The translations under genes and the position numbers were made by a program. The notes under the pieces were generated by a model. It was given only the letters and a program-made list of their open reading frames with translations. It was not told where the DNA came from and made no database searches. Shown piece by piece: positions 1-38,605 of a DNA stretch of 38,605 nt. Origin of the DNA: Patescibacteria group bacterium (GTDB lineage Bacteria > Patescibacteriota > UBA1384 > 2-12-FULL-50-11); assembly GCA_041477655.1 (NCBI GenBank), contig JBGOUP010000002.1, positions 1 to 38,605 of the forward strand, given 5' to 3'. Numbering within the stretch: the stretch's first letter is position 1; the number at the start of each line of letters is the position of its first letter.

Positions 1-58
1 AACAAGGTGATACTGATGTTGGTAGACGCAATGGGACAGATTCTGGGTTCTCATGAGC

Positions 59-88
59 AAAACGTACCACCTCTGACGAGGTGGTACG
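59..88 (-). terminator. rho-independent terminator candidate downstream of queD
   Basis: Perfect 11-bp stem CGTACCACCTC/GAGGTGGTACG (63-73 / 78-88, loop 74-77). On the minus strand it is followed by TTTTG (plus 59-62 = AAAA). It lies ~80 nt past the queD stop. Confidence 0.5.
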
Positions 89-103
89 AGTGGTACGATT
101 CAT

Positions 104-130
104 CCACGGACTAACGTCCGTGGTTCTCTC
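104..130 (+). terminator. second hairpin, possible plus-strand terminator
   Basis: CCACGGAC (104-111) / GTCCGTGG (116-123), then TTCTCTC. A frame-1 reading entering from the left edge stops at TAA 112-114 inside the loop. It is too short to call a gene. Confidence 0.25.
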
Positions 131-165
131 TAAGAGAAAAGATTCCATCGCGAGATAGCCTTAGT

Positions 166-615
166 TTACTCAAATGAACACCTCCAGATGGCAGAATTGG
201 TTGGAGTTTCCCAGAGAATACACTTGACTAGTTTCACCCAAGGAAACTGTATTATCAGACTGTCACGGAGTAATCCAGCTAACCAACCTACCAATTCTTC
301 AGCCGTTGGCACGAACGTCGTCGCCACTAACTTAAGAGACGGATCGGCCTGACACAACACTGACAGTAATGGATCTTGATCGTTAAAGACACAGGCATGA
401 TCCAGTCTTTCTACCACCTCATTGGTTGCCCACGACTTCAATTGGCTAAAGTCCACCAGCATTCCTTCTTCGGCATTGCCAGCGCTTTTATTGACTGTTC
501 CGGCCAAGATTACCTCTAACCGATAGCGGTGGCCATGTATGTTGCGACACTTTGTTTTATGATTAGGCAATCGGTGGGCCATATCCCATTCGATCGTTAT
601 ACTTAGCTCAATCAC
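166..615 (-). CDS. queD: 6-carboxy-5,6,7,8-tetrahydropterin synthase (PTPS/QueD family)
   Basis: Family signature AHRLPNHKTKCRNIHGHRYRLEV plus later LDH and WETP blocks. I place the start at GTG 615 (AAGGAGG at 621-627, 5-nt spacer) rather than the ORF-track ATG 672, which would overlap the upstream gene by 61 nt. The GTG overlaps that gene's TGA (GTGA). Confidence 0.75.
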   Translation of the reverse strand: MIELSITIEWDMAHRLPNHKTKCRNIHGHRYRLEVILAGTVNKSAGNAEEGMLVDFSQLKSWATNEVVERLDHACVFNDQDPLLSVLCQADPSLKLVATTFVPTAEELVGWLAGLLRDSLIIQFPWVKLVKCILWETPTNSAIWRCSFE

Positions 616-1370
616 AACTTCCTCCTTACTGTGAAGTATCCAAGTTCGGGATGAAGCAGGTATCCCCGCCAAAAATCTGCGCCGAATTTGTTAAGACCCT
701 CTTGGCTGATGGTCGGCTTGTGCCATTGCACTTTGCCAAAACTCTCAACGAGATTACTAATTGTCTCCAATTTGTAATAGTTGCCCCGTAAAGAACAGAT
801 CAGCTGGCCATTTACCTGATAAAGTTTATTGGTTATTTTCGCTCCGTCTTCAGCCGATCCGTGAAGAATTTTTCGGGCTCCATAGATCGTTAGATCTTTG
901 TTTTCCGGCAGATCAACCACACCAATTAAGTAACCACCTGGTCTAAGCCAGTTGAGGTATGTATCAAGCCACGCTTGTAGCTCGATAACGTTTTCGGCGT
1001 AGTTGAGGACAAAGGGCACGATTACTAGATCAACTTTCGTGGCCGAAGGGTTTCGGCGGTTTGGGCTAAGTTTTTTCTGCCAGTAATACGAGACGTGCTG
1101 CTGGTATCTTGCTGGGCAAGTGGCACGCGCCTCTTTGATTACTGGTAGTGACGTGTCTAGTCCAATGACTCTATTAAAACCAAGTTTAGCCAACGCTAGG
1201 GTGAAGAACCCCGTGCCACAGCCGACGTCAATTATCTCTGACTGATCAATCGGACGGCAGAGCGATTGTTTGGCTAGCCCAAGAACTGTTGGGAGAATTG
1301 AGTAGAGCTTGTCGGGTTTTTGATTAGTTAGTTTATAGATGTTAATGAGCTCGTGATCCCAGATGTTCAT
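612..1370 (-). CDS. class I SAM-dependent methyltransferase
   Basis: Motif I IDVGCGTGFFTLALAKLGF and the downstream acidic loop GLD are typical of the Rossmann-fold methyltransferases. Substrate unknown. Confidence 0.8.
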   Translation of the reverse strand: MNIWDHELINIYKLTNQKPDKLYSILPTVLGLAKQSLCRPIDQSEIIDVGCGTGFFTLALAKLGFNRVIGLDTSLPVIKEARATCPARYQQHVSYYWQKKLSPNRRNPSATKVDLVIVPFVLNYAENVIELQAWLDTYLNWLRPGGYLIGVVDLPENKDLTIYGARKILHGSAEDGAKITNKLYQVNGQLICSLRGNYYKLETISNLVESFGKVQWHKPTISQEGLNKFGADFWRGYLLHPELGYFTVRRKL

Positions 1371-1401
1371 ATGTGCCTCTGCATTCTGATTACGCGATAA
1401 G

Positions 1402-1441
1402 AATTATAGGATGTAATTGTTGATTTGTCAATAATTATAGG
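1402..1441. promoter_or_regulatory. direct repeat AATTATAGG x2 in divergent promoter region (possible operator)
   Basis: AATTATAGG occurs at 1402-1410 and 1433-1441, 31 nt apart. It sits in the AT-rich 116-nt gap between the methyltransferase (-) and the TrmB-like regulator (+). Confidence 0.3.
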
Positions 1442-1486
1442 CAATATATTTACTTGTGTTAAATATTATTTTACACTTTTATAGAT

Positions 1487-2230
1487 ATGCAGTATTCAGT
1501 GTTACTTCAAAAGATTGGGCTTAGCGAAAGTGAAGCCAACATATATTTGACCAGCTTGAGGGTTGGACCGGCATCGGCAATCCAGTTAGCTAAGAAAATC
1601 GGAATGAGCCGCCAAATTGTTTACTTTCTGACAGATAGGCTTATTGGCGAGGGGTTTATCAAAGAAGTTAGAGTTGGCACCAAGCGGTTATTCCAGGCAG
1701 TTGGCCCGGAAATACTACTTGATCGAGCTTCCGAAATAAATCAGAACATTGCTAAAGCCGTACCGATACTCAAAACCCGCGAGGCAGTGGCCGGGTCAAT
1801 TCCCTCAATTTCCGTCTATGAAAATCCAATTGCTATGCGGGAATGGTACCGAGGATTCATGTCTGTCGCCAAAAAAGATGAAGAGCTACTTGTTTGGGCG
1901 ACAAACAAGACTTGGTATTCAGTTGACCCAGAATTTTTGCAAAGTTTTGTAGAATTTAAACTCAAGGTTGGTACCAAAGATCGCATTATCGCCCCCGATA
2001 CCTCTACGTCTCGAAAGTTTGTTGTTAGCCATCCACAGCCAAACGCCCAATTTCGTTTCAGTAAGAACTGGTGGGAAACGGATACGGAAAAATGGATCTG
2101 GCGTGATTCAGTATCGTTTCTGACAATTAGGGAAAACGCAACTAATCTCATCGTTTTAAGATCTAGCCAACTTGCCGAATTAGAGCGCTTTGCCTTTAAC
2201 CAAGTGTGGGACGGTCTTCACAAGAATTAG
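1487..2230 (+). CDS. TrmB-family HTH transcriptional regulator
   Basis: N-terminal winged-helix LGLSESEANIYLTSLRVGPASAIQLAKKIGMSRQIVYFLTDRLIGEGFIKE resembles TrmB-type regulators. The C-terminal domain is unassigned. Confidence 0.65.
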   Translation: MQYSVLLQKIGLSESEANIYLTSLRVGPASAIQLAKKIGMSRQIVYFLTDRLIGEGFIKEVRVGTKRLFQAVGPEILLDRASEINQNIAKAVPILKTREAVAGSIPSISVYENPIAMREWYRGFMSVAKKDEELLVWATNKTWYSVDPEFLQSFVEFKLKVGTKDRIIAPDTSTSRKFVVSHPQPNAQFRFSKNWWETDTEKWIWRDSVSFLTIRENATNLIVLRSSQLAELERFAFNQVWDGLHKN

Positions 2231-2253
2231 GCTCTAATCTCTTATGCCTGTGC

Positions 2254-2409
2254 CTTAGCGTGCTAGGGGGTGGGAGTGCAAGGATGAGAAGCGAATACTT
2301 GGAGCTTCGAACGGAAGCCGCAAAAAATGCCAAAATATTTCTGGGGCATTTTATTGCGGCGAGCGGGGGCGGGCTTCAAGACTCCGATCCCCATACCCTC
2401 TGCAAAAAG
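2254..2409 (+). repeat. structured intergenic element, copy A
   Basis: Starts CTTAGCGTGCTAGGGGGTGGGAGTGCA. Has a hairpin GAAGC/GCTTC, then GAACGGAAG, then a 15-bp hairpin GCCGCAAAAAATGCC/GGCATTTTaTTGCGGC. Ends GATCCCCATACCCTCTGCAAAAAG. Homologous to the copies at 10726, 11636, 19086 and 35081. Confidence 0.7.
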
Positions 2410-2436
2410 TTTTTTAATTAAAAAAATAAATATAAT

Positions 2437-2940
2437 TTATTTATCAATCCCCTGCCTTTGAACTCGGACGATTTCTTGCTGAACAGAGTAAGGATCGGGA
2501 ACGTCTTTGAGCTCAACTCGGGTGGTGTTGGAAGCAGTTTGCAAACGAACGGTGCCAAAGTTGAGCATAGTTTTGATCGGTCCGGAAATTTCGGTGGAGA
2601 TCTCTTGAATTCGGTCAACTTCGGCTTCAGAGATAGAGCGGCTAAACAAACCAAGTTGATCTACTTTAACCACCCGTTGGTCGGTAATAATATAAACCCC
2701 GTTTCGCCAGAGAAACCATTTGTAAAATGTATAAAATCCGCCGATAACTAGAATCAAGCCAATGGTCAACGAGGTGGCAAAAGAAGCGCCAAAATGACTC
2801 ATAACCAGGGCCAGAATCACTAGAAGAACCAGCCAAAGAAAGACCACTGGGGAAAAAGTCCAAGTGTGGCGATTTAAGACCAGCAAAACCGCCTCGTTAT
2901 GACGCTGGCCATGAAAAGTGTAATTATTGTTTCTGGCCAT
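2437..2940 (-). CDS. membrane protein with bacterial PH (YdbT/DUF304-like) domain
   Basis: Two N-terminal TM helices are followed by YIITDQRVVKVDQLGLFSRSISEAEVDRIQEIS, which matches the bPH_2 pattern. Confidence 0.55.
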   Translation of the reverse strand: MARNNNYTFHGQRHNEAVLLVLNRHTWTFSPVVFLWLVLLVILALVMSHFGASFATSLTIGLILVIGGFYTFYKWFLWRNGVYIITDQRVVKVDQLGLFSRSISEAEVDRIQEISTEISGPIKTMLNFGTVRLQTASNTTRVELKDVPDPYSVQQEIVRVQRQGIDK

Positions 2941-3982
2941 GGGGATCCTTTTTTCCTCCTATTGAGTAGAGTAACACTAGCAATGCCATCAGCGCCACGG
3001 CCAAGACTATCGCCCAAAATTTGCCAATCGTTCTAGTATTAAGGGCAATCAAACCAAAAAGTAAGCTGACAGTATAGAGAAGGGCGACAATCTGCCACTC
3101 TTTCATACCTAGTGCCAGAAAACGGTGGTGAAGATGACGTCGATCGGCCTTGAATGGTGACTGTCCGCTAGCTAGGCGGGAGACAAAGACAACCAAGGCG
3201 TCCAGAAATGGAATGGCCAAAACCAAAAAGGCGGTAGCAATTTTACCTCCAGAAATTATGGCCAGAATGCCAATAATAAAACCCAAAAACATCGAGCCAG
3301 TGTCGCCCAAAAATGCCTTGGCCCGGCCTAAATTAAACGGTAGAAAGCCGATAGTGGCGCCAAAGGCGGCGGCGGCCAAATAAGCGTTACCGCTCTGTTG
3401 GATGCCCGGCCGAATTGATAAGAAAAAAAGCACAGCCAAACTAATAGCGCCGAGTCCGCTAGCTAATCCGTTAACCCCGTCAACCCAATTAACAGCGTTG
3501 GAGATTATGACCAGCCAAACTACTATCACTAGCCAATCAAAGCCGCCAAGATGAATTACCCCGCCAAAAGGATTAGAGATATTTGGTACATGGATTCCAA
3601 ACCAGACAACCAACAAGCCGGCTAGGATTTGGCTGGCCAGGCGAATAGGTACAGGCAAGCCCCGAAGATCGTCAATAACATTAACTACAGTCAGTACTAT
3701 CAGAGCCAAGGCTAGACCAATTAGATTGCGATCAATGCCAAACAATCCGGGCGAGCTAAAATGAAAAAAATCTGGCAGGGCGATCAGGCCAGCGATTACT
3801 ACCAGGAAAAAACTAATAACGATGGCGATGCCACCGACTCGGGCGACCGGAAAAGTGTGTTGATCACGCTGACGTATCTGGCTAAAAAATATTCGGTAGC
3901 GACGGGCTAGGTTGATTAGCACTAGCACTGACAATGAAGAAGCCAGGGCGCCCATCAAGGCCACCAGCGCGTAAATTGCCAT
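2924..3982 (-). CDS. glycosyltransferase family 4 (MraY/WecA-type polyprenyl-phosphate sugar-1-phosphate transferase)
   Basis: Motifs NVIDDLRGL, NAVNWVDGVNGLASG and FLGDTGSMFLGF, with about 10 predicted TM segments. Confidence 0.85.
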   Translation of the reverse strand: MAIYALVALMGALASSLSVLVLINLARRYRIFFSQIRQRDQHTFPVARVGGIAIVISFFLVVIAGLIALPDFFHFSSPGLFGIDRNLIGLALALIVLTVVNVIDDLRGLPVPIRLASQILAGLLVVWFGIHVPNISNPFGGVIHLGGFDWLVIVVWLVIISNAVNWVDGVNGLASGLGAISLAVLFFLSIRPGIQQSGNAYLAAAAFGATIGFLPFNLGRAKAFLGDTGSMFLGFIIGILAIISGGKIATAFLVLAIPFLDALVVFVSRLASGQSPFKADRRHLHHRFLALGMKEWQIVALLYTVSLLFGLIALNTRTIGKFWAIVLAVALMALLVLLYSIGGKKDPHGQKQ

Positions 3983-3990
3983 CGGTACTG

Positions 3991-4485
3991 TTAATTATAC
4001 AGGTGTTTTTCGCCAACAGTACGATAAACGCAGAGTTCATCAGGTTTAAACCAGAGAACTAGCTCACGTTTGGCATCTTCGATTGAGGCAGAGGCATGAA
4101 TAATATTTTTGACGGCGATATTGCGCTCATCGGCATAACCGTAGCTAACATGGGCGAAGTCACCACGAATCGTGCCAGGGGGGGCGGCTTTTGGCTCAGT
4201 TGGTCCAACCATCTTGCGAACCGTTTCAATCGCCTCCACCCCTTCCAAGGCAAAAGCAACAACCGGACCGGAAGTTAAAAAATCTAAAAGCTGATCTTGG
4301 ATTTTCTGGCCATGACGGACCGCTATGTCGCCGTAGTGATCGAGGGCAAATTTTTGATCCGGCTTGAGCATCTTTAGGCCGACGATTTTGAGACCAACGG
4401 TCTCAAAACGGTGAATTATTTGGCCAACCAAACCACGTTCGATAGCGTCGGGCTTAATTAGGACAAGTGTTTTTTCAAGATCCAT
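3991..4485 (-). CDS. ndk: nucleoside diphosphate kinase
   Basis: LVLIKPDAIERGLVGQIIHRFE, GTIRGDFA and NIIHASAS (active-site His) blocks. Confidence 0.9.
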   Translation of the reverse strand: MDLEKTLVLIKPDAIERGLVGQIIHRFETVGLKIVGLKMLKPDQKFALDHYGDIAVRHGQKIQDQLLDFLTSGPVVAFALEGVEAIETVRKMVGPTEPKAAPPGTIRGDFAHVSYGYADERNIAVKNIIHASASIEDAKRELVLWFKPDELCVYRTVGEKHLYN

Positions 4486-5761
4486 TGTTTCCTAAAAAGT
4501 CCTCAAACATTTTTTCTGAATCAAACGGCCCGATAACTGCCAAAGCCAGCCGATCTTTGTTAAAAATTTTCTGGGCAAGGAGTTGGACATCCTGGGCGCT
4601 GACTTGGTTAACCAGCTCTTTGGCCTTGGCAAAATCTTCTTTGAGGCCAAGTAACATGCCAGTTCCGTACCAAGTGGCCATCTTAATTGGATCATCGGCA
4701 TTTAGATCGAGCGATCCGGTGATAATGTTTTTAGCCTTGGTTAGCTCCACTTCACTAACTACTTCCCCTTTAAGTTTCTTTAGCTCCAGATCGACGGCAA
4801 TGAGTGCCTTTTCTACCTTCTGGGTGTTGACGCCACCATAAATTGCTAAGGCGCCGGTGTCTTCAAAAGATTGAGTCGAAGAAGCGATGGCATAGGCCAA
4901 GCCTTGTTTCTCCCGAATATTCAAAAACAATCGCGAGCTCATACCCGAGCCAAGAATAGTGTTAAGGACGTCACCGATATACTGCTCCTGCCTGTTTAGG
5001 GCCAAAGTTGGCTCGGCTAATCCCAACATAAAGTGAGTCTGATCAGTGTCCTTTTGGTGAACTTTTAGGGCTTTTTTACTTGGATTGTCAAATCTTTTGG
5101 GCAAGGTAACTGTTGAAGCTTGAAGGTGCCGAGTCTTGACCTCAACTTCACCTAAAATATCTCTACCAGTAATTTTGCCGACGGCTACAAAAGTGGCTTG
5201 GCTAGGTAAATAGTGGGTTTGGCGATACTCTTCAAACTGGCCAATTTTCATATTGGTAATAGAATCTTGCGTACCAATAATTAACTGGCCTAAGGGGTTG
5301 CCGGCAAAAAGAATCTGACCGAGTAAGTCGTCAACGTAACGAGCCGGATTGTCTTGAATCCGACGGATTTCTTCAATGATTACTCCTCGCTCTCGGTCCA
5401 AATCTTCTGGACGTAGCAAGGCCTCAAAAGCCAGCTCGGTGGCAAACTCGATGCCTTGGCGCCAGTGACGCTCCGGAACCGTGTTGTAGTAAGCGGTATG
5501 GTCATTACTTGTCCAAGCGTTAAACATTCCGCCCAAACCTTCAACTGCTTCGGCAACGGCTTTGGTGTCGGGATACTTTTTAGTGCCTTTGAAAACCATA
5601 TGCTCCAAGAAATGGGCGATACCCGAGTTGGAGGCAGTCTCATAGCGCGAGCCGCTTCGAATTACCAAAAAATTGGTGACAGAGTGAAATTCCGGCAAAT
5701 CTATGGTAACGACGTTTAAACCATTGGCACTTACTTGTCTGTCAATATTTGGATTTGCCAT
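4475..5761 (-). CDS. M16 family zinc metallopeptidase (pitrilysin-like)
   Basis: Inverted zinc motif HFLEHMVFKGT near the N-terminus. The ORF-track start at 5809 is a TTG, so I prefer ATG 5761 (MANPNIDRQ...). Confidence 0.85.
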   Translation of the reverse strand: MANPNIDRQVSANGLNVVTIDLPEFHSVTNFLVIRSGSRYETASNSGIAHFLEHMVFKGTKKYPDTKAVAEAVEGLGGMFNAWTSNDHTAYYNTVPERHWRQGIEFATELAFEALLRPEDLDRERGVIIEEIRRIQDNPARYVDDLLGQILFAGNPLGQLIIGTQDSITNMKIGQFEEYRQTHYLPSQATFVAVGKITGRDILGEVEVKTRHLQASTVTLPKRFDNPSKKALKVHQKDTDQTHFMLGLAEPTLALNRQEQYIGDVLNTILGSGMSSRLFLNIREKQGLAYAIASSTQSFEDTGALAIYGGVNTQKVEKALIAVDLELKKLKGEVVSEVELTKAKNIITGSLDLNADDPIKMATWYGTGMLLGLKEDFAKAKELVNQVSAQDVQLLAQKIFNKDRLALAVIGPFDSEKMFEDFLGNNGS

Positions 5762-5921
5762 TGTTCGGTCAGTATATCGTTGCCGGGCCAGGCTGACAAC
5801 AGGTCTCAAAGATCATTGGTGACTAGGCAATATTATTGGCAAAATTTTTGTCACATTGACAGTCCCAAGCACCCTCGTTAGTCTGGTTAATGATGAGCCA
5901 AATAGTCGCCCAGAAAGAATC

Positions 5922-6779
5922 ATGGCAGAAATAACCGTACCGATCGACAAAATTGTGCCGCTTACGGACGCCCGTGATAACTTCAGTCGGATCGTCACCG
6001 ACATCGAAAGCATGCCTGAAGGGCTGTACGTTCTAACTAAGGGTGGCAAGCCTTCGATTGCCCTGATTAGCATCCGTTACCTCGAGCAACTGATGGGCAA
6101 TCAGCCAGTTGCAACCAAGCCCATCCCGCCACGGGCAATTGACCGGCCCAAACCTCAAGCAACTTCACCGGTTTCACCACTCAACCAGAGTGCCCCGATC
6201 AACCTTTCGGCCGATACCCAACCGCCCAACCCGCCAATCGATCCAACCTGGACCGGGGACAGAAAAACCGACCAGTCGGACAGATCCGCCAGCCAGCCAG
6301 CCAAAAAACCGATCAACCCCTGGCCGATCATCCCACCGTCGAGAATTGCTCCTACGCCTGCAACAATACCAACGGTAAATTCATCGCCGGTGTCTGTTGG
6401 CAGTTCGCCAGCCACACCGCCAGTAGCAACTGCGCCAATTCAAAACACCCCTCCACCGCCACCTGCACCAGTCGTTTCTGCCCCGGTAATCCCACCACCG
6501 ATTGCTCCTCCCATTAGCGTCGTGCCAACTGTGCCTGCTAGTAGCGTTCTACTTCCACCTCCACCAGCAAATCCAACCGCTATCCCCTTCGACGAGCCAC
6601 CAAAGATCAGCCCCGATCCAGGCGAGCCAATGGCTAGCTCCGCTCCTACCCCGGCGCCCATTAACCCCCAACTTGGCCAACCGATTCCGGTTAATGCCCC
6701 TTCATCGCCAGCAATGGCCAACTCCCCAGCTACTGCCAGCCAAGCGCCCGTTCAAACTCCTCAAGATTTAGATATCTAA
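5922..6779 (+). CDS. Phd/YefM-like N-terminal domain fused to a long proline-rich tail
   Basis: MAEITVPIDKIVPLTDARDNFSRIVTDIESMPEGLYVLTKGGKPSIALISIRYLEQL resembles the antitoxin Phd/YefM fold. About 220 aa of P/A/T/S-rich low complexity follow. The ATG at 5922 is preferred over the track's TTG at 5856. Confidence 0.55.
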   Translation: MAEITVPIDKIVPLTDARDNFSRIVTDIESMPEGLYVLTKGGKPSIALISIRYLEQLMGNQPVATKPIPPRAIDRPKPQATSPVSPLNQSAPINLSADTQPPNPPIDPTWTGDRKTDQSDRSASQPAKKPINPWPIIPPSRIAPTPATIPTVNSSPVSVGSSPATPPVATAPIQNTPPPPPAPVVSAPVIPPPIAPPISVVPTVPASSVLLPPPPANPTAIPFDEPPKISPDPGEPMASSAPTPAPINPQLGQPIPVNAPSSPAMANSPATASQAPVQTPQDLDI

Positions 6780-6780
6780 T

Positions 6781-7383
6781 CTAGTAGTGAACCGCCCAAG
6801 CCAAGGCGAAAGTTAGACTAGCGCCTATCAATAAACCAGCAATAAGTTGGTTTGGTGTGTGTTGTTTCAGATATAAACGAGACCAAGCCACTGGCAAAAG
6901 GAAAATGTAGAGAAGAGAAAATTCCCAGCCTCGGAAGATTACTATTAAGGTGGCAATAGCGGTAAATGTGGCAACATGCAGACTAATTTTCCAGACGATG
7001 GTAATAATTGTTAGGGAGACTAATAGAGCCACCAGGATCTGACTAAGTAAAATCAAGGTTCGGTTCTGGACATGCCCCTCAAGAAGGAAGCCACCGATTA
7101 AAGCGCCGAGGCTGGCCAATAACAGTGGCACAACCCTGTCCTGGCGTTTAGTAATATCAATATCAACCTTGCGTTCCCGGTACCAGGTAAAAATTGAGTA
7201 CAACAGACCCGGGCCGACAATCAGTGAAGAACCAAGCAAGCCCCAGTTTAGGGCGTCCTGACTGGTTGGAGCATAGCGGTTGGTGATGAAGATCAACCCG
7301 ACGATAACCAACAAAACTGGGTTGGTTATGCTGGAAATGGTTTCAGCCAAGCCGGTGTACTGCCCTTTGACCGTTGGAGTCAT
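6781..7383 (-). CDS. polytopic membrane protein, degenerate PAP2-like
   Basis: Has 6 TM segments. KISLHVA and WSRLYLKQHTPNQLIAG resemble PAP2 motifs C2 and C3 (SRx5Hx3D, with Q in place of D). Confidence 0.45.
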   Translation of the reverse strand: MTPTVKGQYTGLAETISSITNPVLLVIVGLIFITNRYAPTSQDALNWGLLGSSLIVGPGLLYSIFTWYRERKVDIDITKRQDRVVPLLLASLGALIGGFLLEGHVQNRTLILLSQILVALLVSLTIITIVWKISLHVATFTAIATLIVIFRGWEFSLLYIFLLPVAWSRLYLKQHTPNQLIAGLLIGASLTFALAWAVHY

Positions 7384-7967
7384 TGGTCGCCCGAGGATTG
7401 TTTAAAAATACGGCCAAGTAACGTTGTTAGCGGCTGATTTAGCCAAAAAACGATTAGAAAGGCTAGCGCCCCCAACAACCAGCCACCGACAATATCGCCG
7501 ATAAAATGAAAACCAATCATCACTCGGGCCAAACTAGCCAAAAATCCGCCAATCAAAAACAGCCAGCCAAGTTTTTTATAGTTAAGGTAGAAGAAGCCAA
7601 AGACGACGGTGCTGATAACAGCGGCGTGATCGGAGGGAAATGATTTGGCCGGTTGTTCGAGTAAAAGCTCTTGAATACCAAAATGAGCAAAGGGACGATC
7701 GCGAAAACCGTAATGGCTGTAAAGATAGCTGCCGATCAACTTATTAAACACAAACCAGGCGACGATGACCATCAGAAAAATCTTGGCCGAAGTTATCTTG
7801 CCGTTAGACTTGCCCCAAAAGAACATCCAGACAAGAGCGACTGGTAAGATATAAATGAAATAGGTGGCGACAAAAGCGACTAGGGAATGGAGGGTCGGAT
7901 GACGATCAGCCAAAGTGAATTGATATAAATTAAAGGATAGTTGGTTGTCCAAATTAATCAGCGACAT
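7380..7967 (-). CDS. PAP2 family phosphatase (undecaprenyl-diphosphatase BcrC-like)
   Basis: RDRPF, FPSDHAAV and ARVMIGFHFIGDIVGG correspond to PAP2 motifs C1-C3. There is a 4-nt overlap with the downstream PAP2-like gene. Confidence 0.7.
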   Translation of the reverse strand: MSLINLDNQLSFNLYQFTLADRHPTLHSLVAFVATYFIYILPVALVWMFFWGKSNGKITSAKIFLMVIVAWFVFNKLIGSYLYSHYGFRDRPFAHFGIQELLLEQPAKSFPSDHAAVISTVVFGFFYLNYKKLGWLFLIGGFLASLARVMIGFHFIGDIVGGWLLGALAFLIVFWLNQPLTTLLGRIFKQSSGDQ

Positions 7968-7987
7968 ATCATGGTAAAGTATAGCCG

Positions 7988-8971
7988 ATGGAATCAGATC
8001 GAGACAAGAGCAACCAAGCCCAAATTACAATCCGTCGAGCCATTAGAGATTTTTTACGCGACGTCCAGGCTAGTCGTGGTTGGTCGATCTATACTTTACG
8101 TAACTACTCTCACGCCCTCGATGTTTTTTTAGCCTGGGCCAACGAGTTAAAACTTAAATACCTAAAAAGCCTGGGGCGCGACGATATCGTCGAGTTTCAG
8201 CTTCACCTGCAAAAGAGACAACAGCCAATCAGCCAAAAAACTATTAATTACTATTTAATCGCCCTGCGGAGCCTCTTGAAATACTGGACAAACGAAGACC
8301 TTGACGTTCTGGCGCCAGAGAAGGTTCGTTTAGCCAAGACCAGCCAGCGACAAATCCATTTTTTAGAGTCCGACGAGCTAGAAAAATTACTTGAGGCCAT
8401 TCCCACCAATAGTCTATCGGGAATACGTGACCGAGCCATCGTGGCCGTTCTGATCGCCACTGGGCTACGAGTCAGCGAACTGACTCAACTAAAACGAAGC
8501 CAGGTTAGTCTAAAGACCGGCGAGTTTAGTATCAGAGGCAAGGGCGGCAAGGTCCGGCCGGTTTTTCTAACCGATGTCGCCAAAACGGCCCTGGGCGACT
8601 ATATCACCACCAGACAAGACACCAACCCCTTCATTTTTATCCGTCATTACCAAAACCCCAAACTCGACAACAAAATAAAACGACCTTTAAGCGACCGGGC
8701 CATTCAGCGACTTGTCCGAAGCTTGGCCGCTCGAGCCGGCATTGTTAAACCAATCTCACCTCACAAACTTCGTCATAGTTTTGCCACTGATTTACTCCGA
8801 AACGGGGCGGATTTGCGCTCGGTTCAAGAGTTGCTTGGCCATGCCTCGGTGAATACTACCCAAGTCTACACCCATGTTACCAATCAAGCCCTGAAAGCTA
8901 CCCATCAACGTGTTCACTCTCACAATCGTCCCAAAGACGACCAGCCACTTGATCAAGACAGCCAAACATAG
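7988..8971 (+). CDS. tyrosine recombinase, XerC/XerD-like
   Basis: C-terminal catalytic box HKLRHSFATDLLRNGADLRSVQELLGHASVNTTQVYTHV and ATGLRVSEL (the Arg of RHRY). Confidence 0.85.
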   Translation: MESDRDKSNQAQITIRRAIRDFLRDVQASRGWSIYTLRNYSHALDVFLAWANELKLKYLKSLGRDDIVEFQLHLQKRQQPISQKTINYYLIALRSLLKYWTNEDLDVLAPEKVRLAKTSQRQIHFLESDELEKLLEAIPTNSLSGIRDRAIVAVLIATGLRVSELTQLKRSQVSLKTGEFSIRGKGGKVRPVFLTDVAKTALGDYITTRQDTNPFIFIRHYQNPKLDNKIKRPLSDRAIQRLVRSLAARAGIVKPISPHKLRHSFATDLLRNGADLRSVQELLGHASVNTTQVYTHVTNQALKATHQRVHSHNRPKDDQPLDQDSQT

Positions 8972-8986
8972 TACACTATTGACCAT

Positions 8987-9334
8987 ATGGACAAACACCC
9001 AGACCACCAGCGCTATCTTCTAACTTGTCTCTCGGCCAAAGCCGAGACGCTGGATGAGTTGGTTAAACTATTAGAAACTCGCCAAGCCGTTATTAAGAAA
9101 TCCGAGAACCTCGGCTCTCGTTCGCTGGCTTTCAAAATTAACAAACATGCCGAGCTTCAGCTGATGTCGGTTTTCTTCGAGACCCAACCCATTAACCTGC
9201 CTCCAATTCAAGAAGAACTAAAACATGCCCCTGGCGTGGAACGATTTTTGCTGACCACTTGGAACGCCGATTTTGAACGTCCGGTCCGTAAAAAGCGTGA
9301 GCTGACGACCCCAGCTGTGGCCAAACTCATCTAA
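8987..9334 (+). CDS. rpsF: 30S ribosomal protein S6
   Basis: Sits in the classic rpsF-ssb-rpsR order. LGSRSLAFKINKHAELQLMSVFFE matches the S6 core pattern. The TAATG junction overlaps the ssb start. Confidence 0.75.
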   Translation: MDKHPDHQRYLLTCLSAKAETLDELVKLLETRQAVIKKSENLGSRSLAFKINKHAELQLMSVFFETQPINLPPIQEELKHAPGVERFLLTTWNADFERPVRKKRELTTPAVAKLI

Positions 9335-9813
9335 TGTTTAGTCTTAATCGCGCCCAAATCCTTGGTAACCTGACCCGCGATCCCGAGGTCAAAACTTTGC
9401 CTAGCGGCCAGACTGTTACCTCTTTTGCTGTAGCCACCAATCGCCGCTGGAAAGATAAGGACGGCAATACCAAAGAAGACACCCAGTATCATGAAATCAC
9501 CGTTTGGGGTCGTTTGGGCGAGCTAGCTTCCCAGATGTTAAGTAAAGGAAAAAAAGTTTATGTTGAGGGTCGCTTGCAGACCAACTCTTGGGAAGGTAGT
9601 GACGGAGCTAAACGGAGTCGAACGGAAATTATCGGTGAAAGTTTTATCCCCCTCTCGCCTAAAGATGGAACCGGTTTTGAGATGAGGGACAAATCCATTC
9701 CCAAGGAACAAGATATACCAAAAACCGATCAGTCAACCGACACCAAGAGCGACAAAAAAACCCAGACGACCGAAACAGCCGAAGAAATTAATTTGGATGA
9801 CATCCCGTTCTAA
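9334..9813 (+). CDS. ssb: single-stranded DNA-binding protein
   Basis: OB-fold N-terminus LNRAQILGNLTRDPEVKTLPSGQTVTSFAVATNRRW, a disordered tail, and the acidic tip DDIPF. Confidence 0.9.
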   Translation: MFSLNRAQILGNLTRDPEVKTLPSGQTVTSFAVATNRRWKDKDGNTKEDTQYHEITVWGRLGELASQMLSKGKKVYVEGRLQTNSWEGSDGAKRSRTEIIGESFIPLSPKDGTGFEMRDKSIPKEQDIPKTDQSTDTKSDKKTQTTETAEEINLDDIPF

Positions 9814-9821
9814 AATGACAT

Positions 9822-9916
9822 GCACGAAATCCGAAGCACGAAATCCTAAACGTTTTGAATTTGAAGTTTTGGGTTTTGAGTTTGTTTCGAATTTAGAGCT
9901 TAGAATTTCGAATTTA
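9822..9916. repeat. CGAAAT-type low-complexity inverted-repeat spacer
   Basis: GCACGAAATCC occurs twice, followed by the palindrome AAACGTTT (9848-9855), then TTTCGAATTT and AATTTCGAATTT. This fills the ssb-rpsR spacer. Confidence 0.6.
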
Positions 9917-9924
9917 ATTCTACT

Positions 9925-10134
9925 ATGAAGCGTCGAGTTGATTGCTACTTTTCTAAAAACCAGATCAAAGAGATTGATTATCGAGCCACCGATTTATTGG
10001 GTCGCTATCTCACCAGCTGGGGCAAAATCAAAGCCGCCCGGGAAACTGGCACCTGCGCCAAACACCAACGAGCTTTGGCCCAAGCCATCAAACGGGCTCG
10101 CTATCTTGGTCTGATCTCCTACGTTAAGCGTTAA
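9925..10134 (+). CDS. rpsR: 30S ribosomal protein S18
   Basis: IDYRATDLLGRYLTSWGKIKAARETGTCAKHQRALAQAIKRARYLGL is a typical S18 sequence. Confidence 0.9.
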   Translation: MKRRVDCYFSKNQIKEIDYRATDLLGRYLTSWGKIKAARETGTCAKHQRALAQAIKRARYLGLISYVKR

Positions 10135-10139
10135 GGCCA

Positions 10140-10691
10140 ATGTTGCCGCTTGGCCAGGTGAAAATCGGCAGCAAAGTGCTGATTAAAAATAAGCCCTACG
10201 AAATTGTTGAGTTTAAACATACCCAGATGGGCCGCGGTGGGGCCAAACTAACGACCAAACTGCGAAATTTGATTGACGGGTCACTTGAGGAGCAGACATT
10301 TCAGGGCAATGAACAGTTGGAAGAGGCAAATATCGACTACAAAAACGCTCAATTTCTCTACGCCCAAGGCCCAACCGCTCATTTTATGCTTAGCGATAGC
10401 TTCGAACAGGTCAGCCACCGCCTGCCCGAACGCCGCTTGAAACTGATGAGTGAAGATATGCCGGTGACCTTGATGTTTTGGCAAAACAACATTATTGATA
10501 TTCAATTGCCTAAAAAAATCCGGGTTGCTATTCAATACACCGAGCCAGCCACCAAGGGTAATACCGTTACCGCCGCCTCCAAGCCAGCTCAACTGGAAAG
10601 CGGCCTGACTATTCAAGTGCCGTTGTTTATCAATACGGGAGATAAAGTTTGGGTTAATACTGAAACTGGTAGCTACGACAGTAGAGTTTGA
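10140..10691 (+). CDS. efp: elongation factor P
   Basis: KIGSKVLIKNKPYEIVEFKHTQMGRGGAKLTTKLRNL (KOW-like domain I), with length and a C-terminal OB domain typical of EF-P. Confidence 0.9.
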   Translation: MLPLGQVKIGSKVLIKNKPYEIVEFKHTQMGRGGAKLTTKLRNLIDGSLEEQTFQGNEQLEEANIDYKNAQFLYAQGPTAHFMLSDSFEQVSHRLPERRLKLMSEDMPVTLMFWQNNIIDIQLPKKIRVAIQYTEPATKGNTVTAASKPAQLESGLTIQVPLFINTGDKVWVNTETGSYDSRV

Positions 10692-10725
10692 TAACTCTAA
10701 TTATTAATAATATATTTTTATAATA

Positions 10726-10837
10726 TTTTTGTAGGGACGGGGGATTCAGAGTTTAGAAGCCCATCCCCCATCCCTACAACCCACCCCCTGGCACATCCAG
10801 ATAGGGAAGAACCAGGTCCTCTCCCTAGCACGCTCGG
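10726..10837 (-). repeat. structured intergenic element, copy B
   Basis: The minus-strand read begins CCGAGCGTGCTAGGGAG and contains CCAGGGGGTGGG. It ends in the hairpin GTAGGGATGGGGGA/TCCCCCGTCCCTAC followed by AAAAAT. Confidence 0.65.
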
Positions 10838-10902
10838 ACAAAAGAAACCGACAAAAAGCACGAAATTTTCGATCATTTTTATAAAGAAATTGGGGTGAGT
10901 GA

Positions 10903-11559
10903 TCACCCCAGAATATCTAACAGTGACTGGTCGATTTTGTAACCGACCGGTAGGACCAAACTTTCTGGGTCACGGCCGTTCCAGTGGATCTGGCCATTTA
11001 CAACCAAATTAAGGATGCGGGGGTAGAAATAACGCTCAATGCCCTTGACCCTGTCCTGAAGATGTTCGGCCCTTTCGTGGTTCTCCAGCAGAATTCTCAA
11101 CCGGAAAATGACCGGCCCATCGTCGTAATTGGCGGTAACGAAATGGGTAGTTAGCTCGGTGTAATCTGATCCAGCTTCTAAAACCGCCCGGTAGACATGA
11201 ATACCGTACATTCCCTTGCCGCCAAACTCGGGCAATGGCCCAGGATGGGAATTGATGGTTCGGCCGGGATCCATTTGGCTAAACGGTCGAAGCCAACCGG
11301 CTGATACCGCCCATTCTGCCTGGTATTTGGCCATAATTTCCTGGTAGGGCCGCTGATCAGTTCTGGGCTCAAAATGCTCAAAATTGATCCCGAGTTTCGA
11401 AGCGTGATCAAAAACACTGCCGTGAACGTGATTGCTAATCACCGCCACAATCTTGGCCTCAAGAATATTTTGTCTTGAAGCCTCTACCAAAGAACGAAAC
11501 AAACTTCCCCCGGATGTGGCAGTACCGGAGGCAAAGACGACGATATTCTCCACTGCCAA
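10903..11559 (-). CDS. formyltransferase, PurN-like catalytic domain only
   Basis: IVVFASGTATSGGSL, NSHPGPLPEFGGKG (the HxSLLP-type motif) and HFVTANYDDGPVI (catalytic Asp region). At 218 aa it has no Fmt-type C-terminal domain. Confidence 0.7.
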   Translation of the reverse strand: MAVENIVVFASGTATSGGSLFRSLVEASRQNILEAKIVAVISNHVHGSVFDHASKLGINFEHFEPRTDQRPYQEIMAKYQAEWAVSAGWLRPFSQMDPGRTINSHPGPLPEFGGKGMYGIHVYRAVLEAGSDYTELTTHFVTANYDDGPVIFRLRILLENHERAEHLQDRVKGIERYFYPRILNLVVNGQIHWNGRDPESLVLPVGYKIDQSLLDILG

Positions 11560-11635
11560 CCTCCTGATAGGTATAACTTAGATATACATTAATTTAAGTC
11601 GAGATCAATTCAAGGAGACCCTACGAGTCTCTGCT

Positions 11636-11788
11636 CTTTGAGAGGGTATGGGGATCTTACTTGGAAGCGGTCCCCTACCCTGCCGACCCCTCGCTCGGCA
11701 CTACAAAATGGCGGGAGATATTTTGCCATTTTTCGTGCCTTCCGTTCGAAAAGTCTCCCAGACTTTTCTCACACCTAGCACGCTAAGA
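11636..11788 (-). repeat. structured intergenic element, copy C
   Basis: The minus-strand read runs CTTAGCGTGCTAGG, hairpin GAAAAGTCT/AGACTTTTC, GAACGGAAG, hairpin GGCAC..AAAATGGC/GCCATTTT..GTGCC, GAGCG, GGGGACCGCTTCCAAGTAAGATCCCCATACCCTCT. Confidence 0.7.
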
Positions 11789-11801
11789 CAGAAACATGAG
11801 G

Positions 11802-11849
11802 TCACGGAGCGGTTTCTTGGAGGCTAAAGACGTTGTTGCGGGCGTTGAT
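11802..11849 (-). pseudogene. orphan 3'-terminal relic (15 codons + stop) of the giant pilus-associated gene
   Basis: The minus-strand translation is INARNNVFSLQETAP*, versus VNARNNVFSLQETSP* at the true C-terminus (19446-19493). The 26-nt core 11823-11848 is identical to 19467-19492. Confidence 0.75.
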
Positions 11850-11875
11850 CCCCAGTTTTGGAAAATTATCAATAC

Positions 11876-11905
11876 TTGACAGCAATTAGTCTTTTAAGCT
11901 ATTTT
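11876..11905 (+). promoter_or_regulatory. candidate sigma70 promoter of the RHS gene
   Basis: TTGACA (11876-11881), an 18-nt spacer, then TATTTT (11900-11905). AGGAG lies 7 nt upstream of ATG 11935. Confidence 0.35.
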
Positions 11906-11934
11906 TCAGTCAATGGTTATATTAGGAGTGGGCG

Positions 11935-14900
11935 ATGCAAGATAAAGCATCGATTATTAACCGCCTGAAATCATCCTTTGTTTATTTGTCGGTGCTTTCG
12001 CTTTTGGTGCAATCGGCACCATTTTTTATTTCTCCCGCTCGAGCCACTGAAAGTGTCGGTGATCAGTCAAAGCTGGATCAAGCTACTTATCTAAACGGAG
12101 CGGTTGAGAAGCCAGAAAAAAGAACTGCTCACTCAAAAAGCTTTGAAACATCCGATGGCAAAGGCTGGGCGGAAGTACATCAAGAGACAATCAACTACCA
12201 GGACGGCCAGGGCAACTGGCAGCCCGTTAACAATAACTTGGCAACGATTTCTGATCCAAATTATGCCTATGGCAATACCGCCAATCGTTACGCTGCTCAT
12301 TTTAAAAGCACTCTGGCAAGCGATTTCTTTGCTCTTCAGCAAGGCAGTGATCAAATTAGTTTTAGTCTACAAGGAGGTTCGTCTGTTCAAGGAACCATTT
12401 CCGGTACCACCATCATCTACCCCAATGCCCTTGCTGGCATAGACTTTGTTTACTCGACCGATTCCGATAGCGTAAAAAGCCAGTTGGTTCTCAATAGCGA
12501 ACCAACCAGTAGAATTGTTAATTACCAAGCAACACTTTCATCGGGGTTGCAGTTATCGACCGACTCCTTTGGGAATATTAAAGTGACCAATGGCTCAGGT
12601 ACAACGATCTGGACACTACCAAAACCATCAACTATCCAACCAATCACTCATGAACCGATTTTTACCAACTATTCATCTACTTCGCTCGGTTCTAATCAGT
12701 ACCAAATCGGCTTCACTATTCCTGATAATTTTTTGCCGGTGCCTGAAAAGGGCTATCCAGTAGTAATCGATCCCTCAATTGTTCTTGTAGACAGCTCTAA
12801 CACCGCCAGCAATTATGTCCTTCAAGGTGATCCGACTATTACGTATAAAAGCAGTTCAAATAACAATACCATACCCGTTGGTCATACTACTCTAGACGAA
12901 GCCCGAGCCTTCATGAAGTTTGATACCAGTAGTATCCCGGCCAATTCTTCGATAGATAGCTCTGTCTTCTCTATAACTATGCAGGAGGAACGAGCATCAA
13001 TTCCCAGAATCAAACTCTATAGTGTTACTCAAGACTGGAATCAGGATGACCTTAACTGGAATAATCAGCCGAGCGTCGCTTCAACCTTTGAGGATAGTTA
13101 CGCTAACGATGTTACCTATTCTTGGTGGAACTTTGATGTTACCAACCTAACTAAAGGCTGGTATTCCGGCTCAACTCCTAATTATGGATTTTCACTTCGC
13201 GGCCATGACCCTGGTGTTTCTCGCCGCTATTTCTTTTCCAAATACTACAGTAGCGACCCAAATAGAAAGTTTAACCCTTACGTTTTAATTTACTACCATC
13301 CGAACAGTGGCCAAGGCCCAACGCCTCCTCAGATGCTTGGAACAAAACCTTGGTGGCAAACAGTTAATAGTCCATTGGCGGTAGGTAATGCTTCAGTTAA
13401 TGTGGCCAATGGTAACTTAGCCTTCAATTTCAACGACGTGTCTGTCCAGGATCAAGGGCTCGATGTCTCGGTCAGCCACACCTACAATAGCCAAGACACT
13501 TATAACGATAAATTCGGTTACGGCTGGACAACTTCAGCCAACAAACGCCTAGTCCCCTCTCAAGACCGGAAAACCGTCTTGTACGTTGACGAGACTGGGA
13601 CCAGCTTCACCTTTAGAGATGACGACGGTAATGGCAACTACCTAGACACGCCGTACGATGCTTCTAGCGGTTTTTATAAACAGACCGATCATCGCCCAAA
13701 TGGTCTGACTTGGGGTCTGAAATACGACTCGGGCGCCGATCATTACATCGCCAAATCAAGTTCCAATATGACCTATACCTTCGATGGAAGTGGAAAAATA
13801 CTGGAAGAAAAGGACAAAAACGCCAATAAGGTTACTTATCAATACACCAGTGGCAAATTGACTGGAGTCGTTGGTAATTCCGGAAAGACCGTTAGCCTAG
13901 CTTACGACAGCAACGGTATGCTGGCCAGCGTTAAGGATTACAATGACGGCGATTCCCAATACAGCGGCAACGGTGGTATTGTTTCCTATCTCTACGACAA
14001 TGGCGATCTTAAAACCCTTAAATTCCAGCAAGAAGGCCAAAGCAATCCATTTGCTACCCTAACCTTCAACTACACCAATCATCGCCTAGATTCGATTGTC
14101 GACGCTCTCAATAACACCACTAGTTTTACTTACGATGGTAGTAAAAGAGTGACGGATATTTATGACGCCGAAAACAAACACACCAAGATTGACTACACTT
14201 CTGCCGGCCTAACCAAAGTAACCACGCCCAAATACTTCGTCGATGGTGGCGACCAAGAGAAATATATGACTGATTACTACTACCGTACGAACCCCTACTA
14301 TCAGACTGGGTTAGTTTATAGGCAGATTAGTCCGAAACTGACCAACAATCAAAATCAAACCGTTCGCAATATTACCGAGTATGACTACAACGACGACTAT
14401 CAGTTACATGCAACCACGGATCCAATTGGGGCGGTTGACGCTTCGGCATATGATGACGTATCAGGCTTCCTCTTCTACCAATATGACGAAAATCACACTT
14501 TGACCCTTGAGAAAAGTTACACTCTTTCAAATTACGACCAGGGTGATTGGCGTCTTGTTGATAGCTATGATGGCAACGGAACTCAAACAAGCTATCAATA
14601 CGACACCAACGGCAATGTCATTTACAAAGGGATTCTTGATGGCAACATTAATTTAATCCACAATCCCGGCTATGAGAGCAATGTCAGGGATCCGAATGTT
14701 TTTGACCCCAACTGCAGCTACGTAAAGCAGGGGTTAGCCGACTTTTGGTGCGGTACGGGGACTGGATCTAATAACAGAATCTACGGGGTTGACACTGGCA
14801 CTTTCAACGATGGCTCTAAATCGCAGTATGTCGGGTTCAATAACAACACAAGTAGCGGTTCGGTTAATGCTTTCCAGACAATTAATGAAGCTACCCGCCC

Positions 14901-17900
14901 GCTCCCAGACACTGACTATGTTCTGACTTGGAATTATAAAAACGACATTAGCAGTAACTTCTACGTTCAAATTGCCATTATTCATTACGATACTTGGGGC
15001 AACCAAATTGGCTCAACGATCCTTGACTCGAATCATTACTCGTCGTCGGCTTGGGATCAAAAATCGTTTAGTTTTCATACTCCTGCAACTAACTCATCTA
15101 CAGGTTATCCGTACTGGACATCAGACATATTTATGCGAGCCAAAAGTGACACCACAGGAACAAATGCTAAGGCCTGGTTTGATTCGGTCAGTTTAGAACG
15201 AGGTACTACCTCAAGTACCAGAACTGAAAAAGCAATCACCTTTACTTATACCGACGCTCTTCATTCTACGCCAACTGGCTTGCCACTTACAGAAACAACC
15301 CCTGAAGGCAAAACCGCTCATTACGATTGGGACAGTCGGGGTAATATGCTGAAAACAACTGACGCCTTAAATAAATCTACCACCTTTACATATGATGCAA
15401 ATGGCAACAAATTAACGAAGGTTGAGCCAAACGGCAATGATACTCTACTTGATCCGGACGACTACAAATATGCCTATGTCTATGACACGCGTGGTCGAAT
15501 TATCTTGGTTAAGGAAGTAAAAACTAACAACCAGACTACCTATCAATATGATGCTAACGGGAATTTGATCCAAACAACTACTCCTAATGGGCTGATTACT
15601 AAATACACTTACGATAAGGTCAACCGAGCTAAAACAATTATCAACCCATATGATTATTCAAGTAACGTTGAATATGATGCTCAAGGTAATCCGAAGGGCA
15701 TAGTCGATCCCAACTCTAACGCAAGTAGCGTTGCATACGATGGGGCTGACAGGATCGTTCAAGAAACCAACCCTGGCGGTCAGGCCACAAATTACAGCTA
15801 CGATGACAACAACAACCTCAAGAAAACTGACGAAAATGGTAAAACTTTACAGTATAACTATGACTCTACAGGCAAGTTAACTTCAGAAACTAACAATCAG
15901 CTTGGTAGTGATAAGACCATACAGTACCAATACGACAATGCCGGTAATCTAACAGTAATCAACAATCAAACCGGGGAAACCGTTAACCACACTTATTCTG
16001 CGACTGGCGAGGTAACTAAAGTAACTATCGGTGCCCAAACGACTATCTACACTCGAAATAAAAATAATCAAGTTACTAAAATTGAAAAATCTAACGGAGA
16101 CATTACCGAGTATTCATATAACGATGATGCCCAATTTGCTCATATTAAGAACTCCCGAAACAACACCCCATATCTGGAATATGATTATGGGTATGACGCT
16201 AACGGCAACAGAACTCGAATTACGACGGTCACTAATGGCAACTCGTCGGAAACTGGTTATCAATACGATAATATCAACCAGTTGACCCAAAGTGCAGTTG
16301 TTGGTGGCCTAACTACAAACTATACATACGACAACGCTGGTAACATTACACATGTAGCAATATCGACTGGCTCTTGGACTAATTACACGTACGACGGCAA
16401 TCGACTAATTAAAAAAACCACCTCGGCCGGATCAACGGAATATATTGGTTATGATGCCTCGGGTAACTTGACCAGTCGAGATACGGCAGACAAAGTTGAT
16501 TTTCTGTCTCACTTCAATAACAATCTAATCAACGCCCGAGACAATCAAGCTGGCAAAATTGAGAATTCGACTCAAGGTTATACACCTGTGTACGAAACCG
16601 GCAAGTTTAACCAAGCGCTTCAGCTTAATTCCCAAACTTATATTAGCTTTTCCTCTTCCAGTAATATTAATCCCAATACAGGCACTGTTGAGATGTGGGT
16701 TAAGCCTCATTGGAACAATGGTTCGAGCACCAGAGTTTTCTTTGATTATTACGTAGATACGAATAGTATCATCCGACTTCAGAAGACTTCTACTAATAAG
16801 CTACAGCTGTTCTACATTAGAAGTGGCGCTAATTATACGGCCACCAGTAACTCAAGCGTAACCTGGACAAACGGCACTTGGATGCATTTGGCGGCTACTT
16901 GGAATAGTACTACGGCTAAACTTTACGTTAATGGGCAAAATCTTTCATCAACCAACAGCACTTATTTTTGTGATCCTAATCTGCCATGCGATCCTCCATG
17001 GGGCGGCCGATCGCCAAAAATTGGTTTTGGTGCCACAACCGAAACCAACCCTTCTAATTACGCTGATGTTAGTTTAGACGAAGCTCGCTTATCGTCCTAC
17101 GTCCGCACCAGCTCTGAAATCTCCAGCTCTTACAATGCCACCAGCGAGTTTACCTTGCCTCACACCACTACTTACGAGTACGACTCCCACGATTACCTAA
17201 CCAAAATCACAAAACCCGACGGAACAGTTTTCGGCTATACCTATGATGCGAATAAGCGGCTAACAAAGAGAACTAAAACAAGTGCTAGCGACATCAACTA
17301 TCAGTACGATGGTGATAAATTAACTCAAGAAACTAACAACGACGGATCAATTATCAATAAATACTATTATGATTCTCAGGGGGAGATACTAAAGGTGACT
17401 CATGGCTCGAGTGATTACTTCCTAACGAGGGATGGATTAGGTGGGAGCATCTCACTTCGCGATGGCAACGGCAACAGTGCTAGTAGCTACGTATATGACG
17501 ATTGGGGTAAGCTGGTCAGCAAAACCGAACAATTTTCTATGCCCGTTCGTTATGCTAGCTATTGGTATGACGATGATGCTGGACTCTACCATATGGGAGC
17601 TCGCTGGTACGATCCTAGCATCTACAGATTCCTTAGCGAAGATCCAGACCCCGGTGATCAGAATGATTCTATCACCCAGAATGAATATGTCTACGCAAGA
17701 AATAATCCGATCAGATATACTGATCCCAATGGGAAGTTTGCATGGGCATTTACCTTGGCCGCTAATCCAGAGGTCACTGCTTTTGTTTTACTAGCGTATG
17801 CAGTGATATTACTTGCTAATAATAGCGGTATTAAGAATAGAATTGCTGGGCAATTAGGCCATATTCAGGAACACTTGGGTAAGATCAGGGATAAAGCCGG

Positions 17901-18033
17901 CCAGGTTACCCGTAACACAATTAGGGCATGGAAAAAGGAAATAGAGGTCGCAGAAAGAAGGATCAGAGAGCTTCAAAGACAATTAAATAAGAACAAAAAA
18001 CCTGGTAAGCCTTGGAAGAAAAAGGGAAGATAA
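11935..18033 (+). CDS. secreted RHS/YD-repeat polymorphic toxin (2032 aa)
   Basis: Sec-type signal ending ...SPARA/TES. A DNRLRE-like module (SVTQDWNQDDLNWNNQPS). Many YD repeats (YxYDxxGNL/YDANGN). A CBM4_9-like insert (~aa 900-1090). A LamG-like insert (WMHLAATW...LYVNGQ...LDEARLSSYVRTSSEI). An RHS core ending GARWYDPSIYRFLSEDP...NEYVYARNNPIRYTDPNG, followed by a 99-aa variable tail. Confidence 0.9.
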   Translation: MQDKASIINRLKSSFVYLSVLSLLVQSAPFFISPARATESVGDQSKLDQATYLNGAVEKPEKRTAHSKSFETSDGKGWAEVHQETINYQDGQGNWQPVNNNLATISDPNYAYGNTANRYAAHFKSTLASDFFALQQGSDQISFSLQGGSSVQGTISGTTIIYPNALAGIDFVYSTDSDSVKSQLVLNSEPTSRIVNYQATLSSGLQLSTDSFGNIKVTNGSGTTIWTLPKPSTIQPITHEPIFTNYSSTSLGSNQYQIGFTIPDNFLPVPEKGYPVVIDPSIVLVDSSNTASNYVLQGDPTITYKSSSNNNTIPVGHTTLDEARAFMKFDTSSIPANSSIDSSVFSITMQEERASIPRIKLYSVTQDWNQDDLNWNNQPSVASTFEDSYANDVTYSWWNFDVTNLTKGWYSGSTPNYGFSLRGHDPGVSRRYFFSKYYSSDPNRKFNPYVLIYYHPNSGQGPTPPQMLGTKPWWQTVNSPLAVGNASVNVANGNLAFNFNDVSVQDQGLDVSVSHTYNSQDTYNDKFGYGWTTSANKRLVPSQDRKTVLYVDETGTSFTFRDDDGNGNYLDTPYDASSGFYKQTDHRPNGLTWGLKYDSGADHYIAKSSSNMTYTFDGSGKILEEKDKNANKVTYQYTSGKLTGVVGNSGKTVSLAYDSNGMLASVKDYNDGDSQYSGNGGIVSYLYDNGDLKTLKFQQEGQSNPFATLTFNYTNHRLDSIVDALNNTTSFTYDGSKRVTDIYDAENKHTKIDYTSAGLTKVTTPKYFVDGGDQEKYMTDYYYRTNPYYQTGLVYRQISPKLTNNQNQTVRNITEYDYNDDYQLHATTDPIGAVDASAYDDVSGFLFYQYDENHTLTLEKSYTLSNYDQGDWRLVDSYDGNGTQTSYQYDTNGNVIYKGILDGNINLIHNPGYESNVRDPNVFDPNCSYVKQGLADFWCGTGTGSNNRIYGVDTGTFNDGSKSQYVGFNNNTSSGSVNAFQTINEATRPLPDTDYVLTWNYKNDISSNFYVQIAIIHYDTWGNQIGSTILDSNHYSSSAWDQKSFSFHTPATNSSTGYPYWTSDIFMRAKSDTTGTNAKAWFDSVSLERGTTSSTRTEKAITFTYTDALHSTPTGLPLTETTPEGKTAHYDWDSRGNMLKTTDALNKSTTFTYDANGNKLTKVEPNGNDTLLDPDDYKYAYVYDTRGRIILVKEVKTNNQTTYQYDANGNLIQTTTPNGLITKYTYDKVNRAKTIINPYDYSSNVEYDAQGNPKGIVDPNSNASSVAYDGADRIVQETNPGGQATNYSYDDNNNLKKTDENGKTLQYNYDSTGKLTSETNNQLGSDKTIQYQYDNAGNLTVINNQTGETVNHTYSATGEVTKVTIGAQTTIYTRNKNNQVTKIEKSNGDITEYSYNDDAQFAHIKNSRNNTPYLEYDYGYDANGNRTRITTVTNGNSSETGYQYDNINQLTQSAVVGGLTTNYTYDNAGNITHVAISTGSWTNYTYDGNRLIKKTTSAGSTEYIGYDASGNLTSRDTADKVDFLSHFNNNLINARDNQAGKIENSTQGYTPVYETGKFNQALQLNSQTYISFSSSSNINPNTGTVEMWVKPHWNNGSSTRVFFDYYVDTNSIIRLQKTSTNKLQLFYIRSGANYTATSNSSVTWTNGTWMHLAATWNSTTAKLYVNGQNLSSTNSTYFCDPNLPCDPPWGGRSPKIGFGATTETNPSNYADVSLDEARLSSYVRTSSEISSSYNATSEFTLPHTTTYEYDSHDYLTKITKPDGTVFGYTYDANKRLTKRTKTSASDINYQYDGDKLTQETNNDGSIINKYYYDSQGEILKVTHGSSDYFLTRDGLGGSISLRDGNGNSASSYVYDDWGKLVSKTEQFSMPVRYASYWYDDDAGLYHMGARWYDPSIYRFLSEDPDPGDQNDSITQNEYVYARNNPIRYTDPNGKFAWAFTLAANPEVTAFVLLAYAVILLANNSGIKNRIAGQLGHIQEHLGKIRDKAGQVTRNTIRAWKKEIEVAERRIRELQRQLNKNKKPGKPWKKKGR

Positions 18034-18377
18034 TGATTAAAAGTACAAGGAAAGATATTCAAAAGACCCTTGAAATGGTTAGTAGCTTCGAGGGAAAGTT
18101 TAAAGAAATTAGCTTAAAACACTCAAAAAGCGAGATTCTATCAAAATCTACGCTGGCGGCCGATCTAGCAGACATACAAGAGGCGGCTTTCGCAATCTCT
18201 GACCTAGTCGATAGATTGGATGAATTATTATTGACTCATAAAAATATGGCGGGAAAAGCATTGATTGATTTGACTATACAATTAGACCATATTCAGTATC
18301 ATTACAAAGAAGGCAAAAGAGATATGGAAACTCTGGCTGACCTGCTTTACGAAAAGGCAAAAAGCGACAAATCTTAG
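18033..18377 (+). CDS. small helical protein, immunity candidate for the RHS C-terminal module
   Basis: ATG 18033 overlaps the RHS stop (TAATG). It encodes a 114-aa all-helical acidic protein with no TM and no family I recognise. Position immediately 3' of an RHS toxin is the classical immunity slot. Confidence 0.5.
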   Translation: MIKSTRKDIQKTLEMVSSFEGKFKEISLKHSKSEILSKSTLAADLADIQEAAFAISDLVDRLDELLLTHKNMAGKALIDLTIQLDHIQYHYKEGKRDMETLADLLYEKAKSDKS

Positions 18378-18499
18378 GAAAGCCATTTTTTCCCTAAAAT
18401 ACCTAACTGGTAACTTGTACTACTCCAACTGGCGAATATATTGAGGATTCTAGGAAAATTTTGACAACGTATAAAATATACTATTCAGGGGAATTGTAG

Positions 18500-19084
18500 A
18501 TGACATCAAAGGAAATATCCGAGAAGTATAATAAAGGGCTTGAACACTATAAGAATAGAGATTACAAAAAAGCCCTAAAGGAATATAAAGATATTGTTAA
18601 GTTAGATCCTAATTTTAGCGATGCCGTTAATGATATCGGGCTTTGTTATTTACATCTCAAGAAATACCCTTTGGCATTAGGATACTTTGAGAAAGCAACA
18701 AGTTTAGAGCCTGAAAATTGGGTTCCTCAATCGAATATTGCAATGGCGCTTGTTGGTCAGAAAAGAAATTCAAAGGCTATACCATTTTTCCAGAAGGCGC
18801 TCAAACTGGGTGGCGATGAAGATGTGCTGTTTAATACCGCGGTTAATTTTTATGTATTAGCGGCGAAAGAACACTTAGATGACAATACTAAACAAGCCCA
18901 TCGCTATATAGACAAAGCTATTAAGCTTTATCCCAAGGATGCTGACTTCTTTGTGTTAAGGGGTGACTTGCTAAGTGATCAGAATGAGGGAGAAGCTGCC
19001 TTATATAGTTATCTGAAAGCAAAAGAGCTGGGTGATAGGTCCAAGGCTCTATCCAATAAAATCAATAAGCTCAAAGATAAATGA
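18500..19084 (+). CDS. tetratricopeptide (TPR) repeat protein
   Basis: Repeated 34-aa pattern, for example YKKALKEYKDIVKLDPNFSDAVNDIGLCYLHLKKYPLALGYFEKATSLEPEN. The gene is AT-rich. Confidence 0.8.
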   Translation: MTSKEISEKYNKGLEHYKNRDYKKALKEYKDIVKLDPNFSDAVNDIGLCYLHLKKYPLALGYFEKATSLEPENWVPQSNIAMALVGQKRNSKAIPFFQKALKLGGDEDVLFNTAVNFYVLAAKEHLDDNTKQAHRYIDKAIKLYPKDADFFVLRGDLLSDQNEGEAALYSYLKAKELGDRSKALSNKINKLKDK

Positions 19085-19085
19085 A

Positions 19086-19197
19086 TCTCCCTGGGCTCCC
19101 GCCCAGGGAATCTTCTTCTTCGCTCCGCGCCATCTTGCTTGGAAAAGCGGCGGGGGCTCTCATCCACTGGCTTCCGCCCGTGGTATCCTCGCTAAGA
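19086..19197 (-). repeat. structured intergenic element, copy E (divergent)
   Basis: The minus-strand read runs CTTAGCGAGG..., CGGAAG, CGCTTTTCCAAGCAAGAT, then the terminal hairpin TCCCTGGGC/GCCCAGGGA (19088-19109). It shares CCAAG(T/C)AAGAT with copy C. Confidence 0.45.
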
Positions 19198-19445
19198 ATA
19201 AAAAGTAACGTTGGTTGGACTTTTTGTAAAGAAGATTACACCAATGACTCCAGAGAGGAAACGGTCAAGTCCGCTATTAATTTCTCTAAGAAGCTTGAAA
19301 GGCATTGGAGCTAACAAGAAAACGCTTAGTAAAACTGCCGGAACTTCAGCGGGTATAGTTGATATAAAAGTAGCGTTTCAGCCATATCAGCGTTACTCAT
19401 CAAACCTATGTATGATCGAAGGTGCGGAGGTCATTCAGCATGGAT

Positions 19446-22400
19446 CTACGGTGACGTTTCTTGCAAGCTAAAGACGTTGTTGCGGGCGTTGACGATGAAG
19501 GCTCGGCGGACCCCGCCGTAGTAGCCAATTACCCGGTAGGTGTCGGTCTGGCCTAATGTCTGACTAGCGCTCAAGGTAAAAGCCAAATCTTCTGGGTCGG
19601 GCAACCAGTCGAGCAGGTATTTTTTATTGCTGGTGTCACACGAGCCATCAACCTTGTAGGAGCCACAGTAACTAAAGCCTCGGGCGGGATCATCGAGCGT
19701 GGTTCGGCCAGGTTGATAGACCAATGCCGCGCCAATGCCCATAGTTGTCACCAGTATCGATCCCCCGTTGTCTAAACGACTAAAGCCAGCCAGCATAGTA
19801 GTTTTATCCGAAGTCAAAGCCGGATCGTCGGTGATGTTGTTAGGATAATAACCTTCTTGCTCGGATCGACCGATGGTTGAGGCAAATGATCGCGACGGCC
19901 CAGACAGAATCATGCTGGGGCTATCGCCGGTTTTACGCCAAGCCGAGCCTGGGTTAATAACACCGAGGCTGGCTCCAGCTGTATAGCCAGAAATATCACT
20001 TTTGTCTTGGCTGGATCTTCCCATACTTCCCAAATGCCGCAATTGCTGGCCGTCGCAGGCTTGAGGACCGACGGATGGCTGGCCGACATAGGTACAGGTT
20101 TTGTCGATAGATGAGCGGGTAATTTTGAAACTATCTCGGTCTGTTGTTCCCGAAGGCAAGGCGTCATAGGCGCCGTCAATCATTCGCCTGCCGTCGAGCG
20201 TCGAGCTGCCATTATCAGCTAATGTAAATGTCTCACTGCCAGACGAGCTGGTTTCCGGCGTGCCCAGAATTCGCGGGCCAAAAACAGTCGCGTTATCAAA
20301 ATCGTGACCGTCAAATCGCTGTTTGCCACCAAAGTAGACGGCTTTGGTTACAACATTGCCGCCGATATTCTCTTGATAAACATCGAGGCCACCACCAAAC
20401 AGATTAGGCAAATCGCCACTTTGGTTTAAGCCAGACTGATTAAGTGCCCAGCCTGCCTCGTTCGCTCCCGACTTACCGGCGTTGGTCTCTTTCCAAAAAC
20501 TGCCGTCAGTACCGTAGGTAGCGCCGGTCAAAAACAAACTTGAGCTGGCGCTACTGCCACTGCCGGTGGTTATAATCGCCCCGGCACCGTCCTGGCGTGG
20601 TGCCGGTCGGTCTTTAACATTAACACTATTGTCTTTGCCACTGGCTCGAATGGCCCAGGAAATTGCCGTATTCGAGTTGGCCAATCCGCTGGTCACGTCA
20701 GTCTGCCACTCCAAAGCTCCAGCCTTATATGGGTCGAAACCGCCACCGTTCATGTAAAGTTGGTAGTTGCTCAACATTAATGACCGAACGGTTGTGCCGT
20801 CACTGACCAGACCACCAGCTAATCCAGCTAAGGATAACGGTGAAGAAATGAGTTTGGTATTGAGCTGGAGACGGACGTCACTACCGATGGTTCGGGAACT
20901 AATCTTTCCAATATAGAACTGACCAGATTCATAGCCGGCTAAAACAATCGCTCCGCGAGGTATTTGGTTAAGATCGCTAGAATTGGGCGACTTACCTAGA
21001 ACTTCAGCCGAACCATTGGTCGATAAACTAACACCCGACATGGTTTTGTTGAGCTCGCCAACATAGGCCAACGTTACCTTGGCATTTTTACTATCACCTG
21101 ACAGGCCAGTATCGCCAGGATAAGTCGAATCATGTCTAAGCACGACCTGAATTAACGAACCCGGGTGGCTTAGCCCAGCCACATTGCCATGAAAAACCTC
21201 GAAGGTATCGGCCTGTTGTCGCTCAATCGAGATCCTGGCGCCAACGGCCAGGTATTGGGAGGCGGCGTCGCTATCGGGAAAATTAACAGTCCAGCTACCG
21301 TCGCTTGGCCAACTGCCATCTGTTGGCGTTAGACCCGAGTTGTTAGCCGAAGCATCGGTAAAAATAGTGGCACTGGGCGGGAAATTTAGGACTTGCAAAC
21401 TTAACGATCCACCGGGTTTAGCGGGCGAGCTTAAGGGTAGTAGTCGCCAGGTGACTTGAGTCGAAGGGACGCTTGGCAGGTCTAGCACCCAAGTCGTAGC
21501 TGGCCGATAGGCCGAAGAATCCATCTGTTGACTACCGCCGTTAACGACCAAGTGGGAGACCCCATCTGAAGTCGTCGAAACTCGGGCGTTGGCTCCAGAC
21601 GCGGGCAAAGGAATTTTCAGGGCAGATCCTGAAGTATAATTGGTGGTGAAGTCGTTGCTACTGTCTTTCTCTTTACTGGTAAAGTAGAAGATGTTGTTGG
21701 TAATGGCCGAAACGTAACCAAATAATTCACTGTCAATTTGGTCAAAGTTAGACGGGTACTTATCCAGAGTCACTGCGTCGCCAACAGCTAAACCTTCACT
21801 CCCCGTTGTCATAACACATCCGTTGCCAGCACCGACGCAAACCAGCTCACTGTTCTGACGTTGGATCGGCTGAATACTTAAACTTTTAAGAGTGACGTTT
21901 GGGCCACCTCCATAACCAGAGATAGTGACAGTAATGATATTGTCGTTACCGTTAATGGCCGTAATTGATCCCCAGGCTCGAAACTCATTACCCGCCTGGG
22001 TTATTCCAGACAGGTAGACCTTGTCGCCTTGAGCAAACCCAGCCGCACTGCGGTAAATGGTGAAGCTGTTGGTGTCCCCGGGTGAGGTATTGATGGTTAT
22101 AGTAGCAGGGGCGGGGGGAAAATTAACCTGGGCGTTCCACTGCCATCCGGGCTTACCAGAACGATCGGCCAGGCTAGATTGAACGCGGAGAGTGTACTGA
22201 TCGCCGTTGGTAATTTTTTGAGACGCGTCAGCATTGATAACTGCTTTTTTCCAGGATTTGGCGTTTAAATCATAGAAATAGACGTCGTTACTAAAACGTT
22301 GAGCTAACCGGAAGTTGACCCGGTTGTAAGCCAAACAGAGCCTTTGGGTGGCATCAAGACAGTTACGACCGCCAGGTGAGGATCCTTCATTGCCTTGGGC

Positions 22401-24377
22401 TTCGTTGTAACTTCCGCCGTACAAGACCAGCCGGTGGTTCTGTTCATCCAAGGCCAGACTGGACCCATAAAGTGAGTTAGGCACGTCACTGGCATTACCG
22501 CCGCTGATTGGCACGTTGGCCACGAACTGCCAGGCATTTACCGACGGTGTGTAGTACAAAAGTTCGTCTAGCTGGGAGTAGAGACCGCCATCGTAGGAAT
22601 TGCTATCAATCCTGCCGCCAAACAGAGCGATTTTTTTGGTGCCGTCAGTGTCGGTAAAGGCGGTGTGGGCGAAATCCCTGACCGGCTTGGGGTAAGAACG
22701 AAAACTATCCACGGAAAAACCGGTGACGCTTGTTCCGGACACGTCAACTCGATCAACCACTCCCCACAGCCTAGTACTGCCTTTAGTCAAACCAACGATA
22801 TCGCCCAAGGCTGGACAAGCTACGTAGGTATAGGGGCTGGAGGTTTGATGGGGACAAGATTTTTCGCTGACGACATTGACAACGGCGTCCTTAGCGCCGT
22901 TGTTTCCCGACAAGGTGACGCTGGAGAAGGACTGTTTGGTGGAGAACTGGGGATCGCTAACTAAGCCGACCGCCCCTAACTCGCTGGACGGCACATAGCC
23001 GCCGCCAGGATCTTTTTTCTGGGGAGTGTCAGTGGCGTCAGCGCTCAATGTCAAAACCACTGTCGAGTTGCTGCCGTTAGTGGCGATAGATTTAACGGTA
23101 ACATTATAGAGCTTGCCTTGATCGTCGGTCCGGCCACTTAATCGGCCGTAGGTCTGATTATTTTTATCCAGCAGTTGTAGCGCGACAGTTCCGTTGATCC
23201 TCAAACCTTCCAGCGATCCGTAGAGAAGCATAGTCACGTCGTGGCCAGCCTGAAATGTGACTTGGTTTTGTCCGGATTGGCCAAAAGTGAAGAAGCTAAA
23301 GGGCCTGGCGCCACGGAGGATATCCACGTCCCAGCCGCTATCGTTGGTTAGCGAGTCGAGGTTAGGCAAGGCTTGCTTCTGCCAGGTGGCGTCGCCAGCA
23401 ACATCGCCGGAAACATAGGGACCGTTGAGGGAGCTCTCGGGCAAATCGTTCCAAAGTGTCGGTTGCGCCCAAGTCAGCCGGTTGGTAGGACTGGCTACAA
23501 ACAGGTCACCCAAGCCATATTGGTAGAGAACGTCATCGGTCATCGAGGCATCTAGCCAAACTTTCAAATTATTACTAGTGATGACGCCCTCGAATTTACT
23601 TCGAAGATTTCCGGCCGAGATAGTCCCGAAACTGCCGTTGTCCAAAATCGTCCCGGAATCAACAAAACGAGGCAAGTAGGGGATATAAAGCAAGTCTAAT
23701 CCCTGGTAGAGAGAGTGAACGCCGTCCGAGGCTTTTTTGCTCAAGAATTCGTCTTGAGGGCCGTTATATTTAATCGTCCAATAGCTTTCTTCGGTTGGGT
23801 TACTGCCAACTGGCGCGTAAGGATTATAGAAATGGCCCATTTGAGTCAGCGAACTGACTGTCTGGGCGACATCAGGGCTGTTGCCAGGAATATCTTTGAG
23901 CCGAGTATCATTAACGATGTTGGCAATTTGGAAAATCATGGCTGGGTTGCTAGTTGAGTCCTGACTATATAAGTAACCGCCAGTGCTAACCCAAGGTGAC
24001 AGTACCCCAACCGACAGACAGCGGGGCAAGCGGGTTGTATCAGGTTCAACTGTGTAAAGTGTCGAGCGAGGGCTGGGTTTATAAGTAGAAATGTCGCTGA
24101 TTGGGCCGGTTGGAAGATTCTTGTCCAGGTCATAGCCCTTGATAGCGTCAATCGAAGAACCGCTCTTGAGCGTGTTCTCTAAGTCGGTCACGCCGCTTTT
24201 GGCCGCCAGTTCGGCCACACTCGATGAGCCAATCCGATCAGTTGCCGACAACTGCTGATAACGCAGAGCCGCCCCGCCCAAGGCCATGCTGGTAATAATG
24301 GCCACGACCATAATAGTCAGAAGCAGGGCCGAACCCGGACGGCGGACCATAAACGAAGCCATCGGCCGATTGGTCAT
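19446..24377 (-). CDS. giant (1643 aa) pilus-associated protein with GspK/PilX-like N-terminal anchor
   Basis: The N-terminus MVRRPGSALLLTIMVVAIITSMALGGAAL is a pseudopilin-like hydrophobic segment without Glu5, as in GspK/PilX. It is the last gene of the minor-pilin operon, with an ATGA overlap to the upstream pilin. A Kelch-like stretch is present (LFGGRIDSNSYDGG...LVLYGGSYN...YFYDLNAKSWKK). Confidence 0.7.
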   Translation of the reverse strand: MTNRPMASFMVRRPGSALLLTIMVVAIITSMALGGAALRYQQLSATDRIGSSSVAELAAKSGVTDLENTLKSGSSIDAIKGYDLDKNLPTGPISDISTYKPSPRSTLYTVEPDTTRLPRCLSVGVLSPWVSTGGYLYSQDSTSNPAMIFQIANIVNDTRLKDIPGNSPDVAQTVSSLTQMGHFYNPYAPVGSNPTEESYWTIKYNGPQDEFLSKKASDGVHSLYQGLDLLYIPYLPRFVDSGTILDNGSFGTISAGNLRSKFEGVITSNNLKVWLDASMTDDVLYQYGLGDLFVASPTNRLTWAQPTLWNDLPESSLNGPYVSGDVAGDATWQKQALPNLDSLTNDSGWDVDILRGARPFSFFTFGQSGQNQVTFQAGHDVTMLLYGSLEGLRINGTVALQLLDKNNQTYGRLSGRTDDQGKLYNVTVKSIATNGSNSTVVLTLSADATDTPQKKDPGGGYVPSSELGAVGLVSDPQFSTKQSFSSVTLSGNNGAKDAVVNVVSEKSCPHQTSSPYTYVACPALGDIVGLTKGSTRLWGVVDRVDVSGTSVTGFSVDSFRSYPKPVRDFAHTAFTDTDGTKKIALFGGRIDSNSYDGGLYSQLDELLYYTPSVNAWQFVANVPISGGNASDVPNSLYGSSLALDEQNHRLVLYGGSYNEAQGNEGSSPGGRNCLDATQRLCLAYNRVNFRLAQRFSNDVYFYDLNAKSWKKAVINADASQKITNGDQYTLRVQSSLADRSGKPGWQWNAQVNFPPAPATITINTSPGDTNSFTIYRSAAGFAQGDKVYLSGITQAGNEFRAWGSITAINGNDNIITVTISGYGGGPNVTLKSLSIQPIQRQNSELVCVGAGNGCVMTTGSEGLAVGDAVTLDKYPSNFDQIDSELFGYVSAITNNIFYFTSKEKDSSNDFTTNYTSGSALKIPLPASGANARVSTTSDGVSHLVVNGGSQQMDSSAYRPATTWVLDLPSVPSTQVTWRLLPLSSPAKPGGSLSLQVLNFPPSATIFTDASANNSGLTPTDGSWPSDGSWTVNFPDSDAASQYLAVGARISIERQQADTFEVFHGNVAGLSHPGSLIQVVLRHDSTYPGDTGLSGDSKNAKVTLAYVGELNKTMSGVSLSTNGSAEVLGKSPNSSDLNQIPRGAIVLAGYESGQFYIGKISSRTIGSDVRLQLNTKLISSPLSLAGLAGGLVSDGTTVRSLMLSNYQLYMNGGGFDPYKAGALEWQTDVTSGLANSNTAISWAIRASGKDNSVNVKDRPAPRQDGAGAIITTGSGSSASSSLFLTGATYGTDGSFWKETNAGKSGANEAGWALNQSGLNQSGDLPNLFGGGLDVYQENIGGNVVTKAVYFGGKQRFDGHDFDNATVFGPRILGTPETSSSGSETFTLADNGSSTLDGRRMIDGAYDALPSGTTDRDSFKITRSSIDKTCTYVGQPSVGPQACDGQQLRHLGSMGRSSQDKSDISGYTAGASLGVINPGSAWRKTGDSPSMILSGPSRSFASTIGRSEQEGYYPNNITDDPALTSDKTTMLAGFSRLDNGGSILVTTMGIGAALVYQPGRTTLDDPARGFSYCGSYKVDGSCDTSNKKYLLDWLPDPEDLAFTLSASQTLGQTDTYRVIGYYGGVRRAFIVNARNNVFSLQETSP

Positions 24378-25006
24378 TGGCTAACTCCCACCGCTAGGCT
24401 TGAAGCGATAGTCAGGTCCGGTTTGTTAGCTTCGGTGGCCGCGGCTTGCTTAATGCCAGCCTCGCGAAGATCCAAGCTGTAACGAAGCAAACCGCATTTG
24501 CCAGAGCAACTATCGGTGTCGGCCATCATCACCTGAAAGTCAGTTGCCTCAACACTGGCGGCGACTAAGCGTCCCTGGTATAGAACCGGCGAGCCAAACT
24601 GACAAACACCTTGGTTGTTCATACTAAAATTCTTGGAAACTAGAGTTTCTTTGGTCGTACTCTGGGCTGGCGAAAAATCGTAGGTTTCTTGGCCGGTCTG
24701 GTTATTATAAGAATAGTGGGCTCGACCAACCTGAACGCAAATGTTCTGGCTTTGATCGCTGGCGAAGCGTTTAATCGTTAGTAAATTATTGGCTGAATCT
24801 ATTTCAATATCGCCTAGCTTGGCCGTGGCTACCGCCCGGCGTAGAGTGTCTGAAGTTGAACGAGCGCCCTCAAGCAGGGCTGAACGATGTTCGGCTCGAA
24901 TCAACAAGTTATTTGAGCCGATAGTGGCCGACAGAGCGATACTGATGGCCAGAAGAAACAAGGTCACCGCCACCAGTAGCTCAATCAGGGTAAAGCCGGA
25001 TTTCAT
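24374..25006 (-). CDS. minor pilin (prepilin-type N-terminal cleavage/methylation domain)
   Basis: MKSG/FTLIELLVAVTLFLLAISIAL is a class III signal with Gly-1 and Glu+5. Confidence 0.8.
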   Translation of the reverse strand: MKSGFTLIELLVAVTLFLLAISIALSATIGSNNLLIRAEHRSALLEGARSTSDTLRRAVATAKLGDIEIDSANNLLTIKRFASDQSQNICVQVGRAHYSYNNQTGQETYDFSPAQSTTKETLVSKNFSMNNQGVCQFGSPVLYQGRLVAASVEATDFQVMMADTDSCSGKCGLLRYSLDLREAGIKQAAATEANKPDLTIASSLAVGVSQ

Positions 25007-25485
25007 TACTGGTTGGCTCCTTGCAAAAAATATTTAGTGCTAATCTGCCGGTTACTGCCCGTGCCCCAACTGACTGTGGTAGCGATTAGATAATGCCCGG
25101 GTTTGGCCGGAGCCGGCGTTTCAGTCGCTTTGATCTGACGGGAAAAGCGTAACCTCGACCGCCCAAGTTGGACTGAAGCCGGTTGGGATTTTAGGTTGCA
25201 ATTACTCTTAGGGCTAATCGCGGTGTCACAGACAAGATAACAAACGCTAGTGGTGCAACTAGCCTGACTAAAGAAAGTAGTTGCGTCGGCGTGATTGAGC
25301 GAAGCTAGACTGACTGACAGATAGGCGTTGGCTTCGTCATTGAGGGCGTAGGCTATCGATTTGGTCTCTGAATCAGTAACCAACCGCAATGTCGCCACGT
25401 TCAGAGCTATGACGGCAAAGCCAACTAATATTAGGAAAGCGATACTGAACAGCACTTCCATTAATGAGAAACCTGGTTTTGTCAT
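25006..25485 (-). CDS. minor pilin (prepilin-type)
   Basis: MTKPG/FSLMEVLFSIAFLILVGFAV has Gly-1 and Glu+5. There is a 1-nt overlap with both neighbours. Confidence 0.75.
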   Translation of the reverse strand: MTKPGFSLMEVLFSIAFLILVGFAVIALNVATLRLVTDSETKSIAYALNDEANAYLSVSLASLNHADATTFFSQASCTTSVCYLVCDTAISPKSNCNLKSQPASVQLGRSRLRFSRQIKATETPAPAKPGHYLIATTVSWGTGSNRQISTKYFLQGANQ

Positions 25486-32241: not shown

Positions 32242-32475
32242 TTAGCGTTTAGATATTTCTTTGAGTGCGGGGCCAAAATCTTCAAAAACCTGCTTAAGCT
32301 CGTTGGCGAAATTAGGATCAATGTGCATTTCGTCAACCAGTTCCGGGTTGACTAATTTGGCCACCACTTGGTTATTACGAGTAATGCTGTAGATGGCTTT
32401 ACCCGCTTCCACCTCGTCAATAATTTTAGAAATATGTTGCCGAGCTTGAGTGGTGGAGATCTTTTTCTGTTTCAT
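32242..32475 (-). CDS. phd: type II antitoxin Phd/YefM family
   Basis: ISTTQARQHISKIIDEVEAGKAIYSITRNNQVVAKLV. Its stop lies 8 nt upstream of the doc start. Confidence 0.8.
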   Translation of the reverse strand: MKQKKISTTQARQHISKIIDEVEAGKAIYSITRNNQVVAKLVNPELVDEMHIDPNFANELKQVFEDFGPALKEISKR

Positions 32476-32482
32476 TATCCGA

Positions 32483-32511
32483 AATGTACATTAACGTACA
32501 TTAGTTGTCAA
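32483..32511 (-). promoter_or_regulatory. phd-doc promoter with TAATGTAC direct repeats (operator candidate)
   Basis: The minus strand reads TTGACA (plus 32506-32511), a 17-nt spacer, then TACATT (plus 32483-32488). The spacer and -10 region carry TAATGTAC twice, including the palindrome ATGTACAT. Confidence 0.55.
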
Positions 32512-32517
32512 GCCAAA

Positions 32518-32871
32518 TCAACGACCCAGCAGTGCCCGGACTCGTTCGATAACGGTGGCTAACAATTGTGGTGAAACTTTCTCGATATATTTGGCCTGGC
32601 GAGCAAACACATCCACGCTACGCAAATGAATGGGCAAGATCACGCCCTTCGTCTTAGTTTTCTTTAGTACTATCTCAAAAGACAGACCTCTAACTTTAGT
32701 GGTGATCGGACAAATTATGGCCAAACCTGTCCGTTCGGCTAACAACTTTGGCGAAAGAACAATGGCCGGCCGACGACCAGACTGTTCGTGGCCAGTTCTG
32801 GGATCGAGCATTAGCCAAATTATGTCGCCCTGATCTGGCGAGTATTTAGTGGTGGGCTTCGGCGCCGACAT
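32518..32871 (-). CDS. mazF: type II toxin MazF/PemK family endoribonuclease
   Basis: GDIIWLMLDPRTGHEQSGRRPAIVLSP...ICPITTK. ATG 32871 is preferred over the track's TTG at 32898. It overlaps mazE by 26 nt. Confidence 0.85.
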   Translation of the reverse strand: MSAPKPTTKYSPDQGDIIWLMLDPRTGHEQSGRRPAIVLSPKLLAERTGLAIICPITTKVRGLSFEIVLKKTKTKGVILPIHLRSVDVFARQAKYIEKVSPQLLATVIERVRALLGR

Positions 32872-33094
32872 CCACTCCCCAGTTCTGCTCACCGCCAATG
32901 TCTCTTGGCGTCACGCCAGAGAGCATGGCCGTTAGATTATTACTCTCACCAACAGGCGTGAGCACAATCGAACGGCCCTTTAAGCTAACCTTTAATTCGG
33001 CGTCGAGCTCAATTTTAGCCGCTCTCATTACTTTTTTGGGCAAACGAACACCCTGGCCGTTGCCCCATTTTTTAAGCGTTTGGGTTATATCCAT
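32846..33094 (-). CDS. mazE: type II antitoxin MazE (AbrB/SpoVT fold)
   Basis: LKKWGNGQGVRLPKKVMRAAKIELDAELKVSLKGRSIVLTP shows the looped-hinge-helix pattern. Confidence 0.8.
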   Translation of the reverse strand: MDITQTLKKWGNGQGVRLPKKVMRAAKIELDAELKVSLKGRSIVLTPVGESNNLTAMLSGVTPRDIGGEQNWGVDVGAEAHH

Positions 33095-33104
33095 AATATA
33101 TACA

Positions 33105-33132
33105 AGTATATACAGGATAATTTGATTGTCAA
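33105..33132 (-). promoter_or_regulatory. mazEF promoter overlapping GTATATAC palindromes
   Basis: The minus strand reads TTGACA (plus 33127-33132), a 16-nt spacer, then TATACT (plus 33105-33110). GTATATAC-tt-GTATATA spans the -10, only 10 nt before the ATG. Confidence 0.55.
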
Positions 33133-33163
33133 GTGGGAATTACTAAAGAGTCTAATTTTGTAT

Positions 33164-33196
33164 AAAAAAACAGCTCGGAAGTTTTGAGGCTTCCGG
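33164..33196 (-). terminator. rho-independent terminator
   Basis: The minus strand reads CGGAAG cctcaaaa CTTCCG, then agcTGTTTTTTT (plus A-run 33164-33170). It is downstream of the 151-aa gene. Confidence 0.6.
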
Positions 33197-33206
33197 GCCG
33201 TTGGAA

Positions 33207-33662
33207 TTAGTGACCGTTGCTGTGGTCGAGCTTCGCCATGCGTTCGTCACTCAAGCGAGCTTGAAGTTCAGCCCAACTTATCTTATCTACGATCGCCGAA
33301 GCGGTAATCTCGCCTCTGACGTTGGGGTCAAGAAAAAAGACCGTGTACTGACCCTTAGTTAATATCACTGCCTGCCCAGGGGAATGGATAAGTAGTTTTG
33401 GCATTGGACCATCCCGGGTGGGGGTTACTGACATGGGGGAATCAGTTCGGATTGCCACCTTCTCGCCAACCACGTAACCCGGTTGACCGAGTCTGTGATA
33501 CACAACTACGCCGGGCTCAAATTTCAATCTATCGAAGCCATCGGGAACGGCCTTGTTGGCAAAAACCTCAGCTGGCTGGTTGCTTAGCCAATTGACCCGA
33601 TATGACACCAGGCCAACCACTGCCAAGAGCGTCAGAATTGCCAGGGGCAACAATTTTTTCAA
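33207..33662 (-). CDS. 151-aa N-terminally anchored/secreted hypothetical protein
   Basis: MKKLLPLAILTLLAVVGLVSY is a signal or anchor. TTG start with AAGGAGG 9 nt upstream. Confidence 0.6.
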   Translation of the reverse strand: MKKLLPLAILTLLAVVGLVSYRVNWLSNQPAEVFANKAVPDGFDRLKFEPGVVVYHRLGQPGYVVGEKVAIRTDSPMSVTPTRDGPMPKLLIHSPGQAVILTKGQYTVFFLDPNVRGEITASAIVDKISWAELQARLSDERMAKLDHSNGH

Positions 33663-33750
33663 AGTTCACTTCCCTCCTTCGGAACGAGTTTGAATTATAA
33701 TCTAATTTCTGACGAAAATCAATCGTCTTTAATCCTAGGTACTGGAGCCA

Positions 33751-33779
33751 TTGATTTAGTGCAGAAAATAAAGTAGAAT
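33751..33779 (+). promoter_or_regulatory. sigma70-type promoter
   Basis: TTGATT (33751-33756), a 17-nt spacer, then TAGAAT (33774-33779). Confidence 0.65.
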
Positions 33780-33813
33780 TTAGCCATCTTCGACAAACTT
33801 AGGAGGTTCTATC

Positions 33814-34302
33814 GTGTCGAATAACAAAGCACTTTACATGTTCGTTGGCTCGCTTGTTCTTGCGGCGTTCTCGTTGGGAATCTTGCTCGGCAAACCGGCT
33901 ATGGCTCAGGCCATACCGTTGTACGGCCAGGGATTCCCTCATCAGTCAGATCTTTGGAGCTTCTCGGCCTCAGCGAGTTCCTATCTCGACACGGGTACAA
34001 TTCATGGTTACGTTTTTCAGGTTTCCACTGACTCTAACGGCAGATTGCCGGTCCTAACAACCAGCCACCTTGATGGTTACTCCGGAAGCTTTGCCTATGG
34101 CGATATTTACCACAACGTTGGCGGGCAGTGGCAGAAATGGGAGAGAAACGACATGAGTTTTGGTGGTTCTTCCACGCCATTATGGGAGGGGCGTTTTCAC
34201 AACTCTGGGCTTGGCGTAGTACTCCAAACTGGTAGTTATCTAATTACCTATGGCCAAGGCAGCAATCAGTTACTGCTTTCGGGCTACTATGCACGACCAT
34301 AA
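33814..34302 (+). CDS. 162-aa secreted hypothetical protein
   Basis: AGGAGG at 33801-33806, then GTG 33814. The signal peptide ends ...GKPAMAQA/IP. The mature part is Gly/Ser/Tyr-rich with no family recognised. Confidence 0.6.
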   Translation: MSNNKALYMFVGSLVLAAFSLGILLGKPAMAQAIPLYGQGFPHQSDLWSFSASASSYLDTGTIHGYVFQVSTDSNGRLPVLTTSHLDGYSGSFAYGDIYHNVGGQWQKWERNDMSFGGSSTPLWEGRFHNSGLGVVLQTGSYLITYGQGSNQLLLSGYYARP

Positions 34303-34380
34303 GGCGCATTGTTGTCTAATATCTTGTTTGGGCTGGGATTATTTCCTGGCCCAAAACTTTCATAGGCACTGCTTCATAAA

Positions 34381-35025
34381 CTAAGCAAAGCTTTTAATAA
34401 ATAAGTACAACCCATATATGAAAATTACCGCAGTTATAGTTTCGATAAGCAAGACCAGTTTGTAAGTTTCGGCTAACCAACCTACTGTTTTACCATTTAA
34501 GTTGGCAAAATAAGTTTTTTTATCTTCGGAACTATACATTCTACAGAAAACTAAGTTTCTGGGGGAAAGAATAATTGAATAGATAATTACAGCGAACACT
34601 TTGACCCAATCTTGGAAAGAAAAATACTTTTTATTAAATTGCATTACCTGAAATGCTCTCCAAGATAATGCGTATTTTACCCTTGATTCAAGAAATAGTG
34701 AGATATAGGCGGTAATTATTGCCAAGAGAAAAATATACCAAGACAGCTTTAACTCACCAAAATTTGCCCTTTGATTAAACAGATTTGTTGAGACGACAGT
34801 AATTGAAAATCCTACTATCGACGTTGCTAGCAAAATAAGTTTATGCAGGGTATCTCGAGACAGCGTACGAGCACCTTCAAGGTCGTCATCGAGTTTCTTG
34901 AATTTTTCTTTGAGTTCAAGATTCTGTTTTTCCATATCTCCCGTAAACTTGTTGCTTATTTCAGCAAGCTTTCTTGCGGAAGTTTCATTTATCTCTTTTA
35001 ATTTTTCTTCAAAGGATCCGTTCAT
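34381..35025 (-). CDS. 214-aa membrane protein with N-terminal coiled coil and ~4 TM helices
   Basis: The first ~55 aa are a KE-rich helix (EEKLKEINETSARKLAEISNKF...LELKEKFKKLDDDLE), followed by hydrophobic segments. The gene is markedly AT-rich relative to its neighbours. Confidence 0.6.
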   Translation of the reverse strand: MNGSFEEKLKEINETSARKLAEISNKFTGDMEKQNLELKEKFKKLDDDLEGARTLSRDTLHKLILLATSIVGFSITVVSTNLFNQRANFGELKLSWYIFLLAIITAYISLFLESRVKYALSWRAFQVMQFNKKYFSFQDWVKVFAVIIYSIILSPRNLVFCRMYSSEDKKTYFANLNGKTVGWLAETYKLVLLIETITAVIFIYGLYLFIKSFA

Positions 35026-35080
35026 AGCAAAAACATATACTCCTTATAAACTTGCCGCAATGCCTACGAAGTTTGTTTGC

Positions 35081-35200
35081 CTGAGCGTGCTAGGGGGTGG
35101 GAGTGCAGAAGGTAGGGGGACCGCTTCGTGGATTCAACCAGCTCACCACCCTGAGTACAATCGAAGGGCAGTAGATCCCCCTACCTTCTGCAAAAGAAAA
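35081..35200 (+). repeat. structured intergenic element, copy D
   Basis: CTGAGCGTGCTAGGGGGTGGGAGTGCA includes a 24-mer identical to copy A. A perfect 16-bp hairpin GCAGAAGGTAGGGGGA (35105-35120) / TCCCCCTACCTTCTGC (35175-35190) follows, then CAAAAGAAAA. Confidence 0.7.
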
Positions 35201-35216
35201 AGGGCCGGTAGGCCCT
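35191..35216 (-). terminator. groEL rho-independent terminator
   Basis: The minus strand reads AGGGCC tacc GGCCCT followed by TTTTCTTTTG. It is 23 nt past the groEL stop. Confidence 0.7.
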
Positions 35217-35239
35217 TATCTTTTTCGCGGATGCGAAAT

Positions 35240-36898
<1,659 letters not shown>

Positions 36899-36904
36899 TT
36901 AAGT

Positions 36905-37062
36905 ATGGTTGTCGAAGTAAATGCGAAATTCTAAGCCCGAAACTCGAAACAAGTTCTAAATTCCAATCTTCCAAATTCGAAACTCGAAATCCGAAATTTG
37001 TTATATTATTTTGAATTTTCATACTTAAATTTGTTTGGTGATTCGAAATTTGTGCTTGGTGC
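36905..37062. repeat. CGAAAT/CGAAAC low-complexity repeat filling the groES-groEL spacer
   Basis: GCGAAAT, CCGAAAC, TCGAAAC, TCGAAAC, TCGAAAT, CCGAAAT and TCGAAAT are all on the plus strand. They lie within the 191-nt gap between the groES stop and the groEL ATG. Confidence 0.65.
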
Positions 37063-37353
37063 TTACTCGGTGAGAACACCGAGTACGTCATCTTCTCTTA
37101 AAATCTTGTATTCGATATCGTCAATCTTGAATTCGTCTCCGCCGTACTTGGAGAAGATGACTTTATCGCCAACACTTACTTCCATGGCAACGCGGTTACC
37201 GTCTTTATCAAAACGGCCTGGGCCAACGGCCACAACTTCGCCCTCTTGGGGTTTTTCTTTGGCAGTGTCGGGAATGATAATGCCCGACTTGGACGATTGC
37301 TCGCTATCGAGGGGCTTAACAACTAAACGGTCGGCAAGCGGTTTGATCTTCAT
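37063..37353 (-). CDS. groS: co-chaperonin GroES
   Basis: MKIKPLADRLVVKP...GIIIPDTAKEKPQEGEVVAVGPG. 96 aa. Confidence 0.95.
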   Translation of the reverse strand: MKIKPLADRLVVKPLDSEQSSKSGIIIPDTAKEKPQEGEVVAVGPGRFDKDGNRVAMEVSVGDKVIFSKYGGDEFKIDDIEYKILREDDVLGVLTE

Positions 37354-37390
37354 AAAAAATCTCCGTAATTAGTTTTTATCTTACGGGTTC

Positions 37391-37418
37391 ATTGTAAAGC
37401 GAACTTTACATTTGTCAA
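37391..37418 (-). promoter_or_regulatory. groESL sigma70-type promoter
   Basis: The minus strand reads TTGACA (plus 37413-37418), a 16-nt spacer, then TACAAT (plus 37391-37396). Confidence 0.6.
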
Positions 37419-37488
37419 GAATGTCTTGCTAATGTCGGCGTTAGTGTTAGATTGAAACCAACGCACCTCGCAAGAAAGGGGGCCGATT

Positions 37489-37959
37489 ATGGCCGTGGAG
37501 ATGGTCGGGCCAAGAAAGAAAGAATTGATCGAGACGTCAAATGAGCGGAGTGAGTATGGGAATATTGCTGACGGCATCGTCTATGCCAAGATCCACAAAT
37601 CCGACGGGGATCAAATAAAGCTTAGCCAACGTCTGGGCGAAGTCCGGGGATTTCTGGTTGGGTTTATGTGCACATCAGCCAATGCGACTCACGGAAAAGC
37701 TGACTTCGAATTCTACCGAATGATCAATGATGTTTTTGGCTTGCCTGATGTTAGGGAGCAGGGCAGGGCGGGCGTTACGATGAGCCAGTTGTGCCAGAAG
37801 ATCAATGGCCGACTACGACGGCGACTCAAGACCCTCGATAAGCTGGCGTCCGACTGTCAATCAGTTGGCCCGAGACAAACCAAGAGCTTCTTCGGGTTTC
37901 TGGATCGCCTAAGATCAGGCGTCCAGAACTTTAAGATGGGGCCATTCAAGCATTATTAG
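37489..37959 (+). CDS. 156-aa hypothetical protein
   Basis: AAGGGGG precedes the ATG. Basic, helical C-terminal half (RLRRRLKTLDKL). No family recognised. Confidence 0.5.
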   Translation: MAVEMVGPRKKELIETSNERSEYGNIADGIVYAKIHKSDGDQIKLSQRLGEVRGFLVGFMCTSANATHGKADFEFYRMINDVFGLPDVREQGRAGVTMSQLCQKINGRLRRRLKTLDKLASDCQSVGPRQTKSFFGFLDRLRSGVQNFKMGPFKHY

Positions 37960-37986
37960 CATTCAGAGCCCAGGGGATGGTGGTCA

Positions 37987-38025
37987 AGGGCCTGGCCGGA
38001 ACTTTCCGGACAGGCCCTTCAAATT
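37987..38025 (+). terminator. terminator-like hairpin
   Basis: AGGGCCTGGCCGGA / TCCGGACAGGCCCT (one mismatch) is followed by TCAAATT. The T-tract is weak. Confidence 0.35.
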
Positions 38026-38044
38026 AGGCTAAAATAACCCAAGA

Positions 38045-38605
38045 ATGAGCAAGCGATTAGTTTCGGGCATTAAACCCACCGGCCAGTTGCATATCGGGAA
38101 TTATTTGGGAGCCATCAAGCAATGGGTCGAGCTTCAAGATGATTACGACTGTTTCTTTTTTGTGGCCGATTATCATGCCCTAACGACTCGACCCAAACCT
38201 GAAGAGCTAAAAGAACAAACCTTGCAGGTGGCGGCAATGCTGATTGCTCTTGGACTCGACCCCAAAGCCTGCACCTTGTTTTTACAATCAGATGTGCCCG
38301 AGCACACTGAACTATCTTGGATTTTGAGCAATTTCACTACCGTCGGGGCACTATCACGAATGACCCAGTTCAAAGAGAAAACCAGCCAGCAAGGCGAGAA
38401 CGCTGGATTATTCACTTACCCAATTTTGATGTCGGCCGATGTGGTTATCTACGACGCCGAGGTGGTGCCGGTTGGTGACGATCAAGTTCAGCATTTGGAA
38501 CTAACTCGAGAGATTGTTCGGTCGTTTAACCATCACGCCGGCCAAACATTGGTTGAGCCAAAACCTCTGTTGACTAAAGCCGCTCGAGTCATGGCTATGA
38601 ATAAT
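38045..38605 (+). CDS. trpS: tryptophanyl-tRNA synthetase, 5' partial (runs off the window)
   Basis: This ORF is absent from the ORF track because it is open at the right edge. MSKRLVSGIKPTGQLHIGNYLGAIKQW (HIGH-type motif), FFFVADYHALT, YPILMSADV and VPVGDDQVQHLELTR blocks are typical of TrpRS. Confidence 0.85.
   Translation, partial: MSKRLVSGIKPTGQLHIGNYLGAIKQWVELQDDYDCFFFVADYHALTTRPKPEELKEQTLQVAAMLIALGLDPKACTLFLQSDVPEHTELSWILSNFTTVGALSRMTQFKEKTSQQGENAGLFTYPILMSADVVIYDAEVVPVGDDQVQHLELTREIVRSFNHHAGQTLVEPKPLLTKAARVMAMNN

Follow-up and report, generated by a model that had tools for sequence, protein, structure and literature searches.

A candidate family of mosaic, hairpin-bearing intergenic repeats in an ultrasmall Patescibacteria genome

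The BOX, RUP and SPRITE repeats of the pneumococcus are small, non-coding, interspersed sequences of <200 nt with extensive predicted stem-loops (PMC3049150). They were read as parasitic elements from their lower density in a sister species, their absence elsewhere and their excess between convergent genes (PMC3049150). BOX is modular (boxA-boxB(n)-boxC), and its internal module can be dispensed with without disturbing the outer pairing, while SPRITE has no obvious autonomous partner (PMC3049150). The REP, BIME and REPIN sequences of proteobacteria are GC-rich imperfect palindromes that lie between genes with a bias to convergent ones; their motifs are combined as mosaics, their hairpins are conserved by compensatory change, and BIMEs are associated with recombination and rearrangement (PMC3184786). 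The ERIC sequences of the Enterobacteriaceae are imperfect palindromes of about 127 nt (PMC3184786). Each forms a single long imperfect hairpin, and they are conserved across fairly distant genomes, are sited in transcribed or 3' intergenic regions and have enlarged variants with a discrete internal insertion at defined sites. As Wilson and Sharp reportedly described in 2006, the enlarged forms result when ~70 nt are inserted at particular internal sites. Integron attC sites and IS200/IS605-type ends likewise favour structure over sequence conservation, have conserved ends and a variable centre, lie on the 3' side of variable genes and are inserted in a specific orientation without duplication.

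These properties, size class included, recur in an element that we studied in a window of 38.6 kb (38,605 nt) from an ultrasmall bacterium of the CPR ("candidate phyla radiation"; Patescibacteria/Saccharimonadia-like), with orientation-specific, duplication-free insertion holding at least for its internal module. A sequence-only reading of the window had proposed a five-copy structured element, either an undescribed non-coding RNA or a REP-like family. With confidence a little better than even, we read it as a lineage-restricted family of small repeats interspersed between genes, which would place it in the broad class of REP/BIME, ERIC, Correia and the pneumococcal BOX/RUP/SPRITE. The repeat is probably selfish, and closest in behaviour to the REP/ERIC/BOX kind and less close to a conventional RNA gene.

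Four copies, A, B, C and D, are clearly related. The sequence AGCGTGCTAGG occurs exactly four times in the window, once in each of these copies, where 0.41 occurrences are expected even with one mismatch tolerated, and all the shared words that had been listed in the first reading are present. A aligns with C over the full length (nhmmer E = 2.7e-13), and the nhmmer matches of A to D and of A to B are confined to the 5' and 3' ends. Near-identical segments are shared patchwise, by different copy pairs; the longest near-exact stretch is 30 nt, a 30-mer common to A and D at 97% identity that includes an exact 24-mer. Such a patchwork would be explained by recombination and gene conversion between copies. 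All copies are intergenic, as had been claimed, and they are dispersed on both strands as single units that are not arrayed; the family fills half of the larger intergenic regions. In being small (120-170 nt), non-coding, dispersed and present in four copies in 38.6 kb, the element resembles a MITE.

The fifth proposed copy, E (19086-19197, minus strand), is rejected on present evidence. This hairpin-rich intergenic DNA shows no similarity to A-D or to a copy, F, in a related genome by nhmmer at E<=10, and is not matched by either of our covariance models at E<=10. Its best global alignment reaches z 2.1, and 10 of 300 shuffles do equally well. E shares only short words with the family, TTAGCG, GGATGAGAG and CCGCTT..CCAAGYAAGAT, but in the family's order; it may represent a relic that has decayed, or resemble the family by chance.

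The copies are built from a core, S, of ~90 nt and an optional module, I, of 80 nt. S comprises a T-rich leader ending TGYC, the conserved 5' motif in the form (Y)(K)AGCGTGCTAGG, the G-rich tract GGGGTGGG, one long hairpin P1 (GCAGAAGGTAGGGGGA ... TCCCCCTACCTTCTGC) and then AAAAG; the leader moves the true start ~12-14 nt upstream of where the sequence-only reading had placed it. Module I consists of two hairpins, H1 and H2, and is present in three of the five known copies (A, C and F). It is never found alone, and it occupies two different places in S, in constant orientation and always between T and an (A)GGGG run (GGAT|GGGG, GGGT|AGGGG and GTGT|AGGGG, with no duplication). In A and F, though not in C, the module splits P1's 5' arm, and the P1 loop varies in length from 16 to ~50 nt. 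Removing the 80-nt module reduces A and C to 92-nt sequences that can be aligned over their full length, and the position of the module differs between the two, which bears out the earlier view that modules are shuffled between copies. A small protein encoded in module I was considered and rejected, as the ATG-initiated ORF is in different reading frames in A and C and lacks an ATG in F. A 24-nt segment of groEL (35356-35379) that matches the 3' end of I was attributed to chance; it encodes conserved GroEL residues and shows synonymous differences in the relative.

Copy A, a long form (2241-2409, plus strand), begins with the S 5' part (2241-2285), made up of the leader, AGCGTGCTAGG, GGGGTGGG and the first half of the P1 5' arm, GCAAGGAT. 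Module I follows (2286-2365; 104 bits against covariance model R1), placed between GGAT and GGGG within the P1 5' arm and composed of H1 (GAAGC/GCTTC), the linker TTCGAACGGAAG, H2 (GCCGCAAAAAATGCC/GGCATTTT-A-TTGCGGC) and the tail GAGCG. The S 3' part (2366-2409) then supplies GGGG, the loop, the P1 3' arm (2389-2403) and AAAAAG. In copy C, also a long form (11636-11800, minus strand; S 5' part 11771-11800), module I (11692-11770) sits directly after GCTAGGTGT and ahead of the G-rich tract, a position different from that in A, and the S 3' part (11636-11691) holds a complete P1, 11671-11681 pairing with 11643-11654. Copy B, a short form (10726-10848, minus strand), carries a different insert at C's module I site, an unrelated 35-nt hairpin (10789-10823) directly after AGCGTGCTAGG; its P1 spans about 10730-10779, with 15-17 pairs, one of them U-G. 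Copy D, the other short form (35070-35200, plus strand), has a ~50-nt P1 loop and 17 perfect P1 pairs (35104-35120 with 35176-35192), so that the hairpin earlier described as a perfect 16 bp is indeed perfect but one pair longer. A pseudoknot that had been suggested in D is without comparative support, since it involves the ~50-nt loop unique to this copy.

The copies occupy a characteristic kind of site. Convergent genes flank A (TrmB-like, 1487-2230, plus strand; bPH_2, 2437-2940, minus strand), B and F. The EF-P stop is 34 nt away from B, and between B and purN stands an intrinsic-terminator-like hairpin of purN (10891-10910, minus strand; TGGGGTGATCACTCACCCCA then ATTTCTTTAT), which places B beyond the end of the purN transcription unit. 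F also lies past the terminator of its upstream gene, and D, antisense to groEL, abuts the bidirectional terminator-like hairpin that our terminator scan found after that gene (35200-35217). C precedes purN by 77 nt and follows, at ~16 nt, a 45-nt orphan copy of the Kelch-repeat gene's 3' end. The scan detected terminators only beside the elements and no intrinsic terminator within them; after P1 comes an A-run on the element strand, and the opposite strand continues into C-rich sequence. No sigma-70-like promoter site was seen upstream of A-D, for a group whose promoters are poorly known. Four copies out of five point the same way as the gene at their 5' side, and D would do likewise but for an inserted 214-aa ORF; neither this ORF nor the others beside the copies have a family or PDB match.

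The only other carrier that we found is a relative whose GroEL is 88% and EF-P 58% identical. Its 42 kb of contiguous, largely syntenic sequence holds one copy, F (contig L068, about 11693-11893, minus strand), at D's groEL-distal site. D and F are positionally orthologous and appear to be vertically inherited at this locus, which would make this copy, at least, one of long standing. In a strain of the relative (L069/L071), a breakpoint falls within the element, with half of F kept in L069. The loci of other relatives gave no copy with nhmmer and the two covariance models (about 177 kb of relatives' loci in all), and in element-free relatives groEL is followed by plain, equivalent terminator hairpins. 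Between the two carriers, I is 80% and S 67-81% identical, compared with 60-64% for seven of eight shared genes and 78%, within the element's range, for the eighth, groEL.

By contrast with D, copies A, B and C are absent from the relative's orthologous intergenic sites, where the neighbouring genes differ too; the matching regions measure 36-42 nt there versus 200-375 nt in the host. All three stand at synteny breaks. The TrmB-like gene preceding A is absent at that site in the relative; the idea that TrmB-like genes at variable sites of the two genomes represent the same cassette was dropped, as they are only 23% identical. An 8.75-kb stretch (10692-19445) is missing from the syntenic relative, in which 36 nt separate the EF-P stop from the Kelch-gene stop. 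B, purN and C lie in this stretch, as do the orphan Kelch 3' end (11804-11848), an RHS-repeat gene (11935-18033), a 121-aa ORF, a TPR gene and 'E'. Within it, B and C bracket purN in direct orientation; the relative has no purN at that locus, and the best homologue of this gene is 49% identical. The element has no relation to the 45-nt duplication found around the RHS segment. Overall, A, B, D and F turn their 3' end toward the conserved flanking gene and their 5' end toward variable DNA. The junction around B (S18, EF-P, B, purN start) recurs at 99-100% identity in two JGI contigs, L056 and L057, which are independent assemblies from two samples; an identical-protein search to confirm the A junction returned nothing new.

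All three helices, P1, H1 and H2, keep pairing despite two-sided changes, at eight positions in total, and the compensatory changes first noticed in the sequence are thus real. In module I, 5 of 20 pairs are changed on both sides and 91.7% of cells are paired, a level reached by one of 500 shuffles (three sequences only); in P1, 3 of 17 positions are changed on both sides among four copies. Helices kept by compensatory substitution are what is expected of a structured RNA or single-stranded DNA element; these samples, three sequences for I and four copies for P1, are too small for a formal covariation test. Compensatory-looking changes in a hairpin can also arise through template switching within the palindrome. 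In the stems, structure is conserved more than sequence. Within I, conservation is higher in the unpaired linker and loop (TTCGAAC-GAAG, CAAAATA, CGAGCG) than in the stems, and the unpaired segments are invariant in all three copies, which come from two genomes with EF-P proteins 58% identical. Wobble pairs did not settle the strand: three read as such on the element strand (U-G in P1 of B, G-U in H2 of F, G-U in P1 of C), whereas two C-A mismatches of F become wobbles if the opposite strand is read. Folding stability is about equal on the opposite strand, with modest element-strand z for A (-1.5) and D (-1.4), and the hairpins of F are partly decayed (five unpaired cells).

We then compared the element with described families and classes. 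A search of the whole window against Rfam 15, which the sequence-only reading had proposed, gave no match to the element at the gathering score or at E<=10, and only two tRNAs passed; a weak mir-3202 match overlapping B, with 21 bits where the gathering score is 90 and E = 7.2, is noise. Plasmids and phages gave no blastn match. Exact-word scans of GTDB species genomes (55 single matches), IMG metagenomes (10) and viral contigs (4, 15 and 0) returned chance matches only, none of which extended by blastn or nhmmer. Among the papers listed by a full-text literature search, no CPR paper also mentioned MITEs or REPs. The description of the element as undescribed therefore holds across these collections.

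No clear terminal inverted repeats were found: the ends are complementary over just 3-6 nt (TTTTGT/ACAAAA in B, TGC/GCA in A and D), with no IS to compare. On inspection, no direct repeat flanks A-D or module I as a target-site duplication would, and no clean pair of filled and empty sites was found. BOX and RUP differ in having both terminal inverted repeats and target duplications, and ERIC-type elements in having terminal inverted repeats and TA flanks (PMC3184786). Moreover, boxB forms tandem repeats at a fixed position, in contrast to the single module I and its two positions. The pneumococcal repeats and ERIC share no sequence similarity with our element; the former belong to another phylum, unlike this ultrasmall CPR host, and ERIC spans a whole bacterial family where our element is known from two lineages only. 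REPs are units of 20-40 nt that number in the hundreds, frequently alternate in orientation and are tied to RAYT transposases; by comparison, our unit is 90-200 nt long (~90 nt for the core) with a 40-nt non-palindromic 5' part, its copies are single and form no alternating-orientation clusters, and the sequence examined contains no RAYT. The attC and IS200/IS605 likeness has its limits too. The element ends read ...TGYC-YKAGCG and ...CTGCAAAAAG, and on inspection they lack the attC core sites R'' (RYYYAAC) and R' (GTTRRRY), with no GTTRRRY in or next to the 3' ends; the 5' segment is long and non-palindromic, and the copies are dispersed rather than arrayed, with no intI. Neither the window (38.6 kb of the genome) nor the relatives' loci examined encode a transposase, RAYT, Y1/HUH or other mobilising enzyme. 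The only tyrosine recombinase (7988-8971) is syntenic, Xer-like and also present in element-free relatives, and an integron integrase is absent.

Of the two possibilities raised at the outset, the evidence leans to the REP-like one, and nothing shows a role as a non-coding RNA. We lean this way because the element is dense in one lineage, with one copy in the nearest relative and none further out; because its positions are mostly non-orthologous and its build is mosaic and nested, with long near-perfect stems; and because it sits beyond terminators, between convergent genes and at gene-content breakpoints, has no internal terminator and, in A-D, no promoter-like site. This follows the same reasoning by which BOX, RUP and SPRITE were read as parasitic (PMC3049150). 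It also fits that a second, unrelated repeat family occupies two operon gaps which measure 2-9 nt in the relative, so that the host has accumulated intergenic repeats generally. On such a reading, copies would spread and reshuffle at the DNA level, by a trans-acting enzyme encoded outside the sequence examined, by recombination and gene conversion between copies, or by both. The hairpins may be kept since a folded single strand, DNA during mobilisation or RNA on read-through, is recognised or tolerated. Copies would accumulate where they do least harm, past terminators and between convergent genes, and there would mark, and might promote, breakpoints in gene content. Against this stand the lack, in the sequence examined, of a mobilising enzyme, of clear terminal inverted repeats or target duplications and of a clean filled-empty pair, the apparent vertical inheritance of D and F, and a between-genome conservation that equals or exceeds that of all shared genes compared but groEL. 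With five known copies only, a copy number per genome is an extrapolation.

That conservation, together with a linker and loop of I that outlast their stems, is the pattern expected of a functional structured RNA, and such a family is the alternative we take most seriously, although we judge it unlikely. It could act in cis, carried at the 3' side of transcripts as a stabiliser, a processing site or an insulator, or it could be a multi-copy small RNA, with P1, H1 and H2 as its architecture and the single-stranded AGCGUGCUAGG, UUCGAACGGAAG and CAAAAUA as recognition surfaces. The helices maintained through two-sided changes, the co-orientation of four of five copies with the 5'-side gene and the three element-strand wobbles are consistent with it. 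However, template switching can mimic the first of these, and the F mismatches, wobbling on the other strand, leave no clear strand signal where both strands fold about as stably. The absence of promoter-like sites and of a terminator belonging to the element, the placement of B and F past their upstream genes' terminators, a P1 whose 5' arm is broken in two copies and whose loop is elastic, and the very narrow distribution, with relatives lacking the element at the same sites, all argue against an RNA gene. At the other extreme, the copies might be immobile, functionless relics of old segmental duplications and gene conversion, or an artefact of metagenome assembly, in which repeats can seed chimeric joins. 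The partly decayed hairpins of F and the possible decay of E would fit, yet we find this highly improbable: the B junction was reproduced in independent assemblies, the longest near-exact shared stretch (30 nt) is shorter than the k-mers usual in assembly, and cross-genome conservation at or above that of coding genes, with stems maintained by compensatory change, argues against neutral decay.

Distinctly unlikely, but suggested by the gene content around the copies, is a hairpin-bearing recombination or transposition end that would travel with adjacent genes and mark the 3' end of cassettes (gene, terminator, element), its folded single strand being recognised, by a logic like that of attC or IS200/IS605/RAYT ends, by a recombinase or HUH/Y1 enzyme encoded elsewhere. 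The bracketing of purN by B and C, with best homologues <=49% identical, the TrmB-like gene ahead of A and the polarity of A, B, D and F point this way, as do stems that conserve structure over sequence and a module inserted site-specifically, in one orientation and without duplication, as is typical of single-strand transposition. The polarity, though, amounts to four cases (about p = 0.1) judged against one comparison genome, and the missing core sites and Y1/HUH protein, the shared Xer-like recombinase as sole candidate, the dispersed arrangement and the unrelated duplication around the RHS segment weigh against it. A stronger form, in which S and I are single-strand-folded recombination ends that mobilise neighbouring CPR genes, giving these ultrasmall symbiotic bacteria a cassette capture unrelated in sequence to integrons or IS200/IS605, we regard as very unlikely. 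S/I would then be the 3' boundary of small cassettes (TrmB-like gene and A; purN, terminator and B; with C as a resident site), and module I a smaller element targeting T|(A)GGGG within S.

The family matters for its host group. Genomes of CPR/Patescibacteria are tiny and tightly packed, and a repeat that fills half of the larger intergenic regions of such a compact genome, is as conserved between lineages as groEL and stands at gene-content breakpoints, including a purN bracketed by two copies, offers a useful handle on gene gain and loss in reduced genomes. If the copies were transcribed or served as recombination sites, they would add a new device, for regulation or for gene capture, to a group in which genetics is now becoming possible. 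As simply selfish DNA they would still be strain-typing markers, causes of assembly breaks and, since their hairpins covary, false positives in screens for non-coding RNA.

The window contains four copies of a hairpin-rich intergenic repeat, A (2241-2409, +), B (10726-10848, -), C (11636-11800, -) and D (35070-35200, +), which form a real and undescribed family. The 11-mer AGCGTGCTAGG occurs at exactly four sites in the window, one per copy (A, 2257, +; B, 10834-10824, -; C, 11784-11774, -; D, 35084, +), where 0.41 would be expected even with one mismatch allowed. A and D also share a 30-mer at 97% identity, and nhmmer matched A to C over the full length (E = 2.7e-13), to D over the first ~34 nt and to B over the last ~58 nt. 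Every shared word and hairpin that the sequence-only reading listed was found in the sequence, and the copies do all sit between ORFs. That reading had counted five copies; we do not include the fifth, E (19086-19197, -), which nhmmer did not link to the other copies at E<=10, was missed at E<=10 by both covariance models built in this analysis, and aligned globally to the core sequences no better than shuffles (best z 2.1, equalled by 10 of 300 shuffles). E carries TTAGCG, GGATGAGAG and CCGCTT(TT)CCAAGYAAGAT, each common to different family members and in the correct order, and may be a decayed relic of the family. The pseudoknot earlier proposed for D is built on loop sequence private to that copy.

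What had been described as shuffled modules resolves into a nested structure, in which a core of ~90 nt (S) carries an optional 80-nt module (I), found in A (2286-2365, +) and C (11692-11770, -). With this block excised, A and C are 92 nt each and align end to end at 83% identity with each other and at 77-88% with B and D. S consists of a T-rich leader ending in TGYC, then (Y)(K)AGCGTGCTAGG, GGGGTGGG, the long hairpin P1 and an A-run. In D, P1 is TGCAGAAGGTAGGGGGA / TCCCCCTACCTTCTGCA, with 17 perfect pairs (35104-35120 with 35176-35192) and a loop of ~50 nt, compared with 16-19 nt in A, B and C. Module I runs from GA through hairpin H1, the linker TTCGAAC(G/T)GAAG and hairpin H2 (loop CAAAATA..) to the tail GAGCG. 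It splits the 5' arm of P1 in A (GCAAGGAT, I, GGGG) and lies 15 nt further upstream in the S of C (GCTAGGTGT, I, AGGGGTCGG), where the downstream P1 is intact; an unrelated 35-nt hairpin occupies the equivalent site in B. All three I-bearing copies (A, C and F, the copy in the nearest relative) have T on one side of the module and an (A)GGGG run on the other, in the same orientation. No stand-alone module was detected by a covariance model of I, either in the window (filters off) or across 150 kb of relatives. Separately, five G-runs with short spacers in B (GGGGGTGGGTTGTAGGGATGGGGGATGGG; 10756-10788, -) fit the classical G-quadruplex pattern, which would compete with P1; the other copies have just three runs of >=3 G in one stretch.

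The compensatory changes reported earlier are correct, on a basis of three to four sequences, which are too few for a formal covariation test. Across the three I modules, H1 and H2 comprise 20 pairs, with 91.7% of cells paired and five pairs changed on both sides; this score was matched by one of 500 column shuffles, and slid controls fell to 37-49% paired. P1 has both-sided changes at three positions among A-D. In I it is the stems that vary; its linker, loop and tail, all unpaired, are invariant. Folding is about equal on both strands and the wobbles point both ways, three wobble pairs favouring the element strand and two C-A mismatches being wobbles on the other, so that the strand cannot be assigned. 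A 24-nt stretch of groEL (35356-35379, +), 88% complementary to the 3' end of C's module I, was judged a chance match because the residues it encodes are conserved in GroEL and the relative differs from it at synonymous sites.

The genes near the copies are housekeeping genes (EF-P, S6-SSB-S18, NDK, GroES/EL, a type IV pilus-like operon and a Xer-like recombinase). The best named relatives of GroEL, 76-80% identical, are Berkelbacteria and Saccharimonadales MAGs, and a syntenic EF-P locus comes from GCA_035510775.1, whose EF-P is named Candidatus Saccharimonadales; both place the host in the CPR/Patescibacteria. Short same-population contigs from JGI samples 3300052990 and 3300052991 are 99-100% identical to the window across the EF-P / B / purN junction, evidence against a chimeric join at this point. 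Over the 281 nt compared at the B junction, the second-sample contig (L057) shows a single difference, T/A at 10789 (L057 ~693), the last base of B's 35-nt insert, where it meets the G-rich tract.

In the nearest other organism, GroEL is 88% identical and EF-P only 58%; L068 and L098, two neighbouring loci on a 180-kb contig of this organism, together provide 42 kb largely syntenic with 2437-29500 of the window. This relative has exactly one copy, F (L068 ~11693-11893, minus strand), just past the groEL terminator and antisense to groEL, the place and orientation of D. F has the architecture of A, with I within the P1 5' arm, and the long loop of D. Since F without I aligns end to end with D (67% identity, z = 5.2), the two are probably orthologous. 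No copy was found in relatives with GroEL ~83% identical or in two further EF-P-syntenic genomes; in the two GroEL-83% relatives that were read, groEL is followed by plain terminators. Chance words were all that exact-word searches recovered from 185,579 species genomes, IMG/VR and the IMG metagenome set, and plasmids and phages gave no match. Nucleotide identity between window and relative is 78% for groEL and 60-64% for the efp, NDK, MraY-like, bPH_2, T2SSF and Xer genes. A's module I is 80% identical to that of F and 79% to that of C in its own genome, and F's S part is 67-81% identical to the S copies of the window. Neutral intergenic DNA would keep nothing at this distance; what remains is that the family is constrained, by its own propagation or a host function, has moved between lineages, or both.

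Several copies lie where gene content changes. The stops of EF-P and a giant Kelch-repeat gene are 36 nt apart in the relative and 8.75 kb apart in the window (10692-19445). Read on the minus strand, the interval runs from the Kelch stop through 250 nt, E, a TPR gene, a 121-aa ORF and an RHS-repeat gene (these three antisense) to an orphan Kelch 3' end, C, purN, the purN terminator, B and the EF-P stop. The orphan end, 45 nt with its own stop (11804-11848), is an 89% identical direct repeat of 19448-19492, and looks like the result of insertion into, or displacement of, the Kelch gene 3' end. It corresponds to the last 15 codons and stop of the 1643-aa Kelch-repeat gene, 7.6 kb away, and the two repeats flank the RHS-repeat gene (11935-18033), the 121-aa ORF and the TPR gene. 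The lone purN-like formyltransferase gene (10903-11559, -), bracketed by B and C in direct orientation, is not at the relative's syntenic locus; its best homologues among 5.8 billion proteins searched are 47-49% identical and from other Patescibacteria, and it was likely acquired horizontally or rarely retained.

A marks the exact end of synteny: bPH_2 is conserved, and on the 5' side of A the window has a TrmB-like gene where the relative has a serine hydrolase gene and a spacer of 42 nt. At groEL, no two of the three genomes compared have the same DNA 5' of the element: the window has a 214-aa orphan ORF, L068 a 166-aa gene, and another strain of the relative (L069/L071) a 268-aa gene. In L069/L071 the element's 5' half is missing, the break falling within the P1 loop. 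The 3' ends of A, B, D and F all face the conserved neighbour, a polarity that, with four cases only, is no more than suggestive. B and F follow the upstream genes' terminators and D adjoins that of groEL; no promoter-like site was found before A-D and no terminator inside any element. The first 30 kb has eight intergenic regions of at least 100 nt, of which three contain a copy and one more contains E. The L068 and L069 strains, compared over ~11700-20000, have identical GroEL proteins and different groEL-adjacent genes, Pyr_redox and the 166-aa gene in one and the 268-aa gene in the other; a Replic_Relax gene and small ORFs, as is typical of integrated mobile elements, are present in both.

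The window also has a second repeat family, AT-rich and unrelated to the first, with TTTCGAATTT-like units at 9860-9923 (+) and 36911-36974 (-), or 9814-9935 and 36880-37062 in a wider alignment. It occupies the ssb-rpsR and groES-groEL gaps, co-oriented with the operon in each; these gaps are only 2-9 nt in the relative, and the ssb-rpsR gap has an identical size, 111 nt, in a same-population contig.

The earlier alternatives were an ncRNA or a REP-like family, and the second is better supported: with modest confidence, we read A-D as small interspersed repeats of the REP/ERIC/BOX kind. This reading draws on the narrow and uneven distribution, the non-orthologous positions, the nested, mosaic construction in which copies resemble one another in patches, the long near-perfect stems, the siting where copies are least harmful, the breakpoints in or at copies, and the second repeat family within operon gaps. 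BOX too is modular, its internal module being optional, and Croucher et al. judged BOX, RUP and SPRITE parasitic by reasoning that we also apply here (PMC3049150); REPs are biased towards convergent genes, and BIMEs are associated with recombination (PMC3184786). The existence of the family, its anatomy, distribution and contexts and the conservation of its helices are demonstrated, whereas its mobility and the reason its hairpins are retained are inferred; as marks of mobility, neither an enzyme nor clear inverted repeats, duplications or a clean empty site turned up in the sequences examined.

A functional RNA, which would fit the conserved single-stranded motifs, covarying stems, cross-lineage conservation and co-orientation with upstream genes, seems rather unlikely to us. 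We consider it quite improbable that the element is a hairpin recombination end carrying genes: purN lies between two direct copies, the polarity is towards conserved flanks and the insertion of I is site-specific and duplication-free, but a search for attC core sites showed that there are none, and neither an integrase nor an HUH enzyme is in view. As an interspersed repeat, the family stands out for its CPR host, conservation on par with groEL, a nested module inserted at a defined site, and its association with gene-content breakpoints.

A terminator-like hairpin, GGCGG(G/T)GTGGA-loop-TCCAC(T/C)CCGCC followed by ATTTTGTTT, recurs at 31122-31157 and 31811-31848 (86% identity, 690 nt apart), and a very similar one follows the 166-aa gene of the relative (L068 ~11930-11965; CCGGCGGCGTGGATTTTCCACCCGCCGG then TTTTTATTT); it may be a terminator typical of the lineage or belong to a third small repeat family. 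The tRNA genes at 29862-29934 and 29946-30017 (-) are flanked by two unusually long stretches, 29482-29861 and 30018-30650, that lack both convincing ORFs and Rfam matches. They are part of a region, ~29.5 to 35 kb, whose gene content is unlike that of the relative and includes the toxin-antitoxin genes PemK/MazF (32518-32898) and Fic/Doc (31847-32233).

Follow-up and report, generated by a model that had tools for sequence, protein, structure and literature searches.

Why should an AT-rich block of 7.6 kb that carries an RHS toxin gene lie between two copies of the last codons of a pilus-associated gene? The question was raised by a preliminary description of the 38,605-nt stretch of DNA analysed here (the window), which comes from a Berkelbacteria-like member of the Patescibacteria (CPR). 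The gene concerned encodes a giant protein with a pilin-like N-terminal hydrophobic segment and a Kelch-like beta-propeller, whose nearest homologue is 42% identical. Its 3' end recurs beyond the RHS gene as an orphan tail, the relic (Table 1).

Table 1. Features of the window that bear on the origin of the tail repeat
Feature	Position	Strand	Remark
efp	10140..10691	+	Conserved convergent neighbour of the giant gene in relatives
Xer-type tyrosine recombinase	7988..8971	+	Only recombinase of the window, 2.8 kb from the relic
Formyltransferase (PurN-like) gene	10903..11559	-	Co-directional with the relic
Element C, member of a repeated intergenic element family	11560..11801	-	Directly downstream of the relic's stop
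Displaced (orphan) giant-gene 3' end, (I)NARNNVFSLQETAP-stop	11802..11849	-	In frame to the stop, no gene body upstream
Exact identity block, putative crossover or anchor segment	11823..11848	.	26 nt, = 19467-19492
Inserted cassette, 7.6 kb	11850..19445	.	Low GC, 42.5%; at this position in no relative
Promoter-like site TTGACA-18-TATTTT, upstream of the RHS gene	11876..11905	+	Consensus match only
RHS/YD polymorphic toxin, 2032 aa	11935..18033	+	
Candidate immunity gene, 114 aa	18033..18377	+	ATG overlaps the RHS stop (TAATG)
TPR protein, 194 aa	18500..19084	+	Lowest GC3 of the island (0.35)
Bidirectional terminator-like hairpin after the TPR gene	19087..19110	.	
Giant gene, 1643 aa, last of the type IV pilus-like operon	19446..24377	-	
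Working 3' end of the giant gene, VNARNNVFSLQETSP-stop	19446..19493	-	Fits the family consensus ...QE[IT]xP-stop

The two tails are direct repeats, both coding on the minus strand, that are identical at 40 of 48 positions and spaced 7644 nt apart with no indel; recomputation returned the same figures as the preliminary description, the exact 26-nt core (11823-11848 = 19467-19492) included. The copies are in frame with stop aligned on stop, and translate as INARNNVFSLQETAP and VNARNNVFSLQETSP, each followed by the stop. Within the window the core occurs just twice, the runner-up ungapped 48-mer match to the real giant tail reaches 27/48, and blastn-short gives the repeat pair E = 5e-11. Homology is lost abruptly on both sides, with or without gaps, and not just on the gene-internal side for which this had been noted; gapped blastn found no duplication beyond 47-48 nt, flanking elements included. 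Upstream of the relic the reading frame is interrupted by stop codons and resembles no part of the giant protein. The homologous segment is effectively 47 nt long, since the I/V codon at the inner edge of the repeat probably falls outside it. The relic agrees with the tail of its own giant gene at 13/15 amino acids and with that of the best homologue at 9/15, and a degenerate pattern for NARNNVFSLQET had no match in metagenome, genome or viral collections.

The differences between the copies are unevenly distributed. There are none among the 26 positions of the core, which adjoins the gene-internal end of homology, and seven among the 21 positions next to it (Fisher P = 0.0018), a contrast by which the crossover is placed in the core. 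Over the last 21 nt, these seven differences preserve the stop and alter one residue (P ≈ 5e-4 under a random substitution model). This signature of purifying selection implies that each tail was a functioning gene end while it diverged in a lineage of its own, transfer having later united the two.

The DNA between the repeats is set apart by its composition. GC content is 42.5% in the island, 48.2% in the rest and 50.6% in the pilus operon, and the lowest-GC 7.6-kb window of the contig begins at 11801, coinciding with the repeat-bounded interval; the AT-richness first judged by eye is thus borne out. Pfam and NCBIfam profile searches of all island ORFs identified the RHS protein, the TPR protein and a 114-aa ORF without a match, and no integrase, as had been stated. 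The RHS protein has a signal peptide, a DNRLRE/CBM96 domain, DUF6531 and RHS repeats (RHS_repeat, E = 6e-62) with an inserted LamG domain, followed by an RHS-associated core (Rhs_assc_core, residues 1854-1933), in which the DPxG motif reads ...RYTDPNGKF, and a C-terminal tip of ~99 aa. With repeats, a core ending in DPxG, a tip and an adjacent small ORF, the cargo has the make-up of an Rhs polymorphic toxin-immunity pair, and in L033/L034 an orphan module that follows an RHS gene matches both the tip and the 114-aa ORF. RHS homologues of identical architecture occupy other loci in relatives, which together with the GC minimum speaks for a foreign origin of the cassette; no attP-like giant tail was found at the RHS loci of L031-L035. 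The codon usage of the TPR gene differs from that of core genes. Between the hairpin behind it and the giant gene there is a 335-nt spacer (19111-19445) to which no content could be assigned. The one part of the described inventory that did not hold was 'element copy E': the spacer at 19085-19445 has no detectable membership of the element family A-D and is unrelated to element C. The repeated elements gave no match in Rfam, even at E ≤ 1.

Comparison with relatives identifies the ancestral state. The giant gene is convergent with efp-S18-SSB-S6-Xer in 16 distinct lineages, and the two stops of the giant gene and efp lie 0-150 nt apart in 10 of the 16. In six lineages, the window counted, the gap is filled by unrelated accessory inserts of 0.5-8.8 kb. 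Given this synteny, the relic sits on the efp side, where the end of the gene is expected; being in the ancestral position, it marks the RHS/immunity/TPR cassette as the newcomer. An earlier insertion into this gap probably accounts for the formyltransferase gene of the window. Four of the six insert-bearing lineages (L003, L006, L023 and L028) have no tail relic in their inserts, so insertion anchored on a tail is not the sole route into this hotspot. The window contains no efp-tail relic.

L007, an unrelated assembly of a distant relative, shows an independent recurrence of this type of scar. Its real giant tail is followed, 3083 nt further downstream, by a relic of that tail (30/36 nt, in frame to a stop). 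Integrase-less cassettes are bounded by five efp-tail relics, 10-49 codons long, which have the last ~10 codons in common, and in one pair of these relics (e5/e4) a 29-nt exact block adjoins an abrupt end of homology, as in the window.

The tail duplication is a real feature, a horizontal-transfer scar at a recurrent insertion hotspot and not a new kind of system. On balance, we think it probable that a foreign segment, made up of a tail and the cassette, was inserted at the end of the giant gene by short-homology recombination. The relic would be the original 3' end of the giant gene, now orphaned, and the incoming DNA would derive from another lineage of the same bacterial group. The donor segment may have started with the last ~47 nt of the donor's giant gene (core, LQETSP and stop) and continued through the spacer, the TPR gene, the immunity gene, the RHS toxin gene and the RHS promoter. 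It would have recombined into the resident gene via the 26-nt block of perfect identity, within the last 15 codons. The incoming tail would now complete the giant gene, its last 21 nt (19446-19466) having come with the cassette, and the resident tail would have moved 7.6 kb downstream, beside element C, the formyltransferase gene and efp. The enzymology is most likely that of the host's own homologous recombination, working from a minimal anchor; a dedicated integrase is less likely. A circle may have integrated in the Campbell manner, or DNA acquired through competence may have been joined on one side only, as in HFIR. We infer the direction of the event, the crossover in the core and the RecA/competence route; direction and crossover are read from one genome, as neither a donor sequence nor a strain-level empty site, with element C and the formyltransferase gene straight after the giant-gene stop, could be found. 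Of the original proposal of an att-like insertion that regenerated the C-terminus, the insertion itself is supported by the synteny, the tail differences, the core and L007, and the implied integrase is not; the evidence leans towards short-homology recombination.

Uninterrupted identity at the junction, which should reach at least ~25 nt in short-homology recombination, is 26 nt long in the window and 29 nt in the L007 pair. The reported minimum for RecA strand exchange is ~26 bp, and MEPS (minimal efficient processing segment) values are 25-35 bp (PMC6382021). The 26-nt block matches the RecA minimum, yet sits at the lower limit for RecA-dependent recombination. Natural competence with homologous integration has been demonstrated in Patescibacteria (PMC10633639).

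The same geometry could arise from a site-specific integrative element whose integrase was lost or never present (CIME/MGI-like or IMEX-like). The 26-nt core would then be an att core, the attP of the island would mimic the 3' end of the gene, and a tyrosine recombinase, either the neighbouring Xer-type enzyme or one encoded elsewhere, would act in trans. We regard this origin as unlikely. An exact core, a diverged distal arm borne by the element and abrupt loss of homology on the gene-internal side are what classic 3'-end islands display, and the ~10 terminal codons common to the five efp relics of L007 could represent a common core. The protein encoded at 7988-8971 matches the XerC, XerD and XerA models, with XerA passing its cut-off, and all relatives have its gene in a syntenic position, 2.7-2.8 kb away from the junction; because every relative encodes such an enzyme close by, action in trans is conceivable. 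However, the Xer gene is present with or without cassettes, as expected for a housekeeping enzyme, and there is no integrase in the island or in any of the ~10 cassettes at the giant/efp hotspot. Two unrelated repeats, the giant tail and the efp tail, have been used, and the relics range in length from 10 to 49 codons. The core itself has neither dyad symmetry nor dif-like half-sites (the longest local palindrome has arms of 6 nt and lies outside it), the island ends share no k-mers of at least 9 nt and no terminal inverted repeats, and neither the giant-tail nor the efp-tail pattern occurs on any viral contig.

An event without any crossover in the core, in which the giant gene or a tandem paralogue of it was deleted or replaced by another allele, seems rather unlikely. 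Here an illegitimate end would have fallen 48 nt before the old stop, leaving the relic as the unremoved remainder. No integrase would be needed, the two tails do differ in the manner of diverged functional alleles, and the fast evolution of the giant family, as seen in the distance to its nearest homologue, is compatible with frequent allele turnover. Yet the 26/26 identity beside 14/21 is left unexplained (P = 0.002), and a random illegitimate end is unlikely to leave just 12-15 codons in two independent lineages. Relatives have a single giant gene at every locus and none in tandem. The preliminary description had offered the remnant of a deleted paralogous giant gene as its second reading; a deleted tandem paralogue was rejected on the single gene per locus and the heterogeneity of the repeat. 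An assembly artefact or chance similarity is very improbable. Both junctions are known from one metagenomic assembly, and neither is covered by independent contigs, which extend over only 8541-11201 and 18315-19249; in the TPR region, the independent assembly L036 is 99.9% identical. Exact-protein look-ups with efp, the formyltransferase (two starts) and the TPR protein yielded nothing but short fragments, 99.9% identical, none of which reaches either junction. Chance is excluded by the margin of the match over the runner-up, its E value and the conserved frame and stop. A chimeric join at the shared 26-mer would have placed the body of the giant gene, not the RHS promoter region, beside the core; moreover, a 26-nt repeat is shorter than typical assembly k-mers, and the scar type recurs in L007.

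Patescibacteria have few recognisable mobile elements, and how these ultra-small, host-dependent organisms acquire accessory genes is therefore poorly known. The short-homology insertion proposed for the window, together with the efp-tail array of L007, offers a concrete and testable route, in which foreign cassettes would land on short conserved gene ends at a single convergent junction, with no integrase encoded by the element. In the window a secreted RHS toxin-immunity pair lies directly beside a pilus operon. Type IV pili of relatives serve in host attachment, and the arrangement is relevant to competition or attack by epibionts, although it does not imply a functional link between toxin and pilus. 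Cassettes at the hotspot contain toxin-immunity and TA pairs, DUF3800, NYN and TrmB regulators. A broader and distinctly doubtful idea is that Berkelbacteria-like Patescibacteria have, in the convergent giant/efp junction, a locus dedicated to cassette accretion, where small integrase-less cassettes are captured and shuffled between lineages with short 3'-end copies of the flanking genes as recombination sites, driven by competence and RecA on minimal anchors or by the adjacent Xer-type recombinase. If true, the locus would be a functional analogue of an integron or defence-island hotspot, built on coding tails.

Transposons and IS elements do not match the locus: the island ends have no terminal inverted repeats, no island ORF encodes a transposase, and in place of a short identical target-site duplication there is a diverged repeat of 48 nt. 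Integrase-encoding islands (prophage, ICE or IME) share with the locus direct repeats of the target's 3' end, deviant GC and absence from the site in relatives, but no tyrosine or serine recombinase lies inside, and the only one outside is that at 7988-8971. IMEX, which are integrated by XerCD, are bounded by dif repeats of ~28 bp with two partially palindromic 11-bp arms and a 6-bp spacer; a host Xer recombinase is available here, but the core has no inverted repeat and is not dif-like.

Islands with att repeats at the 3' ends of tRNA, tmRNA and protein genes are among the closest known systems. They too leave the target gene intact through a repeat that duplicates its 3' end, with an exact core and a diverged distal arm, accessory toxin cargo and deviant composition. 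The present case differs in that the island has no integrase or excisionase, the target is a CPR pilus-associated giant gene, and the hotspot also uses the convergent efp tail in another lineage. Integron arrays and tandem island accretion resemble L007, which has several small integrase-less cassettes in tandem, each bounded by the same short sequence, and a tyrosine recombinase nearby. The repeats of integrons are attC hairpins, whereas here they consist of coding sequence, the 3' end of either efp or the giant gene; the conserved Xer-type gene is separated from the array by essential genes, and there is no evidence linking Xer to the cassettes. The orphan C-terminal modules of Rhs and CdiA loci are alike in that recombination at a conserved stretch brings in a fresh 3' module, and the former end stays behind downstream, no longer expressed. 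Here the displaced tail is that of the neighbouring pilus gene and not of the toxin, and its 15 codons make up no functional module. True orphan modules from the window's Rhs toxin family are present in L033/L034. Lastly, HFIR or Campbell-type single-crossover integration during natural transformation is described for Acinetobacter, S. pneumoniae and P. stutzeri in work cited by PMC6382021. The likeness lies in the short one-sided homology, the addition of a foreign segment beside the anchor and plausible DNA uptake by the host; classical HFIR uses anchors of hundreds of bp and usually deletes recipient DNA, whereas here the anchor would be 26-47 nt long and has been duplicated.

The 48-nt direct repeat reported in the preliminary description is real and statistically secure. 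Its two copies, the 3' end of the 1643-aa giant gene (the real tail) and an orphan relic, match at 40/48 positions, lie 7644 nt apart without an indel and share an exact 26-nt core, all as had been described. Their minus-strand translations are INARNNVFSLQETAP-stop and VNARNNVFSLQETSP-stop. The pair gives E = 5e-11 (blastn-short), the runner-up ungapped 48-mer match to the real tail reaches 27/48 (both strands, whole window), and a check for further copies found the core at two sites only within the window, which is a complete 38.6-kb contig. Gapped searches extended the repeat on neither flank, in line with the abrupt end of homology claimed earlier; upstream of the relic the reading frame contains stop codons and no likeness to the giant protein was seen. 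Homologues of that protein (33–42% identical) come from Patescibacteria/Candidatus Berkelbacteria MAGs, and 27/27 full-length ones share the C-terminal end …GYYGGVxRGYxV…QE[IT]xP-stop, which by sequence unmistakably marks the relic as a giant-gene C-terminus. The relic matches its own gene's tail at 13/15 aa and the best homologue's tail at 9/15. The giant gene is the last of an operon with a T2SSF platform protein and four prepilin-like proteins, and its product combines a pilin-like N-terminal hydrophobic segment (…RRPG|SALLLTIMVV…) with a Kelch-like propeller; on these grounds it may reasonably be regarded as pilus-associated, possibly tip-located.

The island between the repeats had been called AT-rich and integrase-free, and both points held. 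It has 42.5% GC, whereas the pilus operon has 50.6% and the contig outside the island 48.2%, and the lowest-GC 7.6-kb window contig-wide begins at 11801; the compositional trough therefore coincides with the repeat-bounded interval. Three genes are present, encoding a 2032-aa RHS/YD protein (signal peptide, DNRLRE/CBM96 domain, DUF6531, a LamG domain inserted in the shell, and an RHS-associated core at residues 1854–1933, …DPNG, followed by a C-terminal tip of ~99 aa), a 114-aa candidate immunity ORF whose ATG overlaps the RHS stop, and a TPR protein. No integrase was found among them, and the sole recombinase in the window is an Xer-type enzyme. Both the tip and the 114-aa ORF have a counterpart in an orphan module, part of an array downstream of an RHS gene in L033/L034, which indicates that the cargo is a genuine polymorphic toxin–immunity cassette. 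That array comprises ~9 small ORFs. The tip itself combines a hydrophobic segment with a basic coiled-coil tail; it matched no known toxin domain. A signal peptide, DNRLRE/CBM96 and an RHS shell interrupted by a LamG domain recur throughout a CPR-specific small RHS family (P0031–P0037; the window and L031–L035; 44–63% identity), whose hosts are not known to carry a T6SS.

Look-ups and two collection scans supplied the giant-gene loci of relatives. Convergence of the giant gene with efp-S18-SSB-S6-Xer is seen in 16 distinct lineages; the stop-to-stop gap to efp is 0–150 nt in 10 of them, and six, counting the window, carry an insert: 8.8 kb in the window, 3.5 kb in L003 (NUDIX, hydrolase, Ham1, HIT), 5.5 kb in L006 (methyltransferase, TrmB), >8 kb in L007, 1 kb in L023 (MazE/PIN) and 0.5 kb in L028. 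This junction is a recurrent insertion hotspot in the clade. The window's efp block, the same as that of the relatives, occupies 8–10.7 kb and, in giant-gene orientation, the order is giant gene; spacer, TPR, immunity, RHS; relic tail, element C, formyltransferase; efp. Relatives' synteny thus points to the relic, on the efp side where the gene end is expected, as being in place and to the RHS cassette as the newcomer. Consistent with this, same-architecture RHS homologues occupy other loci in relatives, and no giant-tail-like sequence was found at those loci. TrmB-type regulators are recurrent hotspot cargo (one in L006, three in L007), and the window has one beside element A.

A second, independent case comes from L007, a Berkelbacteria MAG with a giant protein 35% identical to that of the window. 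The real tail there (GTLPKVYEIVP-stop) has a same-strand copy (GTLPKVNETVP-stop; 30/36 nt) 3083 nt downstream that reads in frame to a stop. The 3' end of efp (…VPLFIKTGDRIIVNTETGQYDSRA-stop) recurs as five direct-repeat relics, which retain 10, 24, 38, 38 and 49 codons and bound cassettes encoding DUF3800, NYN plus a DUF5615/DUF433 pair, and three TrmB-type regulators; no integrase was found in any of these cassettes, and no intact efp on the contig. One cassette has a giant-tail relic at its start and an efp-tail relic at its end, and looks like a donor's whole giant/efp intergenic cargo, cut inside both flanking tails. The shortest efp relic, e5, shares with its neighbour e4 a 29-nt exact block abutting an abrupt end of homology, and the divergence is stop-proximal, as it is in the window. 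The efp relics are in tandem, all ending TETGQYDSRA-stop, and one of them forms a head-to-head fusion with a relic of the giant-gene tail.

How the two window copies differ bears on their origin. All mismatches except one fall within the 21 nt adjoining the stop: CTC/TTG (Leu), ACC/ACG (Thr), GCT/TCA (Ala/Ser) and TGA/TAG (stop). For seven substitutions placed at random in these 21 nt, the probability of keeping the stop with at most one residue change is P ≈ 5e-4, which argues that the tails diverged as working gene ends in separate lineages and were then joined by transfer. The same stop-preserving, nearly residue-preserving differences rule out duplication in situ followed by decay. The core (0/26 mismatches) adjoins this diverged stretch (Fisher P = 0.0018) and abuts the end of homology, the footprint expected of a crossover confined to the only perfectly identical stretch. 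Were the relic just what is left of a diverged allele or paralogue, a mismatch-free block at the homology end would not be predicted, and the earlier suggestion of a deleted paralogous giant gene lost further ground because no relative has tandem giant genes. Mis-assembly is unlikely, since a chimeric join at the 26-mer would place gene body, not the RHS promoter region, beside the core.

The geometry fits any single crossover in which an incoming 47-nt tail copy would recombine with the resident giant-gene tail. We favour host homologous recombination on this minimal anchor, which could proceed by Campbell-type circle integration or by one-sided integration of competence-imported DNA resembling homology-facilitated illegitimate recombination. 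It is favoured because no hotspot insert encodes an integrase, two unrelated tails (giant, efp) are used with varying relic lengths, and neither dyad symmetry in the core nor terminal repeats at the island ends were found. Moreover, the identity blocks measure 26 and 29 nt, where the published threshold for RecA strand exchange is ~26 bp and the minimal efficient processing segment 25–35 bp (PMC6382021), and natural competence, with DNA integrated through homologous recombination, is a property of Patescibacteria (PMC10633639). Action in trans by a site-specific recombinase is possible, as the Xer-type gene is always 2.7–2.8 kb away; however, it is present with or without cassettes. The only sibling contigs (99.9% identical) cover 8541–11201 (L004, L005) and 18315–19249 (L036). 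Since no strain-level relative spans either junction and the tail pattern had zero matches in the three public collections searched, we infer the direction of the event, the crossover and its enzymology.

Several other features were recorded in the window. A conserved 5' motif, (T)GAGCGTGCTAGG, and a 3' hairpin unite a family of four intergenic elements (~130–170 nt) with variable interiors; the hairpin arms show covariation from one copy to another (e.g. GGTAGGGGGA/TCCCCCTACC vs GTAGGGATGGGGGAT/ATCCCCCGTCCCTAC). The family had no Rfam match at E ≤ 1; it may represent a small RNA specific to the lineage, a module acting as terminator, or a REP/MITE-like repeat. The 64-nt AT-rich inverted repeat (78% complementary, TTTCGAA/TTTCGGA-like units), with one arm between ssb and rpsR and the other upstream of groEL, may represent a regulatory or promoter-region motif common to both sites. 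A ~0.7-kb stretch lies between two copies of a hairpin-plus-T-tract element (GGCGGGGTGGA…TCCACCCCGCCATTTTGTTT). The 214-aa ORF, the contig's GC minimum (34%; GC3 0.34), matched nothing in a Pfam search and may be another foreign insertion.

Coordinates of features in the window and in relatives
Feature	Position	Strand	Remark
TrmB-type regulator	1487-2230	+	
Element A	2231-2436	+	
Xer-type recombinase	7988-8971		
Inverted repeat arms	9860-9923 / 36911-36974		
Element B	10692-10902	-	between formyltransferase gene and efp
Element C	11560-11801	-	directly after relic stop
Relic	11802-11849	-	+ strand coordinates; core 11823-11848
RHS gene	11935-18033 (with 114-aa ORF, to 18377)		
Real tail	19446-19493	-	+ strand coordinates; core 19467-19492
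tRNA (ARAGORN)	29859-29934	-	identity undetermined; four-base 'anticodon' (atta); normal tRNA by Rfam (60 bits)
tRNA-Leu(CAG)	29943-30017		adjoins preceding tRNA
Hairpin-plus-T-tract copies	31122-31157, 31811-31848		
Fic/DOC gene	31847-32233		beside hairpin-bracketed stretch
214-aa ORF	34381-35025	-	flanked by element D
Element D	35040-35239	+	
L006 TrmB-type regulator	16183-17061		
L007 efp relics	15257-21830		
L007 TrmB-type regulators	18011-22628		three

The scar records how an RHS toxin cassette entered the final codons of a pilus-associated gene by horizontal transfer. Its interest would rise if Patescibacteria prove to capture genes generally through tail-anchored cassette arrays like those of L007. 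The preliminary description had proposed an insertion that regenerated the C-terminus and left an att-like duplication: synteny and the tail differences support the insertion, whereas the att-like part agrees with the repeat geometry but not with the absence of an integrase from the island. The scar works like that of a genomic island with att-type repeats, but the window's island differs in having no integrase; the most fitting description is a short-homology, integrase-less variant of an att-flanked genomic island.
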